Assembly (NCBI GenBank): GCA_030704615.1
Contig: CM060734.1
Location: 42,656,001 to 42,720,000 of the forward strand
From: Takakia lepidozioides
Taxonomy: Eukaryota; Plantae; Bryophyta
Length of the DNA: 64,000 nt
Reading direction: 5' to 3'
Shown here one piece after another: positions 1 through 64,000 of this stretch (positions are counted from its first letter, which is position 1; each line of letters begins with the position of its first letter). Position numbers and translations under genes: made by a program. The notes under the pieces were generated by a model that worked only from the letters and a program-made list of their open reading frames with translations, was not told the DNA's origin and did no database searches.

Positions 1-700
1 ACTGTAGAGAACAAGTAGCAATAAGACCAAGTCGAAGAGCACAATATTCATGCTTGAACTTGGTAAGAGATTTAGTAAATATATCTGCAACATTCTCATC
101 AGTGTTGCAGTATTCCAGCTTCACCATAGTCAATCCTCTCATACCACGCACATGAAGCTTGTTTATGACCATATAGACTTCAAAGGAGGCAATCGACTTA
201 GTATTCATGGCTTGCCTTTACAAAGCCTTCAAGTTGACGCATGTAGATCTCCTCTTTGAGGTGGCCATGTAAGAATGTCGTTTTGACATCCATTTGGTCA
301 ACCTCCCAATTGTTAATTGCTCCAGTACTGCCAAAAGAACACAAATGGATGTGATCTTGACCACATGAGAAAAAATATCAGTGTAGTCAAGACCTGCAAC
401 TTGCGAGTACCCTTTGGCGACAAGTCGAGCTTTATAGCTCTAAACCGTCCCATCAAGATTCAACTTGAGTTTAAAAATCCACTTGCAGGCATCGGCTTAC
501 GGCCCGCTGGGAGATCAGCTAACGCCTACGTATTGTAACTCTTCATTAAGGACTGAAACTCAGAGCAATGGTAGCTTGCCAATGTTGAGCATCAAGCCTT
601 GTCGGAGCTTCATGGTAAGACGAGGGTTTTGTCATAAGACTAGACTTAGATGGACGCTCGTGAAAATGAAGATTTTTGGGATTATATTTTGACTCGACGA
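1..700 (-). pseudogene. Ty1/copia reverse transcriptase remnant
   Basis: Minus strand reads NWEVDQMDVKTTFLHGHLKEEIYM near 240-310, followed by an SLYG-KQA-like motif. Broken by stops and frameshifts. Confidence 0.8.
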
Positions 701-825
701 CCACACCTGGTAAGTTGTGGTTGGGTACCAAATGTGAAACCAGAGAGTGCAAGAAAGAGAGACCAGTGATAGACGGAAGTTCATTTGGGATAAAGGGGCT
801 GAAGCTCAGCAATAGGTAGTGTGTC

Positions 826-1518
826 ATCAACTATCAAACCTGGAAGATTAGATTAATATCATACATTTTAAAAAAGAACTTAAACTGTGGGATTTAGTCA
901 TAGGTACTGAAATCAAACCTAGCACAAGTACCTCACCCGGTGGAACAATAACAAATCCATTGGGGAGTACTAGTGTAGGTTCCATAGACGTAAACCGAGA
1001 AGATAGAGATAGGACAACACAATTGTTAATAATATATAGTGTTAAAAATACTTGTCTCGATCATGCGATCTCTGCACTCATAGCAAGTGGGAATTGGGTA
1101 GCATTATAAAGAGTTTATCAAACAAATGACTTGATGAATAACTGTCATCTTAGAAAACAATATGTAAATTACAGTTTGAGATAAGGGAGTGATATTAAAA
1201 TTCATATTCATGAATTTAGACTTCTTTTAGAACAACGAGGGTCGATGGGGGTCATATATTCAGATGAAGACAACGTAGAAACGCTCTTAAGTAGTCTTCT
1301 AGAGTCATATGAGCCCATGATTATGACCTTGAGTAATCAACTTGGTTTAACCCTTCAGGATGTTGCAGCCAAATTATTGACTGGCGACATTCGCAGAAGG
1401 AAGAATGGTGACTTATTTGCAACAGATGGAGTCATAACATTCTGGGCTGGCAGGAAGCCAAACCAGAAAAGGCAGATAAGTGGATCTCAAGTAATCTGAT
1501 CACCTAGTTATCTTGTCA
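826..1518 (+). pseudogene. Copia gag remnant, inverted paralog of 2385-3070
   Basis: NYQTWKIRL...IGTEIKPSTSTSPGG...LLSSLLESYEPMIMTLSNQL. Highly similar to the minus-strand copy at 2385-3125. Confidence 0.8.
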
Positions 1519-1606
1519 TTTTTCAATAGTTATGCATAACCGGCCCCCCTAAAACTTGTTTACTCGGATTGTGTTTATCTTGCACCCGGTGCATTCGGTT
1601 AGCGGA

Positions 1607-2275
1607 GGGTGAATGCAGGAATGACTAGACCAAAATGGACGTTACCGGCACAGTTTAAGATGACTACAATTGATGATGTCATCAATTGCAGTCATCATTT
1701 TTTTTTAAAATTAACTCATTAAAACCAGCAAATATATATGTAATTGGATTCTTAGCTTCAATGCACACCCATAACAACCCTCCAATCATAAATCCGATAA
1801 GAAATGACAAAGTTATGGACTTTTGAAGACCATACAGTGGACTTGTTTCCGCCGTGAATGGAATTACAATGGACTAAAGAAGTCCTATGTGCCATTGGTC
1901 AATTCCATTGAAATTTGGACATAAGGTGACCATTTTGGTCCACATCATAGATATGAATTTGAAGTGGCAAAATCCCTCTGCATTTGACTCCTATGGACTA
2001 ATATATCCAAAAAGGTGGTTTATTTTGCCAAGTCCATGGTGTACTCTGATTTTGAATTTGAGGTGTCATATTTTACTACAAAGGATAAATATAATCTACA
2101 ATGGCTTGGTTGTATATAGACAAATTGATGTAAATTCTAATTTTTGATATATCAAATTTAATTCAAATTAAAGACTAAAATTTATAGTAAAATTTATCTT
2201 TGATGTTTGGGATAAGACCCTTTATATGGAATGCAATATCTGCCATTTTTGGTCTGGTCATTCCTACATTCACCC
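1607..2275. mobile_element. 669-bp MITE with about 32-bp TIRs and 4-bp TSD (possibly Sola-type)
   Basis: Left end GGGTGAATGCAGGAATGACTAGACCAAAATGG; right end reverse complement GGGTGAATGTAGGAATGACCAGACCAAAAATGG. CGGA flanks both ends (1603-1606, 2276-2279). AT-rich non-coding interior. Confidence 0.8.
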
Positions 2276-2384
2276 CGGAGTGCCCTCAAACTATATGGTA
2301 GGAGGAGGAAATGCCTTGCTATTATTGTATAGTTTGAGGGTTGATTGAGTATTGGTGTGTTAATACCACTCCACTGACCTTAGT

Positions 2385-3467
2385 TGACAAGATAACTATG
2401 TGATCTACCTTGAGATCCAGTTATCTGCCTCTTATGGTTTGTCAGTTTCCTGCAAGCCCAGAATGTTGTGACTCCATCTCAGATAAGTCACCATTCTTCC
2501 TTCTGCGAATGTCGTCAGTCAATAATTTGGCTACAACATCCTGAAGGATTAAATCGAGTTGATTACTCAAGGTCATAGTCATGGGCTCATATGACTCTAG
2601 AAGACTACTTAAGAGCATCTCTACGTTGGACATCTTCATTTGAATATGTGACCCCCACTGACCCTAGTTGTTTTAAAAGAAGTCTAAATTCATGAATGTG
2701 AATTTTAATATCACTCCCTTCTCTCAAACTGCAATTTACATACTATTTTCTAAGATGACATTTATTCATCATGGATTCATGTCATTTGTTTGATAAACTC
2801 TTGGTAATGCTACCGTATTCCCACTTGTTGTGAGTGCATAGGTCACATGACCGAGACAAGTATTTTTAACACTATCTATTATTAACAATTGTGCTGTCCT
2901 ATCTCTATCTTCCCAGTTTACTATGGAACTTGCATTAGTCTTTGGTGGAGTTGTTACTGTTCCACCGGGTGAGGTACTTGTGCTAGGTTTGATTTCAGTA
3001 CCTATGACTAAATCGCACAATTTTTCTTTTTTGAAAAGGTATGACAATCTAATCTTCCAGTTTTGATAGTTAGAACCATCTAATTTGTCTATGGTTCTAA
3101 CTTGATTAGACGAGGAGGATGCCATTGTTGCACTTGTTTAGGATCTACTCATCCTATAGAATTTAAGGATTCTATGTTTTCTGAAGGCATATATTTTCTA
3201 TGGTGCAGGAAACTCATAGAATTGTAAACTCAATTTTAAACAAGTAGTCTCGTCCCATCTAATCACTCTATATTAACCATCATAGAGGCCTGATACCATG
3301 TAAGAATCTAATCAGTATGTAAGCATACAAGAGAGAGAGAGAGAGTTGAGATAGAATAGAAGCGTTGTATTAAAGTCTTTATGTACCTTTACATTTCTTC
3401 AGAAGTGTCTCTAGTCTATGAGATATGAAATGTTACTTTAACTTACTAGTCTACAAACCTTTTAACA
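2385..3467 (-). mobile_element. 5' part of a copia element (LTR, PBS, gag)
   Basis: gag starts MASSSSNQVRTIDKLDGSNYQNWKIRL at 3125. tRNA-iMet PBS TGGTATCAGGCC on the minus strand at 3287-3298, adjoining an LTR edge at 3299. The outer LTR edge (about 3467) is a guess. Confidence 0.75.
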
Positions 3468-4884
3468 AACTTGAAAGCTTTCCTGTAACCTTTCTATCCA
3501 TGACATTAGCATAACATGAGAGCTTGTAATATGGTCAGTTGCAGGTCCTTCAGCAGGAGTTTGTGTCAGAGGAAAGTGATCTTCGTTCCTAAAGAAGGCC
3601 CACGGGTCAGAGGGAACTAGTACGAGAAGAGGGTGAAGGAAAACTTTCCCTCTTGCAACACTTCCCATTCAAAGTTTCTATGATGTTCATAGGTCGGTGT
3701 GAGCTATCCACTTCTTGACTCGTGATCGATCGTCGGCATTGACGTGATTGACGGTCTTAGATCATTTTCTTACTCTTTGGATTCCTATCCGGCTTATACC
3801 TAGCCTCCATCTAGCTTTCTTAAGTCCACAACCTTTCGAGGGCTGGAGCGAGAGTCCCGCTGAATAAGTCGACATTATTCAAAGATGAAGTGGAAGTGTC
3901 TGTCCTATCAAAAATGTTGAAATGATAGCCGTGGACTGTAACGCCGCAGGGGTGGAGTTTGGTGAGGCGTCAGCCCCCCTCACTGTGCGGGAGCTAAATA
4001 ATTACGACATGTCTGACATGTATCAACACTTTGCCCAACCAATCCCCCTCAATCAGCTTCCTACATCTCTGTGTCTCAAGTGTGAAGGTGATGATCACAT
4101 GTCATGTGCAATAGTAGCTTAGCACTTTTTGAGTGCAGATGTGAACACAATTTCGAGTTTCTGACTGACATCGATTCTCTTTCAAATATGCAGATCACTC
4201 ATCTCAAGTGTGGCGGCTATGTAGTTGGTCATGTCTATTTCCATGGAAGCGGAGACGGAATAATACTGTGGCAGTTTATCAAGTCATCCCAATTTTAGCT
4301 CGTGAGCGAAACAATCAAATTGGCATCAGAGTCAGACAACTCAGATTGAACAGAAGGTCCCCTTTCAAAGACTTTTATGAAGAGATTACCGAACGTTGTC
4401 GGGCAATTTTATTTCAATGAAGGATTCTAGTACCCTGGACTTAGATGGAACAAGTTTGCACATTTGTTTTGATCTACTGATGCAAAAGAAGCTTAAAAAG
4501 AAAAAACATTGGAAGATTCACCAGAAGGGCCTATGTTCAGTGCTTATGTAATGGTGAGTGCACTGCATGTCTGGAGGGCCATTCTTTGACCATGATTATC
4601 GACCTGATGGTCAACAGCTACTTCGACTCGATTCCCTCGTCGAACATCTTGATTTCGGATGGGGCCAACTATGGTACAATAAAAATAATCTTCAAACTGC
4701 CTCACGATGTTGCCAAGAGACTGCAGGACGATCCGGATTTCATCTCTTGTGTATCATCTTTCACCGATGTCACACTTAGATAGCGATACCACAAATTCCA
4801 ACTGCAGGCGCTAGACACAAGGGAATCAACGCATGGGATGCATACGAGCCCTTCCCTATTGGGTTGGAACCCCGCAGCTCAGAG

Positions 4885-5045
4885 TTACACATTTTGAAAC
4901 AAGTATGACATCACCTGTAATTTCACAAAGTTCAGTCACACATTACACCATGATATTATTAATATTTCAATTAATTTTACTGCAAATATATATTAAGTTT
5001 AGTCCGGATTTAAGCCAAAAGTCCAGAATTAATTAAAATAGTGTT
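4885..5045 (+). mobile_element. Isolated right terminus (TIR plus subterminal 160 bp) of a relative of the Sola-like element
   Basis: Direct-repeat match to 53837-53999. Ends ...AAAAGTCCAGAATTAATTAAAATAGTGTT, the reverse complement (1 mismatch) of the left TIR at 12243. Confidence 0.85.
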
Positions 5046-6030
5046 AGACCGTCTTCTGTAGCCATTCTCGTGTGGCGATCAAATCACAATCCTTTCTTGT
5101 TGGCGGTTTCAGGTTTTGATACAGTAGAAATCAGCTCACGCTGGGTGAGAAATGAGAACGTATGGCGGCACTACCATTACACATGTGCAATACGACATGT
5201 TTGGAAATCTGTCAAATCTGTTAGAGATGTGTGAGGTTTGTCCCCTCTGAGCGCCTTCAGTTGCACTTCTGAATTAACATGAAAGGATATTTTGTTATGT
5301 TTTACCGTAGGTTTGGGTTCTGTACTGTTCAACAGACAGAGTTCAGTGTTGGGCACCAGAAGGGTTGACACAATATTCTGGTTCTTGAAAAACTGTTAAT
5401 TCATAACTTGCAGTATTTGCTCCTCTTTTCGGATATTCGCACCATTGTCCAAAGCATAATTGACCCGGGATGATGAACGAGAGTTGCACTCTAGTTTTGG
5501 TCTCTTGAGAACTTTAGAATTGGTTTCGTTAACTGTTCCTGCTATTATATATGGAAACCGTACCCTGTCCTTACACTTAGTCTATCAAGCGATTTTGTTT
5601 TTAAAAATGGGAACGGGCGTGCGTAGTCTTTTGACTGCGTTGATTTATCAACAGCTATCCTTATAGCCATGAAGATGTAGTGTGTGAGACTCTTCAAGTT
5701 GTGGTTATTATGTAGTTTTTTCACTTACACAACATTGTTGCAGACTCTTTGATGGAAGAAAAAGGAGGCAAAAGAGAGGAGGCGCGTGAGCAATTGCTTG
5801 CATACAAATTACAACCCGCACATAGTTCCTAGAAAATTAGTAGGTACTGCGACTACCCTTACAGAAGGCTCCCGTGCTTGAAGTAGGACTTGCCTTTCAA
5901 TGTACAGATTTCAGCCCTAAATCACCTTGGTGACATTCAGTGTTCTACCCACTGAAATTCCACTAAATTATATCTCATGGACTGATGGTTGGTATTTTTC
6001 TCGTCCTCAACGTCTTTGTGATGTTATTGG

Positions 6031-7537
6031 TGTACAAAAACGAGAGATCTATATTTCTACAGTCAATAGAAGACGATATAGAGTATAATAAGAGAGATGG
6101 TATTATTACATTTTGTGTGTCTTTTTATACATGCTAGAAAGTTGTGTTTCTTGACACCACAACCGATTCTATTTTAGTAGTCACACCTGTTCCTTATAAT
6201 TGTAACCTTTCACTCCCTATAGTTGTGACCTTTCACTTGTTGAGTTGTGTCTCTTGAAATGTCATTTCATACATTAGATGAATGTACACTGGATGAATGT
6301 TGAGGTTGACTACTCAACACCCTCCCTCAAGCCGAAACATTCTTTTTTCCCTTGAGCTTTGTCATTCGATCTAAGTTGCTGCTCAAAAATTTAAGGCACT
6401 AATTTATCCAGATTAGTCCTTACTTCTAGGCTCATAGTAGAGTTGAGAAACTCCTACTATTCTTTAGAATAACGTTTCTTCAAAACAACTGAATGTATGG
6501 TGTAGTAGTGACACAATTAGCAGCTTGATTCCTTTCATCCGCCAATCTCTTCCGACACTCTCGAGCCCAATGACCTGGTTTCTTACAGTAATTACAAACC
6601 CCAGATCTTTTAGAATTTCTTGAGTTTGTAAAGAAAGCCATTTTATGATTATTATCGGAGCTAGATGTATCTTCATCAGTGTTTTTCCTCATTAGCTCTT
6701 CTTGTAATAGATGTGTAATTAATATTTGTAGTGTTATATTAGGCATACAACGCAAAGAAACAACAAGTCCTTGATAACTTTTGGGTAGACTGCGCATTAG
6801 TGCCAATATGTTGTCCTCATCAATAACTGTTGATCCAGCACCTGCAAGTTGTTCAAGTAAAGTCTTAAGACTGATAATATGATCAGATATATATTTACCA
6901 TCTTCACTCATTTTCAATGTTGCTAGCCTATCTTTAAAATACATCTTAGTTATGGCATCTTTTGACTCATATAGTCGAGTCAGCTCTGTCCACGCTTCTG
7001 TGGCAGTATTACAATTGCTAATGTGTAATACTTGTGAATTTTTTAAACATGCAGTTAACATATTTAATGCATCTATATTTCTTTGATCCCAATCTTTTTA
7101 CCTGCCTGCTCCCATGGCTGGGAGAGGAGCTCGACTAGATGAGGATGATGAGGCAATTGGAGTTACTGGACGTATCGTCTACAATTCTCCAAACCTTTTC
7201 TTTTTTGAGCAACAGAGATATTCTATGCTTCGAGACATGAAAGTTAGACCCATCAAACTTTTCTATATTTGCACCGAAGGTTGATGTAGACATCTCTTTC
7301 TCTTTCTAAGTACCAAGCTCTAATACCATGTACAAAAACGAGAGATCTACATTTCTACAGTCAATAGAAGACGATATAGAGTATAATAAGTGAGATTGTA
7401 TTATTACATTTTGTGTGTCTTTTTATACATGCTAGAAAGTTGTGTCTCTTGACACCACAACCGATTCTATTTTAGTAGTCATACCTATTCCCTATAGTTG
7501 TAACCTTTCTATAGTTGTGACCTTTCACTGTTGAGTT
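6031..7537 (-). mobile_element. Small gag-only non-autonomous LTR retrotransposon (TR-GAG-like)
   Basis: LTRs at 6031-6319 (TG...CA, PPT adjacent) and 7329-~7537 (truncated). PBS TGGTATTAGAGCT at 7316-7328. The ~1-kb interior holds only gag. Confidence 0.85.
6480..7061 (-). CDS. Copia-type Gag with CCHC zinc knuckle (frameshifted upstream)
   Basis: AWTELTRLYESKDAITKMYFKDRL...LMRSLPKSY...CNYCKKPGHWAREC. Confidence 0.85.
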   Translation of the reverse strand: MLTACLKNSQVLHISNCNTATEAWTELTRLYESKDAITKMYFKDRLATLKMSEDGKYISDHIISLKTLLEQLAGAGSTVIDEDNILALMRSLPKSYQGLVVSLRCMPNITLQILITHLLQEELMRKNTDEDTSSSDNNHKMAFFTNSRNSKRSGVCNYCKKPGHWARECRKRLADERNQAANCVTTTPYIQLF

Positions 7538-7843
7538 ATAGAGAACTAGAGAAGTATAGCAGTCAAGCATACATGAAATAGAATGTGGTATTACGATAGA
7601 AACAACAACAACACCCTTGGGGTGTACACAATGTACTTATATAGGTAACAACTACCTGCTAACGACTATCCGCACAGGATGAGTGCCAAAGCCACATTCG
7701 AAGTTGAATGTCCAGCTCATTTCCAATATGCCACGTGTGCCACATGCACTGACTATTCAATCAAAATCTACAGTGTAATCCGCAGCTTACAACACTCCCA
7801 CTCACTGTAGGTTTGGATAATCAATATATGCTACACCTCCCAC

Positions 7844-9536
7844 TCATTGAGGATTCATAACCAACTGAAGCAGACTACGAAAACGAGCAAACTGATCAGA
7901 CGGAAGTGGCTTGGTTAAAATATCTGCAATCTGCTCTTTGGTGCTGGTATAAATCACAGAGATCTCTCCACGCTGCTGGAAATCTCGGATCATGTGATAC
8001 TGAACATCGATGTGTTTAGTACGCCTCTTGTAATCCGGATGAGTAGTCAAAGAAATTGCTGCCTGGTTGTCACTCAAAAGAACAGTTGGATTACGTTGTG
8101 GATATCCAATATTAGTGAGCAAGCTTCACATCCAAACAATTTCTTTTGCAGTCAAGCAGGCTGCTACATACTCGGATTCAGTAGTAGACCCTGCTGTACA
8201 AATCTGTTTTCTACTGATCCAAGTTACATGTGCCTTGTCCAAGAAAAGAAAGCATCCGCTCCTGGACTTTCGATCTTGTAAATCATTTGCATAATCTGCA
8301 TCAGCGTACGTAGCCAGATAAGATATTTTCTTCCTTCCCTCCGAAATAACACAAAGAGAGCATGGAAGTACCCTACAGGTATCTGAAGATTCTCTTCACT
8401 GCTGTACAGTGGATCTTCTTTGGGTTGTGAGAATATTTTGACACATTACTGACGGCAAATGCAATGTCCGACCTAGAACCCATCATTGTGAACATCAGGC
8501 TACCAACAGCCTCTTGATAAGGAAAAACGTCCTCATCCTCGTGAGATTCGTCACCCACATAAACGTGTAACTGCACATTTGGATCACTTGGGGTCGTCAC
8601 AAGATGGGACTTATCAAACCCAAACTTCTTTAGGATCTGCAGTATGTACCTGATTTGGTCTATATAAATCATTCTGAGTTCACGATTCCTGATTATATGA
8701 AGTCCCACGTAACAGTCGGCTGGTCCTGATGTGACTTCAATAAGCTCCTTCAGGTAATTCACCATACCAGTCAACTGGATCCCATCTTTTGAACAAGCAA
8801 GGCCGTCATCAACGTATATGCAGACAGTCATCCTTGGTGGCATCTTTCGAAAATAAACACAGGGGTCCGCTGTACCGGCGTGCAAGTCATATTTGACCAA
8901 AAATGAATCAAACTTGTGATTCCAAGCACGTGATGCCTGACGTAGGCCATACAAACTCTTATATAGTCTGCAAACCATACTTTCCTGCCCTGGAATTTGG
9001 AAGACCTTTGGTTGTTCCATATAGATTTCCTCAAGCAAAGTGCCATGTAAGAACGTTGTCTTCACGTCGAATTGCAGGATCTCTAGGTCCTCCGCTGTTG
9101 CAATAGACAGGATGGCCCTGATAGAATCGAACTTCACTACAGGTGCATATGTTTCATCAAAATCTATGCCATGCTTTTGTGAGAATCCTTTCGCAACGAG
9201 TCTGGCTTTATAGCGATCTATAGTGCCGTCAGATTTCGTTTTCAACTTGAACACCCATTTGCATTGAATAGATTTACGTCCTTGTGGCAAACTTACTAGT
9301 TTCCACGTCTCCATCTTAATAAGGGAGTCGTACTCCTCTTGCATGGCAGCTTGCCACTCTGTCTTTTGCTCAGACATCATAGCTGCATCATAACATGGTG
9401 GTTCCTCCGGTAAGGACAAGAATTCTGTTCTCCCTGCAAATGTCATCCCAGCAAACGATGGGTAATTGCTAACCCACGCACCAAATGGTTTAGGCGGTCT
9501 CCTCGATCGCGGGGGTAAACATTCACCATGTTGCAC
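7844..9536 (-). pseudogene. Copia RT-RNase H (frameshifted)
   Basis: KWVFKLKTKSDGTIDRYKARLVAKG, QFDVKTTFLHG, IYVDD, RTKHIDVQYH, QIADILTKPL. Confidence 0.93.
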
Positions 9537-9603
9537 TTCTGGATTGTCTTCTTCAGCAGCTTGCGGGTTAGGATTTCACTCTGCTGGCTCATCTTCTTGC
9601 GTA

Positions 9604-11355
9604 TTATCTCCCCTCTCCATCAGCTTCTAGATAAGACTCAGGGTTTGCATGTCCCCCAACAGGTACTGGCACTTGCACAGGATTTCGAGAAACATGGCTG
9701 TCATCAAGATCGTCAAGAAAGATGACTGGACCAAGTTCTGACGTATCTTCTTCCATGTGCTTGGAGTTCCCAGCTTCGTCAAACAGCACATCCCTACTGA
9801 TAAGAATCTTCTGACTTATTGCATCCCAAAGCTTGTACGCTTTGGACTCAGAACTGTAGCCCATCATTATGCAGGGGGTGCTCTTAGAATCAAATTTTTT
9901 TCGTTTCTCCTTGGGTACATGTGCATAAGCCTTGCAGCCGAACTCTTTCAAATGGTTGACATCTGGTTTCCTTCCACACCATGCTTCCAACGGTGTTTTG
10001 TCTGTCAACAATCGTGTTCCAACCCTGTTGAGCACGTATACTGCAGTCATTACAGCTTCTGCCCAAAACTTTAGAGAAATATTCCGAGCATGCAACATAC
10101 AGCGAGCACTCTCCACTATCGTCCTGTTGTCTCGCTCAGCGAGATTTTGCTCTGGCGTGTAGGCAACTGTCATCCCATGCCTAATCCCTTGTTCCGCAAC
10201 ATATTCTTGAAACTTCTGACTGGTGAACTCCCCTCCCCGATCTGATCTGATCTTGAGAATCTTATTACTTGTTTCTCTTAACGATTCACTCACAAGTTTC
10301 TTGAAATATTGCAACACTTCTCTCCGGTGAGGCATGCAGTAAACAACTCTATAATTGCTGTGATCGTCCTTGAAAAGAATGAAATAAAATGATCCTCCCA
10401 CTGATTCAACATTCATTGGACCACAAATATCCATATGATAAAACTCTCCTGGTAGTTTTGCTTTCTCTCTCTCCAGATTCACAGGAAACGGCTGTCTATA
10501 GTTTTTGCCGCGTGCACACCCTACACAAAAAAAGGGTTCACTCTCACTATGACTCACAGTCAAACCAGTAACTAAGTTCTCTCTGAAAATTCTTCGTATC
10601 ATATTTGTGTTGATATGTGCTAATCGGTTATGCCAACGATCCATGCTCTTGTCTGATGTCTTGACTTGAAATTTTGGCACAACAGTAGTCTCCTGAGCTG
10701 TCCTGGCCTGATTTTCTGTCACAAGATTAGCCTCCCGAGTCTCTGGTACAACCACTTTGATGTGCATCTTATATAATTGACCAACCTTGACTCCTTCCAT
10801 CATGACTCTTCCATTTCTATGGCCTTGTCGAAGGTGGACCTCACCATTTTCATAAACTGCAGCCACGTTCTTCTCATCCATTTGACCTACGGAGAGAAGA
10901 TTTCGGCATAATCCTGGAATGTAGAGAGCTCTTTGTATGACTCAATTTTGCCACTTACCATCGACCAAAGAAAATATATCTATGTCACCTACTCCAGCGA
11001 CCCACTCAATCTGATCATTAGCAACACTCACTCCCCAGTATCCCTTTCTGATAGGACGAATCGACCTAAACCAATGACCCTTATCTGTCATGTGTTGCGT
11101 TGCAGCTGAGTCTGAGTACCAATCTTCATTTCTTGATCGCACAAAAGAAGCCTCACTTGTAATTCCCTCAATTCTCCCTTTGTAAAAATCTTCTGAAAAT
11201 AGCTCTTCTGTGATTAGTCCCTCAAGCTTCTCATCTCTTGTTGCGAAACACTCTCCATATACCGTGTCTACTACGGTAAAGGCATCGCTCAGGACATTAG
11301 ACACACTTTCTGTGTCCTCCGATACATTTGCTTGACTCTTCTGCAATTTCTTCAA
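9604..11355 (-). pseudogene. Copia protease, GAG-pre-integrase and integrase
   Basis: WYSDSAATQHMT, WHNRLAH...CVGC, HMDICGP, IRSDRGGEF, TPEQNLAERDNRT, KFDSKS. Confidence 0.93.
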
Positions 11356-13258
11356 GCACTTTTGACACTTACATTCTTTGACCCAATGGCCTTGTTTACC
11401 ACAACAGTTGCAGTTAGTAATCTTTTTCTGTGCAGCTATCCTGTCAGCCCTTTATTTCTTTTGTTCACTTGTAAGATTGTTCCAATTGCTTGTGGTAGCG
11501 TTACTTCCACTCATAGAACACATGGTAAAGAACGCTTTGTCTGCAGTCTCGTCACTGTAAGCACCTCTCATTTTCCGAAGTGTTTCTTTCTTTATCAATC
11601 TTGCCGTGAGGTTATTGAGGGTTCTCTCAGTAGCAGGTACGCTATCGGTAGCATTGAGGCAATGGCTAGACAGTTGAGTGATTTGGGAGAGAAAATGCAA
11701 GATTCTGCTATATTGACAAAGATCATTTGTTCACTACCTCCTAGTTATGAGATTGTTCTTGACGCAAACTAGCCATACTATCTCCCTCTTGCATCTTGTA
11801 GTGATACATCTTTGCTTATAGAACATGCACATTCTCACTAGCATTCTATTCATGAACTGTAATTAATTTTGACCACATCTGAGAAGCGTAATCACAATTC
11901 ATCAGACTCTGCAGGTGCTTCTCATCCACCGCTTGTACAATATACATGGACGCTTTACTATTTTTGTTGTCCCAATCATCTTTGTTGATTGCTGCTCCTC
12001 TTGCTTCTGTACCACTGTCTTCATTCATTAATTCACTGTATCCCAACGTATTTGAAGGATCATTGTAAAAACCTACGGCTTTTTTCCCGTTGTATTTCTA
12101 GGGACCTTATCTGACGGAAAATCATGTCAACAGTTGGCAGGATCTTACGTGATAAGGCCCGTGGGATCTTACGCCCTGTCATATATATATATTTTTCTAA
12201 ATTCATCTTTTTCATTTTAATTCTAGGGATCTCAGCCATCCAAACACTATTTTAACTAATTCTGGACTTTTGTTTGGTCCAGAAATAATACAAGATATAT
12301 GAATAATTATAATCTATAATAGAAATAAAGAGATATATCTATAATTATTTGACTATTTGTGCACTATATAACAACAAATTATGTAATCCTCCACACATTC
12401 TACGCAAAAATACAAGTATGTATTGTGGTCTTAGATGAACATCCACTGCCAAGTTGACGTTCATTAAAAGGAATGGGAGGATGCAATGAATCAAACAATG
12501 ATGAGAGGTCCGATATCCAAAATGACATCCAGAAACAAACATGGAGTAATGACATAACCAAATATGAAACAATGATGACATGTGATTAAGAGGACAACAT
12601 GGAAAAACGAGTATGTCGGGAGCTGATTGATGATATGAAACATTCATATTTTATTTGAGATTATATCATTCAAGGCGATGGACCAACAGAAAAATGAACG
12701 TCAACTGTCCATCCGTTCATGGACTTAATGCCATACAAGCCATTGATTCTGAAGGCATAGAACCGTTACGGCTTATACTAACTCATTAATAATACTGAGC
12801 CTCCTCCCAAACGGCTCGGAGTCAAGGCATGTGTCCGAAGACGCCTCCGGTTACCACAACCACTTGCAACGGTCTCCGCTCCAGAGGACATGGAGATACT
12901 TTTAAGAAGGTGAAACCGACTGACATTGTCATTTGAAATGTTATTGCCAACTATATTTGATGCCCTTGAAGCCTCCCGGCACGCCCGCCATTCTTCCCAA
13001 TCACGCAGCTCTTGTTCCTCTTTTAGAATTCGTTCCTTGAATGTAACTGGGGAGAGACGATGGAAATGATAAATGTTAGGCCCAAAGTGGAAGTTTTGCA
13101 TATGGATATGTTGAGGTAAGAGTGCATATGCAGCTGCAAAAGAATTGGAAAATCAAATTATGAACAAAGAAGATAAGAGTGGGATTCACGTGTCTATCAA
13201 GGTAATCAGGTTCCTTTTGTTGTGGGATCCAAATACGAGGATCAAGATATCTTCCATA

Positions 13259-13798
13259 TCAGGCCCAACAGGCATGGTCTCGACCAATAGGCTTATGAGA
13301 ACACTTTGTCTGGTTCTCGCTAATGTAATCAACGACTGTTGAAGCTCCAGCCATCTCTGATATATATGGCCACACTGCTTTTGTCATATCATCCCGGTCA
13401 TGCAATCCGTTTGGTGAAGGCTTGAATGAGAAAGGGAAGAATCCAGTATTTTGTGGTCGCAGGCCTTTTGATGGCTCATCATCTACAAGAAGTATTTGCC
13501 CCTGCGCAGCAAATGGTCTACCAGGGTACCTGACAATAACACTTCGAATATCCTTCACGAGATATTTTATCCCGGGCCTGATATAACCGGTGGTATCCTT
13601 ACAATCATCAGCAGACAATATGAAGCAAAACTTCTTTGTTATTTTCGTGGGGACGAAGCTCTCCAACATCCTACAAAGAATACCTCTATCAGCACATGAC
13701 CAAATGGCCACGTGAAAATGCTTCAATGCAAGGTCTAGAAACTCCAAGACTTTAGGCCGAGGCACCACAAACGGTCTGTCAGGAACTTGAAGTGTCAC
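13259..13798 (-). CDS. FCP1/SCP-like (NIF) HAD phosphatase domain, copy 3 (transposon cargo)
   Basis: FVVPRPKVLEFL...HFHVAIWSCA...FILSADDC...LVKDIRSV...ILLVDDEPSK. No clear N-terminal DxDxT motif seen. Confidence 0.75.
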   Translation of the reverse strand: MTLQVPDRPFVVPRPKVLEFLDLALKHFHVAIWSCADRGILCRMLESFVPTKITKKFCFILSADDCKDTTGYIRPGIKYLVKDIRSVIVRYPGRPFAAQGQILLVDDEPSKGLRPQNTGFFPFSFKPSPNGLHDRDDMTKAVWPYISEMAGASTVVDYISENQTKCSHKPIGRDHACWA

Positions 13799-15315
13799 AT
13801 TCCTGAAATGAAATTTCTTCTTAAACAGTTCACCGCCGGAAATTGATGAAGGTATTGTGCTGCATCCCCGCCTGTTCAGAAAAGATGGAGCTAATTAGTG
13901 CATAATCAAACGAACAGAAAAAAGAAAAAAATGGAGAAATGATATCGAATACTACCGATGTCGCCTTATTGGAAAGTCTCGCTGGCGGGCTTGGCATCCC
14001 AATGGACGTGTTTTGACGAGACCCCGGTATGTCCGAGGTATTCTTTTTCTTCCTCGAGTCTGTTTTGTCTCTGACGAAGGACTTCTCTCCGGTGGAACCG
14101 ATTTGTAGAAGAGATGGAAATGGTTTGGGGGCCTTATTCCACTTCCTCGGTGCAGAACATTGCGCCAACACTGCAGGGTCGGGAAGCCTAGAAGTTGCAA
14201 TTGAAGTTTCGTCCTTGTCCTCGTCGAAAGGGTTTCGGAGAAGGGGAACGGAATGGAAATTGTCCCTTGAGCACTCCACATCCTGAATGGAATTCACACG
14301 TAACGAAGGGATTACCTCGGAACAGATTTCCAATGAAGACGTCGTTTGACAGGAAGGTCACAATCCGCAGATTTTCTGGCCTGGAGTAAAACGAGAACAT
14401 CAGACCCAGTACTAAGGAAAACAAAAGGACGAGTTAGAATTCAGATATAAGTAATTTTACCTGACTTCTTCTGATTTGGGCTGTCCAACCTTCGTGCTGG
14501 GAAGAGAAAGAGGGAAGAGATGCAACATTGTGCTGCGGAGCCGCAGCCGCAGCCGCGTCCTCAACGGATGACATTCTCGAGGTAGATTTCACACCATTGA
14601 CACTTAACACGGAGGGTGAGGATTGTAGAGTGAGGTCCACGAAATCCCCTGCACATTTGTCAAGTTGGCTTCCATCTTCGACATTCAATCCTAAACAATC
14701 CTGCGACAGAACATCCTTTTCAGGAATGGACTGAAGAAGAGGGTCGTGCAATTGAAGGGAAACCAAGTGCATGGATGATGCTTCACCGTCGATGACAAAA
14801 ATCTCAACAGTAGTGTGAATGTTGTCCCTCTGTAGACGAATTTCTGATATGGAGGATTCCAATGGAAGTCCCGACAAGAAGTTGGCATCAGCAACATCGC
14901 CATGAACCTGCAGAAACAAACTTACAAGGTCAATGTACAGACACGGGATAACCTCCACTGCACAGTGGAGGTTATCGGATTTGAAAAAGCCCCCGAGACG
15001 AGTTTCGGAGAAGGCCTGTATCTCAGAGGATCGGGATGGTATGGGGTGGAGAAATGCTTGGATGAGACTAGGAAATAGCAAACAATTCCATGTCAATTCA
15101 GATTGAAAAGGAAATCACAGTACACAACAGTTTTTCTGGAAAAACAATACAACCTATAAAAAAAACCAATCAAAAATAAACATTGAATCACAGACGTGGT
15201 TGATCAATAAAATCTTTATTTTGAAGCATCACATCGGAGATTCCCGTAATTAGAATCATCAACATAATTCACGAGAGGCTTAAACTTGGGATCGGTGGAA
15301 ACATTCTGACAAGGC

Positions 15316-15900
15316 TTAAGTCATATCCTCTTTTCCCTGAGATAACTGGAAACCGTGTGAGATTTCTTCATTCCAAGCAAAAACCTTCTGGAGATAGCAA
15401 GAGTCCGTCTCAACGTATTCAAACGATTTTAGAATCAGGCAGGATTCAGGCGGGTTCAACACACACTTAATAGCTAAATCGTCAATAAGTAGAGTGTTAC
15501 TCAGGTTGTACTGACCACCAAATCTTTGCCAGACAGTCATCAATGGCTTCAAGAACAAACTTGGCGGGTCGTATCCTGATATAAATTGAGGGTGGACAGA
15601 AGTAGGACAGGAGATACAATCTTCCTGAGACATAACGAATGCCGGCTGAGGAAGACCCCGAAGCATAAAGTCCAGTATAGGCTGCAAGTTCTTGTACATC
15701 ATGCAGCTCCATATACCTAGACGGAAATGTTTGTTCAACTTTGTCCACATCTCACGATATTTTTCCCGCCTATAGACAAGTCAAAATCCAACAAGAGCTG
15801 GTATCTTGTAGTCTGTCTCGGACATTCGGGGGACATAGTAGCTTTTCTGGTGCTTCAAGACTTTGCACAAAACTCCATTCAGGTCAAAAATTATCAAGCG
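15316..15900 (-). pseudogene. FCP1/SCP-like (NIF) HAD phosphatase domain, copy 2
   Basis: LIIFDLNGVLCKV near 15860-15898, then in another frame HFRLGIWSCM...FVMSQEDC...LFLKPLMTVW...NTLLIDDLAIKCVLNP. Confidence 0.8.
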
Positions 15901-16052
15901 CAATCATTTCGCAACTGGAGAAACTGGTGCTGCAATCTGTGAGAAATTCATACATCCACTCATGTGGTAATCAAGATAAACCAAGGACAGGATTGACATT
16001 GGGAGAAACGTCCACTGGACAGTCGAGGTTCATGAAAATCTAGAGCAGCCAT

Positions 16053-16847
16053 CTACGTTTCAAACTGTTCCAATGAAGCGTCAGGAAATTTTTGTTTTCT
16101 AAGATAAACCTGCCACTGCAAATCCCATAGCAAGAGGCATTTGACCTTTGGGTCATTATACGGTGGACATCCTATGGGTTTTTCCACGTTGAATATATCA
16201 GCATCTTTTCCGGATAACCACAACTCTTCCAGGTGCGGTTTGAGTTTATCAAGAAGAAACCTGTCCTTGTATGGGTCGACGAGCGCTTTATATTTTGGAA
16301 GGAAGATACCGAGCGACTTTGGGTTCAAGTACGACTTATACATATTTTCTACAGTGTCGATAAGAAGTGTGTTTGATTTGTACGCTACAGGGTCGTCTAC
16401 GGTGAAAAGGTCGTAGAGACGTTTAAGATATATTGGCGCTTTTGGATATTTGGGCCATTCGGCACTGAACGTCTGTCTATGCTTCACGCAGTTCTCATTG
16501 CTGAATTCCCTGACCTTGTAAAACCTTCTTCCAAACAAAGCCAGCCCTATATCCAGGACATTTTCTAACGGTCCAGTGTTCCAAAATTAGACCTCAAAAT
16601 GCTTAAGGACCCATTTCAGGAAGTCGTCCAACCCATTTCGGACTGCAAGCTTGAATTTTCCAGCGCACACACAAGGATGGGTTGCGGGAGGGGATCTCGG
16701 GCCATCTCGGATGTAAATCTCACCAAGGTAACCGACGTCAAGAACCAGGACGTAGTATCCTGGTCGAGATCCTTTCGGTCCCTCAGAGAGGCGATACCAA
16801 TCCTGTGGGTTCACAGATTTATGATAGTCGATTGGAGGGTGAATCAT
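16053..16847 (-). pseudogene. Divergent FCP1/SCP-like (NIF) domain, copy 1
   Basis: YVLVLDVGYL...AVRNGLDDFLKWVLKHFEV*FWN...IYLKRLYDLF...SNTLLIDT...KSYLNP, with one in-frame stop. Confidence 0.7.
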
Positions 16848-17299
16848 ATCATCCTGTGGAATAACAGAACAATTAATTTATTTTGAAAACTAGAAGAAGG
16901 ACAAAGAAGAACATAGCTAAGATGGTTATGAGGTGTATACCCGTTTCGGGAAGGGGTTCCGAATTTGCTGATGGTGCTGCTCGCTCTCTTTTCCTTCGCG
17001 GTGAGCAACGACCATCTCCGGCTCATCTCCTCCATCTCGCAACGTCGACTGGGCAGTGGAGGTTGTTTGTTTGACCGGATCAATTGGGCTGGCCCTTATT
17101 GTTAAGTCCACCTGCCTCCTCACTGTTTGAGTCGCGATGGATTCTGTCCGGGTTTGTGTGATTTCCTCCAATTTCAGTTCATGGATCTATACGAGTTTTC
17201 TTACCGCCAGTCATATGTAAATTTCAAGAATGTGGGGAATATTAAGATACAAATCAGGTATTGCCAAAAACACAACCAGAACACAACCAGATGCAATAC

Positions 17300-20299
17300 A
17301 CACAATTTGTTCCATTTATAATGCTTGAAGACACCATAAATCTCACCTACATCCAAATTGACATGCTGGGAGACACTTTGAGAGTGAGTTGGGCTCTGAG
17401 TTCGGCCTCTGCCTCCGCTGTTTTTTCTTGGAGACGGGCTTTTAGTCATGCCTCTGTCACCACTGTCCATTTTTGCAGGGGACGGGCTCTTAGTCCTCCC
17501 TCTGTGTCCACTGTCTTTTGTGGGACACGGGCTCTTTGTCCTCGCTCTCTCTACCCTCTCTTTGGCGGGAGACGGGGACATTGGCGCCGGCTCGTCCCCT
17601 TCTACAGGTTTGAACCAGTCGTCTACACTCCCAATCAAATTGCCGCGCACCTCGATTGAGCTCGCCTCCGCACCCCTTGATGGTGAAGTAGGATTACTCT
17701 TAGTTCTCTTGCTTGAACTCGACAAATCCCCATCCAGAATCACGACATTGTGGACCGCAATGTCTTGGGACCGCAATGTGACTGAGTTCTGAAGTCCTGA
17801 ATCACATCCAAGTGTCTAGCCTCCCAACGGTCTGCATTGTCACCATCGTGGCCCTCGTTGTCCCCGTTACCATCGATGCCCTCGTCCTCCTCTATGTGTT
17901 CAGAATGTCCGCCTCCTTCTTCCAAGTCTTCATCTTCCTCCTCCTCATCCTCATCATCGTCTCCACCGTCAACCTCTTCAGCAACATTGTCATTCTCAAT
18001 TTGAAGCTTCTTAAAATTAGCTTCAACTTTTCCTTTGCAAAACTTTTTCTTGGTTGAGTGGTTGATGTCAAGCACTCGAATGTTTCTTGCCTGTAGATAA
18101 ACCCAGTCAGTAAAACAGATGACGTATTGGATCAAAAATGTAAAATTTGTATTTAAAATGCAAAAAGGTTTTACACTTACATGTAGGACGTACGTCAACA
18201 TCACGCCTCCGAAGATGTTGACAGCGGACATCCCGTCTCGACAAAACAGGAGGCCAAATAGTCGTATGTGTCAGTTCGTAGCTCATGATTATAAGTCCTG
18301 CACTCTTCTTCAAAAGCTGATGGCTTCTCAGAGGGCCCTTCCAGAATCGGCTATATTGGCTCGATTAACAGTACGGTGGAGATGTGCTCGTCCGGATTCT
18401 GCATCTCCTCAGGTGTCGCTGGAAAAACATAGTCCAGGCACAGTACAGTCTGAGAGAAAGTCTTCGTGCTGTTTTTGTAAATATTTTCATACTCTCCCGG
18501 AACATAAAATCCCTGACGGACAAGATACGATGTTCTTCCGGAACCATTTCGGATGTAGGAGACCAGATTGGCCGAGGATGGGTGCGTCGAGAAGAAAACA
18601 AAAGCACTCGTGTTCATTTTCTAAGCCACAAAGGCCTCCAGTATGTTCACATAATCGTTGGACTCAAATACGACATAGTCGTCTTCAGAAATTGTATTGA
18701 CGAACACCATCGCTATGTTGTCAAACCGTTTCTTCGGTGCGAGTCGCAGACGAGACTTGGCATCGGCGAATTTTGTTTCTCCACCCATGATAGTGTAATG
18801 AGTCTTGAAACTCGCTGAAATAATTGCCATGGCATCCTCTCTATCCTCATAAGCTTTCTTGATGGAGGAGACGTATTTAACAAAAGCAGCCGTGAGTGGT
18901 TTTGTCTCCATGTTCATCTTGATCTTGCTTTGTATGTAATCCGTCCCCAGGTTGTCTTTAAATGTTGAGAACTCTGCCTTATTGAAGTGGTACTTTCTCT
19001 TCACTTCACGCCACTCGTCCTTAGTGTACGGTTCCGTGCACTGTTTGCTCCTCCGAGGCCACCCCAACACTTCCATCACATCGTCGACAATAAACCGCCG
19101 CATTTTCATGTCGTTTATGTACTTGTTCATGCCTTGAATTGATTTGTCTTGACCTTTGTAATCTCGAATGGTCAATTTCATGTCCAGGATTTTCTGCGCA
19201 ACTTTTATCAGCTGCCATCTGTTCAACCCTTACAGCTTTGCGATAGCAGATTTCGTGAGCTGTTGTTGTTCACCCTTGTACTGTATCCCAAGCGGGTCGA
19301 GTAGCTTTCCCTGCTCCCAGTTTTTGAAAACATCTTCCCAGATCTTCCAAACGTCGTCGTCGCAAAGTACCAGGACCATTGTCTCCTTAATGCTACCCAT
19401 TTCTAGTATCAAATGACAGACAAACATGAACTCCTGCACATTCATTCAGGGATAAATTAGTTGTCACTCCGACAACAGAAGTATTCTTTAGCATAAAATG
19501 AATGTGAATAGTAGATTTTGATTCCATAAATGGAAACCTTCACAAGGAAGATACTCTCGAATCCGAATGGAAATACATCATTGTATTCCTTCGTGAGCCT
19601 CTCCTCCATCTTCTCGCATTTTTCCTTGTCAAAAATCTCCCCAGCTTTAGGTCTCTTGTTATCTGACATCAATGTTGGATCCTGATCCTCCTTCTGTTTC
19701 TTCTTTCCTGCGGAAGTCCCGGCCTCATTGTCATCATTGCCGGCTGTCGACGACTTGCGTTTTCCCCTCTTCGGCATTGATGCTTCCTCTAGTGCTCGTT
19801 TCTTGCGAATGTCATTCCCCATTGCGTGCAGAAGATCCAGAAAAATACTCCAAGCCCTCGACAAACCTACGTCTGTAAATACAGAGCCCTCGTCTGGAAA
19901 TCTAAAACCCAGTGCAACGCATTCACTCATCAACGACTTGTTCAGACGACCCACCTCCACTTTGAAACCAAACGTCCTAGGGGTTCTCGCATCCTCATGC
20001 AGGAACAAAACCAACATCGGGTTTTTCTCTTCAGATTCAAGCTCTATATCGAGAGCTTCTGCGTATTTTAAGTCTATTATTACTCCAAGACTTCTGTAAT
20101 GAAAAGATAGTTTTTGATTAGGAGGTGTACCGACAGGCACGATGCTCCAATCTATCACCTCTGGGTTAAGCTCAAAAATAGCGGTATGCTCAGTTTTGAA
20201 ATGTGAGGACTTCCGGCATACGAATGCGCCACAAATATCTCCAATCAATCCCGGGACGCAATCTGGTGGTGTAGGATGTCTTCTGTTACAAGCAAACAC
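17300..20299 (-). pseudogene. Multi-exon cargo gene with a degenerate beta-class methyltransferase-like C-terminal fold, acidic tract and KSPSP repeats
   Basis: Collinear ORFs 19457-20299, 19230-19445, 18621-19226 and 18351-18617. At 18180-18290 it reads ELRTDTYDYLAS/FCRDGMSAVNIFGGVMLTYVLH, then an intron, then ARNIRVLDI, resembling QKP..L..LI..FS.PGD.VLDPF.G. GT-AG intron at about 18092-18180. Confidence 0.5.
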
Positions 20300-20603
20300 A
20301 AATTTATTAGATAATCAAATAATAGGATCTCTCTTACTAGCATCCATCATTCCAGAAATGAGAACCTCCACTGGACAATGGAGGTTCGTATGTACGAGTC
20401 TTTCTACATAAAATGGGAAATCCTCCATTTTTTTCAGATGTTGAAGAAAAAACTTTAATGAAAATGAGGCTCAGGAGCCATTGAGTACATCATCCTGAAA
20501 CATGACTAATTTACAATAGAAATCTTCGAACCTAATTCGTCCAAAATATACTAAGGAACTTCTCGCACTATATTCAGACGATTCTAGATTATATACCCAA
20601 GAA

Positions 20604-21260
20604 CTACATAATGCTTCTTCTTATCTCTCTGAGTGTATCAGGCGAATAGTCTGGAGGGGTATATTTTGGGGATCCGGTGATACTATCAGGAGACGCAGGG
20701 GAGTATCCTGGAGATCCGGAGACGTCCAATAGTTCCAGGACTCCCCCGCTCGTTTCAGTATCGAGGAGGAAGTTTGGAGGATAATATCCTTCAGATCTTG
20801 ATGTGGATTCAGGAGATGTTGGCGAGTAACCCGGAGATGCTGGATATCCAAAAATGGTCACTCGTATCGCCGCCAATGTGTCTAGGGAATAGTCTGAAGG
20901 GGTGTATGTCGGATAATCTTGGGAGTGGGCAGGAGATCCGTTGATATCATTGTTTACATGAACGCTTTCTCTTATTTCCGCCAGAGTATCCTTACAGATG
21001 ACTTCAGGTGTATTGCTCGGAGATTCGGATGCGTTCCGCGGGGATTCTACAGTCACATTTTCGTCATTGACAGACACTTTGTTCGGCTCGGTAGACCCCC
21101 AGCTGGATTTTTCATCTGGTTCTGAAACACCATGTTTTTTATCTGGACGGTCCGCTTCCATCACGTCTACCAAACACCGTCTCTTGCTCCAATTTAATCT
21201 GGCTGTCTTGTAGTCATTGTCAGACACCGGTTCCCCACCCTCGTTCCTCTTTCTCATTCT
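20604..21260 (-). CDS. Ser/Pro/Tyr-rich protein with RNA Pol II CTD-heptad-like motifs
   Basis: SPGYSPTSPES, SPGYSPASPDS, SPKYTPPDYSPD and YPTYTPSDYS within a roughly 40-aa internal repeat. Open frame of more than 200 aa. Confidence 0.55.
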   Translation of the reverse strand, partial: RMRKRNEGGEPVSDNDYKTARLNWSKRRCLVDVMEADRPDKKHGVSEPDEKSSWGSTEPNKVSVNDENVTVESPRNASESPSNTPEVICKDTLAEIRESVHVNNDINGSPAHSQDYPTYTPSDYSLDTLAAIRVTIFGYPASPGYSPTSPESTSRSEGYYPPNFLLDTETSGGVLELLDVSGSPGYSPASPDSITGSPKYTPPDYSPDTLREIRRSIM

Positions 21261-24200
21261 GACATAAAAACTAATCAAAGTGTGTAATTGGCTGACCCAA
21301 AGAAATATCAAACCTCCACTGGGTAGTGGAGGTTCCCAATTATCGTATCCCAGTCTCGTTGGAAAGTATGTGTCACACTTACAATGTTACACATATGATT
21401 CCATCACTCGTTCCCACATCGTCTCAAACTGATTTCAATTTTCCCGTAATTATCCGATTTCGTCCTTACTTTAAAAAAATGCCTTTCAACTTCCGCATAC
21501 AGAATTCACGCGAACCTCCACTGGGTAGTGGAGGTTCCAGTTTCTGGTTGCTCATGTACATGACATGGGTCTACGAATACTCTACTCTGGCCTGCACAAA
21601 GCCTACTGTCAGCATATGTCTACTGTAGAATACAAGTAGACTAGGCTATCGTGGTTTTTCAGAATTGTCGAATTTGACATAATTGGATAAGAAATGAAAA
21701 TTTCCATTCAGAATCGAATTTGAATGGGAAGAAATGCATCAACTAACGCTGGATTTGGGGATCAAGAAAACGGTTGAGAAATAAACATCCGGGCATTTCC
21801 GAAACCACTGTCATCAATAAACCACCACAATGAACAAAACAAGCAATACAATTAGCACGGTAATCTCCCGCCACCCTAAACCATTACCCTAATCGACCAG
21901 AACAAGCACACACAAACCCAATTGCACACAAAACCACCACACAAAACCACCCTACAAACCATTGGTGAATTGAAAAACAACAGTGAAGCAATGACTCAGG
22001 AATGCACTGAAGCACAGAATGGAGCAGGAGTGAAATGAATTGACAGAGAATGAAACAGCATTGAAGCAAACAACGAAGCAAACAATGAAACAGAAACCTA
22101 ATGTGCACTAAAGCACGAACTGAAGCACTAAAGACAGTGCAGTGCAGCAGAGAATGAAGCAGGATCGAAACGAATTGAATCTTGAACAGGCCACATAAAT
22201 CGAGAGCGGGCCAACACAAAACGTGAAACAGAAGACGAAAAGAGGGAGTTTTTAATGTTGTACCTGCTTGTGCCGGCCATTTTGGTGCCCCTGCAACCAC
22301 AGTCCTTCGTTTGATACTCTCTTCCGCACCTCCACCTGCCGGTAATTGCACTGTGCTCTCGCCTCTACACTCGTCAATCTCCACTCGCCACTGTCCGGTC
22401 TCTCCTCCCCGCTCTTCAAATTTCGCCTATTTTACTCTCTCACCTTTCACCCTCTCCTCTCTCTGCACTCGGCCAAGTCTGCTCTTTCTCTCCACGCTCC
22501 AGTGTCCAGTCACTGCAAAACGAGCTCCAAAACCCTTCCCTTTCACGCTCTCCTCTCTCAACTGTTAAGCTCTCACTCGCGCAGCGCTTACGCGTAGAAA
22601 ATGGGAAGCCCAAAGGTTGGGCTCAAAGAGCGCACCCCTTATAAGCGACCTTCAAGGATGATCTGAATCATCGCCTCCGTCCAAAATCGAACGGTCGCAT
22701 GGCCCAAATGGATGTTCTGCCCCATCCACGCAAACTAACATTAATACTGTCCATCCACACAGATGAAATTAGTTCAACTTTTGTTCCACGAATGCACACG
22801 TTTGGACAGACGACTAGATAGACGAATGAAAAAAGGACGAAATGATTGTAATGACGCCATTGGTCAAACTCTGCAACCCTCACGCTTACAAAAATCTTAA
22901 AATAGATTCGAAGCCAACAAACCTTAACCCACGCCCCAAATGCACATGTGACCACCCACGTGACACGCCTAGGCAATCATTTCGAACTCAATCTGCCAGA
23001 GGACACAATGTTGTACCTACGGATTCGTCACACTGTATAATCATTGTCTCATATTGAGCCGTCCACAATTACTTTCGGCTGTTAGCCTCCAGGCGTTAAT
23101 ATTCCCTGACAGACATACGGCTTTAAGGATAATAGATGGTCCCTCGTGTCGGGCATTCCTCAATTTAAGGTCCAGAGCCACCATAGGGACTGCCCATTTA
23201 TCGAGGGATACCCGACACGAGGGGTCCATCCCTACTTCAAACATGTGCAAGCAAGCAAGGCACGACAAAGCATTCTGCACACCTGTAATGCACCGCCCTC
23301 GCTGTCCAATGCAATGCGCTGGCATGTAATGCCCTGCCCTGCCCAAGTGTTTTATTCACTGTAACAGCACGATAAATATAAACAGAACAATCTCAAAGTG
23401 CTTTATGGTTCACCTCCGGATTCCTCCCAGCTAATTATAATGATCGATTGTTAATGTGCAGTCCCGAATTAGATGTGGCGATTAGCCGCCTGACTTCATT
23501 TCTCCATGCCACTTGTCAGAATCGACATCCTTCATGCTTATTCCAGAGTCTGCTGTTAGAGCCGCACGATAATGATGCCAGACTTGTAGTCCTACTAACG
23601 TACAAGTACGATAGAATTCAGTCTGATCGCGGCCGTTATCTCCATAATTAATGTGACAATGGCTGCTGTCAATAAATGGAAAATTGTGCACACTTTCAAT
23701 GAAGCCGAGATTTCGTGAGTTGAAATAAGCCGTTCGATTCCGCCTTAATCCACGGTGGCCACAATCGATCCGGGAGAGAAAGCATACCCAACGACGCAAT
23801 GGCGTGAGCGTTGCACGTGAGCGCGCGAGCGTACGCTCACGCAGGAGTGACGTGGCGTGAGCGTACGCTCACGCCAGCTGACGTGGCGTGAGCGTCATGT
23901 CAGCATGCTGATGTGGCGGTAAATGATGACGTGGCACTGTCCGTCAACTGCCACGTCAGCATTAACATGCGCCGCCTATAACCGTGGATGGTCCTATGAC
24001 CGTGGAATTAATGCAGGGAATCTTGCCTAAATAGAATCAAGACGAGCGTTGAGGCCTACAATTGCAGCATCCAACATTGTGCAATTACAAATGCTTGTTT
24101 CACTTTTACAATTACGAAGACGACAAAATATCCTCACAAAGTGTGCGCCATAAAGGCTGCCACGAGAAGACTTCCTCCCTCCTCAAATAACAATGAGAGT

Positions 24201-24370
24201 TATGATCATCTTCAAAAGATGATTGTAGTGCATAGCGACAGCAAGACATGTAGACTTCGAACGGTGCAATGACAAATGTGCACTACCTAAAAGTTGTCAC
24301 TCAGACCTCACTCCGTATAGTTGGAGGCCATATCATTGCACAGCCGACGAATTGATGTGAATTACACATT

Positions 24371-27300
24371 TCAAATCATGGTCATCCACATACACATTAC
24401 ATAGTTCATGCTACCATGTGTTGTATCCCGCTGCAAAAGAGTATCGACCTCGTTGAAACTCATAGTGGCCTGGTGAATGAAGTTGTCACGTTTGGGATCG
24501 CAAACCATCCTCCTCAAAAATATGAAATACAAATGTTTGCAGGGTATGAATTTACCTCTCTTGCCCAAACTGGTTGATAGCATATTCACAAAATCAGGAC
24601 ATGTGCAATTGGGGAAATTGGAAACCGTGATGTCGTAGGTCCTGTCATGAACAACAGATGTGGAAGTGATGATTGTGAATACCCGACCATATCCTGGATC
24701 GGGTACTTCCGTGGTGCTTCCGACACGAGCTTGGAGCATTCTTGCGGACTCCACTTTGCCAAAGTGTTCAGCGGTTGGAGGGAAACGCCGAACGAGCTTT
24801 CCATCTCGTTTGGTTGGCCACAAGTCAGGATTTGCCGGGGGACCCGGGAGGACGCAGAAGTAGTAGCACATGCATGGAGTTGGGGTTGTCTCGCAAGGGA
24901 AAAACCTGCCTCCTCCAGCATTTCAATCTCCTGAAAGCTGAGATGTGTTCCCACCTTCACGGGCCAAACGGTTGGAGGAGATGGCTTCATCACTACGGAA
25001 GGACGCACAGTTCCATGCACACATCTGGCACAATCATCTGCGCAGAACCAGAACTTGTGGTTCTTGGCTTCTGGTTGACCGTATGGACGCATCAAGCCCG
25101 TGAAAGTCAGGCAGGAGTTCGGGCACCACCTCTGGATATAGATGAAGTGCACTTCTCGAAATTAGTTGCCCTGATCGCTGTACATTTCACACGAGACCCG
25201 ACACTTGTGCGTTCTATGTGCCAAACGTGGTCGGGGCATGCGGACTCAAGCACATCAAGGGGGTTGTTTCTCTCCTGCACCATTTCAGTGGCACGGTTTG
25301 ATGCTGGAGCTTGCCGTCGTGTTGGAGGTTCCTCCACAATGGAGGTTCCGGACATGGAGCTGTCATGCAGGGGAACACGAGGCTTCGAGAAGTTATCACG
25401 GTCTGCCCTGTGGGAATCTGAATCCGAACCAGGTGGAGTGTTCAATTTCCTCTTACAGGAGCCGAATCTCTCCTCCCCTTCAAGATGTGGAACTCTAGAA
25501 ACAAGTGGCGTTCCCTGGGCATACATGCTCACCGCCCGTGCTATCTTGATTGGATCCCTAGATCTGTTTGCAGCACGCAACATCAACTCCCATTTGTCCG
25601 GACCCTTGCCACCAACCCCACCTCGTAAGAAATCACGGTATCGGGTTTGTTGTTGCAAGGCACGTATCAAATCATCTGTTGTTGCCACATACAAATCCCG
25701 ACCTCGTTTCCCAGACTGCTGCAACCATGCATTGTGCATAGTTTCTGCCAAATTGCAAGATGGCATGTCCGCCATTTCCTCAATGGACATGTTCTGCAAA
25801 GAGGATAACCACACTTCAGAATAGTGCACAGGAAACAACATAAAGAAAGCAATGAGTCAAAAATATGGAAAGCAAATGTATGAATAAAGCATGAAATAGA
25901 AGCCTCGTACCATTGTCATGGCTGCTCCCCACTGTCTATACCGGAAGTGCCAAAACGCCAGCCAATCTTCCAATGCTCTCATACTCTCAAGTGATGCAGC
26001 TCCAGAAGAGAACCACCGGCACGAATTGTCTGGAACAAAGTGTCCGCCTCCTTCATTGTTCTAGCATCTTTGTACTCTTTGCACAATTTACGGTGCTGAG
26101 TCTGCATCTCTGGTTTGATGTCCGACTTTGTATGTTTTTCCAGAGATTGTGTCCAATGGAATAGACATGTACGCTCTCTTCCTGGCATAGGCACTTTTGG
26201 GTCGCCCGATCCGAAGACAATACGAACAGCATTGAAATTTGCTTGAGCACTATCCGCCATGAAACCTGCGAAATTTGGAGATGGCAGCCCATGACACGTA
26301 TCAGGGAATTCCACATGAGCTTCTGGGATTCCGTATCCTCGGATTGCATGTCACAAACTGCAATTGTCATAACTCGTTGGTACACTGGATCGTAGACATG
26401 ACAAGCCATTGTCGTCCAATCCTTCACTCGTTTCACATGATCAAACATAAGAAAACAGTTCTGCAAGTCCCCAGTCTTCTGCATCCGCTTCACGAGGCTA
26501 ACCCCACTGCCCTCCCCAACAGTCGACATTTTGAAAAGAAAAACTTTGATGGCACCTTGACCTGGGAATACATTGTCCTGGATGTAATCGTACTTGCTCA
26601 CTCGTTTCAATTCCAAAATATTGTCTATGTAGCCTCTGATCCCAGAGCCCATTCTCAATGCATTGATCTGATGCCGAATGTTAGGTGAACTTAAAGTGGA
26701 GAAATGATCCATGACCATGTCCAATGCTGCACCGTCAAGTTTAGTCCCCACAGAATCTCCTTCACTCAAAATATGGCTTTCCAAGAAGGACTTGCTTGCG
26801 CCAAGAGCAATTGCAGATGTTGTTGCGGATGGGTTTCTCCCGAACTCCTGTTTGATCAACCTCGATACTGTCTCAACACTCTCCCTGTAATCCCCCTTCA
26901 AGACAGGATGGTTATGGAATCCAAAATGCACACAAGCTCTCGTCATTGTATTCAAACGGTGGACAACATAGTACATTCTTGCTCCGCAGAGCGCCAAGCA
27001 GGATGGCACAAGTTTGCAGAATTTGCAGATGAAAGTGTTTGCCGGTGGAGGGGCAGTCCCAGGCTGAAATGGATTTTCCGCCAGACCCTCCCATTCGCTT
27101 TGATTATGAACCCCAGACTGAAGAAAGTGTCTGCAATTCAAATTATCACACCTAAGGTGTCCATTGCAAACTGTCCTCCTGAAAACAAGCTTGTCATCAT
27201 TCTGAATATTGGATGTTTTTGTTCTGCACCACGGGTGCCCGTCGTGTTTCTTGTCCATTCCATGCATCATGATTGTTACACCTCCAACTCGCGGAGGAGG

Positions 27301-27912
27301 AGGCAGCTCGAATAGGATATCGCCATCAAAAGTCTCCGGCAAGAACTTCACAGGCACCTGCTTCAAAGATTCCCAATCAATTCCCCGCAACTCACTTTTG
27401 AATCCAGCCATTCCTCCCATCGCCCGCAATTTTGGAATGACACTACAAATCTCTTCTTCATCAGCTTCTGCAACCACAGTAGGAAGGACTGGATTTGGAA
27501 TTTCACTTATGTCATCATCGGAAGAATCCGAAAGCTCAACGATTGGAGTGGAGGAAGTCTGTTCTTTTTTCACCACCACCTCCATCTTGTCTTCAACGAC
27601 CGAAGCAGCAGTCCCGGGCGTCACATATGACCCAAGGGACTTTCGCCGAGGCTCTCCAAGTACTCTGTATCGACCAGGACGCACTCTCCACTGGCTGATA
27701 TGAGCCGTCTCATCACGGTTTTGGAAAGAATATTTCACCAACTTCCCTTTCAGATCGTAAACCTCTTTCTCCAAAAAGATGGAGCCATTCTGCAGCTGAA
27801 AACGGGTAGCCAAGACATGTTCCAGAACAATTGCAAATCCATTGTCAAGGACTTCCTGGGAGAACGGCACTGGTTTGTCGTCTGAGAAGAACTCCGCTTC
27901 AGAGGAAGCCAT
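24371..27912 (-). pseudogene. MULE transposase with GCM/WRKY-like N-terminal Zn domain and SWIM finger (frameshifted)
   Basis: WCRTKTSN...CNGHLRC...C..C...HFGFHNHP; LMFDHVKR (D1); GFMADSAQAN (D2); CLFHW (CxxH); CNLAETMH (E); CTCPDF...PCKHLYF (SWIM). Confidence 0.88.
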
Positions 27913-29130
27913 CTTCCTTCCTCGAGTATGTTTGTACCTTGCTATCGCAGATCTAGTGTAAATCGGTTTATTGCTGTCTCCAGAAAACAGTTGAAGAATG
28001 AGCAGAGAATATGGCGGAGGAAGCTCAGATAACGACTGTGCATATTCTGTTATTCATTCCAGATATGCAGCCGTCCATTTTAATTACTTTTCTTGTGGGC
28101 CCAGTGGTCAGAGTATCCCTAGGGGCAGTGTCGGCAACTGTTAAACCGTTAATCAGAACCTCATCAATAAACCCAATAACAAAGCCGACTTCCTGGAAGC
28201 ATGCCACAGGATCTGAGAATGGGATTGCAGATTAAGTAAATGTATCTATATACTACTACCAATGATCATGCGCACCTGGAAAGTTCCAAATGTGAAACGA
28301 ATGTGGGGTTTGGCTAACAAGGATGACCGTGTATGATATTCCAAAATTTGTCATCAAACTCTCGTTCATTTATATTTATTTGTTTAAGACTGCGCATCAA
28401 TTTCTGGGATTCGCTGTTCTTTTTAAATATTGAACCCGTTATAATAAAGAACACGCCGTTTTTCTTGGGCGGCACACGTCAGACATCCATAACTGAATAC
28501 GAACAGCTGTACACCAATTGCTGGCATGTGCACTAATAAGGAAACGACTATGTGTAATGGTCACGCGGGAGGGAATCCGATGCTTCTAGAGACACGCAAG
28601 AACGCAGGCAATCCCGCAAGAAATCGGGAGTCACTGCGTTTTTCTACTTTTCGCGCTTAGAGGGAGAGTGGTAGTCAAGCTGGAGAGGGTTCCTTCCAGA
28701 ATACGAAAGAGAAGAAAGTCTCTTTATTTTACTTCCCTTAGAGAGAGACGCAGAGCAAGAGAGAAAATGACGAGGCGTCGTTTGTTGGAGAACACAGGGC
28801 CAAGGCAGCAGGTGAACGTGGAGACTGATTCACAAGAGCAGACGGAGACTGAGGCAGCGGCTGCGACACAGTCGGCGATAAGAGTGCGCCAGCCTGTGGA
28901 GGCAGAGATGATTCGCAGGGACACTGAAGAAGGTGGAAGCACGCAGAACGCCGAACCTGGAGAAGGTCAAGAAACCCTTGCGCAGATAGAAACTCCAGCA
29001 GATGTGAGAGGGAAGAGGAAAGCTGCAGAAGGGGATCAAAAGGTGCCAGTAAGTTTTATCATATAGTCTGTCTGATTGCCTTTCAAGGAGTCCTTCCTCT
29101 TCCATTCTTTAGCACGAACTACTGAATCGC

Positions 29131-29447
29131 GAGCGTCGTTAACGCCATTCGATTCTCCTCATGAGATTTATGTACCTATGTGTTTGAAGAGAGAGTCTGC
29201 ACTTACTATTCTCCCTAAACTACACTGAATGTCGTTGCCGCCAATTAGTTGCACATGTATGTCATTACACAACACCGATCCGGCAGGTCGTTATCTTTTG
29301 TGATTGTCGTTAACGCCGTTCGCTATCGCTCTCGCTTTTGTTTTGAATACGGCAGTCTCGGCTTTGCATGTGTAGATTGTGCTGAATTCTTTCACACCAT
29401 TCATGGTGAGTTTCCTTGATACAGAGTGATGGTCGTTACCGCCATTC
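29131..29447. repeat. Four degenerate 20-bp palindromes (GAATGTCGTTNACGNCATTC type) in intron 1 of the cargo gene
   Basis: Copies start at 29131, 29227, 29302 and 29428. Confidence 0.75.
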
Positions 29448-30875
29448 ACTATTTGCAAATCACTCAGTCAGAACTGAATGGCATCGTGCAGAAAACTGTG
29501 AGGTCGAAGCCTACAGGATCAGAGGGGAAAGGATCTGGAGATGGGGACGAGTCCGCAAAAAGCTCAGAGAATACAGATGAAGCAGATGAATCCGAAGTGC
29601 ACTACCTTGACAAGGTGAAAGAACTCATGTCATTCCAGAAGGTAAACTCTCAGGAGATTATAAGGGACATGCTCGTATCTGGAGGGCGTCTGGACATACC
29701 CCTGTGCCGGATGATATCAATGCCTGTTGTGCGTCCACCTCTTTCCCATGACATAACAAAATTGGAGAGTGATTTTGTGCATGGATATAGACTTGGTGCA
29801 CAAGTTTTTTATGTGTCACTGACGGATATAAATGGGAAAAGCACATTAGTGTCTCCAGAGATCAGTGATAACTGGGATGAGTGCTGGAAAGATGCCAATG
29901 AGGAGTTCGAGCTGGGCCTCATGATGGGAAAGAACACCCAGCAATTCTGCAACCACATGTTCTACGTCTGGGACGGCAACCACCGATTGCTGGCATGGAT
30001 GGGATACATTCAGAAACACCATTCGAAAGACAAAGACAAGCATGTTGTTGTGGAGGCAATGGTTTTGGATCCAGGAAATGACATCGCTAGGCTTCTTACA
30101 GCTATGCACGACGTGAACAAGTAAGTCATCCAGGAGATTTCATCCCTCTGTAGTGTCTTGTTAATCCTCAAAAAACAGTGTTAAGGAATGCAATGTTTCC
30201 AATGTTTTTGCAGATCGACAGAGAAATCGCATGTGACAACAAGCTTGGTACACACACTATTCCGAATTCAGAAGATTGGTCTGATGAAGCTGGATGATTT
30301 TCGGACAGTACTACCACCCAATATCATCAAGAAGTGCGAAACAGGAAGAGCTGCAGCACTTGGTATTCTTTGACACGAGAGGCGTTTCTGGAGTACATGT
30401 ATGCGGTAAGCCCGAGTCTGTAATCTGTTTACTTTTCGAATACATGTTTGTAGTCCCTTCGGAGCTAATCACTACTTGAATGAATGCATCAAGAACTGGC
30501 AGAGGCAGCTGAGAAGGGAAAATCCGAATATTACCGCACTACACCAGAAGAACTAAGGACATCAAAGGGTGTGGAAGCTGCAATAAAGAAGGAGTTTGAA
30601 ATGCGAAGAACCAAATTGATGTCAGCCTTCGGAAAGCAGCTTAGAATAGTAGATCCTGGACTTGGTCCTGAGTTCCTTCAGCAGATCAAAACACACTATG
30701 ACAAGCATGTGCATCCGGAGATGCAGCAGGAGAAATTGCACCGGCTGGCCATATCGATGGTCGACCCACAAACAAAAATAAGGTGGCTGGAGATATGGAA
30801 CTCAGATCAAACAGTAAAGGACTTGAATCAGTTCCCAAAGAGCACCATACAGCCTGGCACAAAGGTGGAAGGAAT

Positions 30876-31950
30876 TGTCGCGCGGCTTTTACTCACCCAT
30901 CCCTTCGCTATTCAAGGCGGAAACTCCAAGATAGAAGAGTTGGAAATCTCTAAGTACTCAGCCCGCGCAGAACAATCAGTCATGACCTACAGCTAGTGTA
31001 TCATGGGGGTGTTTCCTATTTGTTTCCCTTTTGGTATTCATGTTAGCTATCTTACCCTTGATAATTAAGTATCAGTTTGCTTTATCAATCTATTGGATTC
31101 CATCAACTCATCCATTCATTTCACAGCTTCACTCATATCTCTCTACACAGTGTGATTGTATCGTAAAAGTATCCGATTATGATTTATCAGGTATCAGGCC
31201 GAAGCCATTGTGTCTCTAATCTACTCTACAATATCATTACAGCCTTGCATATATCAAGCATCTACTCATCATCTCTCTATCTTCACTTCCGTTCTTCATC
31301 TTTGCCCGATCCCCTCTCCTCCATCACCCAGAAGTCCTCCTCCGAATGATATCCCTCGATTCCCCGTTTTCCCCTTTATCTTCCTATCCGTGGTTCTAAC
31401 CGTTTCCCTCACTAACCGTCGTCTGTGAACTAACATGTTCCCTTCGCAGGTGTTGTTCCCCACAGTCGTTCCCTGTCCTACTCTTCGTTCCCTATGATCG
31501 TGACAGCTGTGTCAAGCTGTGACTGGCTGTGTGAAACTGTGACGGGCTGTGACTGGCTGTGCGACTGTGTTTGGCTGTGTCGGGCTGTGACTGGCTGTGT
31601 GGCTGTGCCGGGCTGTGTGGCTGTGACGGCTGTGTCGGCTGTGACGACTGTGTCTGCTGTGTCGGCTGTGTCTGCTGTGACGACTATGACGGGCTGTGTT
31701 GGCTGTGTCGGCTGTGTCTGCTGTGACGACTGTGATGGGCTGTGTTGGCTGTGTCGACTGTGTCTGCTGTGACGACTGTGACGGGCTGTGTTGGCTGTGT
31801 CGGCTGTGACGACTGTGACAGGCTGTGTAACCCCCCTCTACAGTGCGCTGCTGTCACCCCTAAGGCTCCTGTTGGTCTCAGTCTGTGCAAAAATTAAGGG
31901 TACCCTACAGATCCCGTATAAGTGTCTAAGTCCCCGACAGTCCTCTAATA
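30876..31950 (-). repeat. 3' LTR (1075 bp) with internal GGCTGTGAC-type minisatellite
   Basis: Near-identical to 41736-42774. Repeat tract at about 31500-31830. Confidence 0.95.
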
Positions 31951-32316
31951 TTACCCCTTCCCCCCAAAAAGCCGTGTCCTCACGGTTTACTGATTTCGAC
32001 TAGCAAACCTTTGTGAGTGAGCACCTTTTTGACGTTGAGAGTTTCGTGGCGGACTGTGTGTACGAGCCCGAGGTCTGTCTCTGGTTGACGGAGATGGTTG
32101 ATCAGTACCTGGATAAGTGAGGCCCTCTGGAGGCTGATATCGAGGTAACCTTTCCGGCATAGGAGACCCCCGTCGCTTCTTCTCTGCCATCTGAACTGCA
32201 TAGTCTTCTCCCATGTCAAAAGAATTCGGTGAAGAAACAGTTGTATCAGAATCCTCATCGCCTCTCAGGTGTTTTAATTTTCGAACTTTTTGTGGAATCA
32301 TCTGGGGCATACAATG

Positions 32317-35300
32317 CTATCCTACCATGTCTGGAAGTTTGTATTTTACAACTTGGTGTAACCGCTGAACAGCAAAATTGGTGTAGACACTGAGCTCCTT
32401 GTCTGTCCAGGTGAGTGGGGTACCAATTACTGGTGCCGCGTGCAAGTATTTCCATGCCACATGTCCCTTATAGAAAATGTCATCAATGCCGAATTTCTGT
32501 GTTGACAAATGGTTCCAGGCCGCTTGAAACCATGAATGAATTTGAGAATCATTTTGCATCATAACTTTTGGGTCATATAGGTACATATGAGGTGGCACCG
32601 AAGGTAATACCCAATGATCTCCACTGGAATAACTCAGAAAGCGTGTTTGCATCTTTTGTTGCTCAATGTGGTAACGTACCAGAAAACAAGCAGCGTAGTA
32701 TAACCCGCATCCCATGACAATACTTGCTACCTCCTTGGTCTTGGTATAAATGAGTCCATGTACAACCTGGAAAGCAATCAATTCCCTCAACATGGTACCT
32801 GCCTCGTGCCAGTATTGTGCAAAGTGATGATCTTCAATATGTCGATTGTTCGGAAGAACTTTAGTCCTAGTTGCCACTGGCAGCCAAATACGCATGATTT
32901 GGTAGTAATGTGCGAATGACTGCGGAGGACTAAATTCTTTCCAAGCCAAATCCAACATGATGGGAATTTGGTTGAAGGGCATAATCATAGCCCTACTGTA
33001 CTCCCTTGCAGCTAGAGTTTTAGGTGGGTTAAAAGCGGCATTGCCCCATACCTCCGGCTGTGGTGGCTGTGGTGTGTTTGTAGTAACCACAGGTTCAGCT
33101 ACTGGTACAGTGACTTGTTGTGGTGGTGGTGGTACTGGCTCTTGTATCATTGGCATCTCCTGCACCTCCTGTGAAGACTGAAAAGCCAAAGTTCTGGCTT
33201 GTAAATAAGAAGCCATTAGCTGTTCCTGAGGGATATAGACTCTTTTGTCGATGTTTGAAGTGAGGTCTTCCACTTGAGTCTGCAGTCCGTCTACATCCTC
33301 TTGTAACTCTGCTATCCTACTATAGACATTGTCTATAGTAGTTGTGGCAATGTTCTGCACCTGCAGCCTGAGCTCATTCATCTCGCTTTGGGTGAGCTTT
33401 CGTGGTGCTTTGCCCTCTACTGGGCCTTGTGCTAACCAGACCTGCATAAGGCTGTTATCCACCAAGTTGCTTGTGGTTCCCCTGAGAGTTTGCTCCTCTC
33501 TTAGCTTGTACAATTCCAACTGCTGTTGTAAAGCCTCCATGCGCTTCGCCTGAGGTTCAACCAATTGCGCATAAGCAGCAAGTAGATTATTGGCTTCCTT
33601 CCAAGCCTTGTTATTGACCGCGATTTCATTTCTATTGGCCATGATGGTTTGTTGCAACTCCACGATGTGCTTCTCTTGATCAGCTTCAATCTGCCTGTAT
33701 TGCTTGAAAGTATCTTCATTGCGACAGATTGTATTCTTCATATCGACAATGAGCTTCATTTGCTCAACATTCTCTTCTTCTGCCTTCGTACATTTTTCCG
33801 CTTGACTGTTTATTTCTTTTGTAGATTGGTCAAGCATAGTTGTGAATGTAGCACATTGTATCGCCATCCTGTCATGCACTGTCTGCAACTCCGTATATAG
33901 TGCATGCACTTCTTGCAACTTGCTTTCATGCTGCACCTGCATTTGGTATAGCTGTTGCTTATGTGCTTCGTGCAACTGGTCTTGCGCAAGGCCTGCCTCA
34001 ATCAATTGTTCCTTGGCCAATTGCAAAGCCATTTCTGTATTTCCCAAGTCCTGCTGCATCTTGAGAGTGACCTCTTCATCGACCTTGTTTGCACACTCAG
34101 TGGCTAGTCGAGCCTCAAACTCCTTCCTGAGTTCCTCTCTCAAGGCTGTCAATTGGGTAATTGGAACATGGGATTTGACATAAGTCCCCAACAAATTAAG
34201 TGTTCTGCCTATGGAACTCATCAGCATTGCCTGTTGAGGGTCATCATGGTGAGGTTGTTGCTGTTCCTCCTGATCTTCAACAGTGTGATGTCTCACGAAC
34301 CATTCAGGCCATTGTCCCACCGGATTTTCTTCCTGAACTACTTCATCTATCACCGGTGCTACAGTGTCATGACCTTCCGCCTGTGGTACCTCCGACACAA
34401 GTGTGTGTATTATATGCACCTCAGGATTTCCCTTGGGCAATTGTTGCACCTCTGGGATCTTTGTCTCCTTGACCAGACCAGAATATTCATAGAGAAGGTC
34501 CCCCTTCTCCATTTCTGCCACTATCTGTGCTGTAGTTGGAATATCTAACCCTTCTCTTTCCAAATCAATTATTTCTAGTTGAGCTGCATGGATAACTTGT
34601 GACCTTGTGACAAGTCGATCAGTTGGCTGTGATGGTTGTGATACATAAGTAACTTCCTCCTCCCTCTCTGAAGGTCCTGCTTCCAGTAATAGCATTTCTC
34701 TGTGCTGCTGTGCCCCTTCCTGGCCATGAGCTTGGGAAACATTATCATGCGGAATCCGTGAAGCCAGTGGATCCGCCACTACAGTCTTTCCTCGTCTCTG
34801 CCTCTTAGTCTCGGGTTGCCCTGCTAGTCCATCCTCACTGTGTGAAGAGCCTTGCTCTTCCATTGCAGTTGTTTCTGGCTCAAACACTCCCATTTCCTTT
34901 CTTTCTTGCGCATCAAGTATGCCAGAATCAAGGATTATTTGAGCAATGATTGGGCCAGACACTATGATAGGAGACTTTGCGGTAGTACCTTGTAATCTTT
35001 TCATCTCCTCTACCAGTGCATTGTACATTATGTCCGCCCATTGTACCTCTTGTCCCTTCAGGCCTTTGAGTATTTCCTACGTGAAGGATCTGCTCAAATA
35101 CTGTTGGTTCTGTTTCATGGCAATCAAAACGTTCAAGACCTGGCCTACCTCTTTTAGCCCTGGGTACACAGCCTTGGTACAAGCATAACCCTGAGTTTTA
35201 AAGAAACTCCCTTCTTGGAATAAGTCCCATATTTGCAGTCTTGCCCTGTGTTCCTCCACATGCACCTGACCTGCTGGCAATCGAAACAATTGTTGGAGGT

Positions 35301-35760
35301 ATAGGGGAGTAATCATCAATTCTACTCCCTTCACCGTTGTTGTTCCTGTCCTTGGCTCAAAGTTCTGCAAAAATTGTAACATGTACTGTCTATGGTGTAA
35401 TGTCCAATCTAGGCTTTGCAATCCTTGCAATCTCAGCTCCTCCAGTAACTGTATCGCCTGTGGGGTAGCAATTGTTTGTTTCTGCAGAATTGTGGTGCTC
35501 TTCACCCTGATTTCCTCCATTCCTCTCACCCTCTTCATTTTAGACTCACAGAATTGTTTTGGCTGTAACAACTGCAGGAATGCCTGTAGTGCACAAAGCA
35601 TAAACGTATGGTTGCCGCAGAAAGCTATGGGTAATTTCTTGTAAGCCTGCGGGGCTTGCAAGCATCGCTCAAGAGAAAAGCTCCGCTCTGTCCTTTCGTG
35701 TCTATGCCACTGCGTAAGTAATATTGCGAGCGTATAGTCTGTTAGTTCCTCCATAATTTC
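32317..35760 (-). CDS. Extra 3' ORF of the gypsy (about 1150 aa if the stop at 35077 is a mutation): plant-transposon-domain-like N-terminus plus long coiled coil
   Basis: ORFs 35077-36591 (3' part) and 32317-35028 are in the same frame. FLQNF...TTVKGVELMITP..LQQLFRLP motif; Q/E/L-rich heptads. Confidence 0.7.
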
Positions 35761-36229
35761 CAAGTTATAGCATTGATGGTCTGTCCCGTCGAGATGCCCG
35801 TTACTCAGAACGACGCCGCCTCTTGCACTCAATTTCCCTCCCTTTTCTCGATCCTTTCTCTGGTTTTCTATTGGCTGTATCCGCTGTGACTGGATTTTAG
35901 ATTTTATTTTCTTTAGTGGACTTTCCCTGTTGGATAGTCCACTAGGATCACACATGTGACAAGAATTCCGCTTTTCTGTACTTGCCGTTCGTTCCGTTTC
36001 CCTTTTTCCGTATTCATTAATGGGCTCGCCTTTCATCCCTTTTGACGGCCGTTCTTGTCCTCTTTCTTTTTGACACCTGTTCTTGCACTTCTTTCTCGGC
36101 TGTGTGTCGTGCCCTGACCTCCACGTGTCTATTTTTAAAGTAATTTCCGTTTTCTCTTCCGTCAGCCATTTTCCTGAAGTTATTATGCGTCCACTTGTCA
36201 CTGATTCTATGGATCGTGTGACTTTAGTA

Positions 36230-36410
36230 GGCTGTGTTGAGCTGTGACAGGCTGTGTCATACTGTGTTACGCTGTGATAGGCTGTGATGCACTGTGGTAA
36301 GCTGTGATAGGCTGTGACACGCTGTGGTAGGTTGTGATAGGCTGTGTTGCGCCGTGCTGGGCTGTGATAGGCTGTGCTTTGCCTTGATGGGCTGTGATAG
36401 GCTGTGTCAC
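36230..36410. repeat. About 30-bp tandem repeat (GCTGTGATAGGCTGTG core) related to the LTR minisatellite
   Basis: About six units visible between integrase and the extra ORF. Confidence 0.8.
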
Positions 36411-36606
36411 GTCTGTTTTGGCCGCCCTGGTCATATATGCTGGGCCTAGCGACAAGTGCTCCATACTCCGTTCGTAACACTGGTGCAGCCCGTGACTGCT
36501 CTTGCGGTTCAATATGCAAATCATGCTGCAAGGGTTTGTCATGGATACCACTGTACCCCTTCAACTTATTGGCATTAACTCTTCCCAGCATTTCTTTGTT
36601 AATGGT

Positions 36607-39257
36607 TTATAACATGGCGGTGTTGTTATCATACATCTTTTGTATGACATAAGGTCCTTTCCATGGTGATTTAAGCTTAGAAGCTTGAATCTTTCCTTTC
36701 TTCTGCAACCATAGAACCAAATCCCCCGTCTTAAAAGTCTTTAACTTGCCTTCATCAAACTGTTCCTTTCGCTTCATCTGAATTCTGGTCATATTATCAG
36801 CTGCATCAGCACGTACTTCTTCCACATGGTATAATTCATGTTTCCTGACCTTGATGGAGTCTTGCCATTCCATTCTTTTTCCCCACTCCGTTCTCATGGT
36901 AGGTAACAGGAATTCCACTGGAAGTAAGGCTTCCATACCATATACTAATTGGAATGGTGTATACTTAGTGGTCGGAACCATTTCAGAAATGGGGACTAGA
37001 CTTTGTTGGACCAATTAACCCACCATCCAAGAATACACGAAACAGGTACATAATTACAGCCACTGATTATACTACAAAGTGGGTGGAAGCTAAAGCTTTG
37101 AGGGACAACACAGCCAAGTCCACAGCAAGGTTCATGTACGAGAACATACTTACACGATTTGGCTGTCCCTTAGAATTTATCAGTGATCAGGGAAGTCACT
37201 TCATGAATGAGACCATTGAGTTGTTGACTAAAGAGTTTATGATTGTGCATAGAAAGAGTACAACATATTACCCACAGGGTAATGGGCAGGCAGAGGCTAC
37301 CAACAAAATACTATGTACTATCTTGGCTAAGATAGTCAATGCAAACAGAACGGATTGGGATACAAAGCTGCTGACAGCTTTGTGGTCATACAGGACTTCA
37401 TATAAAGGGCATTGTAGGATGCAAGGCCATCCTTCCCGATCTCTGCAAAGGTCCTAGCCTCTGACATTCATCACACTTCTGACAATACTCGTGTACATCT
37501 TTGAACAAAGTAGGCCACCAGTATCCTGCGAGTAGTATCTTTCTACTGGTAGTCTCTTCTCCAAAATGACCTCCAGCCACTCCTTTATGAACTTCCGCCA
37601 AAACTTTATTTACTTCATGGTGGTACAAGCATCGTTTTAGTACTCCATCAGGTCCTAACTTATACATTCTGCTTCCTACCATAGTATAAGGTAAAGCTTT
37701 GATAGCGATTCTCTTCCTCTGCTCCTTACCATAACTAGGTGGGCACTGACCATGAGCAAGGTAGTATCTGATTGGCCACTGCCAATCTAACCAGTCATCT
37801 GCACTTCCTTGCACCTCCACTGCAAAGAGACTTGCATCTGGTAATTGATCATCTATTCCTGTGGCTGGTTCTCCTGTTGACAATCGTGACAAATGATCCG
37901 CCACAAGATGCAGTCTCCCAGGCTTGTAAACAACCTCGAACTCAAACTCATGCAAGATTATCAACCATCCTGCTATTCTTCCGCTTATCAGAGGTTTGTT
38001 TACCAGGTATATCAGAGCCTGGTGATCCACATAGAACATAAACTTCTTGCCCAACAGGTAATGCCTGAATTTCTTCACTGCATAGATCATTGCCAATGCT
38101 TCTCTTTCCGTTGTGCTATAGTTCCTCTCAGCACTGTTCATCAACCGGCTAGCATAGTACACAAGTGAATCTATATTCCCTGTAACATTCTGGGCTAACA
38201 CCGCTCCCAACGCTTCTCCTGATGCATCGCAGTGAACATGGAATACTACATGCCAGTGAGGGTTAATCAGCACAGGTGTAGTTGTTACTGACAGTGTAAG
38301 TTCCTCAAATGCCTGTTGACATTCAGCTGTCCAGACAAACACTGCATCTTTCTTCAGTAGTTTGCTCAATGGTGCTGCTATTTGTGCATACCTTTTGACA
38401 AATCTCCTGTAATAACTGGTTTGCCCAAGGAATCTCCGTAGACTTTTAACATTCACTGGTGGTGGAGAGGCTTTAATGGACTCTGTCTTTCTGGGATCCA
38501 CAAGGAGTCCCTTCTTACACACAATGTGTCCCAGAAGCACCCCTGAGTTCACACAGAAAGTACACTTCTCTGGATTCAGGCCCAGACCTCTCATCCTGCA
38601 TCTGGCCAAACATAACTCCAATTTATGCAAGTGCTCACTCTTAGAGCTGTACACACTGAAATCATCCAAGAATACCTGCATGAAATCATCCAGATACTCA
38701 TGAAAAGATTCACTTATCACTCTCTGAAAGGTCGCTGGTGCATTACAAAGTCCAAAGGGCATGACTTTGTATGCATAAGCCCCCCAGTCTGTGATGAAAG
38801 CTGTTTTCCCTTGGTCTTCTTCTGCCACTTGCACTTGATTATAACCACTGAAGCCATCCATGAATGAGTATATCTCATGGCCTGCCACAGTGTCTAATAC
38901 TGCTTCTGTGAATGGCAAAGGGAAAGGATCTTTCTTCGTACAAGCATTCAGCTTCTTATAGTTCACACATACTCTTAGTTTGCCATTCTTCTTGGGAACT
39001 ATAACAATGGGCGACAACCAAGTTGTATACTCTATTGGGTATATAAACTTAGCCTCAGCCAACTTCTGTATCTCTTCTCCAACCTTCTGTGCGTAGTTGG
39101 GATTCATTCTATACCTCGCCTGCTTGATTGGTACTGACCCTGGTTCCAGTTCAATCTTATGCTGACAGACTTCAGGTGGTATCCCTTTTAGATCCTCATA
39201 GCTCCAAGCAAATACATCTCTGTATTTGATCAACAAGCTTTTAGCTTTTTCAGCCAC
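36607..39257 (-). pseudogene. Gypsy RT-RNase H-integrase, with the integrase core inverted (about 36972-37407)
   Basis: KLRVCVNY, MDGFSGYNQV, VMPFGLCNAPATFQR, FLDD, CDAS, ERNYSTTERE, HHCC zinc finger. The core KWGLDFVGP...SDQGSHF...QAEATNK is on the plus strand. GPY motif on the minus strand. Confidence 0.93.
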
Positions 39258-41046
39258 GGACGTCCCAATAATAAGGAGTAAGCCTCCATGACTTCATCCA
39301 TTTTTAATACAGTTACTGTGATCATAAAGATCATTTTCTGTATCTGTATCTTAACTTCTCTTATTAATCCCAATGGCTGTACACTTCTTTGATCTGCCAT
39401 TGTTACTGTAAATGGGGCTGGTTTCATGTTACTTAGACCAAGCTTCTTCCTTAATTGGTCTGTCATGATATTTACTCCAGAACCACCATCTATCAGTACA
39501 TCAGTTAGTTCTGTGCTTCCAATTCTCAATTGGATTACTGGCATAGAATCATCAAAGTCCATGACTGTTTCTCGCCCTTCCGGCTTCACATTATAACTGG
39601 TCACCTTGCTGTTCAGGTCTGTGTTTCCTGTCTCTTGGGCAATTCGATTGATTGCTTGATACAGCCTGTGCCTACAATAAGGTGCCACAGCTAATAACTG
39701 TCCAATGGTAATTTCTGCTTTGGTCTTGCATATTACTTCAGCCAAAGTCTCTTCATTACTTTGCATGTCTGCATCTTCTTTTTTCTCTCTCCTGAGCATT
39801 CCCAATTGCTCAATTCTGTTCGCAGTTTCAAATGCCTCCTCCACTGTATTATGGGGTAACATATCCACTTTCTTTTGCAACTCTGGTCTTAGTCCACTCA
39901 CAAACCAAGTCTTCTGTAAACCGGGTGCTGGTACTGCAGCCAGCTTTTTCATCATCAATTCCATCTTCTCCATATACTCTTCAACAGTTTCATGCTTCTT
40001 CTGCTTCAGCTGTTGTAAACTTCCATACACTTCATCCTCAGTTTTACTTGTCCTGAACCTATTTCGAAATGCTGTATTCAAGCCATTCCAGGTTAGGAAA
40101 TGATTATCAGGGAATCTTGCATACCATTCACTTGCTTTCTTGATAAGTGAACAAGGAAACAATCTCATCTTGGCATCATCGCCATTCTCATTGTTCACTA
40201 TACACATGTGCTCAAATTGGCTAATGTGTACATCGGGATCCCTTTTTCCTGAATATATTGGAAAGGGTGGTTTTGCCCGTGTTGGTTGTAACGCCATCTG
40301 CGGCCCTACCTTCTGCCCACTGACAGGTGCTGGCACCCTTGCTGGTGCTGGTCCTTCTGGACCTGTTGTTTTTGTGGTGGATCTTCCACCAAGTGGTGGC
40401 CCTTGAGCACTCCCTGCTTCTGGCCCCACGATATTCACAGTATTCCCAGCTTCAGTTGCACTACTTCCCACACTCCCTGTCCCCCCAGAGCCAGATCCAG
40501 GCAGCCCGCCTGATCCCCTGAGCCGACACCTTCGTTGGCCTGTGATCCAAGTGCTCCACTTGATCCAGGTCCAACGGGTTGGGATGTCCTGGTTGTAGTC
40601 TCAACCTCAGCTGTTGGGTCTACTTCTTCATATTCTTCCTCTTCCAATTTCTTCTCTCTGTTTTCATCCTCCAAGTTCTGCCCTTGGGTTTCTTCTTCAC
40701 TCATGTAACTCAACTGTAATGGTGTTGGAGAGTCTGAACTCTCCGTTGGCTCTGCCACATCCTCTTCTCCTTCTTCACCTTCTGCTTCAGAAACTGGAGT
40801 TCCTGCTTTTGGTGTTCCATGCCAACTCTTATCAAAGATTTCTGTCAAATCTTTTATCCAATGATGTACCTCAGATCTTTCACCTCGTGATTGATCTTCT
40901 TCCTGTACCAATTCCCTTAATCTTTCTTGCAAAGAAACAGAAGGAGTGGCATCCAACTCTAGTTCTTCCGGTATAGGTGATGTACTCTTTGATCTTAATG
41001 GTGTGAGAGTCCAGATGATTCCCCTATGTCTATTCCTCTCTCCCAA
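39230..41046 (-). CDS. Gypsy gag-protease (frameshifted)
   Basis: YSGKRDPDVHI...RLFPCSL...FVSGLRPEL; VLIDGGSGVNIM; LLLGRPWL. Confidence 0.88.
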
Positions 41047-41147
41047 AGATATGGATAATTAGCTTTCAGATAGCTTTCTCTTTTTGCTGAATATCTCTGG
41101 CGTCTAGCTTCTCTTTCATCACTCATGTCCCATGTCTTTCATTTCTT

Positions 41148-41843
41148 TTAATGTGGCAATAACCAAAACTCTCTTCTGTAATATCTCTCGTATATGCCTG
41201 GGTTTCTTTCAAGCTTCAATGCACCCTTGGCTATACTTGAAGTCTCCGTTACCATATAACCATATGGCAAACAAGTCTGAAAAGCTGTTCTTGGTGTGAG
41301 TTTGATCCACAAAATATCCTTTGGAATCCAATTCTTTACCAGTACAAGCTCTTCATGCATATGAGTATAAACATTCACCTTTCTTTCTTCCCAGCCTTCA
41401 AACTCTACTCGTTTAATGGATAGCAATGCTATCACATAAACCAATGTTGGTAACCAACGTGCTCTTCCTCTACAGGCTACCTGATAAATCTTTATCACTC
41501 CTTTCTCCAGACCCCATTCTGGATCAGCATCATGCACTCGCTTAAGAATATTTTCTTTACAACCGTCTGGCAATTCCAAGAACCTTTGAAAGAATTGTTT
41601 GGACAATCTTTCTTCCTTCGTTCCACAGGGAATTTGATTCACTTCAAATTCTTTAATGGTCCAACCACCATGATCCCACCAGATGCCTGTCACATCTGGT
41701 TGTTCATGACTCAGTTCCCCAATATGGTCGCCAAATGTCGCGCGGCTTTTACTCACCCATCCCTTCGCTATTCGAGGCGGAAACTCCAAGATAGAAGAGT
41801 TGGAAATCTCTAAGTACTCAGCCCGCGCAGAACAATCAGTCAT
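41148..41843 (-). CDS. Extra 5' ORF of the gypsy, running from the LTR across the PBS (unknown function)
   Basis: 231-codon open frame upstream of gag. No recognised domain. Confidence 0.4.
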   Translation of the reverse strand: MTDCSARAEYLEISNSSILEFPPRIAKGWVSKSRATFGDHIGELSHEQPDVTGIWWDHGGWTIKEFEVNQIPCGTKEERLSKQFFQRFLELPDGCKENILKRVHDADPEWGLEKGVIKIYQVACRGRARWLPTLVYVIALLSIKRVEFEGWEERKVNVYTHMHEELVLVKNWIPKDILWIKLTPRTAFQTCLPYGYMVTETSSIAKGALKLERNPGIYERYYRREFWLLPH

Positions 41844-42774
41844 GACCTACAGCTAGTGTATCATGGGGGTGTTTCCTATTTGTTTCCCTTTTGGTATTCA
41901 TGTTAGCTATCTTACCCTTGATAATTAAGTATCAGTTTGCTTTATCAATCTATTGGATTCCATCAACTCATCCATTCATTTCACAGCTTCACTTAGATCT
42001 CTCTACACAGTGTGATTGTATCGTAAAAGTATCCGATTATGATTTATCAGGTATCAGGCCGAAGCCATTGTGTCTCTAATCTACTCTACAATATCATTAC
42101 AGCCTTGCATATATCAAGCATCTACTCATCATCTCTCTATCTTCACTTCCGTTCTTCATCTTTGCCCGATCCCCTCTCCTCCATCACCCAGAAGTCCTCC
42201 TCCGAATGATATCCCTCGATTCCCTGTTTTCCCCTTTATCTTCCTATCCGTGGTTCTAACCGTTTCCCTCACTAACCGTCGTCTGTGAACTAACATGTTC
42301 CCTTCGCAGGTGTTGTTCCCTACAGTCGTTTCCTGTCCTACTCTTCGTTCCCTATGATCGTGACAGCTGTGTCAAGCTGTGACTGGCTGTGTGAAACTGT
42401 GACGGGCTGTGACTGGCTGTGCGACTGTGTTTGGCTGTGTCGGGCTGTGACTGGCTGTGTGGCTGTGACGGCTGTGTCGGCTGTGACGACTGTGTCTGCT
42501 GTGTCGGCTGTGTCTGCTGTGACGACTGTGACGGGCTGTGTTGGCTGTGTCGGCCGTGTCTGCTGTGACGACTGTGACGGGCTGTGTTGGCTGTGATGAC
42601 TGTGACGAGCTGTGTTGGCTGTGTCGGCTGTGACGACTGTGACAGGCTGTGTAACCCCCCTCTACAGTGCGCTGCTGTCACCCCTAAGGCTCCTGTTGGT
42701 CTCAGTCTGTGCAAAAATTAAGGGTACCCTACAGATCCCGTATAAGTGTCTAAGTCCCCGACAGTCCTCTAACA
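41736..42774 (-). repeat. 5' LTR (1039 bp)
   Basis: TG...CA ends. Matches the 3' LTR apart from a few substitutions and minisatellite copy number. Confidence 0.95.
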
Positions 42775-43223
42775 GGAATCAGTGATTTGGTCTTTGATAA
42801 CTGGCTCCACAAGGCTACATTTTGGAGTCAGGTGTGTATTCAAACATGCTGTTTCTTCTCTTCAAGTATGTGATGTGTATCTTTTTTGCAATTCTGACAA
42901 ATATACTATTTGCAGCTCGAAAAGCGCGCCATCATTGTGCTGGATCAGACTTTGAAGGACCTGAACATTGCGATTGTTTCCCCTCCCCAAATGTCATTGG
43001 AGGCATACATAAGGAAGTGGAGAGGTCTCACGTGGAGATACTGTTTTTTCCGGGAGTTCTCCAAAGATGGTAACATTTTACGGTCCAACGACTTTGACAG
43101 TCAGGTTGGAGGAGAGTGGGCCATGATGCGAGTTGTGTACAGGTGCAATGTCATACTTGAAACTCTACTGTTTTTTTTGGAAAAAATGTGGCTTCATATG
43201 GATTGCAATCTTAGATCCAGATT

Positions 43224-43945
43224 GAATGTCGTTGACGACATTCACTTCTTTGTCTAAGTCATTCTTAAGCGAGTATATGAATTCACCTGGTTAGGATCTA
43301 AGGATGCAATTATATTGTCCCTGATTAGAATTGATAATGTCCTTGAATGGCGTTGACGACATTCACATACGGAGTTGTTGAGAGGTCCTCAGAGTTATTT
43401 AAATTTTTGTAATGTCCATAGAGGTTACAGTGAGGGTTCCTCACTTCATTTTGCTGAATGTCAATGCAGACATTCAGTTGTTCTGCATTGTTTTTGCCTC
43501 TTGCGATGAATGTGGAGGCTTGATAAGCTCTGTTTTAAGAAATCCAAAGTGAATGTCGTTGACGACATTCACAGCTGTGTCTGTATTATTCAACAGCGAC
43601 AAATTCAATTTACATGGATTGGGGAGCTAAGTAATTGGTTTCTTTTTTGTATTTTTGTGAATGGCGTTGACGCCATTCACATACAGTGATGTTGTGAGGT
43701 CCTCAGTGATAGGTTCGTTATGAATGTGCATTGAGTTTGCCTGGAGGGTTCCTTACTCAATTTTTTGATTTCCATCCTGTGATTTTGCTTCATTTAAGTA
43801 ATAATTTGGCTTCATTCTTGAATGTCGTTGACGACATTCACTTCTATGTCTGTGTCATTTCTAAACAATTATTTGCATTCACCTGGATTATGATGTATTT
43901 ACAATGTCATTGAATGGAATGTTCTGAATGGCGTTGACGACATTC
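43224..43945. repeat. Array of seven 20-bp palindromes GAATG(T/G)CGTTGACG(A/C)CATTC in a cargo-gene intron
   Basis: Copies start at 43224, 43345, 43456, 43551, 43659, 43820 and 43926. Spacing 95-161 bp. Confidence 0.92.
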
Positions 43946-46900
43946 ATATCTGGAGCAGTAGTGTGGTCCTGAAAGGTCCTTGGAGCAGTTGTCAGAGCCA
44001 TTTCAATCTATGTTTTATTCTTTCTGTTCTACTTGCATCTTACTCACTGAGCGCTTTTGTGGGTTGGGATTTATCTCCTTTTTTCAGGTACACGAAATAT
44101 GTACTTATGGAAGGAAATCACCTGAGCGGAATTCCCGACTATCTTGACATGTGGTCGGACCCTGCAAACGATCCAACCATGTATACTGCAGGGATATTGA
44201 AGGACTGGAGTCCTTCTCACTTCAGAGACTGTGGGTGGTACCTTGACTGCCCACCTGAGCACACGACCTTTCAAGAACAGCATATGAAATTCTTGAACAA
44301 TAACGCTGAGATGCTGGCGCCTTTGACTGACGAAGAGTATCAACGAAACATAGCAACCTTGGCTGCCAAGGAGCCTGATGCTCAGGGAACGCCGCAGAAG
44401 GGAAAGAAGGCGGGCCGCAAACCAAAAGACAAGGCTGTTGATGTCATAGCCATCTCACCAGCAAAGCCAAAGGACAAAGACAAGTCCAAAGAGAAGGAAA
44501 AGGACAAGGGGAAGGAGAATGAAAAGGAGATGGAGAGTGGGCAGGACTTTACTGCTGGAAGATATACCCGCACTCTTCAGTGCGTGTTCGATGCCAAGCC
44601 ACACCCTTCCCGTTCTGATTCAGCAGGAGAGATGAAAATTGTTAATGAGGGTTGGCTTTCGATGATGCAGAGTCGAAAGAGAGGATACACTGGGGTGCCA
44701 TCCCCTACCTGGGACAATATAATCTCATTCCTCAATCTGGTGAGAATTCCAGTTTCTTTTCTTTTTCTCTGAAAGTTTCGTTGGCAGTATTTCAGTCTCG
44801 TTCTTTGAAAACATTCTTGCCATCGTTCTTATAAAAAACATGTCTGTTGCAGGTGAGCACAGGTCCCACCTTCGTGTGCGGTGTGCAGAAAACTTATGCG
44901 GCCGACATTGTCATTCTCGACATCCCGGATGGCCAGGCTGTGCCAGAAGTTCTTCCAAAGGGCAAGACGCCAGGCTGGAACAAATTCGAGGACAACTACT
45001 GGAGTTGGGTGTTCGGGTTCTGTAACAAATTCCTCTCTGATGCAGGGACACTTCTGCTTTTTCAGTCATGTGACAATGATAGTCGTTGGGCATTGGCATC
45101 ATACCTCAAGTCTTCAGGGTTTGAAGTTTTGCGCACATGGAATTGTGTGAACAGCCTCTACCTTGTGAAAGGGGGTTTCCCTGGTCAGCTGGTATGCCGT
45201 CTCCCTTCTGCTTGTGCTTTGATCATGAGTTTCAATTTTCTCTGCAGCTCCACTCTAGTAGAAAGTTTTATGATCGACACCGATCATCAACGATTCATGA
45301 TTTTTTTGTGTCAGAGTTCTGAATAGCCGATGTACACACTTCCACTATAGATTGTGTTTACCACACTAACCTGCTATCTTTGCCAGACGAGGATGTTCGA
45401 GGCGATCTGCCTGCGGAGGATTCGCACATCAAAGACACCATCCTCCATCCGCAGCTTTGAGATTTCTGACCAGGGTTGTTTCGTCAACCCCCCCTATGAG
45501 CCCCATGTCGATGACATTTTGTACAACTTCATGCAGTCCAGTCAGACTCTGAAGAGACCAGATGGCACTCCCTGGAGAGGTGCAAAGGAAAAGTCACCAG
45601 CATTCATGCAAATACTGCTGGAGTCATGCAGCCACCGCTCTGCACGGGTGGTCGATCTTTCTGTGTCCACATGTTCGTTTTTTCCCTTCCGAATTGGTTT
45701 CCTTTCAACAGTTTCATCTGCTTAAATCCCCCCTCCAAACTGTTCATGTTCTCCTGTCTGGTGCAGGAGCAACTTACCACGCATGCAAGGCAGGCGGAAG
45801 AAGCCTTTTTGGCATGGAGGGTGATTCTGACCTCTAAAACACCGTGCTCCTCCCCCTTTTGTCTGGCTCCACTTCAGGCACACAGACTGATCGGATTCAA
45901 ATTCGAAATGATGACGATCCCGAAGATAAGCAGGTCGACAACGACTTTTCATGTGAGTAAGTGCTAAACCCTCTTTGGGAGTCATACTCAATTTCTCGAT
46001 AACATCAAAGTTACAGTAATAACTTTTTCAGGCTGTCTTTCAGGAAAGGCAGCGGTGGATCTTCAGGAGATACAGTCATTTCTGGCGAGTCTGTTTTCGA
46101 CAGCCCCCTTTCCAATTTTCTGCTTCCTGTTTATGCCGAAGCAATGGCACTTCACGCGGCTGAGTCCCTATCCCCTGACTTTTTAGTGGCCAGCCGTAGG
46201 TGTATCCAGCGTGGATCCGGTGTTCTAAAATACTTAGACTTAGATGCAGAGGAAGAGGGGATACATTGTACTGACTCTGAGTCAGACTGAACTGTATTCT
46301 TTTACTATTTTCATTTTCATATTATCTGGAAAACGTTGAATCCCCTTCCTCCACCGTAGTTGTTCCTTTAGAACAAATAATAATCACAGAATCAACTTTC
46401 GTTTAAATTGCTATATGTATGAATCCATCTCACAAACCTTCCTGACTCTTCTCATATCCATTGTGCATTCATCTACACTGTATTCATGCGTGCTCCATTC
46501 ATGAAAGCTTCCTTTGTACAACATCCATTGTACATTCATCCTCTGTACTCTTTAATCCACCCCACAAACCTTCCACACTCATTTCATATACTTTGTGCAT
46601 TCGTCAAAAGATTTGGTCATGCATCTTCCTGTCATGAATTTTTGTCATTGCTCAACATCCATTATACATTCATCCATTTTACTCTTATCCATCCGTCATT
46701 CATCCATCTACATACATTTTTCACACTCATCCATCTGTTTATCATCCAACTGTACATTCATCCATCCTTTAATCAATGCCTTTTATTATGTCGTCCAGCT
46801 TGTTTCCGCGGTAAAGGGTGCCAATCCGCGGGAATACACTCCACTTCTTTCTGGGCGCGTGGTGACTCGGCCTTCACGTGTGATGACGTGGACTGAGCCC

Positions 46901-47345
46901 CGTGACGTGGCATTTGCGCAAGGTGACGTGGCGTGAGCGCAGTTGCGCTCACGCGCTCACGTGACCAGGCTCACGCCGAGGCATCCCTGAAAGCATACCA
47001 CACTGCCATTGGAGCGATTCAAAGATGAAAGTTACATGTCACCTAAATATAACGTCCGAATCCACACAACACCAACTTCCCACTTTGAACCTCTCACTTG
47101 CTTCTTTTCTCTCACGCACCTCTTTGGACATCCTGCACCTCTCTGGACAACGTGTACCTTTTTGCCTGTCCTGCACCACTCTACCCATAGGGTACTTCTG
47201 AAGCAGCCTCTGAGTCTCTCCCTGCTTCCTTAGTCTCAGGTGTCAACTGCACATTTCTTACGTAGGATAGTATGATACTCAATTTTTTGTGTACTCTCCA
47301 TGTGCACCAGCTAAACTTGCTTTTGTTTGTCTAAAGTTACTCCCA

Positions 47346-50300
47346 AACCTCCACTGGGCAGTCACCATATTATTATTCATCCATCCGTAGAATCACTTTG
47401 TCATCTACAGAGTGCTTATTCATTATCCATTGTTCATCCATGTGGTTTATTTCATCAACAGATATCATCCAACCTCCACTGCCCAGTGGAGGTTGGCAAT
47501 TGTGACTTCATCTGACAGTTCCGATAGATGTAGTCTATACTCCGCCCTCATACTCCAATTTAATTCCAAATGTTTTTTATCAGTCCCAGTGTAGATTTAA
47601 ACATTGACTTTACTTTTTCAATCCATATTGTTTTCTCATTCAAAACCGTCGAAAAAGTTATTCTTAAAGTTTCTCCTTTCGGTGGCAAGTCATTCTTTCC
47701 TTCAGTTAATCTTCAGTCCAGTAATAGGATTTTATTGGACCTCCACTGCCCAGTGGAGGTTACTAACTTCATGGGGTTCCAAGTAGGCCAAAGGGTGTTT
47801 TTGTCGCTTCCTGAATCTCCTTCAGTTGTTGCCTCAGGAGATTGCCTGAATGTTTCTGGGGATGGAACTTGCCACGGACACCACTTGTGTTCGTCCACCA
47901 TTTCAGTTACCCTGATCTTTTGTGATGACGCATTCGGCTCTTGTCCTCTGCCTTATCGACACATGAATGCTGACACATTGAAGGAGACGATTGGGACTCC
48001 AGTTGTGTGGGATGTGTCATGTGTTCGCACGCATGAAACTGTGGATTCATCATCCCCGAGAAACCCAGGATGTCATTCCATCACAGAAGGTGGTGATTAT
48101 CAAGGACAAAGCACTGAAAGCAATGATATTCCGTCCAACGGTGAGACTGGGGGGGATTTGCCTGCAGGTCTGGGGAGAGAATGTTGGAGAAACTTGCAGT
48201 GTCTTCTTCGTGGGGAGGACGGAAACGCCCTATTCGAAGGCCGAATTCAAGCATGCATTCCTAACGAGATCATTCTGAATGACAAACTTGGAGAGGACGA
48301 TGTTGGGGTTGTGGTCACCAGAACAATCTCTGGAGAGTCCGGTTCACTGATGTCGATTGTGAAATGGCCGTTAACAAAAACAAGACTTCTTGAAAATGAC
48401 CGGATACTCTCCGTTGATCTCGAAAATTTCCTACGATCATGCAGTGACATGGAGAATGACGACCATGGTACAGGCGTATTGAAAGCAGCATACAGGCATT
48501 TTACTAGGAAGAAAAATCCATCCAATATGGAGGACTAAAAAAAGTGCAGGAAAAATCTTACTTTGGATGAAGTGAGGTCGGTGAGCAGCAAACCTTGCTG
48601 CAAGCTTCAGTGCTGCCAGTATTTTGATTGGAGAAAAACCTTGGCAATTCGTACTGCATTTTGGGGTTCGTCACTCGATGAGAGGAGAGAACTTGGATTG
48701 AATGTTTGAAAATGACTTCACATTATGGATGGGTCATCGCGCAGGTCATATGTTATGATAGAAGGTGTTGATGTTTGTGAGAAAGCATGGTGGATAATAC
48801 ACGGAATTGGAATGTCAACTTACGTGGAGTACAAAAAGCTCAGTAAAGAGGGCTGTTTGTCATCTTAATCGTGGCGTCAAGCGGCCGCGACCAGGGACAC
48901 TCCAGGCAGAGGGGAACATTATGTCCATTATCAATGCCAATACTGACCTTATGCCTCACAAAACACGTTGCATTGGAGAGGGACGTCGGGATACTTTGAG
49001 AATTTTGCCACCCGAAATCAACTGGAAGAGAATTCGAGAGGAGTCCAACGAGGTGACTTTTATTCGTTGTCCCTTTTCGTTTTTCAAAATACTATGGATG
49101 ATTTTATTCATTTTGATGCCATCATGATTTCTTGTTCTTCCACTTTGTAGAACCTCCACTGCCCAGTGGACGTTGACATTGTTGGGGAGTTGGGGTGCAG
49201 ACAAACAGACTGCTCGGTTAAAAAGGAGTCTCGCAGCCAGCTATAAACCGTATACGGAATCGAATATTTCCTAATGTGGAGGTTCGGAAAACAGGAAGCA
49301 CTTTTGCTAAGTGCATAGAATGCGAGATGTTCAAGGACTTGATCAAGAAGTCGATTAAGAGGAGTTCCGAACAGGTCGCACATAAGCGGGCGCTTGATTT
49401 GCACTTGAGGCATCAAGAGTCATGCAGAAGGCTGTACCATAGCTGGAGGAATGAGTCCGTTATGGTTCCGGAGGAGTTCCTATGTATTATTCATGATAAG
49501 ATGGATCATAGGAAAACGATTATTCCAAGGCTACAGACGATGAACAAGATGGTCTCCGGATTGGGTCAGTTGCATGTCTCATTGACAGGAATGGTTACAC
49601 ACGGACACAAAGATGGAGCTTACGCTCAATTTTCCCTTGAGTTCTGGAAATGCAATTCAAACTTCACAATTGGGTCGCTGGCTCGGTGCCTGCGCCAACT
49701 GGAAAAGCCGACATGCCGAGAATCCAGGAATATTTTCAACACTAAAGTTCAAAATGATTTTTTTGAAACGCTCATGAGAGGTAAATCGAGATGTTTGGAG
49801 GCTCTGAAACCTTGCAGGCCGCACGAAAAACGTGGTGCTCGACCACTTCCTAGACGACTTTATTTGCAGATTGACAACTCCTCCAAGGACAATAAGAATA
49901 GATGGATGTTTGTTTTCCTATCCCTCCTCACTGCCAAAGATGTCTTTGAAGACATCCAGCTTGGTTTTCTCATGGTCGGGCACACCCATGAGGATATTGA
50001 CGGATTCTTTAGCTATCTCTCGAAGAAGCTAAAGAAACGCAGCACCTACATTCTTCCGGATTTGATGAGGTCATTCATGATCTCCCAAGATATGCAATTC
50101 ATTCCTCAAATCACACAGGAGGTTCCCGACTTCAAGAAGTTTGTTAAGGGTTGTATTCATGATGGAAAGGAGGCTTTGGTCGGGATCTCAGAGATGCACG
50201 TCTTTCAATTTTTTAAGGATGCGGATGGCTAGCCCGTTATGAAGTACAAGAAGTCAGCTACTGATTCGGAGTGGCTTCCTACAAACTCCAGCGTTAAGAT

Positions 50301-51275
50301 GTGGAAGTCCAATCTTGATGGGACTCCATATCTCCCTGAAGGAGAACCAGATGCCGTTCCAAGAAGTCCGATATGGGGAGTCGGGGTCGACTCCTCAGAA
50401 AAACAATCATTCATAAAAAATGGTATTAAGAAATACAGAGATTTTTGGACCAAAGGAATGTTGCTTGTCGATCATTACCGGGGTGTGATGGAACAATATG
50501 ACCAATACTGGGGAAATATTCTCGCTGAACTTGATAAGCCAATGCAGGACATTCCGGATCGTATTCAGCTTCTTGAGGGATTTTGGCCGAAAACAAATTG
50601 GTCCTCAAACCATCGGAGGGATGGGATCCAACCACAAATACTGGAAGATATGGAAGATGAGGATGAAGTTCCATAACCTTACTGTGGCCCTAGGTGTGAG
50701 CGTCCAAGGATACCCTTGAATCCGTTCAAGGATATTGAGAAAGGGTTTTTTATGCTCGTTCGCCCTCATGACCCAACGACGTGCCCGGTCTGGATGGGAA
50801 TGGCAATTTCAGATGTCATCCGAGAAAGGGAAGATCCTAATTTTAAGAAAGTGAAGGTGGAGTGGTGGAGACCGAGAAAGGAGGTAACCCCTCAGACTTT
50901 GAGAGGTACAGGGACTGTTGGTCAAAAGTTTGGGAGTACAACCCATCAGATCCTGTTCAATGGATCCACGTGAACAATGTCGTGTGGAAAATGCCGCCAT
51001 GAAAAAATACGACAAGAAATAGCACCAAGACAATTACAGCGGTGGAAGCAGTGAAGGCGCGCGAATTTGGAGCTTGCTAACCTTTAGCCAGATACCTGAA
51101 GGTTTCCTTCTTGCAAACCATTTTCCATCCACGGACTAAATGTTGAGGTTATTTCCGGTCTTTCATTTTAAGATATAAAAATTTATTTACGCTTCTTTCC
51201 CTTCGTGTTTGCTTTGGGTGATCCTTTCTGTCTTCTTTTTCTGTCGCAATGAACCTCGAGTGGGCAGTGGACGTT
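47346..51275. repeat. Dispersed 24-bp palindrome AACCTCCACTG-NN-CAGTGGAGGTT, right arm of the Sola-like element
   Basis: Copies start at 47346 (partial), 47471, 47738, 49151 and 51252. Confidence 0.9.
47771..51085 (+). pseudogene. Sola-like (DUF7869-type) DDD transposase with stops and frameshifts
   Basis: FAKCIEC...H; LCIIHDKMD; LYLQIDNSSKDNKN; FLMVGHTHEDIDGFFS. N-terminal VASG...CHG...LPY...IGTPVVW domain. C-terminal PVWMG...KVEWWRP domain. Confidence 0.8.
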
Positions 51276-51464
51276 CATCTATTTTCTTTCTGCCGTGTTG
51301 GACTCTGCACTGCTGTGCATTCTATTCATCTACATATATTCGTTACATGGGGGATTCTGGCTTACAAAACAGACAATGCACCCAAAAAAAAAATGCTGGC
51401 ACAACCCTTGGATTCTTTCTTTTCCAATCCGGTCTAAATGTTTTTTTGCAATGTCTCGTTCTAG

Positions 51465-53450
51465 TGAGTGCGAGTCTTCTATATTTGTTTGTCCATTTAT
51501 ACCTTTACCATCACCTCTAAATCCTTACCCTTCGTTTTACCCTTCCCTTAACCCTTCCATAGGCTTAAGCCGGACACTTAGTACCCTAAACTATTACTCT
51601 TACCATATACCAAAAACCTTTGTGTACTCCCATAAATCCAAACCCTAAACCCTTACCCTGGCCTTAATCCTTACCCTAAGATTAAGCTTGACACTTACTA
51701 CCTTAAGCCATTACTCTTACCATATACCAAAAACCAGGTTAGTGTACTACCCTACTTACACTCCAAACCAAGTTATTGTACTACCATGTGTGAGTCTTCT
51801 ATATTTGTTTGTCCCTTCGAACTACCCTAAATCCAAACCCTAAATCCTTACCCATTCCTTTACCCTGGCCTTAATCCTTACCCTAAGCTTAAGCCTGACA
51901 CTTACTACCCTAAACCATTAGTACTCTTACCATAATATACCAAAAACCAGGTTAGTGTGTAACTACCCTACTTACATTCCAAACCAAGTTATTGTATTAC
52001 CATGTGTGAGTCTTCCATATTTGTTTGTCCCTTTCTACCCTAAATCCAAACCCTAAACCCTTACCCTTCCTTTTACCCTGGCCTTAATCCTTACCCTAAG
52101 CTTAAGCCTGACACTTACTACCCTAAACCATTAGTACTCTTACCATAATATACCAAAAACCAGGTTAGTGTGTAACTACCCTACATTACAACAGATCGCG
52201 GTAGTTATGACTGCCAAACCGTGGTAGTCATGGTTTTCATGACTTTGACCATGACTGCACCATGTTTTTATATGAAATTGACCTCCCGCAGTCGTTCATA
52301 CGGCTGTAGTCATATGAACGACTATCTAAATAGTCGTCTGTATGATTACATGGCTTCGGAATGGGCGGAAGGCTGGTCAACGACAATTGACCAGATTTAG
52401 CTCACCATTCATAGTCATTTCCATGACTACAGTGTACATGGATGAGGTTACATAGTCATGATGACTACTGGGGATTTTGTAATTTGGTGTGTATAATACA
52501 ATTAAAACACCATATGATCATATGAATGACTAATGGGTGTATTGGTTAATAGGTAGTGAACTATAACTCTTATAGTAAAGAGGTTACAGGTTCAAACTCC
52601 TCTAAGTACAATTAAATGGATAAGATGGCCCTAGGGTTAGTAGGCGAGCTAGGGATAGCACATGGTACCCTAGATAGATTGCCACGTGGTTTTTTCATTA
52701 TTATAAAATGCATTATGCCACGTAGCACAATGCGGCGCGACGCGGCATTTGACATTTTTTTTAATTTTTTAATTTAATTTTTTAAATCAATTGCGCCTCG
52801 TCACGTGGCGCGGCAGCGGCGGCTGCAGTATGGTATATATGACTGCAGTGAGAGATATCACTTGGTTCACATGACTATAGTCATCCGGACCGTACCATCT
52901 TGTACTCATTTTATTGACTTGGTTTGCACGACTTACAGTCATAGAAGTCATATGTACCATTTATGACTGCAGAATAGTCATATATACAGTCATAAATACC
53001 GCGATCTGTTGTAGTGCTACTTACACTCCAAACCAAGTTATTGTACTACCATGTGTGAGTCTTCCATATTTGTTTGTCCCTTTCTACCCTAAATCCAAAC
53101 CCTAAACCCTTACCCTTCCCTTTACCCTTCCCTTAATAATCCTTTACCCAAGCTTAAGCGTGACCCTTAGCACCCTAAGCCATTACTTTTACTATATACC
53201 AAAAACCTTAGTGTAGTACCCTACTTATAATAAACTCCAAACTTTTTTGTACTACCATGTTACCTCTTGTAAAATTTGTATCATTCTCTTAATGTTTTCT
53301 TTAATTTTCAAGTTTGATAACATATGATAGAATGATTACATGGATATCAAATTCCCCTTACATTTTTACATTCTACAGAGGTTTAGAGTCGTCCATATTT
53401 GTTTCTCTCTTTCTATCCTAAACCCTTTAAAACCCTAAACCCTTCTCCGA
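51465..53450. repeat. Subterminal satellite (about 217-bp unit) rich in telomere-like CCCTAAA/CCCTTA motifs
   Basis: Marker GAGTCTTC(T/C)ATATTTGTTTGTCC recurs near 51472, 51792, 52008 and 53057, with a degenerate copy near 53386. Confidence 0.85.
52184..53016. mobile_element. 833-bp non-autonomous CACTA element
   Basis: TIRs CA(T/C)TACAACAGATCGCGGTA. 3-bp TSD CTA at 52181-52183 and 53017-53019. Subterminal ATGACT/AGTCAT repeats. Splits one satellite unit. Confidence 0.92.
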
Positions 53451-54593
53451 GTCACCACAAACTTGGACCTTATTGCACTTAATATATCTAGTTACACCCC
53501 AAACCTTATTTTACTGCCCTAGTAGGTCATCTTCCTAATGTTCACGCTATTTTAATATTTTACTACCCTTCTCACACCCAAAACATCATTCCAATGGCGT
53601 TGTCTATGAATATTGTGCCTGTCAACATGAAGATTCAATCAAAATTACTATCAACTTATATCAAGTATGGTAGAGTACTATGAGTCTATCCCATGTTCGA
53701 TTCGACACATTTGTTTATCATGATTGTAACATAATGTAATATTACATCATTCGACTTCCCAATCGACGTTCAATGAATTGTTGAGTTACACTGCAACTTC
53801 ACAAGCACTTCAATGTCAAATGGACATCTTATATGTTACATTTTGAAGCAAGTATGACATCACTTGTAATTTCACAAAGTTCAATCACACATTACTATCC
53901 AAGATATTATTAACAAATTTTGAATTAATTTTAATTCAAATACATATTAAGTTTGGTCCGGATTTAAGCCAAAAGTCCAGAATTAGTTAAAATAGGGTTT
54001 CCACCAAGATCTTCAAGAGATCTCAGCCATCCACCGTGGGAAAAAGAACCCTCTGTCTTTACGCAAGGAAAGTCTCCCCCCGCCATCGGCCCACCTTGGT
54101 GCTCGGGTTGTATTGCCCGAGGCTACACCCTCAGACTACTCCCTTCACACCGCAGTAAGCCCTCAGAGTGGGGACTTAGAGCATCTCCACGATGACACTC
54201 TATCTGCCTAAAAACGGCAATCTGGGGTGGCAGGGTCCTAAAAAAGCCGCGGGGGTTGCTCCACGGTTGCCTCTGCCATGTAGAATTGCTGCAGGCTCCC
54301 GCCTCAATTTTGCCTCCCGCATTGCACTTTTGCCAAACATAAAGGGACCCCACCAACCACTGTACATTAAATTTGTGAGATCAAGAGATATGATGTCATA
54401 GTTCAACGCTCCAAGATTGTGATCGGGCAGCAGACCTGCATTGGGGCTATCTCTGTCGTGTCTGCTACTGTCCCAACCATGGAGTGCCAACCAAACCTTC
54501 CCCGTAAAAACTACCATCTCCCCTGTAACCAGGGTATATGACGTTTGACGGCCCAGCTCACCGTGGAGATGCTCTTACCCTATACAAAAAGCA

Positions 54594-55790
54594 CTACTGG
54601 ATTGCCATGGGCCAATGTCCATTTGAAGACAAATTCACATGAAAAAAGCTGATCAGTATGCTATCATGAATTACATGTTGAAATTGGAGAAGCTTCCCAA
54701 ATGTTGTGGAGATAAAATATCTTTGACTACTCAACAATTGGGCCAGCTCTATCCTGATTGATTGAATGATGATGGCAGTATCATCCCTCTCCTTGCTTTT
54801 GGGCACAAGACTGACCAGGATGTTGGGCTCCTTCTCGAGCCCAAGCTGCTTCAGCTTTGAGTTGATGCCTACCTTGAAGGAATGATCACGGCTAGGAGTA
54901 TGTTCTAGGGAATTTCCAATAGTCCGAGAGGGATAGAAAGCGCCTGCATATTCGGTACAGCTCAAGGGTGCATGCTCATCCGCCTGGGGCAAATTCAAAA
55001 ACAAGACAAACCCTACTAGTCTACCTGATGGTATCTTTATGCCTTCAATGGCAAGGACCTCTTCTTGAAATCCTGGTTGTTTCGTGGTTTGGATGATAAT
55101 GGCCACTGGCCTTGAGATGTGAGCTTGGAAAACTGCGCGAGTAAGAGTAATGTTTCTACTATGCAAAATTTCTGGTCCTCGTGTGGCGATCAAATCACAA
55201 TCCTTAGTTGTTCACTCTGTTTGCCATGAAGGGACGATGAACCTTGCAAGCTTGGCTATGCCGCTCATGAGTTGCTCCCAAAACTCTGGAGCACAATCTG
55301 AAGACACTGAAACTGGAGCTGGCTTGGTGCTCAGAGGGGTAGAATTGAACGAGAGCCAGTCATTCTCTACCTCTTCGTACTTGTAGCAAAAAATTTCCAT
55401 ATCAAAAGAGTCTGCTACCTGTACAAATCAGCAAGTATCTTCACTGTTACTTGACCGTTCCAGATTTTGCCGAAAGTTGTGAACTCGCACTTTGTAGACG
55501 TAGATGCACGTATTAAGATTCAGTGAGGGCAGGCGAGATACGAAAACCGACCTTCACACGAACAAGATCAGCGTTTTCATCGTAGAAGAGAAACTCCGAG
55601 TCGAGCCAGTCGGGGTCAGTAAGGTCGCCACGTTGACCTCCTGGCAGGTTCTTCCAGAACTCCCACAAACGGTCCACATTGGTGTGATGTGCAAAGAAAA
55701 GGGGATCTTTTGATGACAAATAGCATGAGCCCAAGTCCTCAGACACCTCCCTCTCATCTCCTGCCCCCCACATGTACGCAGAAATCAAGT
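54594..55790 (-). pseudogene. PPO: Polyphenol oxidase, 5'-truncated pseudogene
   Basis: EDLG...SKDPLFFAHHTNVDRLW (CuB); DPDWLDSEFLFYDENADLVRVKV (DWL); intron 55419-55551; EEVLAIEGI...FLNL...EYAGAF (KFDV domain). Stop at 55212. CuA half absent. Confidence 0.9.
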
Positions 55791-56269
55791 AAATCGTGGC
55801 CACTACAACCGATTGTACTATATCCTCTTATTGTGTACCACCGTCATTGCATTTGTGACGGCCCTCGGAGGAAGAGGTTACTCTGAGGTTAGATCTAAAA
55901 ATCTAGGATCACGAAACAAATTGCATGGACGCCTTCCAAGACTTACAAACAAAAACTCTCCTTACTCCTTTAGACGTTCAATGCGACATGACCTTACGTA
56001 CTATCAGCACGGTCGAAACACAGTTACGCTCTGGAACTCCTCTCGACCGTACGATCAATTAGCATCAACGGGTACCTGCTCTCGATTGTAGGGTTTCATA
56101 GGGATAATCTCAGACAGTGGAGAACACGGGTGACTTTGGAGAACACCGGTTACGCTCTGGAATGGGCCCTACCGGGGCGTTCCATAGTACGTGTCAAGCC
56201 CACAATCAGTTTTTGCAACACGTGTCAATCCCCAAAACTCATACTTGCCCAAAAACGTACACTTGACAA

Positions 56270-58818
56270 TGTGTGAGTCTAGTTTGCGTCTATTATCCTT
56301 CTGTATTAGTGCAAAGGCTCTACAGCCAAAGACTTTCAAGTGTGATACATCAGGCTTTCACACCTGTCCATAACTCTATGGGTGTTTTGTTATTCTGTAG
56401 AGCTTTGGTTGGTGACCTATTATGCAGATATGTGGTAGCCATAAGAGCTTCACCCCAATAAACATTTGGCAAGTTAGCATGGTGTAGCATTGAAAGTACT
56501 ACTTCTACTAAGTTCATGTTTTTCCTCTCAGCCACCCCATTATGTTGTGGTGTCCCTGCTACTAGTAAACTGCCTCTGTATGCAATTCTCTTGACAGAAT
56601 AAATTAAACTCATTAGAAATGTATTTACCACCCCCTATCAGCCCTTAGAACTTTGTCTTCTTACTTAGCTGATTTTCAAACAATAACTTATACTGTTTAA
56701 ACCTCTCAAAGGCATTTGATTTTTGTTTTAACAAATAAACAATAGTAAACCTTGAAATATCGTCTAGAAGGGTGATGAAATATTTAAACCCATTGTGTGT
56801 GAGCGTTTGCATTGGTCCGCAAACGTCAGTATGTACGAGGCCTAACAGTTTAGTAGCTCTTGTGCCTCCCTCTACAGGGAATTTCTCTCGGTGTTGTTTT
56901 CCTAAGATGCAATCTCTACATAATGTTAGTTTCCTAACATCTATGGAATCCAACCCTTTAACCATTGAGTTCGATTGCATTTGTTGCATTCTATCTTGGT
57001 TTATATGACCTAATCTACAATGTCATAGGTCTGCCTCGTTAGTCTCTAAGACAGTTGGCATTGCCATGACTTGTGAGTTATGTAATGCAATTCCTAGCTT
57101 ATAGAGTCCGTTTTCTATGTCACATTTTGCTATGCTCGATATCCCTTGGAATTCTTCAGGTTGCAGCAACCTTCTTTTATGTTCATCTCTCCTCTAACTA
57201 GGTCTAATTGCTTAACATAAAATAAGTTCTTCTTGAGACTTGACACATGGAGTACGTCAGGTACCTCCCTTCGTTGTCCATTACACAATAACACAATGGC
57301 TGACCCTTGGCCTGCTATTTCATGTGTTGAGTCATCCCCTAAATTCCCTGTTTGCACTCTTTGTATGTCGCAAAAGTGTATATGTCATACGCCATGTGTT
57401 GTGTGGCTCCTGTGTCCACAAACCAAGTTGAATCTTTCCCTTTACTTATGATCATTGCTGCTACATAGAGCTGATTGCCTTCGACTGCAACATGTCCTTG
57501 TGTTGCTTGTTTGTTTGTTGCTTCGGCTGCAATCCTCTTCCGACAGTCCTTAATCATATGTTTGAACTTCTTATAGAAAAAACACTTGATTTTCTTCTTC
57601 TTTCCTTTATTTGAGTTTGATCCTTCGCCATCCTCTTTCTTCACACTACTTTTGTCCTCACTTTGCTTCTTCCTATTGAAACTATTATATATGTAGACTT
57701 CTATCCAAAATATAATGCAGTTTTTGAATCTGTAGTAGGTCCAAGACTCATCATTAAAGTTTCATCCTGAATTAAGTCTATAATTAAAGACTGTAGACTT
57801 ATATTCGGCTGTCTCCTAAAAGAGCCTATAAATGTCCGATAACTCATCGGCATGCTCCTCATTAGGGTTAAGACAACATCCTCGTCTGACACATGAGAAC
57901 CAGCAGTGGAAAGTTGTTCTAGCAAAGATTGGAAGACATGTATATTCTTAGTGACATTTTCATTCTTTTTCATTTCTAAAGTTTGAATTTTGTCTCTAAG
58001 GTACATTTTGGTTACTGCATCCTTTGATTCATATGACCTTGTCAACTCTCGGTATGCTTCAAAAGCTGATGTACACGACTATACATGGGACACTACACTA
58101 TTGTCCAAGCAGTTGTTAATTATGGTGAGTGAGAGAGCATCTCTCTCTTCCCAGTTCACTATACTCCCAACACCTGTGGCTGGAAGCACTTGCTGCCCAT
58201 CAGCAATCTGTGCTGTTGTGGGAGCTACTGGTTTTACCTCTGTCCCTATGACTAAAGCCCATAATTTTTGAGCTTTTAACAATAGTGTTACTCTATGTTT
58301 CCACATATGGAAGTATGTGTTGTCAAACTTAGGAATATTGCTCACATATATTTTTCAAGCCATTCCAGTTGCTCAATTTCAATTATCACTTTCCAAGAAG
58401 CATAAACATTACTGAATTCATGCCATCTCAGAACATGTGTTTTTCTATAAGAAACATAATTCTTCCACACTGATGCATCATGGAGAATTGTTAGTTCTCT
58501 CCTCCAAACTCTATCGACTCCTTCTAATTTCATTGTGTGTCGTAAAATTATTACTTTATTCTCATTAGTGACACTCTATGTCTCGAGCCACAACCATGGC
58601 TCTGATACCATGTGAAAACACTATCCAGAGTCAATGACACACAAAATCGTGTAAAACATAGAACTAGATTACATAGATATTAAATCAAGAGAGAAAGTGT
58701 TCACAAGAGAGATCTGCACTCTCCGTGTCTCGGCTGAGTTTGGTGGTTCTATATCTACTCAACTATTGAGCTTTGTGCCGTTCCACTAATCTAGTACATC
58801 CTACACTATACACTGACA
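56270..58818 (-). mobile_element. 5' part of a copia element (LTR, PBS, gag, protease, integrase)
   Basis: PBS TGGTATCAGAGCC at 58598-58610. gag 57701-58345; WFVDTGATQHM; HTDVCGPM; TPQHNGVAERKN. Confidence 0.88.
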
Positions 58819-58842
58819 GAGAATTATAGATGTATTGAGCAA

Positions 58843-59940
58843 TTGGCTTCAGTGGGGGTTACCTATACTGATGAAGATAAGGTTCAAATTCTTGGGAGTC
58901 TCCCTGATTCTTTTGATCCAATAGTCATGACTCTAGAGAACACCATAAGACTGACTTTTCAAGACGTGTCAGCCAGGTTAATGCAAGAAAATATGCGCCG
59001 AAATAAATCTAAGAATTCCACAAACAGTGAGGGAACCACAACATTGTATGTTGGCAAAAGACTTCCATACAAGGGTCAGTCCAATAAACCTCATGGTGCA
59101 GACACCAGCACCAAATTATACTTAGCAGGCCGGATTAGGCCAGAAAAAGATGGATCCTATGTAATTACTGCAAGAAACCGTATCACACCAAAAAGGGCGT
59201 ATGAAGTACTTAAGGGATCTCAAATCATGAAAGATCAAAGTTGGTCCAAACCAAGCAAGACAAGTCCCAAAAACCCATAAATTATTTATGACGTTTGTAT
59301 CCAGTGCAATAATTGTAGATAATTCGTGGTTCCTAGATTCGGGAGCCACAGACTATATGACCTCTCACAGAGAGTGGGTTTTTACTTATACCTTACATCT
59401 ACCTCGAGACAGAGTGTTTCTTGGAGATAATACCTCACATGATATTCATGGTCATGGTGATGTTGCGATCAGATTGTATAATGGAGAAGTAAAGATGATG
59501 GAGAAGATACTTCATGTTCTAGGTTTACATCGCAATCTAATTTCATTTTATAAGGTTGTAGCTGCTAGTAATACCGTAACATTTACGAATAAGTCAGTGT
59601 CTTTGGAAGGCCATGGTGGGCACTATACCATTCATCTTCACTCTCTTAATCATGGTTTATATAAGCTAGGCACCAATGATATGTTTTCATATTTATCATT
59701 GTTGCCCTTAATTTCAAAATCACTTGCATTGAGTACCATGATCAATTCCAAGAATGATACTTCTCCCATATGGCATCAATAATGTGGTCATGCCAATTTA
59801 TAAACAAAATTAAGGCTCATGCAAACTAATCAAGTTGTCCATGGTTTGAATGTGAATGCCTTGAGAGAGTTATCCTTTTGTCCGGGTTGTCTTTGTGGCA
59901 AACAAAAGCGACAAAAATTTCCTAAGGAGGGCAAGAAGAC
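58843..59940 (+). pseudogene. Copia gag-protease-GAG-pre-integrase fragment
   Basis: ILGSLPDSFD; WFLDSGATDYMT; IWHQ..GH; CPGCLCGKQKR. Confidence 0.8.
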
Positions 59941-59956
59941 CAGTTGTGTGTGTTTC

Positions 59957-61560
59957 TGTTTATGAAAAGGTCTTCATACGCTGAGTAATGTAACTCTTCA
60001 TATTTATGATATTAATGGTTATGACTAATGGTACTCCTAATATCTAGGATAGTACTAACACTTCATATCTTAATAGATTACATACGGGGGCGCAAACAAC
60101 ACGTCCTTCGCCGATGGGGCAGACGATTTTTACTGGCCTGTCAGATTACATTTGTTTCCTACTTCCCGCGTGATATAATTAATAGATAAAGACTAATGTA
60201 ATTATAGATTATATATTCATAGAACAAGCTCTCTTCTTAACCAGAGAAGTCAAGCGTGTCTCTTGTACATGAAGAGTCAGTATAAGTGAAGTGTTAGGAG
60301 AACTGGTGTAAACTGTCAAGTTCCCTTACTAATACTGACTTACTAATTAATCTATTGGATGAACCCATCCTTCTAACACCCCCACTTAGCTTGTGGGTCA
60401 GTAAAAGTGTAAGTGTATCACTGAAAGTAAATAATGAAAAAGACATGAGTAAGCTAAGATTTATCTAGAGGTGATCAGGCTCTAAACTACTATGAATTCA
60501 CACATAAATGCCCAACTGTAAACTTGAAATACTTTCAACAAAATGTCATAAATCAAAGGACTATACTGGTGCCAAGCCCAACAACACATTTCTCGTGCTT
60601 GAACTTGGTCAAAGACTTCGTAAAAATATCAGCAAGGTTATCTTCTATTTTACAGTATTGCAATTTGATAAAGCCTCGTAAAATAACATCACAGATATAA
60701 TGATCCTGTACTTCAATATGTTTGGTCCGTGCATGAAAAACTTGATCATGTGATAAAATAATGCAACTTTGATTATCACAGTTAAGTAGTGTAGAAGAAG
60801 GACCTTGAGGATGTTCAACATCTTGTAATAGTTGTTTTAACCAAATAGCCTCTTTTGAAGCTTCAATAGTTGCCTTGTATTCTGCTTCTGTACTTGACAA
60901 AGCACCAGGTATTGGAATGACGATGAATTTGAATGCCCAAAATATAATGAACTGGGCCATTATCAGTCATTTCATAAGTAGAGTGAAGTTTATTCTTTGT
61001 GTCCAATAATAAAGCTGAAAGTTGCAAAATAAAAGGGCATCATCCACATATAAAGCAAGGATTATAACAAAACTTTGAAAATGCTTAACATACACATTAC
61101 AGTCAGAGGAACTGCGATGAAAACCGACACCATGAAGATCTGTGTCTATTCGTTCAGACCACACTCGAGGAGCCTGTTTAAGTCCATACAAACTCCGAAG
61201 CAAGCGAGAGACTTTTGTTTCATGGCCAGATTGAACAAAACCCTGGGGCTTAGTCATATAAATTTCCTCTTTTAATGTGTCATGTAGAAAAGTTGTCTTG
61301 ACATCCATTTGATTGACAACCCAATTATGGATGGCAGCCAATGCTAACAAAGTACGAATGGAAGTTATCTTAACAACAGGAGAGAAAGTGTCTTCATAAT
61401 CAACCCCAGCTACTTGCGAATAGCCTTTGGCAACAAGATGCGCTTTATAACGTTCAACAATGTCATCAGCTTTAAGCTTAATTTTGAAGAGCCATTTACA
61501 TTGCACTGCAAGTTTACATCCAACTGGCAATGCAACTAAGTCCCAAGTATGATTCTTGAT
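59957..61560 (-). mobile_element. 3' part of a copia element (RT, RNase H, 3' LTR about 59957-60378)
   Basis: KWLFKIK...QMDVKTTFLH...LYVDD; ALSSTEAEY...RTKHIEV...ADIFTK. PPT at 60379-60386. An internal deletion removes the RT-RNase H junction. Confidence 0.85.
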
Positions 61561-61568
61561 GAGACCTT

Positions 61569-61738
61569 ATGGATGAACTAACCACCGTTGATACTGCTGT
61601 CAGTCATAATGATGCGGCAGCCAATTTATTTGGGATCCATGAAATATATGCAGCTATTGTCATGGCCCAAACGGGTAATATTGGTACACTGAATCATACA
61701 ATTAAATTGCTCCAAGAGGAGGAACTTAGGAGACATGG
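61569..61738 (+). pseudogene. Short copia gag fragment
   Basis: DELTTV...DAAANL....YAAIV...KLLQEEELRR resembles the gag SLP-to-LL.EE region. Confidence 0.5.
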
Positions 61739-64000
61739 TGTAACACCCAAGATCTACACAAACTAGAATAGAAGTACTTCTTAACTTTTTCCCAAAACAA
61801 CTCGATGCCTTCTAGGCTTTCATTGCAGGTTTATATACCATTCACAATATGATTATTTTAAAGGTTTGACTTGAGAGCCTCAAGTCAAAGCTTCCTAAAG
61901 TCAACCTTCCTAGGTTTGATATATTCTCCACAATACGACTTTATCAAAGATACTTGCTAAAGTCAACCTTCATAGGTTTGACATATTCTCTACAATATGA
62001 CTTTATCAGGAAGTTTGACTTAAGGAAGTTTGACTTAAGGCTCTCAAGTCAAACCTCTAAGATATTCATATTATGGAGAGTAAGTACCTAGTTATTCTGG
62101 AAATTTCTAGGGAACTTTCCTCCTCTATCTAGAACCTTCTAGATTCTACCTTGTTACAATCATCCCCTCTTTCAAGAAGCAACATCCTCGTTGTTCGAAT
62201 TTTCAAAAGCTTGAATTGCCAATTGAGCATTTGCGAGATTTTGCACCGGTTCCCAGGTAGCTTCATATAATGGAAATCCTTTTCATAAAACCAAATACTC
62301 CAACACCTCATGTCGCCCTCGTTTGTATGTGCGTTTTTTCAGAACACGGTCGACCTCCCACTCTTCATTTCCGTCTATCAACTCTGGTAAAGGTTGTGGT
62401 TCTTGATTATCTTTGAATATTGATGGTCGAGGTTCGTAACGACGTAGTAGAGAAACGTGAAACACCGGGTGGATCTTCATATGTGGTGGTAACTCCAGCT
62501 TGTATGTTACTGCTCCAATGCGTTTAATGATCGAAAAAAGACCAATGAACCATACCCCTAGTTTTCGCGATCCAATGATGTGTAAATTGGTTGTAGACAA
62601 CTACACTTGATTCCCAACTACAAATCCCGTCAACGTGCATTTGCATACTGCTTTTGGCGATTTTGGGCAACCATCAGCTTTTCTTTAGCTTGACGTACTC
62701 CCCGTCGAATTTGTTGCACAAACGCGTTAGTCGCGGCTATCTTGGATAACTCCTCTTTTGGTAAATTGAACTTCGTAAGAGTTGTTGGCACATTTGGGTG
62801 TTCACCATACATCAAAAAGAAAGGAGTTTATTTCGTTGACGCGTTGATCGAGTTATTGTATGAAAATTCTACCAATGGTAATAACCAATCCCACTCTTCT
62901 TGTTCTTCTAAAGTAAAGGCCTGCAACATGTCTTCAATTGTACGATTTGCTCGCTCTGTTTGTCCATATGACTCCGGATGATAAGCTGTTGACATAACTA
63001 ATGTGGTTTTAAAAAGATCAAATAAGCATTTCCAAAACAAGCTAGTAAATTGGGTATCCCTATCAGTAATGAGAACTTTAGATAGCCCATGATGAGAATA
63101 GACCGCTTCCAGATATAGTCGAGCTAGTTCAGGTGCAGTGACAAATTTTCTAGTGGGACGGATGTGTATCATCTTACTCAATTTGTCTACAAAGACCATT
63201 ATAGTGTCGTATCCCGATGAGGTTTGAGGTAACTCACAAACTAAATCCATGCTCATATGTTCCCAACGTCTGTTTGGTACTGGTAGTGGTTGTAAAAGAC
63301 CTGCTGGCTTGCAGTTTGTTGACTTGTTTTGTTGACATCTCATGCAACTTCGAACGTACGTCTCCACCTCGTCTCGCATCCGTGGCCAATAGAATGTTTG
63401 TTTAAGTTGTTCGAATGTTTTTTCAACTCCAACATGTCCTGCTATTGCCGTATCATGAGCTTCAAACAAGACTTCTGTCTTCAATGCAGGTTCATCAGGG
63501 ATCCAAAGTTTACCTTCCTTGAATACCAACCCTCGAACTTCTGTCACTTTGCCCTTCTTTTTAGCGTCCACGATCTCCCCATCATCTTTAGAAGCTGTCG
63601 CTATCTTATTCCACCAATCGGGTTGAATGTTGATTTCTGTCAATGTGTTCATGCGCGACATCTTTGTCATTGCATCTGCCAATTGCCGTTTTCCCTCCAC
63701 ATAGACGATCTTCATATTAAATTGTTGTTGCCACTCCGCCCAACGAATCTGTCTCTTCGATAGATCTTTTTGTGTCTCTAAGTACACCAACGGTTTATGG
63801 TCTATTTCAACTATGAACTATTTGTCTTCAAGATAGTGTTTCCAATGTTTTGTACCCAAAATAATAGCCAATTCTTCTCGTTTGGTTGTATGGTAATTTT
63901 GTTCCGCAGGTAACAATTTGCGAGAAAAATATGCCACTGGGTGCCATCCGTCTTCTCATTCTTGTTGTAATACCCCACCCATTGCTGAGCTTGACGCATC
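61739..64000 (-). mobile_element. 3' part of a chromovirus (Tcn1-like gypsy): RNase H, integrase, chromodomain, 3' LTR 61739-62158
   Basis: DAS at the window end; HDTAIAGH...CMRC; MDLV; ITDRD; HPVFHVSLL; EWEVDRVL...EYLVL.KG...ATWEP. PPT adjacent to a TGTAAC...GTTACA LTR. Confidence 0.92.

Follow-up and report, generated by a model that had tools for sequence, protein, structure and literature searches.

The window, a stretch of 64,000 nucleotides of Takakia lepidozioides DNA, holds a Mutator-like DNA transposon that carries two genes, a transposase gene and an accessory gene (Table 1). The accessory gene is cargo of the transposon, a context missing from the first-pass annotation of this DNA. 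The element is flanked on both sides by a target site duplication (TSD) of 10-11 bp, (G)AAAGCATACC; Mutator-like elements have TSDs of 9-11 bp, and those of Muta1 are 8-9 bp. Its terminal inverted repeats (TIRs) are short and imperfect, with 15/21 positions matching ungapped and a 32-bp inverted match at 87.5%. DDE/CxxH-like motifs (FDH, MAD..CLFH and NLAETMHN) were found by eye in the transposase, for which a SWIM finger stayed sub-threshold (E 0.002, 18 bits vs a cut-off of 19.6) and no MULE Pfam match was obtained. The subterminal GCGTGAGCG repeats are likely transposase sites and are distinct from the palindrome described below, of which the element ends have no copy. The element family is multi-copy: 9211 run X1 contigs fell on 2 kb of the element, 8076 of them at a level of at least 95%. 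The nested Ty3-type retrotransposon is a recent insertion. Its LTRs begin and end in TG..CA, differ by 11 mismatches in 1076 aligned bases and contain a minisatellite each, and it has a long extra ORF (32317-35076, minus strand).

Table 1. Features of the Mutator-like element and its accessory gene in the window
Feature	Position	Strand	Details
Mutator-like DNA transposon	23789..46989	.	About 11.3 kb minus the nested retroelement; TSD and TIRs
Left subterminal GCGTGAGCG repeats	23802..23894	.	5 of the window's 7
Transposase gene	24371..28053	-	Divergent from accessory gene; frameshifted near 26300
Accessory gene	28768..46290	+	ParB/Srx-fold domain, predicted helical middle, amino-methyltransferase-like C-terminus
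Four degenerate palindromes	29131..29447	.	Starts 29131, 29227, 29302, 29428; predicted intron 1
Exon 2, ParB/Srx-fold domain	29470..30121	+	GNHRLLA (GxxRxxA); structure model and fold matches
Nested Ty3-type LTR retrotransposon	30876..42774	-	TSD GGAAT (5 bp); splits exon 4
Intron 5, holds the array	43143..44087	+	945 bp, GT..AG; skipped by one run X8 contig
Seven-palindrome array	43224..43945	.	Starts 43224, 43345, 43456, 43551, 43659, 43820, 43926
Exons 7-8, N6/N4 methyltransferase-like domain	44853..45671	+	Non-canonical motif DIPD; homologue similarity
Right subterminal GCGTGAGCG repeats	46931..46954	.	2 of the window's 7

The Mutator-like element is itself nested in an outer element whose ends, at 12242-12272 and 53970-54000, are TIR-like and whose ORFs include one with DUF7869 and others of the NIF-phosphatase type. 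All 11 copies of a second palindrome, AACCTCCACTG-NN-CAGTGGAGGTT, where 0 are expected (12438-21536 and 47471-51275), belong to the outer element, and the Mutator-like element has none. A ParB profile has no match in the outer element, and the second palindrome may be another element-specific site system with another reader. Near the outer element's right end, CCCTAAA-like words stand in tandem and dispersed repeats with a 213-bp period (51426-53425). Sequence matching the outer element's terminus (53908-53999) at 88% recurs at 4954-5045, beside an ORF at 4481-4783, and is probably the end of a related element. Elsewhere in the window, an ORF at 55513-55827 contains DPLFFAHH, which we take to be a polyphenol-oxidase-like copper site, and a copia-like gag fragment lies in a long inverted duplication at 829-3071 (arms 873-1456 / 2447-3032, 90-94%).

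Intron 5 of the accessory gene contains seven palindromes of 20-22 bp in which the half-sites TGAATGTCG and TGAATGGCG flank a 4-bp centre; the 22-bp site in the window is TGAATGKCG-N4-CGMCATTCA. A scan of the window for GAATGKCGTTGACGMCATTC gave exact matches at six of the seven array starts, the exception being the copy at 43456, whose arms are perfect but whose centre is AATGCA, and at up to three mismatches it gave 17 strand-matches against 0.02 expected (0/100 shuffles). The first-pass annotation had placed the array in an intron of the ParB-domain gene, which agrees with the GT..AG ends of intron 5 and with the run X8 contig that skips it, the RNA status of X8 being a guess. It had given the copies as about 100-120 bp apart, which suits five of the six start spacings (121, 111, 95, 108 and 106 bp) and not the sixth (161 bp, between the copies at 43659 and 43820). 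The higher-order units that it had put at about three are real, there being three diverged A-B-(C) units, of 327 and 269 bp, and its four degenerate copies in intron 1 were located and are weaker than those of intron 5. Its claim that the copy at 43659 has symmetric changes in both arms was wrong, the left-arm G being common to all three B copies and the right-arm A>C alone being private. All 11 window sites lie within the accessory gene's own introns and 0 near the transposase gene. A lone TCG-N4-CGA palindrome with TTATGA arms was also seen at 45268-45289, in a predicted intron between the methyltransferase-like exons.

The accessory gene of the window is broken, with exon 3 frameshifted and exon 4 interrupted by the LTR insertion; its exon ends are predicted, except at intron 5. 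That the encoded protein is ParB-like, as first annotated, is backed by the structure model of exon 2 (pLDDT 94.9), for which the best 11 of 13 VIA rows were ParB/Srx-type chains. The top match was KorB (Z 7.9, rmsd 2.6, 90 aligned), tied with PadC (7.5), and pNOB8 ParB followed at 6.5; VIA Z values under 8 are middling, and the top rows were all of one family. The best Foldseek E was 0.0086. The modelling thus supports a ParB/Srx fold for exon 2. GxxRxxA is the nucleotide-binding motif of ParB (PMC11229316), and its residues are well represented in the filled rows of alignment A3 (G in 73/85, R in 65/82 and A in 65/82). Two glutamates are needed for CTP hydrolysis by B. subtilis ParB (PMC8494293). 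The CTPase glutamates (GE78RR, E111NLQR) are absent here, with N at the E78 position in 84/85 A3 rows and MHDVN or LQRMN replacing ENLQR in the accessory protein family. A helix-turn-helix (HTH) was not found in the accessory protein, the full-length model of the fern homologue P0169 having a pLDDT of only 40.8, and hhalign against 10 bacterial ParB-labelled proteins (at least one mis-picked, L110) gave nothing significant, even for exon 2. An Atlas search with P0169 110-450 had a best score of 0.81, which is a lead only. PDB sequence searches with A3, P0169, A7, A8 and the transposase yielded no relevant match.

The methyltransferase-like assignment comes from homologues. Residues 570-810 of P0169 scored 0.93, with PF01555 in 26/30 matches, and exon 8 of the metagenome relative L006 gave E 0.0057 against PF01555, below cut-off; the window exons alone had no PF01555 match, and no Pfam family was found for the accessory exons. 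The catalytic motif IV of amino-methyltransferases is (D/N/S)PP(Y/F/W). Here it takes the form D-[IVLY]-P-[DEFGRS], namely DIPD in the window and DYPE, DIPE, DVPS, DVPR, DLPF or DVPF, with NVPG also seen, and this non-canonical motif means that the methyltransferase-like domain may be inactive. The domain is kept from ferns to metagenome relatives. In all, 538 homologous representatives pass E 0.001, and 6/10 that were looked up are from Adiantum ferns; accessory relatives were not found in viral contigs, nor exon 8 relatives in prokaryotic genomes. An alignment of ferns and fragments (A5) was scattered and was left out.

Within the array, the palindromes are conserved against diverged spacers. 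Pairwise identity across the three repeat units is 118/120 in the motif vs 353/614 in the spacer, three-way invariant columns number 39/40 vs 85/203, and 0/20,000 column permutations yielded two such conserved windows. The first-pass observation that the palindromes stay nearly invariant despite containing CpGs is borne out, since the 140 motif bases contain 12 CpGs and the 806 spacer bases contain 6. A and B palindromes are 90-95% identical, their 40-bp flanks only 17-35%, and a fixed difference between the A and B classes is retained. Among family copies (run X1, positions 43200-43970), 20 substitutions and 2 indels at a frequency of at least 5% included 0 in the motifs, which make up 140/771 bases. 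The motif-versus-spacer comparison that had been suggested for family copies thus goes in the expected direction (0/22 variants in motifs), but it is weak, with P 0.012 if the variants are independent and 0.074 when linked ones are pooled, which leaves 13 clusters. Among the 40 of 133 variants listed, 16 are in intron 5, with 0/16 in a motif. An eighth palindrome, lacking in the window copy, is present at 43768 in one X5 contig, and one contig jumps over 267 bp from one A copy to another.

A metagenome scan confirmed 225 relatives, of which the best 80 (34-45% identity) were used and fell into 46 clusters at 90%. The window motif itself, at up to two mismatches, was found 0 times among these best 80 of 225, and its exact form occurred as 1 single site in viral contigs and 23 single sites in prokaryotic genomes, with no array. 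A sequence-blind palindrome scan of the same relatives gave 4-17 copies in 10/46 clusters, where the shuffle maximum was 2. A TCG-N4-CGA-like core was present in 10/10 array-bearing clusters, with lineage-specific arms: ACCCTC (L005, L020), AAGGTC/TACCTC (L030), AGGCTC/ACCCTC (L028), AGCAT (L056), CAACTT (L046, L051, L078), GTACTT (L061) and CTTCTT (L068). A scan for the core, designed after the array cores had been seen, found 40 sites in 17/46 clusters with the 4-bp spacer and 0-3 sites with spacers of 0-3 or 5-8, and 0 core sites in 78,920 bases of far flanks. None of 100 array copies overlapped an exon match. In some lineages the arrays lie upstream of exon 2, in others they follow exon 4a, 5 or 6, and these differing positions suggest repeated amplification. 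In the pairs L005/L020 (78% aa), L005/L037 (71%) and L046/L078 (52%), upstream DNA is alike only in short stretches around the motif. Arm identity in six relative arrays was 0.77-1.0 vs 0.41-0.70 for aligned flanks, the picking of copies biasing the arms upward. Arm classes, hand-assigned for 23/47 rows, required 7 changes, the fewest possible for 8 states (shuffles 9-16); such agreement with the tree is expected from co-inheritance and thus indicates inheritance, not co-evolution. L002 and L045 have the same arms despite 36% protein identity.

The CpGs of the core are preserved in copies with an open exon 2 (20/22, 9/10, 14/14 and 30/30) and have decayed, mostly to TG/CA, in those whose exon 2 has 2-8 stops (5/24, 5/34, 3/12, 4/14 and 1/14), a comparison confounded with clade. 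In L028, the half-site ACCCTCTCG is kept in 19/23 copies with the stem broken by 78 mismatches, and L030 likewise has 42. Core and spacing are constant, the centre is free to vary and asymmetry is tolerated, features that argue for two half-sites in double-stranded DNA and not for an RNA stem. Arrays of at least four copies were absent from 36/46 clusters among the best 80 of 225 relatives, many contigs being only 1-2.5 kb, and five clusters had 3-copy palindromes that failed the core test. The first-pass annotation had held that absence of the motif from intact relatives would count against its reading. The exact motif is in no relative, and L006 (1-4830), with a complete, stop-free gene and short introns, has no palindrome, which makes it a good negative control as well as a model for the exon structure; ten clusters have arrays with arms of their own. 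Palindromes of three to seven copies without the core were observed upstream of exon 2 in L065, L073, L067, L075 and L057. In L065 and L073 full deamination of CG cores could account for them; those of L067, L075 and L057 look different. A Pfam scan of 46 flanking ORFs of long relative loci found no DNA transposase, and the window transposase matches only L064 and L065 among the relative loci.

The earlier proposal that selection preserves the sites is thus supported within the array, weakly among family copies and strongly across distant relatives. The sequence comparisons indicate that the intron-5 palindromes are a real, selected feature, and the palindromes are very probably protein sites selected in double-stranded DNA. 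Our preferred reading, to which we give a probability of roughly 0.55, is that the palindromes bind the element's own ParB-like/methyltransferase-like protein and that this would protect the element from host silencing. The accessory ParB-like protein is the probable binder, as the simplest candidate for sites that sit in its own gene, and the transposase is disfavoured as reader because the element ends carry a different repeat. By analogy with VANC, keeping cognate copies active is the likely purpose, and we put anti-silencing or self-marking at somewhat better than even odds. The ParB-like protein would load as a dimer at the palindromes, each subunit reading one 9-bp half-site through constant core contacts and arm contacts that vary by lineage, and tandem amplification would multiply the sites. 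Binding, possibly followed by spreading of the protein as a nucleotide-closed clamp, would bring the methyltransferase-like domain to the element, where it would mark it or shield its CpGs, and this protection would keep cognate element copies active. A more elaborate version is tentative and rather doubtful: in it, transposons of land plants would operate a loading system of bacterial style in the nucleus, namely a ParB-derived clamp that recognizes its sites lineage-specifically, loads at intronic TCG-N4-CGA palindromes and spreads on its own element, with an altered amino-methyltransferase that marks or shields against 5mC silencing, and with arms and protein changing together as orthogonal 22-bp pairs.

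The main rival to the anti-silencing purpose is autorepression, in which the same binder would occupy its own introns to repress its gene in the manner of KorB, or to sense copy number, while its methyltransferase-like domain would be a catalytically dead reader or scaffold. The confinement of the window sites to the accessory gene's introns, away from the transposase gene, fits this, as do the best fold match, the repressor KorB (though tied with PadC), and, for a dead domain, the non-canonical motif IV. We consider it unlikely, given that ferns and metagenome relatives alike retain the methyltransferase-like domain and that the CpGs of the core persist in open copies but are lost from dead ones; VANC sites, too, cluster in a VANC intron, yet act element-wide (PMC5735166). 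Still less probable is a reader other than the ParB-like protein, either the transposase or a host factor. Cognate copies can be activated by a Mutator transposase on its own account (bioRxiv 10.64898/2026.08.24.746577), and one host protein could suit a core common to all lineages. Against the transposase, the termini have their own repeat, with 7/7 copies at the ends. Arrays accompany ParB cargo under Plavaka transposases too, the arms change by lineage and core sites are absent from far flanks.

There is a slight chance that the palindromes are under no functional selection and are kept in a decaying satellite by self-templated repair or gene conversion. The arrays are indeed tandem amplifications, the 267 bp between A copies are bypassed in one contig, and the family-level variant test is weak, but A and B palindromes stay 90-95% identical between unrelated flanks with a fixed class difference, and repair would explain neither a single core and spacing common to the lineages nor the asymmetric sites kept in L028 and L030. 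Least credible of all are RNA hairpins in the pre-mRNA acting as a splicing or small-RNA signal: the window sites are all in predicted transcribed DNA and shuffled sequences fold less well than the intron (z -6.6), as expected with any palindrome, but 99 window pairs depart by 12 mismatches vs 4 G-U, the half-sites of L028 and L030 persist with broken stems, and no Rfam match came near its gathering score (one at 20.6 bits vs 85).

The preferred reading can be set beside several known systems. VANC of Arabidopsis has been demonstrated to bind and to cause demethylation (PMC5735166). VANDAL elements resemble the present one in being Mutator-type, in encoding an accessory protein and in having family-specific motifs tandemly amplified in introns and other non-coding parts; VANC motifs are 8-9 bp and non-palindromic (YAGTATTAY, AGTTGTMC) (PMC5735166). 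The accessory protein is set apart from VANC by its ParB/Srx fold and methyltransferase-like domain, and the Pfam and fold searches gave no hint of homology to VANC. By analogy, the element most likely works like VANC with a ParB-type reader. The ParB-parS, Noc-NBS and KorB-OB systems share with it the ParB/Srx fold, GxxRxxA and clustered palindromic sites (PMC11229316, PMC8494293). They differ in that the parS consensus is another sequence, of 16 bp against 22 bp here (PMC11229316), and in that ParA is absent here, by a Pfam scan of 26 window ORFs, the catalytic glutamates are missing, as in PadC, and no HTH was found. The present system is not parABS, and the first-pass term parS-like stands as an analogy only. 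A segregation role is not expected in an integrated element.

In the red alga Bostrychia, PAG3 of a Plavaka (EnSpm) element is a ParB-like cargo whose adjacent inverted-repeat arrays were proposed as binding sites (bioRxiv 10.1101/2025.02.11.637652). It is like the present gene in being transposon cargo with a ParB-like N-terminus and tandem inverted-repeat arrays beside it, and differs in its Plavaka transposase, its 2OG-oxygenase C-terminus and the placing of the methylase in a separate gene; in the available text its arrays adjoin the gene, are not intronic and come without a motif or selection test. The accessory gene of Sola1-1_Ec32, a Sola element of the brown alga Ectocarpus, encodes a fusion of a ParB-like domain and an N4C/N6A methyltransferase for which a role in binding and modifying the element that carries it has been proposed, and lies, as here, on the strand opposite the transposase; the string "palindrom" occurs 0 times in the main text (PMC12477816). 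Unlike that methyltransferase, the one in the window has a non-canonical motif IV. Dam methylases fused to ParB-HTH were described in chlorophytes and chytrids (Iyer et al. 2015; PMC4738411), and the available text of bioRxiv 10.64898/2026.05.21.726589 does not mention ParB. Our literature search found no report of a land-plant ParB cargo gene with palindromes. ParB cargo with inverted-repeat arrays (red algae) and ParB-methyltransferase cargo (brown algae) have thus already been proposed; what is added here is the shared core, the changing arms and the selection tests.

How transposons escape silencing beyond VANC is a largely open question, and the ParB cargo of algal transposons has so far only been proposed to bind its own element. 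At the present locus the candidate sites are known exactly, the core stays constant while the arms change, and several proteins can be paired with their sites, so that cognate versus non-cognate binding, nucleotide dependence and any 6mA/4mC mark are directly testable. If the preferred reading is true, a ParB-type loading mechanism would operate on plant chromatin, and the protein/site pairs could serve as programmable epigenetic targeting parts.
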